Assembly: GCA_009914755.4 (NCBI GenBank)
Contig: CP086569.2
Coordinates: 12,448,001-12,512,000 of the forward strand
From: the human T2T-CHM13v2.0 reference genome, Homo sapiens
DNA: 64,000 bases
Direction of reading: 5' to 3'
Below the pieces are notes generated by a model that was given only the letters and a program-made list of their open reading frames with translations, made no database searches and had not been told where the DNA came from. The position numbers and the translations under genes are program-made. Shown here in pieces: positions 1 to 64,000 of this stretch; positions within the stretch are counted from its first letter, which is position 1; every line of letters begins with the position of its first letter.

Positions 1-1176
1 GGATTAGAAAACAATGGGCTCGAATGGAATTTAATCAAGTCGAATTTAATGGAATGGAATGGAATGCAAAACTATGGAATAGCATCAAATGGAATGGAAC
101 AGAATAGAGTGGAATGGAATGGAATACACAGGTATAGAACAGACTCGAATGTAATGGATTGCAATGTAAGTGATTCAAAGGGAATGGAATCAAATGGAAT
201 ATAATCAAATGGAATGGAATGGAGTGCATTGGAATGGAATAAAATGGAATGCAAACAATGGTACAGAACTCATTTGAATCTAGAGGAATGGAATCGAATG
301 CAATGGAAAAGAATGGAATGGACACGAATGGAATGGATTGGAAACAAATGGAATGGAAAGGATTTTAATCATACAGAACAAAATAGAATGCAATGGACTC
401 GAATGAAATGGAGTCGAAGAGAATAGTATCAAATGGAAAGGAATGGAATGCAATCGAATCGAATGGAATGTTAATGAAATTAATTGAAAGGAATAGAATG
501 GAATGAAGTGTAACGGAAAGATATCGAATTGAATGGAATTGAATGGAATGGACACAAACGGAATGGACTGGAATGGAATGAACTCGAAAGGAATGGAATG
601 GAGCGGAACGGACTCGAGTGCAATGGAATCGAATGGTATAGAATAGAATGGAATGGAATGGAAAGGAATAGAAGGGAATGGAATCGGATCCAACGGGACA
701 GATTGGAATGGGGTAGAATTGAATAGAATCGAATGGAATGGCATCGAATGTAATGGAATGGAATGGACTCGAATGGAATGGAGTGACATGTAATGGAATC
801 GAAAGGAATGGAATCGAATGAAATGGAATTGAATGGAATAGAAAGGAATAGAATGGAATGGAGTTTAATGGAAAGATATTAAAAGTAATGGAATGGAATT
901 GAGTGGACACGAATGGAATGGACTGGAATGGAAAGGACTCGAATGAAATGGAGCGCATTAGAATGGACTCGAATGGAATGGATTGGAGTGGAATGGTCTC
1001 GAATGGATTGGAAACGAATGGAATGGAAAGGAGTAGAATGGAATGTAATCAAATGGAACGAAATGGAATGGAATGGATTCGACTGGAACAGAATTGAATG
1101 GAGTGGAATTGATTGGAATGGAATGCAATCGAATGGAATGAACACGAATGGAATAGAATGAAATGAAATGGCATAG

Positions 1177-1231
1177 AATGGAATGGAATGGAATGGAATG
1201 GAATGGAATGGAATGGAATGGAATGGAATGG
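1177..1231. repeat. Pure (AATGG)11 pentamer microsatellite tract within the HOR (landmark c/d boundary); length-polymorphic between copies
   Basis: 55 bp of perfect aatgg repeats. The homologous tract is 60 bp (12 units) at 5018-5077, and of other lengths in copies 6, 10 and 11. Confidence 0.9.
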
Positions 1232-2984
1232 CATGGCATGGAATGTGATGGAATGGAATGAAATTGATTGGAATGGGATGGGCCCAAAAGTAAAGGACTC
1301 AAATAAAAGGGACTCAAATAGAATGAATTGGAAAGAAACGGTCTCGAATGTAATTCATTCGAATGGAATGATATTGAATGGAATGCAATAGTATGGAATG
1401 GTATCGAATAGAATGGAATAGAATGGAATGGAATGGAACGGAATGGAGTGCATTTGAACGGACTCAAATGCAATAAATTGCAATATAATTGATTCAAATG
1501 GAATGGAATCGAATAGAATGTAAACAAACGGAATGGAAGGCAATGCAATGGAAAGGAATCGAATGAAATGGACCCGAGTGGAATGGACTCACATAGAACA
1601 GCCTTGAATGTAATGGATGACAATGTATTAGATTCGAAAGGACTGAAATCGAATGGAATGTAATCAAATAGAACGGAATTGAATGCATGGAATGGCATAG
1701 AAAGTAATGCAATGGAATGGAATAGACTGGAATGGAATGGAATCGGATGGAATGTAATGAAATGTAATGGAAGGAATGCCATGGAATGGAATGGAATGGA
1801 ATGCAATGGGCCGGTGTATAATGGAGTGCAATGGAATTCAGTGGAATGTAGTCAATAGGAATGAAATAGAATGGAATTCAATATAAGGGAATGGCATCCA
1901 ATGGCAAGGAATGGAGTGGACTCCAATGGAAACAACATGAAAGGAATATAATATAATGGAATGGCATTGAACGAAATGGAAAGCAATGGAGTTAAAAGGT
2001 AAGATATCGAATGGAAAAGAATTGAATGGACTCGAATGGAATATAACGGAATGGAATGGACTCGAATGGAATGTACTAGAGTTGAATGGAATCGAATGGA
2101 ATGGAAAACAGTGGAAAGGAAAGGAAGGGAATTGAAAGGAAAGGAATAGAATGGAATGGAATCGGATAGAATGGAATTGAATGGAATGGAAACTAAAGGA
2201 ATAGAATAGAAAGGAATGGCATTGAATGGAATGGAATGGAATGGAATCAGATGGAACAGAAAGGAATGGAATAGAATCGAATGGTATGGCATCGAATGGA
2301 TTGGAATGGAAAGGAATGGAATGAACTCGAATGGAATGTACTCAAATGGAATAGAATAGAATGGAATGGAAGTAAATATAATGGACTCGAATGGAATGGA
2401 TTGGAATAAATTGGAATTGAATGTATTGGATTCGATTGGAAAGGAATGGAATGGAATGGAATGGATTCGAATGGAATGGAATCGAATGGAATGGAACGAA
2501 TTGGAATGTAATTGAATGGCGTCGAAAACAGTAGAAAGAAATGAAGTTTAATCGAATGATATCGAATGGAATTGAATGGAATGTACGCGAATGGAATGGA
2601 CTGGAATGGAATGGACTCTATGGGAATGAAGAGGAGTGGAGTGGACTCGAATGTCATGGAGACGATTGGAATGGAAAGGAATGCAAAGGAATGGAATGGA
2701 ATGGAATCTGATGCATCGCAATGGAATGGAATGGGGTCGAATGGAATAGAATCGAAAGGAATGGCATCCAATGGAATGGAAACGAATTGAATGGAATGGC
2801 ATGGAATGGAATGGAAAGGAATATAATGGAAAGGAATCGGATGGAACGGAATGGAATGGAATGGAGTCGAATGGAATAGAATCTAATAGAATTGCATTGA
2901 TAGGAATGGAATCGAACGGACTCGAAAGGATTGGAGCCTAACAGAAGAGAATCGAACAGAATAGCATCAAATGGAATGGAAATG

Positions 2985-3030
2985 AATGGAATGGAATGGA
3001 ATGGAATGGAATGGAATGGAATGGAATGGA
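2985..3030. repeat. Pure (AATGG)9 tract (f-region); site of the duplication breakpoint in copy 2 and length-polymorphic between copies
   Basis: 46 bp here, against 56 bp at 16921-16976 and about 33 bp at 9261-9293. Confidence 0.9.
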
Positions 3031-3768
3031 CACACATGTAATGGACTTGAATGGAATGGAATCAAATAGAATGGACGCGAATGGAATGGTCTCGAATGGA
3101 ATTTATGAAAATAGAATGGAATCGAAATTCATTGAACATTATGGAATGGAATCAAATGGAATGAAATCGAATGGAAGGAACCGGAATGGAATGTACTGGA
3201 ATAGAACGGACTCGAATGTTACGGAAAGAAAAGTAAGTGATTCGGATGTCTTTTAATTGAATGGAATGAAATCAAATGGAATGGAAAGGAATAAAATGGA
3301 ATGGAATGAAATAGAATGCAATAGAATGGAAGGGAGTGGAGTCGAGTTGAATGGAATCGAATTGAATGGAATAGAATGGAATAGAATCAAATGGAATGGA
3401 TTCGAATGCAATGGAACCGAATGGAATGGACTGGAACATAATGGAATCGAAAGGAATGGAAAGGAATTGAATGCAATGGAAAGCAATGGAATCGAATGTA
3501 ATGGAGTCGTATGTAGTGGAGTCGAATGGAATGGAATCAAATGGAAGGAAAAGAATACAATCGAATGGAATAGAATAGAATGCAACAGAATGAAACGGAG
3601 TGGAATCGAGTGGGATGGAATAGAATTGAATGGAATGGAAAGGAATGGAATCGAATGGAATGGAATCGAATGGAATGGAACCGAATGGAATGGAATGGAA
3701 CAAAATGGAATTGAACAGATTAGAATCGAATGGATCCGAATCGAATGGAATGGATTATAATGGAATGG

Positions 3769-3799
3769 AATGGAATGGAATGGAATGGAATGGAATGGA
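3769..3799. repeat. Pure (GGAAT)n tract at the 3' end of each HOR unit; length-polymorphic
   Basis: About 31 bp here. About 50 bp at 10009-10058, and about 72 bp at 48151-48222. Confidence 0.85.
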
Positions 3800-4411
3800 C
3801 CCAAATGTAATGAACTCTAATGAAATGGACTTTAATAGAATGGATTAGAAAACAATGGGCTCGAATGGAATTTAATCAAGTCGAATTTAATGGAATGGAA
3901 TGGAATGCAAAACTATGGAATAGCATCAAATGGAATGGAACAGAATAGAGTGGAATGGAATGGAATACACAGGTATAGAACAGACTCGAATGTAATGGAT
4001 TGCAATGTAAGTGATTCAAAGGGAATGGAATCAAATGGAATATAATCAAATGGAATGGAATGGAGTGCATTGGAATGGAATAAAATGGAATGCAAACAAT
4101 GGTACAGAACTCATTTGAATCTAGAGGAATGGAATCGAATGCAATGGAAAAGAATGGAATGGACACGAATGGAATGGATTGGAAACAAATGGAATGGAAA
4201 GGATTTTAATCATACAGAACAAAATAGAATGCAATGGACTCGAATGAAATGGAGTCGAAGAGAATAGTATCAAATGGAAAGGAATGGAATGCAATCGAAT
4301 CGAATGGAATGTTAATGAAATTAATTGAAAGGAATAGAATGGAATGAAGTGTAACGGAAAGATATCGAATTGAATGGAATTGAATGGAATGGACACAAAC
4401 GGAATGGACTG

Positions 4412-6868
4412 GAATGGAATGAACTCGAAAGGAATGGAATGGAGCGGAACGGACTCGAGTGCAATGGAATCGAATGGTATAGAATAGAATGGAATGGAAT
4501 GGAAAGGAATAGAAGGGAATGGAATCGGATCCAACGGGACAGATTGGAATGGGGTAGAACTGAATAGAATCGAATGGAATGGCATCGAATGTAATGGAAT
4601 GGAATGGACTCGAATGGAATGGAGTGACATGTAATGGAATCGAAAGGAATGGAATCGAATGAAATGGAATTGAATGGAATAGAAAGGAATAGAATGGAAC
4701 GGAGTTTAATGGAAAGATATTAAAAGTAATGGAATGGAATTGAGTGGACACGAATGGAATGGACTGGAATGGAAAGGACTCCAATGAAATGGAGCGCATT
4801 AGAATGGACTCGAATGGAATGGATTGGAGTGGAATGGTCTCGAATGGATTGGAAACGAATGGAATGGAAAGGAGTAGAATGGAATGTAATCAAATGGAAC
4901 GAAATGGAATGGAATGGATTCGACTGGAACAGAATTGAATGGAGTGGAATTGATTGGAATGGAATGCAATCGAATGGAATGAACACGAATGGAATAGAAT
5001 GAAATGAAATGGCATAGAATGGAATGGAATGGAATGGAATGGAATGGAATGGAATGGAATGGAATGGAATGGAATGGCATGGCATGGAATGTGATGGAAT
5101 GGAATGAAATTGATTGGAATGGGATGGGCCCAAAAGTAAAGGACTCAAATAAAAGGGACTCAAATAGAATGAATTGGAAAGAAACGGTCTCGAATGTAAT
5201 TCATTCGAATGGAATGATATTGAATGGAATGCAATAGTATGGAATGGTATCGAATAGAATGGAATAGAATGGAATGGAATGGAACGGAATGGAGTGCATT
5301 TGAACGGACTCAAATGCAATAAATTGCAATATAATTGATTCAAATGGAATGGAATCGAATAGAATGTAAACAAACGGAATGGAAGGCAATGCAATGGAAA
5401 GGAATCGAATGAAATGGACCCGAGTGGAATGGACTCACATAGAACAGCCTTGAATGTAATGGATGACAATGTATTAGATTCGAAAGGACTGAAATCGAAT
5501 GGAATGTAATCAAATAGAACGGAATTGAATGCATGGAATGGCATAGAAAGTAATGCAATGGAATGGAATAGACTGGAATGGAATGGAATCGGATGGAATG
5601 TAATGAAATGTAATGGAAGGAATGCCATGGAATGGAATGGAATGGAATGCAATGGGCCGGTGTATAATGGAGTGCAATGGAATTCAGTGGAATGTAGTCA
5701 ATAGGAATGAAATAGAATGGAATTCAATATAAGGGAATGGCATCCAATGGCAAGGAATGGAGTGGACTCCAATGGAAACAACATGAAAGGAATATAATAT
5801 AATGGAATGGCATTGAACGAAATGGAAAGCAATGGAGTTAAAAGGTAAGATATCGAATGGAAAAGAATTGAATGGACTCGAATGGAATATAACGGAATGG
5901 AATGGACTCGAATGGAATGTACTAGAGTTGAATGGAATCGAATGGAATGGAAAACAGTGGAAAGGAAAGGAAGGGAATTGAAAGGAAAGGAATAGAATGG
6001 AATGGAATCGGATAGAATGGAATTGAATGGAATGGAAACTAAAGGAATAGAATAGAAAGGAATGGCATTGAATGGAATGGAATGGAATGGAATCAGATGG
6101 AACAGAAAGGAATGGAATAGAATCGAATGGTATGGCATCGAATGGATTGGAATGGAAAGGAATGGAATGAACTCGAATGGAATGTACTCAAATGGAATAG
6201 AATAGAATGGAATGGAAGTAAATATAATGGACTCGAATGGAATGGATTGGAATAAATTGGAATTGAATGTATTGGATTCGATTGGAAAGGAATGGAATGG
6301 AATGGAATGGATTCGAATGGAATGGAATCGAATGGAATGGAACGAATTGGAATGTAATTGAATGGCGTCGAAAACAGTAGAAAGAAATGAAGTTTAATCG
6401 AATGATATCGAATGGAATTGAATGGAATGTACGCGAATGGAATGGACTGGAATGGAATGGACTCTATGGGAATGAAGAGGAGTGGAGTGGACTCGAATGT
6501 CATGGAGACGATTGGAATGGAAAGGAATGCAAAGGAATGGAATGGAATGGAATCTGATGCTTCGCAATGGAATGGAATGGGGTCGAATGGAATAGAATCG
6601 AAAGGAATGGCATCCAATGGAATGGAAACGAATTGAATGGAATGGCATGGAATGGAATGGAAAGGAATATAATGGAAAGGAATCGGATGGAACGGAATGG
6701 AATGTAATGGAGTCGAATGGAATAGAATCTAATAGAATTGCATTGATAGGAATGGAATCGAACGGACTCGAAAGGATTGGAGCCTAACAGAAGAGAATCG
6801 AACAGAATAGCATCAAATGGAATGGAAATGAATGGAATGGAATGGAATGGAATGGAATGGAATGGAAT
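4412..6868. repeat. First copy of the ~2.4 kb intra-HOR tandem duplication (equivalent to unit positions ~570-3030)
   Basis: Collinear with 6869..9293. Compare ORF sets 4720..5652 / 5698..6138 / 6093..6617 with 7338..8090 / 8136..8576 / 8531..9055. Confidence 0.8.
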
Positions 6869-9293
6869 GAACTCGAAAGGAATGGAATGGAGCGGAACGG
6901 ACTCGAGTGCAATGGAATCGAATGGTATAGAATAGAATGGAATGGAATGGAAAGGAATAGAAGGGAATGGAATCGGATCCAACGGGACAGATTGGAATGG
7001 GGTAGAATTGAATAGAATCGAATGGAATGGCATCGAATGTAATGGAATGGAATGGACTCGAATGGAATGGAGTGACATGTAATGGAATCGAAAGGAATGG
7101 AATCGAATGAAATGGAATTGAATGGAATAGAAAGGAATAGAATGGAATGGAGTTTAATGGAAAGATATTAAAAGTAATGGAATGGAATTGAGTGGACACG
7201 AATGGAATGGACTGGAATGGAAAGGACTCGAATGAAATGGAGCGCATTAGAATGGACTCGAATGGAATGGATTGGAGTGGAATGGTCTCGAATGGATTGG
7301 AAACGAATGGAATGGAAAGGAGTAGAATGGAATGTAATCAAATGGAACGAAATGGAATGGAATGGATTCGACTGGAACAGAATTGAATGGAGTGGAATTG
7401 ATTGGAATGGAATGCAATCGAATGGAATGAACACGAATGGAATAGAATGAAATGAAATGGCATAGAATGGAATGGAATGGAATGGAATGGAATGGAATGG
7501 AATGGAATGGAATGGAATGGCATGGAATGTGATGGAATGGAATGAAATTGATTGGAATGGGATGGGCCCAAAAGTAAAGGACTCAAATAAAAGGGACTCA
7601 AATAGAATGAATTGGAAAGAAACGGTCTCGAATGTAATTCATTCGAATGGAATGATATTGAATGGAATGCAATAGTATGGAATGGTATCGAATAGAATGG
7701 AATAGAATGGAATGGAATGGAACGGAATGGAGTGCATTTGAACGGACTCAAATGCAATAAATTGCAATATAATTGATTCAAATGGAATGGAATCGAATAG
7801 AATGTAAACAAACGGAATGGAAGGCAATGCAATGGAAAGGAATCGAATGAAATGGACCCGAGTGGAATGGACTCACGTAGAACAGCCTTGAATGTAATGG
7901 ATGACAATGTATTAGATTCGAAAGGACTGAAATCGAATGGAATGTAATCAAATAGAACGGAATTGAATGCATGGAATGGCATAGAAAGTAATGCAATGGA
8001 ATGGAATAGACTGGAATGGAATGGAATCGGATGGAATGTAATGAAATGTAATGGAAGGAATGCCATGGAATGGAATGGAATGGAATGCAATGGGCCGGTG
8101 TATAATGGAGTGCAATGGAATTCAGTGGAATGTAGTCAATAGGAATGAAATAGAATGGAATTCAATATAAGGGAATGGCATCCAATGGCAAGGAATGGAG
8201 TGGACTCCAATGGAAACAACATGAAAGGAATATAATATAATGGAATGGCATTGAACGAAATGGAAAGCAATGGAGTTAAAAGGTAAGATATCGAATGGAA
8301 AAGAATTGAATGGACTCGAATGGAATATAACGGAATGGAATGGACTCGAATGGAATGTACTAGAGTTGAATGGAATCGAATGGAATGGAAAACAGTGGAA
8401 AGGAAAGGAAGGGAATTGAAAGGAAAGGAATAGAATGGAATGGAATCGGATAGAATGGAATTGAATGGAATGGAAACTAAAGGAATAGAATAGAAAGGAA
8501 TGGCATTGAATGGAATGGAATGGAATGGAATCAGATGGAACAGAAAGGAATGGAATAGAATCGAATGGTATGGCATCGAATGGATTGGAATGGAAAGGAA
8601 TGGAATGAACTCGAATGGAATGTACTCAAATGGAATAGAATAGAATGGAATGGAAGTAAATATAATGGACTCGAATGGAATGGATTGGAATAAATTGGAA
8701 TTGAATGTATTGGATTCGATTGGAAAGGAATGGAATGGAATGGAATGGATTCGAATGGAATGGAATCGAATGGAATGGAACGAATTGGAATGTAATTGAA
8801 TGGCGTCGAAAACAGTAGAAAGAAATGAAGTTTAATCGAATGATATCGAATGGAATTGAATGGAATGTACGCGAATGGAATGGACTGGAATGGAATGGAC
8901 TCTATGGGAATGAAGACGAGTGGAGTGGACTCGAATGTCATGGAGACGATTGGAATGGAAAGGAATGCAAAGGAATGGAATGGAATGGAATCTGATGCAT
9001 CGCAATGGAATGGAATGGGGTCGAATGGAATAGAATCGAAAGGAATGGCATCCAATGGAATGGAAACGAATTGAATGGAATGGCATGGAATGGAATGGAA
9101 AGGAATATAATGGAAAGGAATCGGATGGAACGGAATGGAATGTAATGGAGTCGAATGGAATAGAATCTAATAGAATTGCATTGATAGGAATGGAATCGAA
9201 CGGACTCGAAAGGATTGGAGCCTAACAGAAGAGAATCGAACAGAATAGCATCAAATGGAATGGAAATGAATGGAATGGAATGGAATGGAATGG
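6869..9293. repeat. Second copy of the ~2.4 kb intra-HOR tandem duplication
   Basis: It restarts at ggaatgaactcgaaaggaatggaatggagcggaacgg (equivalent to unit position ~575) directly after the f-region (ggaat)n tract, and then runs through landmarks b-f again. Confidence 0.8.
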
Positions 9294-10100
9294 ACACACA
9301 TGTAATGGACTTGAATGGAATGGAATCAAATAGAATGGACGCGAATGGAATGGTCTCGAATGGAATTTATGAAAATAGAATGGAATCGAAATTCATTGAA
9401 CATTATGGAATGGAATCAAATGGAATGAAATCGAATGGAAGGAACCGGAATGGAATGTACTGGAATAGAACGGACTCGAATGTTACGGAAAGAAAAGTAA
9501 GTGATTCGGATGTCTTTTAATTGAATGGAATGAAATCAAATGGAATGGAAAGGAATAAAATGGAATGGAATGAAATAGAATGCAATAGAATGGAAGGGAG
9601 TGGAGTCGAGTTGAATGGAATCGAATTGAATGGAATAGAATGGAATAGAATCAAATGGAATGGATTCGAATGCAATGGAACCGAATGGAATGGACTGGAA
9701 CATAATGGAATCGAAAGGAATGGAAAGGAATTGAATGCAATGGAAAGCAATGGAATCGAATGTAATGGAGTCGTATGTAGTGGAGTCGAATGGAATGGAA
9801 TCAAATGGAAGGAAAAGAATACAATCGAATGGAATAGAATAGAATGCAACAGAATGAAACGGAGTGGAATCGAGTGGGATGGAATAGAATTGAATGGAAT
9901 GGAAAGGAATGGAATCGAATGGAATGGAACCGAATGGAATGGAATGGAACAAAATGGAATTGAACAGATTAGAATCGAATGGATCCGAATCGAATGGAAT
10001 GGAATATAATGGAATGGAATGGAATGGAATGGAATGGAATGGAATGGAATGGAATGGACCCAAAGGTAATGAACTCTAATGAAATGGACTTTAATAGAAT

Positions 10101-13100
10101 GGATTAGAAAACAATGGGCTCGAATGGAATTTAATCAAGTCGAATTTAATGGAATGGAATGGAATGCAAAACTATGGAATAGCATCAAATGGAATGGAAC
10201 AGAATAGAGTGGAATGGAATGGAATACACAGGTATAGAACAGACTCGAATGTAATGGATTGCAATGTAAGTGATTCAAAGGGAATGGAATCAAATGGAAT
10301 ATAATCAAATGGAATGGAATGGAGTGCATTGGAATGGAATAAAATGGAATGCAAACAATGGTACAGAACTCATTTGAATGTAGAGGAATGGAATCGAATG
10401 CAATGGAAAAGAATGGAATGGACACGAATGGAATGGATTGGAAACAAATGGAATGGAAAGGATTTTAATCATACAGAACAAAATAGAATGCAATGGACTC
10501 GAATGAAATGGAGTCGAAGAGAATAGTATCAAATGGAAAGGAATGGAATGCAATCGAATCGAATGGAATGTTAATGAAATTAATTGAAAGGAATAGAATG
10601 GAATGAAGTGTAAAGGAAAGATATCGAATTGAATGGAATTGAATGGAATGGACACAAACGGAATGGACTGGAATGGAATGAACTCGAAAGGAATGGAATG
10701 GAGCGGAACGGACTCGAGTGCAATGGAATCGAATGGTATAGAATAGAATGGAATGGAATGGAAAGGAATAGAAGGGAATGGAATCGGATCCAACGGGACA
10801 GATTGGAATGGGGTAGAATTGAATAGAATCGAATGGAATGGCATCGAATGTAATGGAATGGAATGGACTCGAATGGAATGGAGTGACATGTAATGGAATC
10901 GAAAGGAATGGAATCGAATGAAATGGAATTGAATGGAATAGAAAGGAATAGAATGGAATGGAGTTTAATGGAAAGATATTAAAAGTAATGGAATGGAATT
11001 GAGTGGACACGAATGGAATGGACTGGAATGGAAAGGACTCGAATGAAATGGAGCGCATTAGAATGGACTCGAATGGAATGGATTGGAGTGGAATGGTCTC
11101 GAATGGATTGGAAACGAATGGAATGGAAAGGAGTAGAATGGAATGTAATCAAATGGAACGAAATGGAATGGAATGGATTCGACTGGAACAGAATTGAATG
11201 GAGTGGAATTGATTGGAATGGAATGCAATCGAATGGAATGAACACGAATGGAATAGAATGAAATGAAATGGCATAGAATGGAATGGAATGGAATGGAATG
11301 GAATGGAATGGAATGGAATGGAATGGAATGGCATGGAATGTGATGGAATGGAATGAAATTGATTGGAATGGGATGGGCCCAAAAGTAAAGGACTCAAATA
11401 AAAGGGACTCAAATAGAATGAATTGGAAAGAAACGGTCTCGAATGTAATTCATTCGAATGGAATGATATTGAATGGAATGCAATAGTATGGAATGGTATC
11501 GAATAGAATGGAATAGAATGGAATGGAATGGAACGGAATGGAGTGCATTTGAACGGACTCAAATGCAATAAATTGCAATATAATTGATTCAAATGGAATG
11601 GAATCGAATAGAATGTAAACAAACGGAATGGAAGGCAATGCAATGGAAAGGAATCGAATGAAATGGACCCGAGTGGAATGGACTCACGTAGAACAGCCTT
11701 GAATGTAATGGATGACAATGTATTAGATTCGAAAGGACTGAAATCGAATGGAATGTAATCAAATAGAACGGAATTGAATGCATGGAATGGCATAGAAAGT
11801 AATGCAATGGAATGGAATAGACTGGAATGGAATGGAATCGGATGGAATGTAATGAAATGTAATGGAAGGAATGCCATGGAATGGAATGGAATGGAATGCA
11901 ATGGGCCGGTGTATAATGGAGTGCAATGGAATTCAGTGGAATGTAGTCAATAGGAATGAAATAGAATGGAATTCAATATAAGGGAATGGCATCCAATGGC
12001 AAGGAATGGAGTGGACTCCAATGGAAACAACATGAAAGGAATATAATATAATGGAATGGCATTGAACGAAATGGAAAGCAATGGAGTTAAAAGGTAAGAT
12101 ATCGAATGGAAAAGAATTGAATGGACTCGAATGGAATATAACGGAATGGAATGGACTCGAATGGAATGTACTAGAGTTGAATGGAATCGAATGGAATGGA
12201 AAACAGTGGAAAGGAAAGGAAGGGAATTGAAAGGAAAGGAATAGAATGGAATGGAATCGGATAGAATGGAATTGAATGGAATGGAAACTAAAGGAATAGA
12301 ATAGAAAGGAATGGCATTGAATGGAATGGAATGGAATGGAATCAGATGGAACAGAAAGGAATGGAATAGAATCGAATGGTATGGCATCGAATGGATTGGA
12401 ATGGAAAGGAATGGAATGAACTCGAATGGAATGTACTCAAATGGAATAGAATAGAATGGAATGGAAGTAAATATAATGGACTCGAATGGAATGGATTGGA
12501 ATAAATTGGAATTGAATGTATTGGATTCGATTGGAAAGGAATGGAATGGAATGGAATGGATTCGAATGGAATGGAATCGAATGGAATGGAACGAATTGGA
12601 ATGTAATTGAATGGCGTCGAAAACAGTAGAAAGAAATGAAGTTTAATCGAATGATATCGAATGGAATTGAATGGAATGTACGCGAATGGAATGGACTGGA
12701 ATGGAATGGACTCTATGGGAATGAAGAGGAGTGGAGTGGACTCGAATGTCATGGAGACGATTGGAATGGAAAGGAATGCAAAGGAATGGAATGGAATGGA
12801 ATCTGATGCATCGCAATGGAATGGAATGGGGTCGAATGGAATAGAATCGAAAGGAATGGCATCCAATGGAATGGAAACGAATTGAATGGAATGGCATGGA
12901 ATGGAATGGAAAGGAATATAATGGAAAGGAATCGGATGGAACGGAATGGAATGTAATGGAGTCGAATGGAATAGAATCTAATAGAATTGCATTGATAGGA
13001 ATGGAATCGAACGGACTCGAAAGGATTGGAGCCTAACAGAAGAGAATCGAACAGAATAGCATCAAATGGAATGGAAATGAATGGAATGGAATGGAATGGA

Positions 13101-13931
13101 ATGGAATGGAATGGAATGGAATGGACACACATGTAATGGACTTGAATGGAATGGAATCAAATAGAATGGACGCGAATGGAATGGTCTCGAATGGAATTTA
13201 TGAAAATAGAATGGAATCGAAATTCATTGAACATTATGGAATGGAATCAAATGGAATGAAATCGAATGGAAGGAACCGGAATGGAATGTACTGGAATAGA
13301 ACGGACTCGAATGTTACGGAAAGAAAAGTAAGTGATTCGGATGTCTTTTAATTGAATGGAATGAAATCAAATGGAATGGAAAGGAATAAAATGGAATGGA
13401 ATGAAATAGAATGCAATAGAATGGAAGGGAGTGGAGTCGAGTTGAATGGAATCGAATTGAATGGAATAGAATGGAATAGAATCAAATGGAATGGATTCGA
13501 ATGCAATGGAACCGAATGGAATGGACTGGAACATAATGGAATCGAAAGGAATGGAAAGGAATTGAATGCAATGGAAAGCAATGGAATCGAATGTAATGGA
13601 GTCGTATGTAGTGGAGTCGAATGGAATGGAATCAAATGGAAGGAAAAGAATACAATCGAATGGAATAGAATAGAATGCAACAGAATGAAACGGAGTGGAA
13701 TCGAGTGGGATGGAATAGAATTGAATGGAATGGAAAGGAATGGAATCGAATGGAATGGAACCGAATGGAATGGAATGGAACAAAATGGAATTGAACAGAT
13801 TAGAATCGAATGGATCCGAATCGAATGGAATGGAATATAATGGAATGGAATGGAATGGAATGGAATGGAATGGAATGGAATGGAATGGACCCAAAGGTAA
13901 TGAACTCTAATGAAATGGACTTTAATAGAAT
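10101..13931. repeat. HOR copy 3, short form (3831 bp)
   Basis: Marker at 10101. Same landmark ORF series (10135..10425 through 13367..13894). Confidence 0.9.
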
Positions 13932-16900
13932 GGATTAGAAAACAATGGGCTCGAATGGAATTTAATCAAGTCGAATTTAATGGAATGGAATGGAATGCAA
14001 AACTATGGAATAGCATCAAATGGAATGGAACAGAATAGAGTGGAATGGAATGGAATACACAGGTATAGAACAGACTCGAATGTAATGGATTGCAATGTAA
14101 GTGATTCAAAGGGAATGGAATCAAATGGAATATAATCAAATGGAATGGAATGGAGTGCATTGGAATGGAATAAAATGGAATGCAAACAATGGTACAGAAC
14201 TCATTTGAATGTAGAGGAATGGAATCGAATGCAATGGAAAAGAATGGAATGGACACGAATGGAATGGATTGGAAACAAATGGAATGGAAAGGATTTTAAT
14301 CATACAGAACAAAATAGAATGCAATGGACTCGAATGAAATGGAGTCGAAGAGAATAGTATCAAATGGAAAGGAATGGAATGCAATCGAATCGAATGGAAT
14401 GTTAATGAAATTAATTGAAAGGAATAGAATGGAATGAAGTGTAAAGGAAAGATATCGAATTGAATGGAATTGAATGGAATGGACACAAACGGAATGGACT
14501 GGAATGGAATGAACTCGAAAGGAATGGAATGGAGCGGAACGGACTCGAGTGCAATGGAATCGAATGGTATAGAATAGAATGGAATGGAATGGAAAGGAAT
14601 AGAAGGGAATGGAATCGGATCCAACGGGACAGATTGGAATGGGGTAGAATTGAATAGAATCGAATGGAATGGCATCGAATGTAATGGAATGGAATGGACT
14701 CGAATGGAATGGAGTGACATGTAATGGAATCGAAAGGAATGGAATCGAATGAAATGGAATTGAATGGAATAGAAAGGAATAGAATGGAATGGAGTTTAAT
14801 GGAAAGATATTAAAAGTAATGGAATGGAATTGAGTGGACACGAATGGAATGGACTGGAATGGAAAGGACTCGAATGAAATGGAGCGCATTAGAATGGACT
14901 CGAATGGAATGGATTGGAGTGGAATGGTCTCGAATGGATTGGAAACGAATGGAATGGAAAGGAGTAGAATGGAATGTAATCAAATGGAACGAAATGGAAT
15001 GGAATGGATTCGACTGGAACAGAATTGAATGGAGTGGAATTGATTGGAATGGAATGCAATCGAATGGAATGAACACGAATGGAATAGAATGAAATGAAAT
15101 GGCATAGAATGGAATGGAATGGAATGGAATGGAATGGAATGGAATGGAATGGAAGGGAATGCAATGGCATGGCATGGAATGTGATGGAATGGAATGAAAT
15201 TGATTGGAATGGGATGGGCCCAAAAGTAAAGGACTCAAATAAAAGGGACTCAAATAGAATGAATTGGAAAGAAACGGTCTCGAATGTAATTCATTCGAAT
15301 GGAATGATATTGAATGGAATGCAATAGTATGGAATGGTATCGAATAGAATGGAATAGAATGGAATGGAATGGAACGGAATGGAGTGCATTTGAACGGACT
15401 CAAATGCAATAAATTGCAATATAATTGATTCAAATGGAATGGAATCGAATAGAATGTAAACAAACGGAATGGAAGGCAATGCAATGGAAAGGAATCGAAT
15501 GAAATGGACCCGAGTGGAATGGACTCACATAGAACAGCCTTGAATGTAATGGATGACAATGTATTAGATTCGAAAGGACTGAAATCGAATGGAATGTAAT
15601 CAAATAGAACGGAATTGAATGCATGGAATGGCATAGAAAGTAATGCAATGGAATGGAATAGACTGGAATGGAATGGAATCGGATGGAATGTAATGACATG
15701 TAATGGAAGGAATGCCATGGAATGGAATGGAATGGAATGCAATGGGCCGTTGTATAATGGAGTGCAATGGAATTCAGTGGAATGTAGTCAATAGGAATGA
15801 AATAGAATGGAATTCAATATAAGGGAATGGCATCCAATGGCAAGGAATGGAGTGGACTACAATGGAAACAACATGAAAGTAATATAATATAATGGAATGG
15901 CATTGAACGAAATGGAAAGCAATGGAGTTAAAAGGTAAGATATCGAATGGAAAAGAATTGAATGGACTCGAATGGAATATAACGGAATGGAATGGACTCG
16001 AATGGAATGTACTAGAGTTGAATGGAATCGAATGGAATGGAAAACAATGGAAAGGAAAGGAAGGGAATTGAAAGGAAAGGAATAGAATGGAATGGAATCG
16101 GATAGAATGGAATTGAATGGAATGGAAACTAAAGGAATAGAATAGAAAGGAATGGCATTGAATGGAATGGAATGGAATGGAATCAGATGGAACAGAAAGG
16201 AATGGAATAGAATCGAATGGTATGGCATCGAATGGATTGGAATGGAAAGGAATGGAATGGACTCGAATGGAATGTACTCAAATGGAATAGAATAGAATGG
16301 AATGGAAGTAAATATAATGGACTCGAATGGAATGGATTGGAATAAATTGGAATTGAATGTATTGGATTCGATTGGAAAGGAATGGAATGGAATGGAATGG
16401 ATTCGAATGGAATGGAATCGAATGGAATGGAACGAATTGGAATGTAATTGAATGGCGTCGAAAACAGTAGAAAGAAATGAAGTTTAATCGAATGATATCG
16501 AATGGAATTGAATGGAATGTACGCGAATGGAATGGACTGGAATGGAATGGACTCTATGGGAATGAAGAGGAGTGGAGTGGACTCGAATGTCATGGAGACG
16601 ATTGGAATGGAAAGGAATGCAAAGGAATGGAATGGAATGGAATCTGATGCATCGCAATGGAATGGAATGGGGTCGAATGGAATAGAATCGAAAGGAATGG
16701 CATCCAATGGAATGGAAACGAATTGAATGGAATGGCATGGAATGGAATGGAAAGGAATATAATGGAAAGGAATCGGATGGAACGGAATGGAATGTAATGG
16801 AGTCGAATGGAATAGAATCTAATAGAATTGCATTGATAGGAATGGAATCGAACGGACTCGAAAGGATTGGAGCCTAACAGAAGAGAATCGAACAGAATAG

Positions 16901-17787
16901 CATCAAATGGAATGGAAATGAATGGAATGGAATGGAATGGAATGGAATGGAATGGAATGGAATGGAATGGAATGGACACACATGTAATGGACTTGAATGG
17001 AATGGAATCAAATAGAATGGACGCGAATGGAATGGTCTCGAATGGAATTTATGAAAATAGAATGGAATCGAAATTCATTGAACATTATGGAATGGAATCA
17101 AATGGAATGAAATCGAATGGAAGGAACCGGAATGGAATGTACTGGAATAGAACGGACTCGAATGTTACGGAAAGAAAAGTAAGTGATTCGGATGTCTTTT
17201 AATTGAATGGAATGAAATCAAATGGAATGGAAAGGAATAAAATGGAATGGAATGAAATAGAATGCAATAGAATGGAAGGGAGTGGAGTCGAGTTGAATGG
17301 AATCAAATTGAATGGAATAGAATGGAATAGAATCAAATGGAATGGATTCGAATGCAATGGAACCGAATGGAATGGACTGGAACATAATGGAATCGAAAGG
17401 AATGGAAAGGAATTGAATGCAATGGAAAGCAATGGAATCGAATGTAATGGAGTCGTATGTAGTGGAGTCGAATGGAATGGAATCAAATGGAAGGAAAAGA
17501 ATACAATCGAATGGAATAGAATAGAATGCAACAGAATGAAACGGAGTGGAATCGAGTGGGATGGAATAGAATTGAATGGAATGGAAAGGAATGGAATCGA
17601 ATGGAATGGAATCGAATGGAATGGAACCGAATGGAATGGAATGGAACAAAATGGAATTGAACAGATTAGAATCGAATGGATCCGAATCGAATGGAATGGA
17701 ATATAATGGAATGGAATGGAATGGAATGGAATGGAATGGAATGGACCCAAATGTAATGAACTCTAATGAAATGGACTTTAATAGAAT
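13932..17787. repeat. HOR copy 4, short form (3856 bp)
   Basis: Marker at 13932. Landmark ORFs 13966..14256 through 17199..17750. The f-region pentamer tract is longer here (16921-16976). Confidence 0.9.
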
Positions 17788-20700
17788 GGATTAGAAAACA
17801 ATGGGCTCGAATGGAATTTAATCAAGTCGAATTTAATGGAATGGAAGGGAATGCAAAACTATGGAATAGCATCAAATGGAATGGAACAGAATAGAGTGGA
17901 ATGGAATGGAATACACAGGTATAGAACAGACTCGAATGTAATGGATTGCAATGTAAGTGATTCAAAGGGAATGGAATCAAATGGAATATAATCAAATGGA
18001 ATGGAATGGAGTGCATTGGAATGGAATAAAATGGAATGCAAACAATGGTACAGAACTCATTTGAATGTAGAGGAATGGAATCGAATGCAATGGAAAAGAA
18101 TGGAATGGACACGAATGGAATGGATTGGAAACAAATGGAATGGAAAGGATTTTAATCATACAGAACAAAATAGAATGCAATGGACTCGAATGAAATGGAG
18201 TCGAAGAGAATAGTATCAAATGGAAAGGAATGGAATGCAATCGAATCGAATGGAATGTTAATGAAATTAATTGAAAGGAATAGAATGGAATGAAGTGTAA
18301 CGGAAAGATATCGAATTGAATGGAATTGAATGGAATGGACACAAACGGAATGGACTGGAATGGAATGAACTCGAAAGGAATGGAATGGAGCGGAACGGAC
18401 TCGAGTGCAATGGAATCGAATGGTATAGAATAGAATGGAATGGAATGGAAAGGAATAGAAGGGAATGGAATCGGATCCAACGGGACAGATTGGAATGGGG
18501 TAGAATTGAATAGAATCGAATGGAATGGCATCGAATGTAATGGAATGGAATGGACTCGAATGGAATGGAGTGACATGTAATGGAATCGAAAGGAATGGAA
18601 TCGAATGAAATGGAATTGAATGGAATAGAAAGGAATAGAATGGAATGGAGTTTAATGGAAAGATATTAAAAGTAATGGAATGGAATTGAGTGGACACGAA
18701 TGGAATGGACTGGAATGGAAAGGACTCGAATGAAATGGAGCGCATTAGAATGGACTCGAATGGAATGGATTGGAGTGGAATGGTCTCGAATGGATTGGAA
18801 ACGAATGGAATGGAAAGGAGTAGAATGGAATGTAATCAAATGGAACGAAATGGAATGGAATGGATTCGACTGGAACAGAATTGAATGGAGTGGAATTGAT
18901 TGGAATGGAATGCAATCGAATGGAATGAACACGAATGGAATAGAATGAAATGAAATGGCATAGAATGGAATGGAATGGAATGGAATGGAATGGAATGGAA
19001 TGGAATGGAATGGAATGGAATGGCATGGCATGGAACGTGATGGAATGGAATGAAATTGATTGGAATGGGATGGGCCCAAAAGTAAAGGACTCAAATAAAA
19101 GGGACTCAAATAGAATGAATTGGAAAGAAACGGTCTCGAATGTAATTCATTCGAATGGAATGATATTGAATGGAATGCAATAGTATGGAATGGTATCGAA
19201 TAGAATGGAATAGAATGGAATGGAATGGAACGGAATGGAGTGCATTTGAACGGACTCAAATGCAATAAATTGCAATATAATTGATTCAAATGGAATGGAA
19301 TCGAATAGAATGTAAACAAACGGAATGGAAGGCAATGCAATGGAAAGGAATCGAATGAAATGGACCCGAGTGGAATGGACTCACATAGAACAGCCTTGAG
19401 TGTAATGGATGACAATGTATTAGATTCGAAAGGACTGAAATCGAATGGAATGTAATCAAATAGAACGGAATTGAATGCATGGAATGGCATAGAAAGTAAT
19501 GCAATGGAATGGAATAGACTGGAATGGAATGGAATCGGATGGAATGTAATGAAATGTAATGGAAGGAATGCCATGGAATGGAATGGAATGGAATGCAATG
19601 GGCCGGTGTATAATGGAGTGCAATGGAATTCAGTGGAATGTAGTCAATAGGAATGAAATAGAATGGAATTCAATATAAGGGAATGGCATCCAATGGCAAG
19701 GAATGGAGTGGACTCCAATGGAAACAACATGAAAGGAATATAATATAATGGAATGGCATTGAACGAAATGGAAAGCAATGGAGTTAAAAGGTAAGATATC
19801 GAATGGAAAAGAATTGAATGGACTCGAATGGAATATAACGGAATGGAATGGACTCGAATGGAATGTACTAGAGTTGAATGGAATCGAATGGAATGGAAAA
19901 CAGTGGAAAGGAAAGGAAGGGAATTGAAAGGAAAGGAATAGAATGGAATGGAATCGGATAGAATGGAATTGAATGGAATGGAAACTAAAGGAATAGAATA
20001 GAAAGGAATGGCATTGAATGGAATGGAATGGAATGGAATCAGATGGAACAGAAAGGAATGGAATAGAATCGAATGGTATGGCATCGAATGGATTGGAATG
20101 GAAAGGAATGGAATGAACTCGAATGGAATGTACTCAAATGGAATAGAATAGAATGGAATGGAAGTAAATATAATGGACTCGAATGGAATGGATTGGAATA
20201 AATTGGAATTGAATGTATTGGATTCGATTGGAAAGGAATGGAATGGAATGGAATGGATTCGAATGGAATGGAATCGAATGGAATGGAACGAATTGGAATG
20301 TAATTGAATGGCGTCGAAAACAGTAGAAAGAAATGAAGTTTAATCGAATGATATCGAATGGAATTGAATGGAATGTACGCGAATGGAATGGACTGGAATG
20401 GAATGGACTCTATGGGAATGAAGACGAGTGGAGTGGACTCGAATGTCATGGAGACGATTGGAATGGAAAGGAATGCAAAGGAATGGAATGGAATGGAATC
20501 TGATGCATCGCAATGGAATGGAATGGGGTCGAATGGAATAGAATCGAAAGGAATGGCATCCAATGGAATGGAAACGAATTGAATGGAATGGCATGGAATG
20601 GAATGGAAAGGAATATAATGGAAAGGAATCGGATGGAACGGAATGGAATGGAATGGAGTCGAATGGAATAGAATCTAATAGAATTGCATTGATAGGAATG

Positions 20701-21598
20701 GAATCGAACGGACTCGAAAGGATTGGAGCCTAACAGAAGAGAATCGAACAGAATAGCATCAAATGGAATGGAAATGAATGGAATGGAATGGAATGGAATG
20801 GAATGGAATGGAATGGACACACATGTAATGGACTTGAATGGAATGGAATCAAATAGAATGGACGCGAATGGAATGGTCTCGAATGGAATTTATGAAAATA
20901 GAATGGAATCGAAATTCATTGAACATTATGGAATGGAATCAAATGGAATGAAATCGAATGGAAGGAACCGGAATGGAATGTACTGGAATAGAACGGACTC
21001 GAATGTTACGGAAAGAAAAGTAAGTGATTCGGATGTCTTTTAATTGAATGGAATGAAATCAAATGGAATGGAAAGGAATAAAATGGAATGGAATGAAATA
21101 GAATGCAATAGAATGGAAGGGAGTGGAGTCGAGTTGAATGGAATCGAATTGAATGGAATAGAATGGAATAGAATCAAATGGAATGGATTCGAATGCAATG
21201 GAACCGAATGGAATGGACTGGAACATAATGGAATCGAAAGGAATGGAAAGGAATTGAATGCAATGGAAAGCAATGGAATCGAATGTAATGGAGTCGTATG
21301 TAGTGGAGTCGAATGGAATGGAATCAAATGGAAGGAAAAGAATACAATCGAATGGAATAGAATAGAATACAACAGAATGAAACGGAGTGGAATCGAGTGG
21401 GATGGAATAGAATTCAATGGAATGGAAAGGAATGGAATCGAATGGAATGGAATCGAATGGAATGGAACCGAACAAAATGGAATTGAACAGATTAGAATCG
21501 AATGGATCCGAATCGAATGGAATGGAATATAAGGGAATGGAATGGAATGGAATGGACCCAAATGTAATGAACTCTAATGAAATGGACTTTAATAGAAT
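17788..21598. repeat. HOR copy 5, short form (3811 bp)
   Basis: Marker at 17788. Landmark ORFs 17822..18112 through 21040..21561. Confidence 0.9.
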
Positions 21599-24500
21599 GG
21601 ATTAGAAAACAATGGGCTCGAATGGAATTTAATCAAGTCGAATTTAATGGAATGGAATGGAATGCAAAACTATGGAATAGCATCAAATGGAATGGAACAG
21701 AATAGAGTGGAATGGAATGGAATACACAGGTATAGAACAGACTCGAATGTAATGGATTGCAATGTAAGTGATTCAAAGGGAATGGAATCAAATGGAATAT
21801 AATCAAATGGAATGGAATGGAGTGCATTGGAATGGAATAAAATGGAATGCAAACAATGGTACAGAACTCATTTGAATCTAGAGGAATGGAATCGAATGCA
21901 ATGGAAAAGAATGGAATGGACACGAATGGAATGGATTGGAAACAAATGGAATGGAAAGGATTTTAATCATACAGAACAAAATAGAATGCAATGGACTCGA
22001 ATGAAATGGAGTCGAAGAGAATAGTATCAAATGGAAAGGAATGGAATGCAATCGAATCGAATGGAATGTTAATGAAATTAATTGAAAGGAATAGAATGGA
22101 ATGAAGTGTAACGGAAAGATATCGAATTGAATGGAATTGAATGGAATGGACACAAACGGAATGGACTGGAATGGAATGAACTCGAAAGGAATGGAATGGA
22201 GCGGAACGGACTCGAGTGCAATGGAATCGAATGGTATAGAATAGAATGGAATGGAATGGAAAGGAATAGAAAGGAATGGAATCGGATCCAACGGTACAGA
22301 TTGGAATGGGGTAGAATTGAATAGAATCGAATGGAATGGCATCGAATGTAATGGAATGGAATGGACTCGAATGGAATGGAGTGACATGTAATGGAATCGA
22401 AAGGAATGGAATCGAATGAAATGGAATTGAATGGAATAGAAAGGAATAGAATGGAATGGAGTTTAATGGAAAGATATTAAAAGTAATGGAATGGAATTGA
22501 GTGGACACGAATGGAATGGACTGGAATGGAAAGGACTCGAATGAAAAGGAACGCATTAGAATGGACTCGAATGGAATGGATTGGAGTGGAATGGTCTCGA
22601 ATGGATTGGAAACGAATGGAATGGAAAGGAGCAGAATGGAATGTAATCAAATGGAACGAAATGGAATGGAATGGATTCGACTGGAACAGAATTGAATGGA
22701 GTGGAATTGATTGGAATGGAATGCAATCGAATGGAATGAACACGAATGGAATAGAATGAAATGAAATGGCATAGAATGGAATGGCATGGAATGGAATGTA
22801 ATGGAATGGAATGGAATGGAATGGAATGGCATGGCATGGAATGTGATGGAATGGAATGAAATTGATTGGAATGGGATGGGCCCAAAAGTAAAGGACTCAA
22901 ATAAAAGGGACTCAAATAGAATGAATTGGAAAGAAACGGTCTCGAATGTAATTCATTCGAATGGAATGATATTGAATGGAATGCAATAGTATGGAATGGT
23001 ATCGAATAGAATGGAATAGAATGGAATGGAATGGAACGGAATGGAGTGCATTTGAACGGACTCAAATGCAATAAATTGCAATATAATTGATTCAAATGGA
23101 ATGGAATCGAATAGAATGTAAACAAACGGAATGGAAGGCAATGCAATGGAAAGGAATCGAATGAAATGGAATAAATGGAATGGAATCGAAGGGAAAGGAC
23201 GCGAATATAATGGACTGTTAAGGAAAGGTCTCGAATCGAATTTATTCCAATAGTATGGAATCGAATGGAATGCAATACTATTGAATCGAATCGAATGGAA
23301 TGGAATTTAATGGAATAGACAGGAATGGAATGAACTGGAAGTGAATGGACAAGAACGTAATATATTGCAATGTAATTTATTCAAATGGAATGAAATGCAA
23401 TCGAATGGAATGGACTCGATTGGAATGGACCGGAGTGGAATGGACTCAAATGGCATGGAAACGAATGTAATGGAATGGAACTGAAAGCAAAGGAATCTAC
23501 TGGAATAGAATCGAACGGAACAGAAACGAATGAAATGGAATGGAGTGGAATGGACTCGAAAGGAATGTATTCGAATGTAATGGACCAGAAAGGAATGGAA
23601 TCCAATGGAATGGAATTGAAAGGAATCAAGAGGAATAGAATGGAATAGAGTGTAATTAAATGATATCGAATGGAAGGGAATGGAATGAAATCGAATGGAA
23701 TGCACTGGAATGGAATGGACTCGATCAGAACGGACTGGAGAGGCATGTACACAAATGAAATGGAAACGAATGGAATGGAATGAAATGGAATGGAAATGGA
23801 ATTGAAAGGAACGGAATGGAATGGAATGGAATGGAATGGAATGGAATGGAATGGATTGGAATAGAATGGAATGGATTGGAATAGAATGGATTCAAATAAA
23901 ATAGAATCGATTGGAATGGTATTGAATGGAAGGGACTTGAATGGAATGGAAAGCAATGGAAGATATTGGAATCGAATAGCATCGAATGAAATGGAATGGA
24001 ACGGAATGGAACGGACCCGAATGGAATGGAAAGGAATGGACTCAAATGTAATGGACTCGAAAGGAATCGACTGAAATATAATAGACTCGAAAAGAATGGC
24101 CTCGAGCGGAATTTATTTGAATAGAATGGAATCAAATGGAATACAATAGTATTGAATGGAACAGAATGGAATGGAATCGAATGGAATGTAATCAAATGGA
24201 ATGGAACGGAATTCAATATAGTGGAATAGAATGGAATGCATTGGAAAGGAGCAGAGTGGAATCAGTGGAATGGAATCGAGTGGAATGGAATCAAAGGGAA
24301 CGAAATCGAATTGAATGGACTTGAATGGAATTGACTCGAAAGGAATTGACTCGAAAGGAATGGACTGGAACAAAAAGGAATCAAATGGACAGGAATGGAA
24401 GGGACTCGAATGGAATGGAGTCAAATGCAAACGCATCGAATGGAATGGATTCAAATGGAATGCAATTGAATGGAATAGAAAGGAAGAGAATGGAATTGAG

Positions 24501-27500
24501 AGTAATGGAAAGATATGGATTGGAATGAAATGGAATGGAAAGGAATTGAATGGAAAGGAATGGACTCGGAAGAAATGGATTGGAATGGAATGGTCTCCAA
24601 TGGAATGGACTGGAGTGGAACGGAATCGAATGGAATGAAAAGAATGGAACGGAATGGAACGGAAAGGAATAGAATGTTATGGAATCCGATTGGACAGAAT
24701 GGAATGGAATGGAGTTTCATGAAATGAAGTCGAATAGAGTGGCATCAAAAGGAATGTAATGGAACGGAGTGGACTCCAAAGGAATGGACTCGAAAGGAAT
24801 GGAGACGAACCAAATTGAATCCAATGGATTGGAGTCGAACAGAATGGAATGGAATGGAATGAACTCGACTGGAGTAGAGAGGAATGTAAAGGAATAGAAT
24901 GGAATGTAATCAAATGGATTGCAACTGAATGGAATCAAAAATAATAGAAAGGAATGGAGTGTAAAGGGATGATATTGAATATAATGGAATGGAATGGAAT
25001 TCAATGGAATGGAGTCGAAGGAATGGACAGGAATGTAATGGACTCCAATGGAATGGAATGGATGAAAATGGATTTGAACAGATTGGAATCGAACGGAATG
25101 GAATGCAATGGAATGGAATGGACTCGAATGGAGAAGAGACAAAGGGAATGGAAACGAATTCAATGGAATTGAAAAGAATGGAATGGAATGGCGTGTAATG
25201 GTAAGATACTAAATGGAATGGAATTGAATGGAATGTAGTGGAATGGACCCAAATGCAATGCCCTCGAATGGAATATACTCAAATGGAATGGAATCAAAAG
25301 GAAAGGTCTCAAATGGAATTTATTCAATACAATGGAATCGAATGGAATGCAATAGAATGGAATGGAATCGAATGTAATGGAATCAAATAGAATGGACCAG
25401 AATGGAATGGACTGCCATAGAACGGACTGCAGTGTAATGGATTGAATTCTAATTCATTCAAATGGAATGGAATGGAGTGGAATGGAATCGAATGGAATGG
25501 ATAGGATTGTACTGGATTGGAATAGAATGGAATGCAACGGAGTGGAATGGAGTTGAATGAAGTGGAATGGAATCGATTGGAATGGAATCAAATGGAATGG
25601 ACGGGAATGGAATGGATTAGAAGAGCACAGACTCGAATATAATGGATTGCAATGTAATTGATTCAAATGGAATGGAATCGAATGGAATGTTATAAAATTG
25701 AAGGGATTGGAGTTCAATGCAATGGAAAAGAATGGAATGCAAAGGAATGGAAAGGAACGGAGTGAAATCGAGTGTAATGGAATCGAATGGAATGAAATCG
25801 AATGGAATGGACTCAAAAGAAATGGACGAGGGACAAAACGGAATCGAACTGATTGGAATGGAACGGAACGGAAAGGAATGGAATGTTCTCCATTGGATGG
25901 GAGTAGAACGGATTGGAATGGAATGGAATGAAATGGAATGGAAAGGAATAGAATGGAATGGAATGGAATGGAAGGTAATGGAAAGATATCGAACGGATTG
26001 GAAAGGAATGCAATGGACCCTAATGGAATGGAATGGAATTCAACAGAAACGAATGGAATGGACTGGAGTGAAATGGAGTCGAATGTAATTGACTGGAGTG
26101 GAATGGACTCGAAAGGAATGGACTCGAATAGAATGGACTGGAATGGAATGTACTCGAATGGAGTGGAAAGGAATAAATTGGATTCCACCAGATTGGAATG
26201 GAACAGACTGAAATGGAATGGAATGGAATGCAATGGAACGGCTCGACTGGAATGGAGTCGAATGCAATGGAATAGAAAGGAAAGGAATTGAATGGAATTG
26301 AAAGTAATAGAATTAAATGGAGTGCAAAGAAAAGATATCGAATGGAATGGATCGAAAAGAAATAGAATGGAATGGACAGGAATGGAATGGAATAGAATGG
26401 AATAGACTGGCGTGCAATGAAAACGAATGGAATGGAATGGAAAGGAATGGAGTACAATAAATACTATCGAATGGAATGGAATGGAATGGAATGGAATGGA
26501 ATGGAATGGAATGGAATGGAGGCGAAAGGAAAAGAATGGATTGGAATGTCACCGAATGGAAAGATATGGAATGGAAAGGAGTGGATACGAATGGAATGGA
26601 ATAGAAAGGAACGGAAAGGTAAAGAATGGAATGGAATCGGATAGAATGGAATGCAATGTAATGGAGTCGAATGGAAAATAATCGAGTAGAATGATATCGA
26701 ATGGAATGGAATTTAATGGAATGGAATGGAATGGAACGGACTCGAATGGAATGAACTCAAATGGATTAGAATAGAATGGAATGGAACTAAACGTAATGAA
26801 CTCGAATGGAATGGACACAAATAGAATGGAAGGGAAAGGAATGGGATTGAATGCAATTTATTGGAATAGAATGGAATTCAATGGAATGCAACATTGTGGC
26901 ATGGAATCAAATGGAAAGGAATCGAATGAAATGGACCCGAGTGGAATGGACTCACATAGAACAGCCTTGAGTGTAATGGATGACAATGTATTAGATTCGA
27001 AAGGACTGAAATCGAATGGAATGTAATCAAATAGAACGGAATTGAATGCATGGAATGGCATAGAAAGTAATGCAATGGAATGGAATAGACTGGAATGGAA
27101 TGGAATCGGATGGAATGTAATGAAATGTAATGGAAGGAATGCCATGGAATGGAATGGAATGGAATGCAATGGGCCGGTGTATAATGGAGTGCAATGGAAT
27201 TCAGTGGAATGTAGTCAATAGGAATGAAATAGAATGGAATTCAATATAAGGGAATGGCATCCAATGGCAAGGAATGGAGTGGACTCCAATGGAAACAACA
27301 TGAAAGGAATATAATATAATGGAATGGCATTGAACGAAATGGAAAGCAATGGAGTTAAAAGGTAAGATATCGAATGGAAAAGAATTGAATGGACTCGAAT
27401 GGAATATAACGGAATGGAATGGACTCGAATGGAATGTACTAGAGTTGAATGGAATCGAATGGAATGGAAAACAGTGGAAAGGAAAGGAAGGGAATTGAAA

Positions 27501-29184
27501 GGAAAGGAATAGAATGGAATGGAATCGGATAGAATGGAATTGAATGGAATGGAAACTAAAGGAATAGAATAGAAAGGAATGGCATTGAATGGAATGGAAT
27601 GGAATGGAATCAGATGGAACAGAAAGGAATGGAATAGAATCGAATGGTATGGCATCGAATGGATTGGAATAGAAAGGAATGCAATGAACTCGAATGGAAT
27701 GTACTCAAATGGAATAGAATAGAATGGAATGGAAGTAAATATAATGGACTCGAATGGAATGGATTGGAATAAATTGGAATTGAATGTATTGGATTCGAAT
27801 GGAAAGGAATGGAATGGAATGGAATGGATTCGAATGGAATGGAATCGAATGGAATGGAACGAATTGGAATGTAATTGAATGGCGTCGAAAACAGTAGAAA
27901 GAAATGAAGTTTAATCGAATGATATCGAATGGAATTGAATGGAATATACGCGAATGGAATGGACTGGAATGGAATGGACTCTATGGGAATGAAGAGGAGT
28001 GGAATGGACTCGAATGTCATGGAGACGATTGGAATGGAAAGGAATGCAAAGGAATGGAATGGAATGGAATCTGATGCTTCGCAATGAAATGGAATGGGGT
28101 CGAATGGAATAGAATCGAAAGGAATGGCATCCAATGGAATGGAAACGAATTGAATGGAATGGCATGGAATGGAATGGAAAGGAATATAATGGAAAGGAAT
28201 CGGATGGAACGGAATGGAATGTAATGGAGTCGAATGGAATAGAATCTAATAGAATTGCATTGATAGGAATGGAATCGAACGGACTCGAAAGGATTGGAGC
28301 CTAACAGAAGAGAATCGAACAGAATAGCATCAAATGGAATGGAAATGAATGGAATGGAATGGAATGGAATGGAATGGAATGGAATGGAATGGAATGGAAT
28401 GGACACACATGTAATGGACTTGAATGGAATGGAATCAAATAGAATGGACGCGAATGGAATGGTCTCGAATGGAATTTATGAAAATAGAATGGAATCGAAA
28501 TTCATTGAACATTATGGAATGGAATCAAATGGAATGAAATCGAATGGAAGGAACCGGAATGGAATGTACTGGAATAGAACGGACTCGAATGTTACGGAAA
28601 GAAAAGTAAGTGATTCGGATGTCTTTTAATTGAATGGAATGAAATCAAATGGAATGGAAAGGAATAAAATGGAATGGAATGAAATAGAATGCAATAGAAT
28701 GGAAGGGAGTGGAGTCGAGTTGAATGGAATCGAATTGAATGGAATAGAATGGAATAGAATCAAATGGAATGGATTCGAATGCAATGGAACCGAATGGAAT
28801 GGACTGGAACATAATGGAATCGAAAGGAATGGAAAGGAATTGAATGCAATGGAAAGCAATGGAATCGAATGTAATGGAGTCGTATGTAGTGGAGTCGAAT
28901 GGAATGGAATCAAATGGAAGGAAAAGAATACAATCGAATGGAATAGAATAGAATACAACAGAATGAAACGGAGTGGAATCGAGTGGGATGGAATAGAATT
29001 CAATGGAATGGAAAGGAATGGAATCGAATGGAATGGAATCGAATGGAATGGAATGGAACAAAATGGAATTGAACAGATTAGAATCGAATGGATCCGAATC
29101 GAATGGAATGGAATATAAGGGAATGGAATGGAATGGAATGGACCCAAATGTAATGAACTCTAATGAAATGGACTTTAATAGAAT
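21599..29184. repeat. HOR copy 6, long form (7586 bp)
   Basis: Marker at 21599. A short-form backbone is interrupted within landmark c by a 3765-bp segment (23171..26935), after which the backbone resumes with d, e, f, g. Confidence 0.9.
23171..26935. other. ~3.77 kb satellite-like segment present only in long-form HOR copies, flanked by the 25-bp direct repeat atggaaaggaatcgaatgaaatgga (23146-23170 and 26911-26935)
   Basis: The backbone matches the short unit up to atgaaatgga. It then diverges (ataaatggaatggaatcgaagggaaaggacgcgaatataatggactgttaagg) and rejoins at atgaaatgga|cccgagtggaatggactcacatagaacagcc. The placement is ambiguous by 25 bp because of the direct repeat. Confidence 0.85.
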
Positions 29185-32100
29185 GGATTAGAAAACAATG
29201 GGCTCGAATGGAATTTAATCAAGTCGAATTTAATGGAATGGAATGGAATGCAAAACTATGGAATAGCATCAAATGGAATGGAACAGAATAGAGTGGAATG
29301 GAATGGAATACACAGGAATAGAACAGACTCGAATGTAATGGATTGCAATGTAAGTGATTCAAAGGGAATGGAATCAAATGGAATAAAATCAAATGGAATG
29401 GAATGGAGTGCATTGGAATGGAATAAAATGGAATGCAAACAATGGTACAGAACTCATTTGAATGTAGAGGAATGGAATCGAATGCAATGGAAAAGAATGG
29501 AATGGACACGAATGGAATGGATTGGAAACAAATGGAATGGAAAGGATTTTAATCATACAGAACAAAATAGAATGCAATGGACTCGAATGAAATGGAGTCG
29601 AAGAGAATAGTATCAAATGGAAAGGAATGGAATGCAATCGAATCGAATGGAATGTTAATGAAATTAATTGAAAGGAATAGAATGGAATGAAGTGTAACGG
29701 AAAGATATCGAATTGAATGGAATTGAATGGAATGGACACAAACGGAATGGACTGGAATGGAATGAACTCGAAAGGAATGGAATGGAGCGGAACGGACTCG
29801 AGTGCAATGGAATCGAATGGTATAGAATAGAATGGAATGGAATGGAAAGGAATAGAAGGGAATGGAATCGGATCCAACGGGACAGATTGGAATGGGGTAG
29901 AATTGAATAGAATCGAATGGAATGGCATCGTATGTAATTGAATGGAATGGACTCGAATGGAATGGAGTGACATGTAATGGAATCGAAAGGAATGGAATCG
30001 AATGAAATGGAATTGAATGGAATAGAAAGGAATAGAATGGAATGGAGTTTAATGGAAAGATATTAAAAGTAATGGAATGGAATTGAGTGGACACGACTGG
30101 AATGGACTGGAATGGAAAGGACTCGAATGAAATGGAACGCATTAGAATGGACTCGAATGGAATGGATTGGAGTGGAATGGTCTCGAATGGATTGGAAACG
30201 AATGGAATGGAAAGGAGTAGAATGGAATGTAATCAAATGGAACGAAATGGAATGGAATGGATTCGACTGGAACAGAATTGAATGGAGTGGAATTGATTGG
30301 AATGGAATGCAAACGAATGGAATGAACACGAATGAATAGAATGAAATGAAATGGCATAGAATGGAATGGAATGGAATGGAATGGAATGGAATGGAATGGA
30401 ATGGAATGGAATGGAATGGCATGGCATGGAATGTGATGGAATGGAATGAAATTGATTGTAATGGGATGGGCCCAAAAATAAAGGACTCAAATAAAAGGGA
30501 CTCAAATAGAATGAATTGGAAAGAAACGGTCTCGAATGTAATTCATTCGAATGGAATGATATTGAATGGAATGCAATAGTATGGAAAGGTATCGAAAAGA
30601 ATGGAATAGAATGGAATGGAATGGAACGGAATGGAGTGCATTTGAACGGACTCAAATGCAATAAATTGCAATATAATTGATTCAAATGGAATGGAATCGA
30701 ATAGAATGTAAACAAACGGAATGGAAGGCAATGCAATGGAAAGGAATCGAATGAAATGGAATAAATGGAATGGAATCGAAGGGAAAGGACACGAATATAA
30801 TGGACTGTTAAGGAAAGGTCTCGAATCGAATTTATTCCAATAGAATGGAATCGAATGGAATGCAATACTATTGAATCGAATCGAATGGAATGGAATTGAA
30901 TGGAATAGACAGGAATGGAATGAACTGGAAGTGAATGGACAAGAACGTAATATATTGCAATGTAATGTATTCAAATGGAATGGAATGCAATCGAATGGAA
31001 TGGACTCGATTGGAATGGACTGGAGTGGAATTTACTCAAATGGAATGGAAACGAATGTAATGGAATGGAACTGAAAGCAAAGGAATCTACTGGAATAGAA
31101 TCGAACGGAACAGAAAGGAATGAAATGGAATGGAGTGGAATGGACTCGAAAGGAATGTATTCGAATGTAATGGACCTGAAAGGAATGGAATCCAATGGAA
31201 TGGAATTGAATGGAATCAAGAAGAATAGAATGGAATAGAGTGTAATTAAATGATATCGAATGGAACGGAATGGAATGAAATCGAATGGAATGCACTGGAA
31301 TGGAATGGACTCGATCAGAACGGACTGGAGAGGCATGTACACAAATGAAATGGAAACGAATGGAATGGAATGAAATGGAATGGAAATGGAATTGAAAGGA
31401 ACGGAATGGAATGGAATGGAATGGAATGAAATGGAATGGAATGGATTGGAATAGAATGGAATGGATTGGAATAGAATGGATTCAAATAAAATAGAATCGA
31501 TTGGAATGGTATTGAATGGAAGGGACTTGAATGGAATGGAAAGCAATGGAAGATATTGGAATCGAATGGCATCCAATGAAATGGAATGGAACAGAATGGA
31601 ACGGACCCGAATGGAATGGAATGGACTCAAATGTAATGGACTCGAAAGTAATCGACTGAAATATAATAGACTCGAAAAGAATGGCCTCGAGCGGAATTTA
31701 TTTGAATAGAATGGAATCAAATGGAATACAGTAGTATTTAATGGAACAGAATGGAATGGAATCGAATGGAATGTAATCAAATGGAATGGAACGGAATTCA
31801 ATATAGTGGAATAGAATGGAATGCATTGGAAAGGAGCAGAGTGGAATCAGTGGAATGGAATCGAGTGGAATGGAATCAAAGGGAACGAAATCGAATTGAA
31901 TGGACTTGAATGGAATTGACTCGAAAGGAATTGACTCGAAAGGAATGGACTGGAACAAAAAGGAATCAAATGGACAGGAATGGAATGGAATGGAATGGAC
32001 TCGAATGGAATGGAGTCAAATGCAAACGCATCGAATGGAATGGATTCAAATGGAATGCAATTGAATGGAATAGAAAGGAAGAGAATGGAATTGAGAGTAA

Positions 32101-35100
32101 TGGAAAGATAAGGATTGGAATGAAGTGGAATGGAAAGGAATTGAATGGAAAGGAATGGACTCGGAAGAAATGGATTGGAATGGAATGGTCTCCAATGGAA
32201 TGGACTGGAGTGGAACGGAATCGAATGGAATGAAAAGAATGGAACGGAATGGAACGGAAAGGAATAGAATGTTATGGAATCCGATTGGACAGAATGGAAT
32301 GGAATGGAGTTTCATGAAATGGAGTCGAATAGAGTGGCATCAAAAGGAATGTAATGGAACGGAGTGGACTCCAAAGGAATGGACTCGAAAGGAATGGAGA
32401 CGAACCAAATTGAATCCAATGGATTGGAGTCGAACAGAATGGAATGGAATGGAATGAACTCGACTGGAGTAGAGAGGAATGTAAAGGAATAGAATGGAAT
32501 GTAATCAAATGGATTGCAACTGAATGGAATCAAAAATAATAGAAAGGAATGGAGTGTAAAGGGATGATATTGAATATAATGGAATGGAATGGAATTCAAT
32601 GGAATGGAGTCGAAGGAATGGACAGGAATGTAATGGACTCCAATGGAATGGAATGGATGAAAATGGATTTGAACAGATTGGAATCGAACGGAATGGAATG
32701 CAATGGAATGGAATGGACTCGAATGGAGAAGAGACAAAGGGAATGGAAACGAATTCAATGGAATTGAAAAGAATGGAATGGAATGGCGTGTAATGGTAAG
32801 ATACTAAATGGAATGGAATTGAATGGAATGTAGTGGAATGGACCCAAATGTAATGCCTTCGAATGGAATATACTCAAATGGAATGGAATCGAAAGGAAAG
32901 GTCTCAAATGGAATTTATTCAATACAATGGAATCGAATGGAATGCAATAGAATGGAATGGAATCGAATGTAATGGAATCAAATAGAATGGACCAGAATGG
33001 AATGGACTGCCATAGAACGGACTGCAGTGTAATGGATTGAATTCTAATTCATTCAAATGGAATGGAATGGAGTGGAATGGAATCGAATGGAATGGATAGG
33101 ATTGTACTGGATTGGAATAGAATGGAATGCAACGGAGTGGAATGGAGTTGAATGAAGTGGAATGGAATCGATTGGAATGGAATCAAATGGAATGGACGGG
33201 AATGGAATGGACTAGAAGAGCACAGACTCGAATATAATGGATTGCAATGTAATTGATTCAAATGGAATGGAATCGAATGGAATGTAATAAAATTGAAGGG
33301 ATTGGAGTTCAATGCAATGGAAAAGAATGGAATGCAAAGGAATGGAAAGGAACGGAGTGAAATGGAGTGTAATGGAATCGAATGGAATGAAATCGAATGG
33401 AATGGACTCAAAAGAAATGGACGAGGGACAAAACGGAATCGAACTGATTGGAATGGAACGGAACGGAAAGGAATGGAATGTTCTCCATTGGATGGGAGTA
33501 GAACGGATTGGAATGGAATGGAATGAAATGGAATGGAAAGGAATAGAATGGAATGGAATGGAATGGAAGGTAATGGAAAGATATCGAACGGATTGGAAAG
33601 GAATGCAATGGACCCTAATGGAATGGAATGGAATTCAACAGAAACGAATGGAATGGACTGGAGTGAAATGGAGTCGAATGTAATTGACTGGAGTGGAATG
33701 GACTCGAAAGGAATGGACTCGAATAGAATGGACTGGAATGGAATGTACTCGAATGGAGTGGAAAGGAATAAAATGGATTCCACCAGATTGGAATGGAACA
33801 GACTGAAATGGAATGGAATGGAATGCAATGGAACGGCTCGACTGGAATGGAGTCGAATGCAATGGAATAGAAAGGAAAGGAATTGAATGGAATTGAAAGT
33901 AATAGAATTAAATGGAGTGCAAAGAAAAGATATCGAATGGAATGGATCGAAAAGAAATAGAATGGAATGGACAGGAATGGAATGGAATAGAATGGAATAG
34001 ACTGGCGTGCAATGAAAACGAATGGAATGGAATGGAAAGGAATGGAGTACAATAAATACTATCGAATGGAATGGAATGGAATGGAATGGAATGGAATGGA
34101 ATGGAATGGAATGGAATGGAGGCGAAAGGAAAAGAATGGATTGGAATGTCACCGAATGGAAAGATATGGAATGGAAAGGAATGGATACGAATGGAATGGA
34201 ATATAAAGGAACGGAAAGGTTAAGAATGGAATGGAATTGGATAGAATGGAATGCAATGTAATGGAGTCGAATGGAAAATAATCGAGTAGAATGATATCGA
34301 ATGGAATGGAATTTAATGGAATGGAATGGAATGGAACAGACTCGAATGGAATGAACTCAAATGGATTAGAATAGAATGGAATGGAACTAAACGTAATGAA
34401 CTCGAATGGAATGGACACAAATAGAATGGAAGGGAAAGGAATGGTATTGAATGCAATTTATTCGAATAGAATGGAATTCAATGGAATGCAACATTGTGGC
34501 ATGGAATCAAATGGAATGGAATCGAATGGAATGGACCCGAGTGGAATGGACTCACATAGAACAGCCTTGAATGTAATGGATGACAATGTATTAGATTCGA
34601 AAGGACTGAAATCGAATGGAATGTAATCAAATAGAACGGAATTGAATGCATGCAATGGCATAGAAAGTAATGCAATGGAATGGAACAGACTGGAATGGAA
34701 TGGAATCGGATGGAATGTAATGAAATGTAATGGAAGGATTGCCATGGAATGGAATGGAATGGAATGCAATGGGCCGTTGTATAATGGAGTGCAATGGAAT
34801 TCAGTGGAATGTAGTCAATAGGAATGAAATAGAATGGAATTCAATATAAGGGAATGGCATCCAATGGCAAGGAATGGAGTGGACTCCAATGGAAACAACA
34901 TGAAAGGAATATAATATAATGGAATGGCATTGAACGAAATGGAAAGCAATGGAGTTAAAAGGTAAGATATCGAATGGAAAAGAATTGAATGGACTCGAAT
35001 GGAATATAACGGAATGGAATGGACTCGAATGGAATGTACTAGAGTTGAATGGAATGGAATGGAATGGAAAACAATGGAAAGGAAAGGAAGGGAATTGAAA

Positions 35101-36814
35101 GGAAAGGAATAGAATGGAATGGAATCGGATAGAACGGAATTGAATGGAATGGAAACTAAAGGAATAGAATAGAAAGGAATGGCATTGAATGGAATGGAAT
35201 GGAATGGAATCAGATGGAACAGAAAGGAATGGAATAGAATCGAATGGTATGGCATCGAATGGATTGGAATGGAAAGGAATGGAATGGACTCGAATGGAAT
35301 GTACTCAAATGGAATAGAATAGAATGGAACGGAAGTAAATATAATGGACTCGAATGGAATGGATTGGAATAAATTGGAATTGAATGTATTGGATTCGAAT
35401 GGAAAGGAATGGAATGGAATGGAATGGATTCGAATGGAATGGAATCGAATGGAATGGAACGAATTGGAATGTAATTGAATGGCGTCGAAAACAGTAGAAA
35501 GAAATGAAGTTTAATCGAATGATATCGAATGGAATTGAATGGAATGTACGCGAATGGAATGGACTGGAATGGAATGGACTCTATGGGAATGAAGAGGAGT
35601 GGAATGGACTCGAATGTCATGGAGACGATTGGAATGGAAAGGAATGCAAAGGAATGGAATGGAATGGAATCTGATGCATCGCAATGGAATGGAATGGGGT
35701 CGAATGGAATAGAATCGAAAGGAATGGCATCCAATGGAATGGAAACGAATTGAATGGAATGGCATGGAATGGAATGGAAAGGAATATAATGGAAAGGAAT
35801 CGGATGGAACGGAATGGAATGTAATGGAGTCGAATGGAATAGAATCTAATAGAATTGCATTGATAGGAATGGAATCGAACGGACTCGAAAGGATTGGAGC
35901 CTAACAGAAGAGAATCGAACAGAATAGCATCAAATGGAATGGAAATGAATGGAATGGAATGGAATGGAATGGAATGGAATGGAATGGAATGGAATGGAAT
36001 GGACACACATGTAATGGACTTGAATGGAATGGAATCAAATAGAATGGACGCGAATGGAATGGTCTCGAATGGAATTTATGAAAATAGAATGGAATCGAAA
36101 TTCATTGAACATTATGGAATGGAATCAAATGGAATGAAATCGAATGGAAGGAACCGGAATGGAATGTACTGGAATAGAACGGACTCGAATGTTACGGAAA
36201 GAAAAGTAAGTGATTCGGATGTCTTTTAATTGAATGGAATGAAATCAAATGGAATGGAAAGGAATAAAATGGAATGGAATGAAATAGAATGCAATAGAAT
36301 GGAAGGGAGTGGAGTCGAGTTGAATGGAATCGAATTGAATGGAATAGAATGGAATAGAATCAAATGGAATGGATTCGAATGCAATGGAACCGAATGGAAT
36401 GGACTGGAACATAATGGAATCGAAAGGAATGGAAAGGAATTGAATGCAATGGAAAGCAATGGAATCGAATGTAATGGAGTCGTATGTAGTGGAGTCGAAT
36501 GGAATGGAATCAAATGGAAGGAAAAGAATACAATCGAATGGAATAGAATAGAATGCAACAGAATGAAACGGAGTGGAATCGAGTGGGATGGAATAGAATT
36601 GAATGGAATGGAAAGGAATGGAATCGAATGGAATGGAATCGAATGGAATGGAACCGAATGGAATGGAATGGAACAAAATGGAATTGAACAGATTAGAATC
36701 GAATGGATCCGAATCGAATGGAATGGAATATAATGGAATGGAATGGAATGGAATGGAATGGAATGGAATCGACCCAAATGTAATGAACTCTAATGAAATG
36801 GACTTTAATAGAAT
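29185..36814. repeat. HOR copy 7, long form (7630 bp)
   Basis: Marker at 29185. Extra segment at about 30761..34535, with direct repeats at 30736-30760 and 34511-34535 (the second copy has 2 mismatches). Confidence 0.9.
30761..34535. other. Long-form-specific ~3.77 kb segment in HOR copy 7
   Basis: Collinear with 23171..26935 (artefact ORFs 30971..31801, 33049..34152 and others recur). Confidence 0.85.
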
Positions 36815-39800
36815 GGATTAGAAAACAATGGGCTCGAATGGAATTTAATCAAGTCGAATTTAATGGAATGGAATGGAATGCAAAACTATGGAATAGCATC
36901 AAATGGAATGGAACAGAATAGAGTGGAATGGAATGGAATACACAGGAATAGAACAGACTCGAATGTAATGGATTGCAATGTAAGTGATTCAAAGGGAATG
37001 GAATCAAATGGAATAAAATCAAATGGAATGGAATGGAGTGCATTGGTATGGAATAAAATGGAATGCAAACAATGGTACAGAACTCATTTGAATGTAGAGG
37101 AATGGAATCGAATGCAATGGAAAAGAATGGAATGGACACGAATGGAATGGATTGGAAACAAATGGAATGGAAAGGATTTTAATCATACAGAACAAAATAG
37201 AATGCAATGGACTCGAATGAAATGGAGTCGAAGAGAATAGTATCAAATGGAAAGGAATGGAATGCAATCGAATCGAATGGAATGTTAATGAAATTAATTG
37301 AAAGGAATAGAATGGAATGAAGTGTAACGGAAAGATATCGAATTGAATGGAATTGAATGGAATGGACACAAACGGAATGGACTGGAATGGAATGAACTCG
37401 AAAGGAATGGAATGGAGCGGAACGGACTCGAGTGCAATGGAATCGAATGGTATAGAATAGAATGGAATGGAATGGAAAGGAATAGAAGGGAATGGAATCG
37501 GATCCAACGGGACAGATTGGAATGGGGTAGAATTGAATAGAATCGAATGGAATGGCATCGTATGTAATTGAATGGAATGGACTCGAATGGAATGGAGTGA
37601 CATGTAATGGAATCGAAAGGAATGGAATCGAATGAAATGGAATTGAATGGAATAGAAAGGAATAGAATGGAATGGAGTTTAATGGAAAGATATTAAAAGT
37701 AATGGAATGGAATTGAGTGGACACGACTGGAATGGACTGGAATGGAAAGGACTCGAATGAAATGGAACGCATTAGAATGGACTCGAATGGAATGGATTGG
37801 AGTGGAATGGTCTCGAATGGATTGGAAACGAATGGAATGGAAAGGAGTAGAATGGAATGTAATCAAATGGAACGAAATGGAATGGAATGGATTCGACTGG
37901 AACAGAATTGAATGGAGTGGAATTGATTGGAATGGAATGCAAACGAATGGAATGAACACGAATGAATAGAATGAAATGAAATGGCATAGAATGGAATGGA
38001 ATGGAATGGAATGGAATGGAATGGAATGGAATGGAATGGAATGGCATGGCATGGAATGTGATGGAATGGAATGAAATTGATTGTAATGGGATGGGCCCAA
38101 AAATAAAGGACTCAAATAAAAGGGACTCAAATAGAATGAATTGGAAAGAAACGGTCTCGAATGTAATTCATTCGAATGGAATGATATTGAATGGAATGCA
38201 ATAGTATGGAAAGGTATCGAAAAGAATGGAATAGAATGGAATGGAATGGAACGGAATGGAGTGCATTTGAACGGACTCAAATGCAATAAATTGCAATATA
38301 ATTGATTCAAATGGAATGGAATCGAATAGAATGTAAACAAACGGAATGGAAGGCAATGCAATGGAAAGGAATCGAATGAAATGGAATAAATGGAATGGAA
38401 TCGAAGGGAAAGGACACGAATATAATGGACTGTTAAGGAAAGGTCTCGAATCGAATTTATTCCAATAGAATGGAATCGAATGGAATGCAATACTATTGAA
38501 TCGAATCGAATGGAATGGAATTGAATGGAATAGACAGGAATGGAATGAACTGGAAGTGAATGGACAAGAACGTAATATATTGCAATGTAATGTATTCAAA
38601 TGGAATGGAATGCAATCGAATGGAATGGACTCGATTGGAATGGACTGGAGTGGAATTTACTCAAATGGAATGGAAACGAATGTAATGGAATGGAACTGAA
38701 AGCAAAGGAATCTACTGGAATAGAATCGAACGGAACAGAAAGGAATGAAATGGAATGGAGTGGAATGGACTCGAAAGGAATGTATTCGAATGTAATGGAC
38801 CTGAAAGGAATGGAATCCAATGGAATGGAATTGAATGGAATCAAGAAGAATAGAATGGAATAGAGTGTAATTAAATGATATCGAATGGAACGGAATGGAA
38901 TGAAATCGAATGGAATGCACTGGAATGGAATGGACTCGATCAGAACGGACTGGAGAGGCATGTACACAAATGAAATGGAAACGAATGGAATGGAATGAAA
39001 TGGAATGGAAATGGAATTGAAAGGAACGGAATGGAATGGAATGGAATGGAATGAAATGGAATGGAATGGATTGGAATAGAATGGAATGGATTGGAATAGA
39101 ATGGATTCAAATAAAATAGAATCGATTGGAATGGTATTGAATGGAAGGGACTTGAATGGAATGGAAAGCAATGGAAGATATTGGAATCGAATGGCATCCA
39201 ATGAAATGGAATGGAACAGAATGGAACGGACCCGAATGGAATGGAATGGACTCAAATGTAATGGACTCGAAAGTAATCGACTGAAATATAATAGACTCGA
39301 AAAGAATGGCCTCGAGCGGAATTTATTTGAATAGAATGGAATCAAATGGAATACAGTAGTATTTAATGGAACAGAATGGAATGGAATCGAATGGAATGTA
39401 ATCAAATGGAATGGAACGGAATTCAATATAGTGGAATAGAATGGAATGCATTGGAAAGGAGCAGAGTGGAATCAGTGGAATGGAATCGAGTGGAATGGAA
39501 TCAAAGGGAACGAAATCGAATTGAATGGACTTGAATGGAATTGACTCGAAAGGAATTGACTCGAAAGGAATGGACTGGAACAAAAAGGAATCAAATGGAC
39601 AGGAATGGAATGGAATGGAATGGACTCGAATGGAATGGAGTCAAATGCAAACGCATCGAATGGAATGGATTCAAATGGAATGCAATTGAATGGAATAGAA
39701 AGGAAGAGAATGGAATTGAGAGTAATGGAAAGATAAGGATTGGAATGAAGTGGAATGGAAAGGAATTGAATGGAAAGGAATGGACTCGGAAGAAATGGAT

Positions 39801-42800
39801 TGGAATGGAATGGTCTCCAATGGAATGGACTGGAGTGGAACGGAATCGAATGGAATGAAAAGAATGGAACGGAATGGAACGGAAAGGAATAGAATGTTAT
39901 GGAATCCGATTGGACAGAATGGAATGGAATGGAGTTTCATGAAATGGAGTCGAATAGAGTGGCATCAAAAGGAATGTAATGGAACGGAGTGGACTCCAAA
40001 GGAATGGACTCGAAAGGAATGGAGACGAACCAAATTGAATCCAATGGATTGGAGTCGAACAGAATGGAATGGAATGGAATGAACTCGACTGGAGTAGAGA
40101 GGAATGTAAAGGAATAGAATGGAATGTAATCAAATGGATTGCAACTGAATGGAATCAAAAATAATAGAAAGGAATGGAGTGTAAAGGGATGATATTGAAT
40201 ATAATGGAATGGAATGGAATTCAATGGAATGGAGTCGAAGGAATGGACAGGAATGTAATGGACTCCAATGGAATGGAATGGATGAAAATGGATTTGAACA
40301 GATTGGAATCGAACGGAATGGAATGCAATGGAATGGAATGGACTCGAATGGAGAAGAGACAAAGGGAATGGAAACGAATTCAATGGAATTGAAAAGAATG
40401 GAATGGAATGGCGTGTAATGGTAAGATACTAAATGGAATGGAATTGAATGGAATGTAGTGGAATGGACCCAAATGTAATGCCTTCGAATGGAATATACTC
40501 AAATGGAATGGAATCGAAAGGAAAGGTCTCAAATGGAATTTATTCAATACAATGGAATCGAATGGAATGCAATAGAATGGAATGGAATCGAATGTAATGG
40601 AATCAAATAGAATGGACCAGAATGGAATGGACTGCCATAGAACGGACTGCAGTGTAATGGATTGAATTCTAATTCATTCAAATGGAATGGAATGGAGTGG
40701 AATGGAATCGAATGGAATGGATAGGATTGTACTGGATTGGAATAGAATGGAATGCAACGGAGTGGAATGGAGTTGAATGAAGTGGAATGGAATCGATTGG
40801 AATGGAATCAAATGGAATGGACGGGAATGGAATGGACTAGAAGAGCACAGACTCGAATATAATGGATTGCAATGTAATTGATTCAAATGGAATGGAATCG
40901 AATGGAATGTAATAAAATTGAAGGGATTGGAGTTCAATGCAATGGAAAAGAATGGAATGCAAAGGAATGGAAAGGAACGGAGTGAAATGGAGTGTAATGG
41001 AATCGAATGGAATGAAATCGAATGGAATGGACTCAAAAGAAATGGACGAGGGACAAAACGGAATCGAACTGATTGGAATGGAACGGAACGGAAAGGAATG
41101 GAATGTTCTCCATTGGATGGGAGTAGAACGGATTGGAATGGAATGGAATGAAATGGAATGGAAAGGAATAGAATGGAATGGAATGGAATGGAAGGTAATG
41201 GAAAGATATCGAACGGATTGGAAAGGAATGCAATGGACCCTAATGGAATGGAATGGAATTCAACAGAAACGAATGGAATGGACTGGAGTGAAATGGAGTC
41301 GAATGTAATTGACTGGAGTGGAATGGACTCGAAAGGAATGGACTCGAATAGAATGGACTGGAATGGAATGTACTCGAATGGAGTGGAAAGGAATAAAATG
41401 GATTCCACCAGATTGGAATGGAACAGACTGAAATGGAATGGAATGGAATGCAATGGAACGGCTCGACTGGAATGGAGTCGAATGCAATGGAATAGAAAGG
41501 AAAGGAATTGAATGGAATTGAAAGTAATAGAATTAAATGGAGTGCAAAGAAAAGATATCGAATGGAATGGATCGAAAAGAAATAGAATGGAATGGACAGG
41601 AATGGAATGGAATAGAATGGAATAGACTGGCGTGCAATGAAAACGAATGGAATGGAATGGAAAGGAATGGAGTACAATAAATACTATCGAATGGAATGGA
41701 ATGGAATGGAATGGAATGGAATGGAATGGAATGGAGGCGAAAGGAAAAGAATGGATTGGAATGTCACCGAATGGAAAGATATGGAATGGAAAGGAATGGA
41801 TACGAATGGAATGGAATATAAAGGAACGGAAAGGTTAAGAATGGAATGGAATTGGATAGAATGGAATGCAATGTAATGGAGTCGAATGGAAAATAATCGA
41901 GTAGAATGATATCGAATGGAATGGAATTTAATGGAATGGAATGGAATGGAACGGACTCGAATGGAATGAACTCAAATGGATTAGAATAGAATGGAATGGA
42001 ACTAAACGTAATGAACTCGAATGGAATGGACACAAATAGAATGGAAGGGAAAGGAATGGTATTGAATGCAATTTATTCGAATAGAATGGAATTCAATGGA
42101 ATGCAACATTGTGGCATGGAATCAAATGGAATGGAATCGAATGGAATGGACCCGAGTGGAATGGACTCACATAGAACAGCCTTGAATGTAATGGATGACA
42201 ATGTATTAGATTCGAAAGGACTGAAATCGAATGGAATGTAATCAAATAGAACGGAATTGAATGCATGCAATGGCATAGAAAGTAATGCAATGGAATGGAA
42301 CAGACTGGAATGGAATGGAATCGGATGGAATGTAATGAAATGTAATGGAAGGATTGCCATGGAATGGAATGGAATGGAATGCAATGGGCCGTTGTATAAT
42401 GGAGTGCAATGGAATTCAGTGGAATGTAGTCAATAGGAATGAAATAGAATGGAATTCAATATAAGGGAATGGCATCCAATGGCAAGGAATGGAGTGGACT
42501 CCAATGGAAACAACATGAAAGGAATATAATATAATGGAATGGCATTGAACGAAATGGAAAGCAATGGAGTTAAAAGGTAAGATATCGAATGGAAAAGAAT
42601 TGAATGGACTCGAATGGAATATAACGGAATGGAATGGACTCGAATGGAATGTACTAGAGTTGAATGGAATGGAATGGAATGGAAAACAATGGAAAGGAAA
42701 GGAAGGGAATTGAAAGGAAAGGAATAGAATGGAATGGAATCGGATAGAACGGAATTGAATGGAATGGAAACTAAAGGAATAGAATAGAAAGGAATGGCAT

Positions 42801-44419
42801 TGAATGGAATGGAATGGAATGGAATCAGATGGAACAGAAAGGAATGGAATAGAATCGAATGGTATGGCATCGAATGGATTGGAATGGAAAGGAATGGAAT
42901 GGACTCGAATGGAATGTACTCAAATGGAATAGAATAGAATGGAACGGAAGTAAATATAATGGACTCGAATGGAATGGATTGGAATAAATTGGAATTGAAT
43001 GTATTGGATTCGAATGGAAAGGAATGGAATGGAATGGAATGGATTCGAATGGAATGGAATCGAATGGAATGGAACGAATTGGAATGTAATTGAATGGCGT
43101 CGAAAACAGTAGAAAGAAATGAAGTTTAATCGAATGATATCGAATGGAATTGAATGGAATGTACGCGAATGGAATGGACTGGAATGGAATGGACTCTATG
43201 GGAATGAAGAGGAGTGGAATGGACTCGAATGTCATGGAGACGATTGGAATGGAAAGGAATGCAAAGGAATGGAATGGAATGGAATCTGATGCATCGCAAT
43301 GGAATGGAATGGGGTCGAATGGAATAGAATCGAAAGGAATGGCATCCAATGGAATGGAAACGAATTGAATGGAATGGCATGGAATGGAATGGAAAGGAAT
43401 ATAATGGAAAGGAATCGGATGGAACGGAATGGAATGTAATGGAGTCGAATGGAATAGAATCTAATAGAATTGCATTGATAGGAATGGAATCGAACGGACT
43501 CGAAAGGATTGGAGCCTAACAGAAGAGAATCGAACAGAATAGCATCAAATGGAATGGAAATGAATGGAATGGAATGGAATGGAATGGAATGGAATGGAAT
43601 GGAATGGACACACATGTAATGGACTTGAATGGAATGGAATCAAATAGAATGGACGCGAATGGAATGGTCTCGAATGGAATTTATGAAAATAGAATGGAAT
43701 CGAAATTCATTGAACATTATGGAATGGAATCAAATGGAATGAAATCGAATGGAAGGAACCGGAATGGAATGTACTGGAATAGAACGGACTCGAATGTTAC
43801 GGAAAGAAAAGTAAGTGATTCGGATGTCTTTTAATTGAATGGAATGAAATCAAATGGAATGGAAAGGAATAAAATGGAATGGAATGAAATAGAATGCAAT
43901 AGAATGGAAGGGAGTGGAGTCGAGTTGAATGGAATCGAATTGAATGGAATAGAATGGAATAGAATCAAATGGAATGGATTCGAATGCAATGGAACCGAAT
44001 GGAATGGACTGGAACATAATGGAATCGAAAGGAATGGAAAGGAATTGAATGCAATGGAAAGCAATGGAATCGAATGTAATGGAGTCGTATGTAGTGGAGT
44101 CGAATGGAATGGAATCAAATGGAAGGAAAAGAATACAATCGAATGGAATAGAATAGAATGCAACAGAATGAAACGGAGTGGAATCGAGTGGGATGGAATA
44201 GAATTGAATGGAATGGAAAGGAATGGAATCGAATGGAATGGAATCGAATGGAATGGAACCGAATGGAATGGAATGGAACAAAATGGAATTGAACAGATCA
44301 GAATCGAATGGATCCGAATCGAATGGAATGGAATATAATGGAATGGAATGGAATGGAATGGAATGGAATGGAATGGACCCAAATGTAATGAACTCTAATG
44401 AAATGGACTTTAATAGAAT
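36815..44419. repeat. HOR copy 8, long form (7605 bp), near-identical to copy 7
   Basis: Marker at 36815. Extra segment at about 38386..42150 (direct repeats 38361-38385 and 42126-42150). It shares private variants with copy 7. Confidence 0.9.
38386..42150. other. Long-form-specific ~3.77 kb segment in HOR copy 8
   Basis: Collinear with 30761..34535. ORF artefacts 38596..39426 and 40674..41453 are identical in sequence to the copy 7 equivalents. Confidence 0.85.
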
Positions 44420-47400
44420 GGATTAGAAAACAATGGGCTCGAATGGAATTTAATCAAGTCGAATTTAATGGAATGGAATGGAATGCAAAACTATGGAATA
44501 GCATCAAATGGAATGGAACAGAATAGAGTGGAATGGAATGGAATACACAGGTATAGAACAGACTCGAATGTAATGGATTGCAATGTAAGTGATTCAAAGG
44601 GAATGGAATCAAATGGAATATAATCAAATGGAATGGAATGGAGTGCATTGGAATGGAATAAAATGGAATGCAAACAATGGTACAGAACTCATTTGAATGT
44701 AGAGGAATGGAATCGAATGCAATGGAAAAGAATGGAATGGACACGAATGGAATGGATTGGAAACAAATGGAATGGAAAGGATTTTAATCATACAGAACAA
44801 AATAGAATGCAATGGACTCGAATGAAATGGAGTCGAAGAGAATAGTATCAAATGGAAAGGAATGGAATGCAATCGAATCGAATGGAATGTTAATGAAATT
44901 AATTGAAAGGAATAGAATGGAATGAAGTGTAACGGAAAGATATCGAATTGAATGGAATGGACACAAACGGAATGGACTGGAATGGAATGAACTCGAAAGG
45001 AATGGAATGGAGCGGAACGGACTCGAGTGCAATGGAATCGAATGGTATAGAATAGAATGGAATGGAATGGAAAGGAATAGAAGGGAATGGAATCGGATCC
45101 AACGGGACAGATTGGAATGGGGTAGAATTGAATAGAATCGAATGGAATGGCATCGAATGTAATGGAATGGAATGGACTCGAATGGAATGGAGTGACATGT
45201 AATGGAATCGAAAGGAATGGAATCGAATGAAATGGAATTGAATGGAATAGAAAGGAATAGAATGGAATGGAGTTTAATGGAAAGATATTAAAAGTAATGG
45301 AATGGAATTGAGTGGACACGAATGGAATGGACTGGAATGGAAAGGACTCGAATGAAATGGAGCGCATTAGAATGGACTCGAATGGAATGGATTGGAGTGG
45401 AATGGTCTCGAATGGATTGGAAACGAATGGAATGGAAAGGAGTAGAATGGAATGTAATCAAATGGAACGAAATGGAATGGAATGGATTCGACTGGAACAG
45501 AATTGAATGGAGTGGAATTGATTGGAATGGAATGCAATCGAATGGAATGAACACGAATGGAATAGAATGAAATGAAATGGCATAGAATGGAATGGAATGG
45601 AATGGAATGGAAGGGAATGGAATGGCATGGCATGGAATGTGATGGAATGGAATGAAATTGATTGGAATGGGATGGGCCCAAAAGTAAAGGACTCAAATAA
45701 AAGGGACTCAAATAGAATGAATTGGAAAGAAACGGTCTCGAATGTAATTCATTCGAATGGAATGATATAGAATGGAATGCAATAGTATGGAATGGTATCG
45801 AATAGAATGGAATAGAATGGAATGGAATGGAACGGAATGGAGTGCATTTGAACGGACTCAAATGCAATAAATTGCAATATAATTGATTCAAATGGAATGG
45901 AATCGAATAGAATGTAAACAAACGGAATGGAAGGCAATGCAATGGAAAGGAATCGAATGAAATGGACCCGAGTGGAATGGACTCACATAGTACAGCCTTG
46001 AATGTAATGGATGACAATGTATTAGATTCGAAAGGACTGAAATCGAATGGAATGTAATCAAATAGAACGGAATTGAATGCATGGAATGGCATAGAAAGTA
46101 ATGCAATGGAATGGAATAGACTGGAATGGAATGGAATCGGATGGAATGTAATGAAATGTAATGGAAGGAATGCCATGGAATGGAATGGAATGGAATGCAA
46201 TGGGCCGGTGTATAATGGAGTGCAATGGAATTCAGTGGAATGTAGTCAATAGGAATGAAATAGAATGGAATTCAATATAAGGGAATGGCATCCAATGGCA
46301 AGGAATGGAGTGGACTACAATGGAAACAACATGAAAGGAATATAATATAATGGAATGGCATTGAACGAAATGGAAAGCAATGGAGTTAAAAGGTAAGATA
46401 TCGAATGGAAAAGAATTGAATGGACTCGAATGGAATATAACGGAATGGAATGGACTCGAATGGAATGTACTAGAGTTGAATGGAATCGAATGGAATGGAA
46501 AACAATGGAAAGGAAAGGAAGGGAATTGAAAGGAAAGGAATAGAATGGAATGGAATCGGATAGAACGGAATTGAATGGAATGGATACTAAAGGAATAGAA
46601 TAGAAAGGAATGGCATTGAATGGAATGGAATGGAATGGAATCAGATGGAACAGAAAGGAATGGAATAGAATCGAATGGTATGGCATTGAATGGATTGGAA
46701 TGGAAAGGAATGGAATGGACTCGAATGGAATGTACTCAAATGGAATAGAATAGAATGGAATGGAAGTAAATATAATGGACTCGAATGGAATGGATTGGAA
46801 TAAATTGGAATTGAATGTATTGGATTCGATTGGAAAGGAATGGAATGGAATGGAATGGATTCGAATGGAATGGAATCGAATGGAATGGGACGAATTGGAA
46901 TGTAATTGAATGGCGTCGAAAACAGTAGAAAGAAATGAAGTTTAATCGAATGATATCGAATGGAATTGAATGGAATGTACGCGAATGGAATGGACTGGAA
47001 TGGAATGGACTCTATGGGAATGAAGAGGAATGGAATGGACTCGAATGTCATGGAGACGATTGGAATGGAAAGGAATGCAAAGGAATGGAATGGAATGGAA
47101 TCTGATGCATCGCAATGGAATGGAATGGGGTCGAATGGAATAGAATCGAAAGGAATGGCATCCAATGGAATGGAAACGAATTGAATGGAATGGCATGGAA
47201 TGGAATGGAAAGGAATATAATGGAAAGGAATCGGATGGAACGGAATGGAATGTAATGGAGTCGAATGGAATAGAATCTAATAGAATTGCATTGATAGTAA
47301 TGGAATCGAACGGACTCGAAAGGATTGGAGCCTAACAGAAGAGAATCGAACAGAATAGCATCAAATGGAATGGAAATGAATGGAATGGAATGGAATGGAA

Positions 47401-48260
47401 TGGAATGGAATGGAATGGAATGGAATGGATACACATGTAATGGACTTGAATGGAATGGAATCAAATAGAATGGACGCGAATGGAATGGTCTCGAATGGAA
47501 TTTATGAAAATAGAATGGAATCGAAATTCATTGAACATTATGGAATGGAATCAAATGGAATGAAATCGAATGGAAGGAACCGGAATGGAATGTACTGGAA
47601 TAGAACGGACTCGAATGTTACGGAAAGAAAAGTAAGTGATTCGGATGTCTTTTAATTGAATGGAATGAAATCAAATGGAATGGAAAGGAATAAAATGGAA
47701 TGGAATGAAATAGAATGCAATAGAATGGAAGGGAGTGGAGTCGAGTTGAATGGAATCGAATTGAATGGAATAGAATGGAATAGAATCAAATGGAATGGAT
47801 TCGAATGCAATGGAACCGAATGGAATGGACTGGAACATAATGGAATCGAAAGGAATGGAAAGGAATTGAATGCAATGGAAAGCAATGGAATCGAATGTAA
47901 TGGAGTCGTATGTAGTGGAGTCGAATGGAATGGAATCAAATGGAAGGAAAAGAATACAATCGAATGGAATAGAATAGAATGCAACAGAATGAAACGGAGT
48001 GGAATCGAGTGGGATGGAATAGAATTGAATGGAATGGAAAGGAATGGAATCGAATGGAATGGAATCGAATGGAATGGAACCGAATGGAATGGAATGGAAC
48101 AAAATGGAATTGAACAGATTAGAATCGAATGGATCCGAATCGAATGGAATGGAATATAATGGAATGGAATGGAATGGAATGGAATGGAATGGAATGGAAT
48201 GGAATGGAATGGAATGGACCCAAAGGTAATGAACTCTAATGAAATGGACTTTAATAGAAT
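44420..48260. repeat. HOR copy 9, short form (3841 bp), with a 10-bp (two-pentamer) deletion near 44941
   Basis: Marker at 44420. tatcgaattgaatggaatggacacaaacgg here, against tatcgaattgaatggaattgaatggaatggacacaaacgg in other copies. This fuses the artefact ORFs into 44624..45367. The terminal (ggaat)n tract is expanded (48151-48222). Confidence 0.9.
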
Positions 48261-51200
48261 GGATTAGAAAACAATGGGCTCGAATGGAATTTAATCAAGT
48301 CGAATTTAATGGAATGGAATGGAATGCAAAACTATGGAATAGCATCAAATGGAATGGAACAGAATAGAGTGGAATGGAATGGAATACACAGGAATAGAAC
48401 AGACTCGAATGTAATGGATTGCAATGTAAGTGATTCAAAGGGAATGGAATCAAATGGAATATAATCAAATGGAATGGAATGGAGTGCATTGGAATGGAAT
48501 AAAATGGAATGCAAACAATGGTACAGAACTCATTTGAATGTAGAGGAATGGAATCGAATGCAATGGAAAAGAATGGAATGGACACGAATGGAATGGATTG
48601 GAAACAAATGGAATGGAAAGGATTTTAATCATACAGAACAAAATAGAATGCAATGGACTCGAATGAAATGGAGTCGAAGAGAATAGTATCAAATGGAAAG
48701 GAATGGAATGCAATCGAATCGAATGGAATGTTAATGAAATTAATTGAAAGGAATAGAATGGAATGAAGTGTAACGGAAAGATATCGAATTGAATGGAATT
48801 GAATGGAATGGACACAAACGGAATGGACTGGAATGGAATGAACTCGAAAGGAATGGAATGGAGCGGAACGGACTCGAGTGCAATGGAATCGAATGGTATA
48901 GAATAGAATGGAATGGAATGGAAAGGAATAGAAGGGAATGGAATCGGATCCAACGGGACAGATTGGAATGGGGTAGAATTGAATAGAATCGAATGGAATG
49001 GCATCGAATGTAATGGAATGGAATGGACTCGAATGGAATGGAGTGACATGTAATGGAATCGAAAGGAATGGAATCGAATGAAATGGAATTGAATGGAATA
49101 GAAAGGAATAGAATGGAATGGAGTTTAATGGAAAGATATTAAAAGTAATGGAATGGAATTGAGTGGACACGAATGGAATGAACTGGAATGGAAAGGACTC
49201 GAATGAAATGGAGCGCATTAGAATGGACTCGAATGGAATGGATTGGAGTGGAATGGTCTCGAATGGATTGGAAACGAATGGAATGGAAAGGAGTAGAATG
49301 GAATGTAATCAAATGGAACGAAATGGAATGGAATGGATTCGACTGGAACAGAATTGAATGGAGTGGAATTGATTGGAATGGAATGCAATCGAATGGAATG
49401 AACACGAATGGAATAGAATGAAATGAAATGGCATAGAATGGAATGGAATGGAATGGAATGGAATGGAATGGAATGGAATGGAATGGAAGGGAATGGAATG
49501 GCATGGCATGGAATGTGATGGAATGGAATGAAATTGATTGGAATGGGATGGGCCCAAAAGTAAAGGACTCAAATAAAAGGGACTCAAATAGAATGAATTG
49601 GAAAGAAACGGTCTCGAATGTAATTCATTCGAATGGAATGATATTGAATGGAATGCAATAGTATGGAATGGTATCGAATAGAATGGAATAGAATGGAATG
49701 GAATGGAACGGAATGGAGTGCATTTGAACGGACTCAAATGCAATAAATTGCAATATAATTGATTCAAATGGAATGGAATCGAATAGAATGTAAACAAACG
49801 GAATGGAAGGCAATGTAATGGAAAGGAATCGAATGAAATGGAATAAATGGAATGGAATCGAAGGGAAAGGACGCGAATATAATGGACTGCTAAGGAAAGG
49901 TCTCGAATCGAATTTATTCCAATAGACTGGAATATAATGGAATGCAATACTGTTGAATCGAATCGAATGGAATGGAATTGAATGGAATGGACAGGAATGG
50001 AATGAACTGGAAGTGAATGGACAAGAACGTAATATATTGCAATGTAATTTATTCAAATGGAATGGAATGCAATCGAATGGAATGGACTCGATTGGAATGG
50101 ACTGGAGTGGAATGGACTCAAATGGAATGGAAACGAATGTAATGGAATGGAACTGAAAGCCAACGAATCTACTGGAATAGAATCGAACCGAACAGAAAGG
50201 AACGAAATGGAATGGAGTGGAATGAACTCGAATGGAATGTATTCGAATGTAATGGACCTGAAAGGAATGGAATCCAATGGAATGGAATTGAATGGAATCA
50301 AAAGGAATAGAATGGAATAGAGTGTAATTAAATGATATCGAATGGAAGGGAATGGAATGAAATCGAATGGAATGCACTGGAATGGAATGGACTCGATCAG
50401 AACGGACTGGAGAGGCATGTACACAAATGAAATGGAAACGAATGGAATGGAATGAAATGTAATGGAAATGGAATTGAAAGGAACGGAATGGAATGGTATG
50501 GAATGGAATGGAATGGATTTTAATAGAATGGATTCAAATAAAATAGAATCGATTGGAATGGTATTGAATGGAAGGGACTTGAATGGAATGGAAAGCAATG
50601 GAAGATATTGGAATCGAATGGCATCGAATGAAATGGAATGGAACGGAATGGAACGGACCCGAATGGAATGGAATGGACTCAAATGTAATGGACTCGAAAG
50701 GAATCGACTGAAATATAATAGACTCGAAAAGAATGGCCTCGAGCGGAATTTATTTGAATAGACTGGAATCAAATGGAATACAATAGTATTGAATGGAATA
50801 GAATGGAATGGAATCGAATGGAATGTAATCAAATGGAATGGAACGGAATTCAATATAATAGAATAGAATGGAATGCATTGGAAAGGAGCAGAGTGGAATC
50901 GAGTGGAATGGAATCGAGTGGAATGGAATCAAAGGGAACGAAATCGAATTGAATGGACTTGAATGGAATTGACTCGAAAGGAATTGACTCGAAAGGAATG
51001 GACTGGAAGAAAAAGGAATCAAATGGACAGGAATGGAATGGAATGGAATGGACTCGAATGGAATGGAGTCAAATGCAAATGCATCGAATGGAATGGATTC
51101 AAATGGAATGCAATTGAATGGAATAGAAAGGAAGAGAATGGAATTGAGAGTAATGGAAAGATATCGATTGGAATGAAATGGAATGGAAAGGAATTGAATG

Positions 51201-54200
51201 GAAAGGAATGGACTCGGAAGAAATGGATTGGAATGGAATGGTCTCCAATGGAATGGACTGGAGTGGAACGGAATCGAATGGAATGAAAAGAATGGAACGG
51301 AATGGAACGGAAAAGAATAGAATGTTATGGAATCCGATTGGACAGAATGGAATGGAATGGAGTTTCATGAAATGGAGTCGAATAGAGTGGCATCAAAAGG
51401 AATATAATGGAACAGAGTTGACTCCAAAGGAATGGACTCGAAAGGAATGGAGACGAACCAAATTGAATCCAATGGATTGGAGTCGAACAGAATGGAATGG
51501 AATGCAATGAACTCGACTGGAGTAGAGAGGAATGCAAAGGAATAGAATGGAATGTAATCAAATGGATTGCAACTGAATGGAATCAAAAATAATAGAAAGG
51601 AATGGAGTGTAAAGGGATGATATTGAATATAATGGAATGGAATGGAATTCAATGGAATGGAGTCGAAGGAATGGACAGGAATGTAATGGACTCCAATGGA
51701 ATGGAATGGATGAAAATGGATTTGAACAGATTGGAATCGAACGGAATGGAATGCAATGGAATGGAATGGACTCGAATGGAGAAGAGACAAAGGGAATGGA
51801 AACGAATTCAATGCAATTGAAAAGAATAGAATGGAATGGCGTGTAATGGTAAGATACTAAATGGAATGGAATTGAATGGAATGGAATGGAATGGAATGGA
51901 CCCAAATGTAATGCACTCGAATGGAATATACCCAAATAGAATGGAATCAAAAGGAAAGGTCTCAAATGGAATTTATTCAATACAATGGAATCGAATGGAA
52001 TGCAATAGAATGGAATGGAATCGAATGTAATGGAATCAAATAGAATGGACCAGAATGTAATGGACTGCCATAGAACGGACTGCAGTGTAATGGATTGAAT
52101 TCTGATTCATTCAAATGCAATGGAATGGAATGGAATCCAATGGAATGGATAGGATTGTACTGGATTGGAATAGAATGGAATGCAACGGAGTGGAATGGAG
52201 TTGAATGAAGTGGAATGGAATCGATTGGAATGGAAGGGAATGGAATGGACGGGAATGGAATGGACTGGAAGAGAACAGATTCGAATATAATGGATTGCAA
52301 TGTAATTGATTCAAATGGAATGGAATCGAATGGAATGTAATAAAATTGAAGGGATTGGAGTTCAATGCAATGGAAAAGAATGGAATGCAAAGGAATGGAA
52401 AGGAACGGAGTGAAATGGAGTGTAATGGAATCGAATGGAATGAAATCGAATGGAATGGACTCAAAAGAAAGGGACGAGGGACAAAACGGAATCGAACTGA
52501 TCGGAATGGAACGGAACGGAATGGAATTGAATGGTCTCCATTGGATCGGAGTAGAACGGATTGGAATGTAATGGAATGAAATGGAATGGAAAGGATTAGA
52601 ATGGAATGGAATGGAAGGTAATGGAAAGATATCGAACGGATTGGAAGGGAATGCAATGGACCCTAATGGAATGGATTGGAATTCAACAGAAACGAATGGA
52701 ATAGACTGGAGTGAAATGGAGTCGAATGTAATTGACTGGAGTGGAATGGACTCGAAAGGAATGGACCGGAATAGAATGGACTGGAATGGATTGTACTCGA
52801 AAGGAGTGGAAAGGAATAAAATGGATTCCACCAGATTGGAATGGAACAGACTGAAATGGAATGGAATGGAATGCAACGGAACGGCTCGACTGGAATGGAG
52901 TCGAATGCAATGGAATAGAAAGGAAAGGAATTGAATGGAATTGAAAGTAATAGAATTAAATGGAGTGCAAAGGAAAGATATCGAATGGAATGGATCGAAA
53001 AGAAATAGAATGGAATGGACAGGAAAGGAATGGAATAGAATGGAATAGACTGGCGTGCAACGAAAACGAATGGAATGGAAAGGAATGGAGTACAATAAAT
53101 ACAATGTAATGTAATGGAATGGAATTTAATGGAATGGAATGGAATGGAATGGAATGGAGGCGAAAGGAAAAGAATGGATTGGAATGTCAACGAATGGAAA
53201 GATATGGAATGGAAAGGAGTGGATACGAATGGAATGGAATAGAAAGGAACGGAAAGGTAAAGAATGGAATGGAATCGGATAGAATGGAATGCAATGTAAT
53301 GGAGTCGATTGGAAAATAATCGAGTAGAATGATATCGAATGGAATGGAATTTAATGGAACGGAATGGAATGGAATGGACTCGAATGGAATGTGCTCAAAT
53401 GGATTAGAATAGAATGGAATGGAATTAAACGTAATGAACTCGAATGGAATGGACACAAATAGAATGGAAGAGAAAGGAATGGTATTGAATGGAATTTATT
53501 CGAATAGAATGGAATTCAATGGAATGCAACAGTGTGGCATGGAATCTAATGGAATGGAATCGAATGGAATGGACCCGAGTGGAATGGACTCACATAGAAC
53601 AGCCTCGAATGTAATGGATGACAATGTATTAGATTCGAAAGGACTGAAATCGAATGGAATGTAATCAAATAAAACGGAATTGAATGCATGGAATGGCATA
53701 GAAAGTAATGCAATGGAATGGAATAGACTGGAATGGAATGGAATCGGATGGAATGTAATGAAATGTAATGGAAGGAATGCCATGGAATGGAACGGAATGG
53801 AATGCAATGGGCCGGTGTATAATGGAGTGCAATGGAATTCAGTGGAATGTAGTCAATAGGAATGAAATAGAATGGAATTCAATATAAGGGAATGGCATCC
53901 AATGGCAAGGAATGGAGTGGACTCCAATGGAAACAACATGAAAGGAATATAATATAATGGAATGGCATTGAACGAAATGGAATGCAATGGAGTTAAAAGG
54001 TAAGATATCGAATGGAAAAGAATTGAATGGACTCGAATGGAATGTAGTAGAGTTGAATGGAATGGAATGGAATGGAAAACAATGGTAAGGAAAGGAAGTT
54101 AATTGAAAGGAAAGGAATAGAATGGAATGGAATCGGATAGAAAGGAATTGAATGGAATGGAATCTAAAGGAATAGAATAGAAAGGAATGGCATTGAATGG

Positions 54201-55857
54201 AATGGAATGGAATGGAATCAGATGGAACAGAAAAGAATGGAATGGAATCGAATGGTATGGCATCGAATGGATTGGAATGGAATGGAATGGAATGGAAAGG
54301 AATGGAATGGACTCGAATGGAATGTACTCAAATGGAATAGAATAGAATGGAATGGAAGTAAATATAATGGGCTCGAATGGAATGGATTGGAATAAATTGG
54401 AATTGAATGTATTGGATTCGAATGGAAAGGAATGGAATGGAATGGAATGGAATGGATTCGAATGGAATGGAATCGAATGGAATGGAACGAATTGAAATGT
54501 AATTGAATGGCGTCGAAAACCGTAGAGAGAAATGAAGTTTAATCGAATGATATCGAATGGAATTGAATGGAATGTACGCGAATGGAATGGACTGGAATGG
54601 AATGGACTCTATGGGAATGAAGAGGAGTGGAATGGACTCGAATGTCATGGAGACGATTGGAATGGAAGGGAATGCAAAGGAATGGAATGGAATGGAATCT
54701 GATGCATCGCAATGGAATGGAATGGGGTCGAATGGCATAGAATCGAAAGGAATGGCATCCAATGGAATGGAAACGAATTGAATGGAATGGCATGGAATGG
54801 AATGGAAAGGAATATAATGGAAAGGAATCGGATGGAACGGAATGGAATGTAATGGAGTCAAATGGAATAGAATCTAATAGAATTGCATTGATAGGAATGG
54901 AATCGAACGGACTCGAAAGGATTGGAGCCTAACAGAAGAGAATCGAACAGAATAGCATCAAATGGAATGGAAATGAATGGAATGGAATGGAATGGAATGG
55001 AATGGAATGGAATGGAATGGACACACATGTAATGGACTTGAATGGAATGGAATCAAATAGAATGGACGCGAATGGAATGGTCTCGAATGAAATTTATGAA
55101 AATAGAATGGAATTGAAAGTCATTGAACATTATGGAATGGAATCAAATGGAATGAAATCGAATGGAAGGAACCGGAATGGAATGTACTGGAATAGAACGG
55201 ACTCGAATGTTACGGAAAGAAAAGTAAGTGATTCAGATGTCTTTTAATTGAATGGAATGAAATCAAATGGAATGGAAAGGAATAAAATGTAATAGAAAGT
55301 AATAGAATGCAATAGAATGGAAGGGAGTGGAGTCAAGTTGAATGGAATCGAATTGAATGGAATAGAATGGAATAGAATCAAATGGAATGGATTCGAATGC
55401 AATGCAACCGAATGGAATGGACTGGAACATAATGGAATCGAACGTATTGGAATCGAAAGGAATGGAAAGGAATTGAATGCAATGGAATCGAATGTAATGG
55501 AGTCGTATGTAGTGGAGTCGAATGGAATGGAATCAAATGGAAGGAAAAGAATACAATCGAATGGAATAGAATAGAATGCAACAGAATGAAACGGAGTGGA
55601 ATCGAGAGGAATGGAATAGAATTGAATGGAATGGAAAGGAATGGAATCGAATGGAATGGAATCGAATGGAATGGAACCAAATGGAATGGAATGGAACAAA
55701 ATGGAATTGAACAGATTAGAATCGAATGGATCCGAATCGAATGGTATGGAATATAATGGAATGGAATGGAATGGAATGGAATGGAATGGAATGGAATGGA
55801 ATGGAATGGAATGGACCCAAATATAATGAACTCTAATGAAATGGACTTTAATAGAAT
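48261..55857. repeat. HOR copy 10, long form (7597 bp), the most diverged copy
   Basis: Marker at 48261. Extra segment at about 49843..53573 (direct repeats 49818-49842 and 53549-53573). There are additional small deletions around 54010-54060 and g-region differences (55244..55699). Confidence 0.85.
49843..53573. other. Long-form-specific segment (~3.73 kb) in HOR copy 10
   Basis: Collinear with the other long-form segments but with more substitutions and indels (artefact ORFs 50053..50853, 51977..53104). Confidence 0.8.
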
Positions 55858-58800
55858 GGATTAGAAAACAATGGGCTCAAATGGAATTTAATCAAGTCGA
55901 GTTTAATGGAATGGAATGGAATGCAAAACTATGGAATAGCATCAAATGGAATGGAACAGAATAGAGTGGAATGGAATGGAATACACAGGTATAGAACAGA
56001 CTCGAATGTAATGGATTGCAATGTAAGTGATTCAAAGGGAATGGAATCAAATGGAATATAATCAAATGGAATGGAATGGAGTGCATTGGAATGGAATAAA
56101 ATGGAATGCAAACAATGGTACAGAACTCATTTGAATGTAGAGGAATGGAATCGAATGCAATGGAAAAGAATGGAATGGACACGAATGGAATGGATTGGAA
56201 ACAAATGGAATGGAAAGGATTTTAATCATACAGAACAAAATAGAATGCAATGGACTCGAATGAATTGGAGTCAAAGAGAATAGTATCAAATGGAAAGGAA
56301 TCAAATGCAATCGAATCGAATGGAATGTTAATGAAATTAATTGAAAGGAATAGAATGGAATGAAGTGTAATGGAAAGATATCGAACTGAATGGAATTGAA
56401 TGGAATGGACACAAACGGAATGGACTGGAATGGAATGAACTCGAAAGGAATGGAATGGAGCGGAACGGACTCGAGTGCAATGGAATCGAATGGTATAGAA
56501 TAGAATGGAATGGAATGGAAAGGAATAGAAGGGAATGGAATCGGATCCAACGGGACAGATTGGAATGGGGTAGAATTGAATAGAATCGAATGGAATGGCA
56601 TCGAATGTAATGGAATGGAATGGACTCGAATGGAATGGAGTGACGTGTAATGGAATCGAAAGGAATGGAATCGAATGAAATGGAATTGAATGGAATAGAA
56701 AGGAATAGAATGGAATGGAGTTTAATGGAAAGATATTAAAAGTAATGGAATGGAATTGAGTGGACACGAATGGAATGGACTGTAATGGAAAGGACTCGAA
56801 TGAAATGGAGCGCATTAGAATGGACTCGAATGGAATGGATTGGAGTGGAATGCTCTCGAATGGATTGGAAACGAATGGAATGGAAAGGAGCAGAATGGAA
56901 TGTAATCAAATGGAACGAAGTGGAATGGAATGGATTCGACTGGAACAGAATTGAATGGAGTGGAATTGATTGGAATGGAATGCAATCGAATGGAATGAAC
57001 ACGAATGGAATAGAATGAAATGAAATGGCATAGAATGGAATGGAATGGAATGGAATGGAATGGAATGGAATGGGATGGCATGGAATGTAGTAGAATGGAA
57101 TGAAATTGATTGGAATGGGATGGGCCCAAAAGTAAAGGACTCAAATAAAAGGGACTCAAATAGAATGAATTGGAATGAAACGGTGTGGAATGTAATTCAT
57201 TCGAATGGAATGATATTGAATGGAATGCAATAGTATGGAATGGTATCGAATAGAATGGAATAGAATGGAATGGAATGGAACGGAATGGAGTGCATTTGAA
57301 CGGACTCAAATGCAATAAATTGTAATATAATTGATTCAAATAGAATGGAATCGAATAGAATGTAAACAAACGGAATGGAAGGCAATGCAATGGAAAGGAA
57401 TCGAATGAAATGGAATAAATGGAATGGAATCGAAGGGAAAGGACGCGAATGTAATGGACTGTTAAGGAAAGGTCTCGAATCGAATTTATTCCAATAGAAT
57501 GGAATCGAATGGAATGCAATACTATTGAATCGAATGGAATAGAATGGAATGGAATGGAATGGACAGGAATGGAATGAAATGGAAGTGAATCGACAAGAAC
57601 GTAATATATTGCAATGTAATTTATTCAAATGGAATGGAATGCAATCGAATGGAATGGACTCGATTGGAATGGACTGGAGTGGAATGGACTCAAATGGAAT
57701 GGAAACGAATGTAATGGAATGGAACTGAAAGCCAAGGAATCTACTGGAATAGAATCGAACGGAACAGAAAGGAATGAAATCTAATGGAGTGGAATGGACT
57801 CGAATGGAATGTATTCAAATGTAATGGACCTGAAAGGAATGGAATCCAATGGAATGGAATTGAATGGAATCAAAAGGAATAGAATGGAATAGAGTGTAAT
57901 TGAATGATATCGAATGGAAGGGATTAGAATGAAATCGAATGGAATGCACTGGAATTGAATGGACTCAATCAGAACGGACTGGAGAGGCATGTACACAAAT
58001 GAAATGGAAACGAATGGAATGGAATGAAATGGAATGGAAATGGAACTGAAAGGAACGGAATGGAATGGCATGGAATGGAATGGAATGGAATGGATTGGAA
58101 TAGAATGGATTCAAATAAAATAGAATCGGTAGGAATGGTACTGAATGGAAGGGACTTGAATGGAATGGAAAGCAATGGAAGATAGTGGAATCGAATGGCA
58201 TCGAATGAAATGGAATGGAACGGAATGGAACGGACCCGAATGGAATGGAATGGACTCAAATGTAATGGACTCAAAAGGAATCGACTGAAATATAATAGAC
58301 TCGAAAAGAATGGCCTCGAGCGGAATTTATTTGAATAGAATGGAATCAAATGGAATACAATAGTATTGAATGGAATAGAATGGAATGGAATCGAATGGAA
58401 TGTAACCAAATGGAATGGAACGGAATTCAATATAATGGAATAGAATGGAATGCATTGGAAAGGAGCAGAGTGGAATCGAGTGGAATGGAATCGAGTGGAA
58501 TGGAATCAAAGGGAACGAAATCGAATTGAATGGACTTGAATGGAATTGAGTCGAAAGGAATTGACTCGAAAGGAATGGACTGGAAGAAAAAGGAATCAAA
58601 TGGACAGGAATGGAATGGAATGGAATGGACTCGAATGGAATGGAGTCAAATGCAAACGCATTGAATGGAATGGATTCAAATGGAATGCAATTGTTTGGAA
58701 TAGAAAGGAAGAGAATGGAATTGAGAGTAATGGAAAGATATGGATTGGAATGAAATGTAATGGAAAGGAATTGAATGGAAAGGAATGGACTCGGAAGAAA

Positions 58801-61800
58801 TGGATTGGAATGGAATGGTCTCCAATGGAATGGACTGGAGTGGAACGGAATCGAATGGAATGAAAAGAATGGAACGGAATGGAACGGAAAGGAATAGAAT
58901 GTTATGGAATCCGATTGGACAGAATGGAATGGAATGGAGTTTCATGAAATGGAGTCGAATAGAGTGGCATCAAAAGGAATGTAATGGAACGGAGTGGACT
59001 CCAAAGGAATGGACTCGAAAGGAATGGAGTCGAACCAAATTGAATCCAATGGATTGGAGTCGAACAGAATGGAATGGAATGGAATGAACTCGACTGGAGT
59101 AGAGAGGAATGTAAAGGAATAGAATGGAATGTAATCAAATGGATTGCAAGTGAATGGAATCAAAAATAATAGAAAGGAATGGAGTGTCAAGGGATGATAT
59201 TGAATATAATGGAATGGAATGGAATTCAATGGAATGGAGTCGAAGGAATGGACAGGAATGTAATGGACTCCAATGGAATGGAATGGATGAAAATGGATTT
59301 GAACAGATTGGAATCGAACAGAATGGAATGCAACGGAATGGAACGGACTCGAATGGAGAAGAGACAAAAGGAATGGAAACGAATTCAATGGAATTGAAAA
59401 GAATAGAATGGAATGGCGTGTAATGGTAAGATACTAAATGGAATGGAATTGAATGGAATGGAATGGAATGGAATGGACTCAACTGTAATGCACTCGAATG
59501 GAATATACTCAAATAGAATGGAATCGAAAGGAAAGGTATCAAATGGAATTTATTCAATACAATGGAATCGAATGGAATTCAATAGAATGGAATGAAATCG
59601 AATGTAATGGAATCAAATAGAATGGACCAGAATGGAATGGACTGCCATAGAACGGACTGCAGTGTAATGGATTGAATTCTAATTCATTCAAATGGAATGG
59701 AATGGAATGGAATGGAATGGAATGGAATGGAATGGAATGGAATCCAATGGAATGGATAGGATTGTACTGGATTGGAATAGAATGGAATGCGACGGAGTGC
59801 AATGGAGTTGAATGAAGTGGAATGGAATTGATTGGAATGGAATCAAATGGAATGGACGGAATGGAATGGACTGGAAGAGAACAGACTCGAATATAATCGA
59901 TTGCAATGTAATTGATTCAAATGGAATGGAATCGAATGGAATGTAATAAAATTGAAGGGATTGGAGTTCAATGCAATGGAAAAGAATGGAATGCAAAGGA
60001 ATGGAAAGGAACGGAGTGAAATCGAGTGTAATGGAATCGAATAGAATGAAATCGAATGGAAAGGACTCAAAAGAAATGGACGAGGGACAAAACGGAATCG
60101 AACTGATTGGAATGGAAAGGAACGGAATGGAATGGAATGGTCTCCATTGGATGGGAGTGGAACGGATTGGAATGGAATGGAATGAAATGGAAGGGAAAGG
60201 TATAGAATGGAATGGAATGGAATGGAATGGAATGGAATGGAATGGAATGGAATGGAAGGTAGTGGAAAGATATCGAACGGATTGGAAAGGAATGCAATGG
60301 ACCCTAATGGAATGGAATGGAATTCAACAGAAACGAATGGAATGGACTGGAGTGAAATGGAGTCGAATGTAATTGACTGGAGTGGAATGGACTCGAAAGG
60401 AATGGACTCGAATAGAATGGACTGGAATGGATTGTACTCGAATGGAGTGGAAAGGAATAAAATGGATTCCACCAGATTGGAATGGAACAGACTGAAATGG
60501 AATGGAATGGAATGCAATGGAACGGCTCGACTGGAATGCAGTCGAATGCAATGGAATAGAAAGGAAAGGAATTGAATGGAATTGAAAGTAATAGAATTAA
60601 ATGGAGTGCAAAGGAAAGATATCGAATGGAATGGATCGAAAAGAAATCGAATGGAATGGACAGGAATGGAATGGAATAGAATGAAATAGACTGGCGTGCA
60701 ATGAAAACGAATGGAATGGAATGGAAAGGAATGGAGTACAATAAATACTATGGAATGGAATGGAATGGGATGGAATGCAATGGAATGGAATGGAATGGAG
60801 GTGAAAGGAAAAGAATGGATTGGAATGTCACCGAATGGAAAGATATGGAATGGAAAGGAGTGGATACGAATGGAATGGAATAGAAAGGAACGGAAAGGTA
60901 AAGAATGGAATGGAATCGGATAGAATGGAATGCAATGTAATTGAGTCGAATGGAAAATAATCGAGTAGAATGATATCGAATGGAATGGAATGGAATGGAC
61001 TCGAATGGAATGGACTCAAATGGATTAGAATAGAATGGAATGGAACTAAACGTAATGAACTCGAATGGAATAGACACAAATAGAATGGAAGAGAAACGAA
61101 TGGTATTGAATGGAATTTATTCGAATAGAATGGAATTCAATGGAATGCAACAGTGTGGCATGGAATCAAATGGAATGGAATCGAATGGAATGGACCCGAG
61201 TGGAATGGACTCACATAGAACAGCCTGGAATGTAATGGATGACAATGTATTAGATTCGAAAGGACTGAAATCGAATGGAATGTAATCAAATAGAACGGAA
61301 TTGAATGCATGGAATGGCATAGAAAGTAATGCAATGGAATGGAATAGACTGGAATGGAATGGAATCGGATGGAATGTAATGAAATGTAATGGAAGGAATG
61401 CCATGGAATGGAATGGAATGGAATGCAATGGGCCGGTGTATAATGGAGTGCAATGGAATTCAGTGGAATGTAGTCAATAAGAATGAAATAGAATGGAATT
61501 CAATATAAGGGAATGGCATCCAATGGCAAGGAATGGAGTGGACTCCAATGGAATCAACATGAAAGGAATATAATATAATGGAATGGTATTTAACGAAATG
61601 GAATGCAATGGAGTTAAAAGGTAAAATATCGAATGGAAAAGAATTGAATGGACTCGAATGGAATATAATGGAAAGGAATGGACTCGAATGGAATGTACTA
61701 GAGTTGAATGCAATGGAATGGAATGGAAAACAATGGAAAGGAAAGGAAGGGAATTGAAAGGAAAGGAATAGAATGGAATGGAATCGGATAGAACGGAATT

Positions 61801-63300
61801 GAATGGAATGGAAACTAAAGGAATAGAATAGAAAGGAATGGCATTGAATAGAATGGAATGGAATGGAATCAGATGGAACAGAAAGGAATGGAATAGAATC
61901 GAATGGTATGGCATCGAATGGATTGGAATGGAATGGAATGGAATGGAAAGGAATGGAATGGACTCGAATGGAATATACTCAAATGGAATAAAATAGAATG
62001 GAATGGAAGTAAATATAATGGACTCGAATGGAATGGATTGGAATAAATTGGAATTGAATGTATTGGATTCGAATGGAAAGGAATGGAATGGAATGGAATG
62101 GATTCGAATGGAATGGAATCGAATGGAATGGAACGAATTGGAATGTAATTGAATGGCGTCGAAAACAGTAGAAAGAAATGAAGTTTAATCGAATGATATC
62201 GAATGGAATTGAATGGAATGTACGCGAATGGAATGGACTGGAATGGAATGGACTCTATGGGAATGAAGAGGAGTGGAATGGACTCGAATGTCATGGAGAC
62301 GATTGGAATGGAAAGGAATGCAAAGGAATGGAATGGAATGGAATCTGATGCATCACAATGGAATGGAATGGGGTCGAATGGAATAGAATCGAAAGGAATG
62401 GCATCCAATGGAATGGAAACGAATTGAATGGAATGGCATGGAATGGAATGGAAAGGAATATAATGGAAAGGAATCGGATGGAACGGAATGGAATGTAATG
62501 GAGTCGAATGGAATAGAATCTAATAGGATTGCATTGATAGTAATGGAATCGAACGGACTCGAAAGGATTGGAGCCTAACAGAAGAGAATCGAACAAAATA
62601 GCATCAAATGGAATGGAAATGAATGGAATGGAAAGGAATGGAATGGAATGGAATGGAATGGAATGGAATGGAATGGAATGGAATGGAATGGACACACATG
62701 TAATGGACTGGAATGGAATGGAATCAAATAGAATGGACGCGAATGGAATGGTCTCGAATGGAATTTATGAAAATAGAATGGAATCGAAAGTCATTGAACA
62801 TTATGGAATGGAATCAAATGGAATGAAATCGAATGGAAGGAACCGGAATGGAATGTACTGGAATAGAACGGACTCGAATGTTACGGAAAGAAAAGTAAGT
62901 GATTCGGATGTCTTTTAATTGAATGGAATGAAATCAAATGGAATGGAAAGGAATAAAATGGAATGGAATGAAATAGAATGCAATAGAATGGAAGGGAGTG
63001 GAGTCGAGTTGAATGGAATCGAATTGAATGGAATAGAATGGAACAGAATCAAATGGAATGGATTCGAATGCAATGGAACCGAATGGAATGGACTGGAACA
63101 TAATGGAATCGAACGTATTGGAATCGAAAGGAATGGAAAGGAATTGAATGCAATGGAAAGCAATGGAATCGAATGTAATGGAGTCGTACGTAGTGGAGTC
63201 GAATGGAATGGAATCAAATGGAAGGAAAAGAATACAATCGAATGGAATAGAATAGAATGCAATAGAATGAAACGGAGTGGAATCGAGTGGAATGGAATAG
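55858..63300. repeat. HOR copy 11, long form, whose 3' end degenerates
   Basis: Marker at 55858. Extra segment at about 57415..61194 (direct repeats 57390-57414 and 61170-61194). Landmarks d, e and f are present. The g-region diverges progressively from about 63300. Confidence 0.8.
57415..61194. other. Long-form-specific ~3.78 kb segment in HOR copy 11, with expanded internal (ggaat)n tracts
   Basis: Collinear with the other long-form segments. Pure ggaat runs at 59696-59745 and 60207-60250 are longer than in the other copies. Confidence 0.8.
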
Positions 63301-64000
63301 AATTGAATGGAATGGAAAGCAATGGAATCGAATAGAATGGAGTTGAATGGAATGGAAACGAATGCAATGGAAAGGAACAAAATGGAATCGAACAGATTGG
63401 AATCGAATGGTTCCAAATCAAATGGAATGGAATATAATGGAATGGAATGGAATGGAATGGACTCCAATGGAATGGATTCGAATGGAATGGAGTCGAAAGG
63501 AATGGAAAAGAATATAATGGAATCAAATGGAATGGAATTGAATAGAAAAGGAAAAGAATGGAAGGAAGTGTAATGGAAGATAACGAATGAAATGGAATAG
63601 AATGTAATGGACTGGAATGGAATGGACTGGAACGAAATGGACTGGAATGGAATGGACTCGAAAGGAATGGACTGTAGGGGAATGGACTCGAATGGAATGG
63701 AAACAAATGGAATGGAAATGATTGGAATTGAAAGGAATAGAATGGCAAGGAATAGAATGGAATGGAATCACATTGAATGGATTGGAATTGCTTGCAGTCG
63801 AAAGGAATAGAAAAGAATGGAATGGTATCAAATGGAACGGAATGGAAGGCAATGGAATTTAATTGAATGGAATGGACTTGAATCGAATACAATCGAATGC
63901 AATGGCATTGAATGGAATGTAAAGGACCCAAATGTAATGGACCCAAATGGAATGGACTCAAATAGAGTAGACCCGAAAGAAATAGAATCGACTGGAATTC
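63300..64000. repeat. Divergent HSat-like sequence not matching the HOR consensus (possible array-domain boundary or a variant copy)
   Basis: The expected unit end (ggacccaaatgtaatgaactctaatgaaatggactttaatagaatggattagaaaac) is absent. Instead: ggactccaatggaatggattcgaatgg ... ggactgtaggggaatggactcg ... cattgaatggattggaattgcttgcagtcgaaagg, which occurs nowhere else in the window. Confidence 0.6.

What the first reader, a model, noticed from the sequence alone, without database searches (positions are those of the whole stretch)
3842..10100. One 6.26 kb HOR variant created by a ~2.4 kb internal tandem duplication with its breakpoint inside a pure (GGAAT)n run
Unit 2 reads a-b-c-d-e-f then b-c-d-e-f-g. 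The switch happens inside the (ggaat)n tract at about 6829-6868. The f-region tract (equivalent to 2985-3030) is joined directly to ggaatgaactcgaaagg, equivalent to position ~575.

Both partners are perfect pentamer runs, so this is a textbook unequal-exchange or replication-slippage junction mediated by the microsatellite tracts embedded in the HOR. It shows those tracts acting as recombination hot spots that restructure the HOR.
Basis: seen in the sequence. Interest (0 to 1): 0.55.

Follow-up and report, generated by a model that had tools for sequence, protein, structure and literature searches.

The report
Chimeric repeat unit in human satellite 3
One 6.26 kb unit in a human (GGAAT)n satellite array really is two partial copies of the 3.84 kb unit joined through 12 shared bases, which is an ordinary kind of satellite rearrangement and may be a 1.4 kb loss rather than a 2.4 kb gain.

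Summary
Window 3842-10100 aligns to unit 1 on two collinear diagonals: unit positions 1-3023 map to 3842-6869, and 560-3841 map to 6849-10100. The two internal copies (4401-6856 and 6849-9294) are 99.3% identical, against a satellite background of at most about 0.66. The junction is unique in the window and lies in a (GGAAT)7 run (6834-6868). The switch point is confined to 6858-6869.

Three corrections apply:
- Only the f partner is a long pure run, (GGAAT)8. The b partner is just (GGAAT)2. The exact shared stretch is 12 bp (TGGAATGGAATG), a word present 48 times per unit. Flanks in that register are only about 69% identical. This is a microhomology junction, not long-homology crossing-over.
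- a-f|b-g is equally two adjacent units minus about 1.4 kb. The right half is nearly identical to the next unit (1 SNV) and differs from the left half by 7 SNVs. There is no evidence for a fresh in-place duplication.
- The hot-spot claim rests on one event. The other kb-scale variant here, a 3.74 kb block present or absent, uses a 26-bp non-pure repeat.

The array is human HSat3, probably Y-linked HSat3A3. Assembly error cannot be tested here. Ordinary; low interest.

The parts
3842..10100 (+). The 6.26 kb variant unit (unit 2): a-f joined to b-g
   Evidence: Anchor spacing; two BLAST diagonals to unit 1
3842..6857 (+). Left half (a-f), u1-like. Position 6857 is A (f-type) where the b site has C (u1 568).
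   Evidence: 99.67% to u1 1-3023. Identical to u1 in region a. Private SNVs at u1 positions 719, 859 and 941; 2715T is shared only with L6.
6834..6868 (+). Pure (GGAAT)7 run that contains the junction
   Evidence: Tract scans
6858..6869 (+). 12-bp microhomology TGGAATGGAATG: the interval within which the switch from f to b must lie
   Evidence: Flanking discriminating bases are 6857 (f-type) and 6870 (b-type)
6870..10100 (+). Right half (b-g), nearly identical to the same part of unit 3
   Evidence: u2b-u3: 1 SNV in b-f and 0 in g. They share 1232A, 1593G, 3666C, a 15-bp deletion and T3 = 9 copies.
4401..6856 (+). First copy of the repeated b-f block
   Evidence: Self-BLAST, 99.3% to 6849-9294
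6849..9294 (+). Second copy of the repeated b-f block
   Evidence: Self-BLAST; lag 2438-2448
4401..4421 (+). Intact b site in the first copy (GGAATGGACTGGAATGGAATG): only two perfect pentamers
   Evidence: Sequence read
9272..9291 (+). The second copy's own f tract, contracted to (GGAAT)4 (8 in u1 and u3)
   Evidence: Tract table
2988..3027 (+). Reference f tract (T2), (GGAAT)8, in unit 1
560..580 (+). Reference b site in unit 1
10101..13931 (+). Unit 3, the closest relative of the right half of unit 2
   Evidence: Distance tables

Best explanation
Unit 2 is a real chimeric unit of a human HSat3 nested tandem repeat array. One out-of-register join links the (GGAAT)n tract of region f in one unit to the short GGAATGGAAT at region b of a different, neighbouring unit. 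The join uses 12 bp of exact microhomology and adds no extra bases.

My preferred reading is that two adjacent, already slightly different units lost the roughly 1.4 kb between them (g of the first plus a of the second). This could happen by single-strand annealing or microhomology-mediated end joining after a break, by a template switch, or by an out-of-register sister-chromatid exchange. The result is 6.26 kb.

Shown:
- the structure and the position of the junction;
- the 12-bp homology;
- the poor flank homology in the misaligned register;
- the relatedness of each half to its outer neighbour.

Inferred:
- the direction of the change (loss or gain);
- the repair pathway;
- Y-linkage. If true, Y-linkage restricts the partners to the same chromatid or the sister chromatid.
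For: - Two collinear diagonals and a single junction.
- The switch is confined to 6858-6869, with no inserted bases.
- 12 bp of exact homology has a chance probability of 0.008.
- Flank identity in the misaligned register is only 0.68-0.70 over +-100-400 bp. That is far below what long-homology recombination uses (established knowledge).
- SNV distances in b-f: u2a-u2b 7, u2b-u3 1, u2a-u1 5, u1-u3 3. The four-point sums favour (u2a,u1)|(u2b,u3): 6 against 10 and 10.
- u2b and u3 exclusively share derived 1232A and 1593G. They are identical in g, sharing 3666C, a 15-bp deletion and T3 = 9 copies.
- u2a is identical to u1 in region a.
- No derived variant is shared exclusively by u2a and u2b.
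- Two units minus u1 3024-3841 and 1-580 is a 1398 bp loss, which reproduces the structure (arithmetic).
- Private SNVs in each half make a collapsed or expanded assembly less likely.
Against: - The phylogeny of the short units is nearly star-like. u2a and u2b could still be sisters if unit 3 was later copied from u2b by a one-period, out-of-register duplication. The near-identity at one-period lag from 6869 to about 11315 is compatible with that.
- Gain and loss therefore each need two structural events and cannot be separated from this window.
- Gene conversion between neighbours could also have made each half resemble its outer neighbour.
- No reads or second assembly were available.
- The junction was not found in metagenome contigs, but that search had low power.
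Confidence: 0.5

Rival explanations
1. One reading: an in-place tandem duplication of about 2.45 kb (b-f) within one unit. It would arise by replication slippage or template switching, or by sister-chromatid exchange between f and b of the same unit. The event would be old enough to have accumulated differences. Unit 3 would later have been copied from the second half.
For: The structure fits equally well. The same 12-bp microhomology would serve. The star-like variant pattern and the near-identity at one-period lag (6869 to about 11315) allow unit 3 to derive from u2b.
Against: The two copies share no exclusive derived variant. They differ by 7 SNVs in 2.4 kb, which is as much as, or more than, most pairs among the neighbouring units u1, u3 and u5 (3-6; pairs involving u4 reach 8-12). 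u2b differs from u3 by 1 SNV. This reading needs an extra later duplication or conversion to explain u2b being nearly identical to u3. Double-strand-break repair by annealing gives only losses, so more pathways lead to a loss (established knowledge, inference).
Confidence: 0.35
2. Assembly artefact: a false join, or a mis-resolved copy number, in a highly repetitive array.
For: The junction occurs once in 64 kb. It was not found in 241 million metagenome records. No reads could be examined. The right half is almost identical to unit 3, which is the situation in which assemblers can err.
Against: The only sequence shared at the join is a 35-bp tract with 12 bp of true homology, far too short to mislead long-read overlap. 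Both halves carry private variants: 719C, 859C and 941C on the left, and 2633C (shared only with u5) plus a 4-copy T2 tract on the right. The junction search was specific for the window's GAACTCGAAAGG variant, whereas most outside contigs read GAACTGGAAAGG, so its silence means little.
Confidence: 0.07
3. The long pure (GGAAT)n tracts are genuine hot spots for kb-scale restructuring of the unit.
For: One partner of this junction lies in a tract class, (GGAAT) of 5 or more copies, that covers only 3.3% of the unit. These tracts are visibly unstable: T1, T2 and T3 range over 4-11 copies among units, while all 4-copy tracts conserved across the units are invariant.
Against: This is a single event. 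The chance that at least one of two breakpoints falls in such a tract is about 6.5% per junction, and about 12% across the two kb-scale junction classes seen. The X-block junction uses a 26-bp non-pure repeat. The b partner is an ordinary two-pentamer word present 48-77 times per unit.
Confidence: 0.15

Closest known systems
Structural variants of alpha-satellite higher-order repeats (units with gained or lost monomers), and the unequal-crossover model for satellite arrays (Smith 1976, as cited in PMC4022460; 10.1101/2021.07.12.452052)
   Same: A homogeneous tandem array contains occasional units of non-canonical length. They are made by an out-of-register join between copies of the same unit, and the parts stay collinear.
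   Different: Alpha-satellite variants shift by whole 171-bp monomers that share extended homology. Here the only sub-frame is 5 bp, the exact homology is 12 bp, and the flanks are about 69% identical. HSat2,3 units are termed nested tandem repeats, not HORs.
Derived or chimeric kb-scale units in Y-chromosome HSat3-type arrays: DYZ1 at about 3.5-3.6 kb, and the 2.7 kb and 3.1 kb arrays derived from DYZ18 and DYZ1 (10.1101/2022.12.01.518658; 10.1101/2022.12.01.518724)
   Same: Pentamer-derived satellite with kb-scale units more than 98% alike. New unit forms are built by joining parts of existing units. The evolution is attributed to unequal exchange, and sister-chromatid exchanges have been observed.
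   Different: Those forms have been amplified into arrays of their own. The 6.26 kb unit is seen once. This array is not DYZ1: the unit length differs and the HSat3A6 24-mer is absent.
Deletion between short direct repeats by single-strand annealing, microhomology-mediated end joining or template switching
   Same: The junction lies within a short perfect repeat (12 bp), has no inserted bases, and has poor homology beyond the repeat.
   Different: The pathway cannot be shown from sequence. In a tandem array the same junction can also be read as a gain.
Microsatellite replication slippage
   Same: The pure (GGAAT)n tracts in the unit vary between units by multiples of 5 bp, and only the long ones vary.
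   Different: Slippage explains tract-length changes, not a 2.4 kb or 1.4 kb jump to a different part of the unit.

Membership tests
Human satellite 3 (HSat3) | Sequence derived from the pentamer CATTC/GGAAT, with strong strand asymmetry | tested here: met
   GGAAT occurs 3893 times on the + strand, against 10 for ATTCC. Exact GGAAT covers 30% of bases. GC is 0.37-0.39 and GC skew about 0.6 along the whole window.
Human satellite 3 (HSat3) | Not HSat2 (lacks HSat2 subfamily-specific 24-mers) | tested here: met
   The three HSat2 24-mers of Altemose 2014 Table 1 give 0 hits even with 2 mismatches.
Human satellite 3 (HSat3) | Human origin | tested here: met
   A 30-mer from the unit retrieves 14 contigs from the metagenome collection. 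They are 95-99% identical to the 7.6 kb unit, and one of them is labelled as a human skin metagenome. Bacterial and archaeal genomes gave 0 hits.
HSat2,3 nested tandem repeat organisation | kb-scale unit repeated head to tail at high identity | tested here: met
   There are 11 units, in a short form of 3.81-3.86 kb and a long form of 7.59-7.63 kb, 96-99.7% identical to unit 1.
HSat3A3 subfamily (Y chromosome) | Carries the subfamily-specific 24-mers (only the most common one, CTTTACACTCCATTCCTTTCTATT, was available) | tested here: met
   There are exact matches at 24943, 32538, 40163 and 51591, and a one-mismatch match at 59168. That is one per X block. None of the other 13 subfamily 24-mers matches exactly. 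A single k-mer makes this assignment provisional.
HSat3A3 subfamily (Y chromosome) | Located on the Y chromosome (pericentromeric) | not testable with these tools
   No human genome assembly was available to search. The localisation comes from PMC4022460 and 10.1101/2021.07.12.452052.
DYZ1 / HSat3A6 | About 3.5-3.6 kb unit and HSat3A6-specific 24-mer | tested here: not met
   Units are 3.84 kb or 7.6 kb. The HSat3A6 24-mer gives 0 hits with up to 1 mismatch. A Y-repeat PCR primer recalled from memory is also absent.
Unequal homologous crossing-over (long-homology NAHR) product | Extended high-identity homology between the two partners around the breakpoint | tested here: not met
   In the misaligned register only 12 bp are exact. 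Identity over +-100-400 bp is 0.68-0.70, which is the generic satellite background.
Unequal homologous crossing-over (long-homology NAHR) product | A reciprocal product exists (a-g unit of about 1.4 kb, or the complementary form) | tested here: not met
   No unit of about 1.4 kb occurs among the 11 units of the window. Absence from 64 kb is weak evidence.
Microhomology-mediated junction (SSA, MMEJ or template switch) | Short perfect repeat at the join, longer than chance, with no filler bases | tested here: met
   The repeat is the 12-bp TGGAATGGAATG. P(12 bp or more) = 0.008 for random junctions. The junction is seamless.
Microhomology-mediated junction (SSA, MMEJ or template switch) | Dependence on the corresponding repair factors | not testable with these tools
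   This needs experiment.
In-place tandem duplication | The two copies are each other's closest relatives (share derived variants) | tested here: not met
   u2a and u2b share no exclusive derived variant and differ by 7 SNVs. u2b differs from u3 by 1 SNV. An old duplication followed by copying of u2b into u3 is not excluded.

The most novel reading that the evidence does not exclude
The long pure (GGAAT)n tracts embedded in the HSat3 unit may be preferred entry points for kb-scale out-of-register joins, not merely sites of 5-bp slippage. If so, they would set where new unit forms of this satellite are born. If the array is Y-linked, such junctions would be rare, effectively unique events usable as markers of Y lineages inside heterochromatin.
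Probability: 0.15. Interest if true: 0.3.

Novelty: already known. Interest (0 to 1): 0.1.

Why it matters
It matters little beyond the locus. It gives a base-resolved example of how a kb-scale satellite unit is remodelled, and a caution that 'duplication' and 'deletion' cannot be told apart from one junction in a tandem array. If the array is the Y-chromosome HSat3A3 block, the unique junction and the short/long unit polymorphism could serve as structural markers when comparing complete Y assemblies. A census of such junctions could test whether pure pentamer tracts really attract breakpoints.

Tried and rejected
- **The repeat finder on 3842-10100.** It was swamped by the generic 60-72% satellite background (about 400 'copies' per family) and did not isolate the 2.45 kb repeat. 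I used BLAST and lag identity instead.
- **Exact-protein look-ups.** The two ORFs that span the junction are not on record.
- **Junction-specific pattern scan of metagenome contigs.** It gave 0 hits. I later found its power was low, because most outside contigs read GAACTGGAAAGG at the b site.
- **Marker scan of bacterial and archaeal genomes.** It gave 0 hits.
- **Rfam scan of the window.** It found nothing.
- **Y-repeat PCR primers recalled from memory.** One is absent and the other gives only generic 2-mismatch matches. This is not informative beyond 'not DYZ1'.
- **Literature searches for a 7.6 kb HSat3 unit or a published unit size for DYZ17/HSat3A3.** Nothing was found.
- **Rejected model.** I considered a single sister-chromatid exchange between f of the unit after u1 and b of u1 itself. 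It predicts that u2b resembles u1 and u2a resembles u3, which is the opposite of what is seen.
- **Rejected idea.** The X block is not a diverged in-register copy of the short unit. It aligns to it at about 69% at every offset.
Full report
**What the window is.** All 64 kb is one strand of a (GGAAT)n-derived satellite.
- GGAAT occurs 3893 times on the + strand, against 10 for ATTCC. Exact GGAAT covers 30% of bases. GC is 0.37-0.39 and GC skew about 0.6 throughout.
- The first 40 bases recur at 1, 3842, 10101, 13932, 17788, 21599, 29185, 36815, 44420, 48261 and 55858.
- BLAST of unit 1 against the window shows three unit forms:
  - a short form of 3.81-3.86 kb (u1, u3, u4, u5, u9);
  - a long form of 7.59-7.63 kb (L6, L7, L8, L10, and L11, which runs to the window end);
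  - the single 6.26 kb unit of the finding.
- The long form is the short form plus a 3.74 kb block, which I call X, inserted at unit position 1547-1572.
- X aligns to the short unit only at about 69%, and does so at every offset, so it is not an in-register diverged copy.
- In L6, X is bounded by a perfect 26-bp direct repeat, AATGGAAAGGAATCGAATGAAATGGA.

**Source.**
- A 30-mer from the unit retrieves 14 contigs from the metagenome collection, one of them labelled as a human skin metagenome. These are collapsed copies of the long 7.6 kb unit, 95-99% identical to L7. One of them also carries the short-form junction.
- The array is therefore human, high-copy, and present in other people. Both unit forms exist outside this assembly.
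- I tested the 14 subfamily-specific 24-mers tabulated by Altemose et al. 2014 (PMC4022460). Only the HSat3A3 one matches exactly, once in each X block. The DYZ1/HSat3A6 one is absent.
- HSat3A3 is reported as almost entirely Y-chromosomal. The window is therefore probably the Y pericentromeric HSat3 block. This rests on one k-mer, and I could not test the location.
- kb-scale units in HSat2,3 are called nested tandem repeats rather than HORs (10.1101/2021.07.12.452052).

**The observation.** It is correct.
- Unit positions 1-3023 map to 3842-6869 at 99.67%, and 560-3841 map to 6849-10100 at 98.3%.
- Within unit 2, 4401-6856 and 6849-9294 are 99.3% identical, with 7 mismatches and one 10-bp tract gap.
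- An ungapped lag scan of 5100-6800 gives 99.8% at lag 2438. The 99th percentile over all lags is 0.59, and the next off-register lag gives 0.66.
- The junction reads ATGGAAATGAAT(GGAAT)7GAACTCGAAAGG, with the pure run at 6834-6868. It occurs once in the window.
- Position 6857 is A, as in the f tract, where the b site has C. Position 6870 is A, as in b, where the f tract has G. The switch therefore lies in the 12 bases 6858-6869.

- The f partner is (GGAAT)8 in unit 1 (2988-3027).
- The b partner is GGAAT GGACT GGAAT GGAAT G (560-580), which is two perfect pentamers.
- The exact shared word, TGGAATGGAATG, occurs 48 times per unit.
- Twelve bases is still far more than chance. Only 0.8% of random position pairs in the unit offer 12 bp or more, so the join was homology-guided.
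- Around that word, the two partners in the misaligned register are only 0.68-0.70 identical over +-100 to +-400 bp, which is the ordinary satellite background.
- From established knowledge of recombination, that is not a substrate for long-homology unequal crossing-over. It is the signature of a microhomology-mediated join: single-strand annealing, end joining, a template switch, or an exchange resolved in a very short patch. The pathway is an inference.

**Duplication or deletion.**
- a-f|b-g equals one unit plus a second b-f block (+2.45 kb).
- It equally equals two adjacent units minus u1 3024-3841 and 1-580 (-1.40 kb).
- The variant pattern bears on this:

| Comparison | Region | SNVs |
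|---|---|---|
| u2a vs u2b | b-f | 7 |
| u2b vs u3 | b-f | 1 |
| u2a vs u1 | b-f | 5 |
| u1 vs u3 | b-f | 3 |
| u2b vs u3 | g | 0 |
| u2a vs u1 | a | 0 |

- The four-point sums favour (u2a,u1)|(u2b,u3): 6 against 10 and 10.
- u2b and u3 alone share derived 1232A and 1593G.
- In region g, u2b and u3 share 3666C, a 15-bp deletion and a 9-copy T3 tract.
- In region a, u2a and u1 share 280C.
- u2a has private 719C, 859C and 941C, and carries 2715T, which it shares only with L6.
- No derived variant is exclusive to u2a plus u2b.
- The second copy is therefore a close sister of the next unit, not of the first copy. A recent in-place duplication is not supported.
- I cannot exclude an older duplication followed by a one-period, out-of-register duplication that copied u2b into u3. 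Near-identity at one-period lag runs from 6869 to about 11315, and u3 equals u4 over unit positions 1 to about 1215. The tree of the short units is almost star-like.
- A single exchange with unit 1 as partner is rejected, because it predicts the opposite relationships.
- I prefer the loss reading at about 0.5 against about 0.35 for the gain reading. More repair routes give losses, and the loss reading needs no later event to explain why u2b resembles u3.

**The hot-spot claim.**
- The three long pure tracts per unit vary from 4 to 11 copies between units, while every 4-copy tract conserved across the units is invariant. That is classic length-dependent slippage.
- For kb-scale restructuring the evidence is a single junction with one partner in a tract class covering 3.3% of the unit.
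- The other kb-scale polymorphism, presence or absence of X, is bounded by a non-pure 26-bp repeat.
- The generalisation is untested.

**Assembly error.**
- It cannot be tested here.
- Against it: the shared sequence at the join is far too short to mislead long-read overlap, and each half has its own private variants.
- The junction scan of metagenome contigs was negative but weak. Those contigs are collapsed consensus copies and mostly carry G, not C, in the b-site word I required.

**Comparison with what is known.**
- Unit-length variants produced by out-of-register joins are standard in satellite arrays. Alpha-satellite HOR variants and unequal exchange are described.
- On the Y chromosome, HSat3-type units have given rise to derived 2.7 kb and 3.1 kb units. 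Sister-chromatid exchange in such arrays has been observed directly.
- This case differs only in detail: there is no monomer frame, the microhomology is 12 bp, and the variant is single-copy.
- It is a sound observation of an ordinary phenomenon.

Noticed in passing
window 23171-26909, 30761-34509, 38386-42124, 49843-53546, 57415-61168: A 3.74 kb block (X) is present in 5 of 11 units, giving 7.6 kb 'long' units against 3.84 kb 'short' ones. In L6 it is flanked by a perfect 26-bp direct repeat, AATGGAAAGGAATCGAATGAAATGGA (23145 and 26910). X is unrelated in register to the short unit (about 69%). Outside metagenome contigs are mostly the long form, so the short form may be a deletion derivative.
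   Followed up: partly
window 6869-11315: Near-identity at a lag of one period. u2b(b-g) equals u3(b-g) apart from 1 SNV and one tract change. u3 equals u4 over unit positions 1 to about 1215. u5 and L6 also share most of their region g variants. This suggests out-of-register one-period duplications or conversion between neighbours.
   Followed up: partly
tracts at u1 1180-1229, 2988-3027, 3762-3796 and their equivalents in all units: The three long pure (GGAAT)n tracts vary from 4 to 11 copies among units. The 4-copy tracts conserved across the units never vary. This is a length threshold for slippage.
   Followed up: yes
window 48261-64000: The two rightmost units (L10, L11) are much more diverged, with 27-47 SNVs in b-f against 1-12 among u1-u5. 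They carry extra indels: a 31-bp deletion at u1 2046-2076 in L10, insertions of 15 bp at u1 2301 and 3441, and a rearranged X at 59716-59731 in L11.
   Followed up: partly
window 63492-64000: The periodic array stops. The last roughly 500 bp match the unit only at about 75% (generic satellite), so the window appears to reach the edge of this homogeneous domain.
   Followed up: partly
L001, L007-L010, L012 (metagenome contigs), site equivalent to window 580-591: Most outside copies of the array read GAACTGGAAAGG where all 11 intact b sites in the window, and the junction itself, read GAACTCGAAAGG. Only L003 matches the window. The window therefore represents a sub-variant of the array.
   Followed up: partly
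window 24943-24966, 32538-32561, 40163-40186, 51591-51614, 59168-59191 (- strand): The published HSat3A3 (Y-specific) diagnostic 24-mer occurs once in every X block and nowhere in the short units. Short units have only 2-mismatch look-alikes, at 10592 and 14423.
   Followed up: yes
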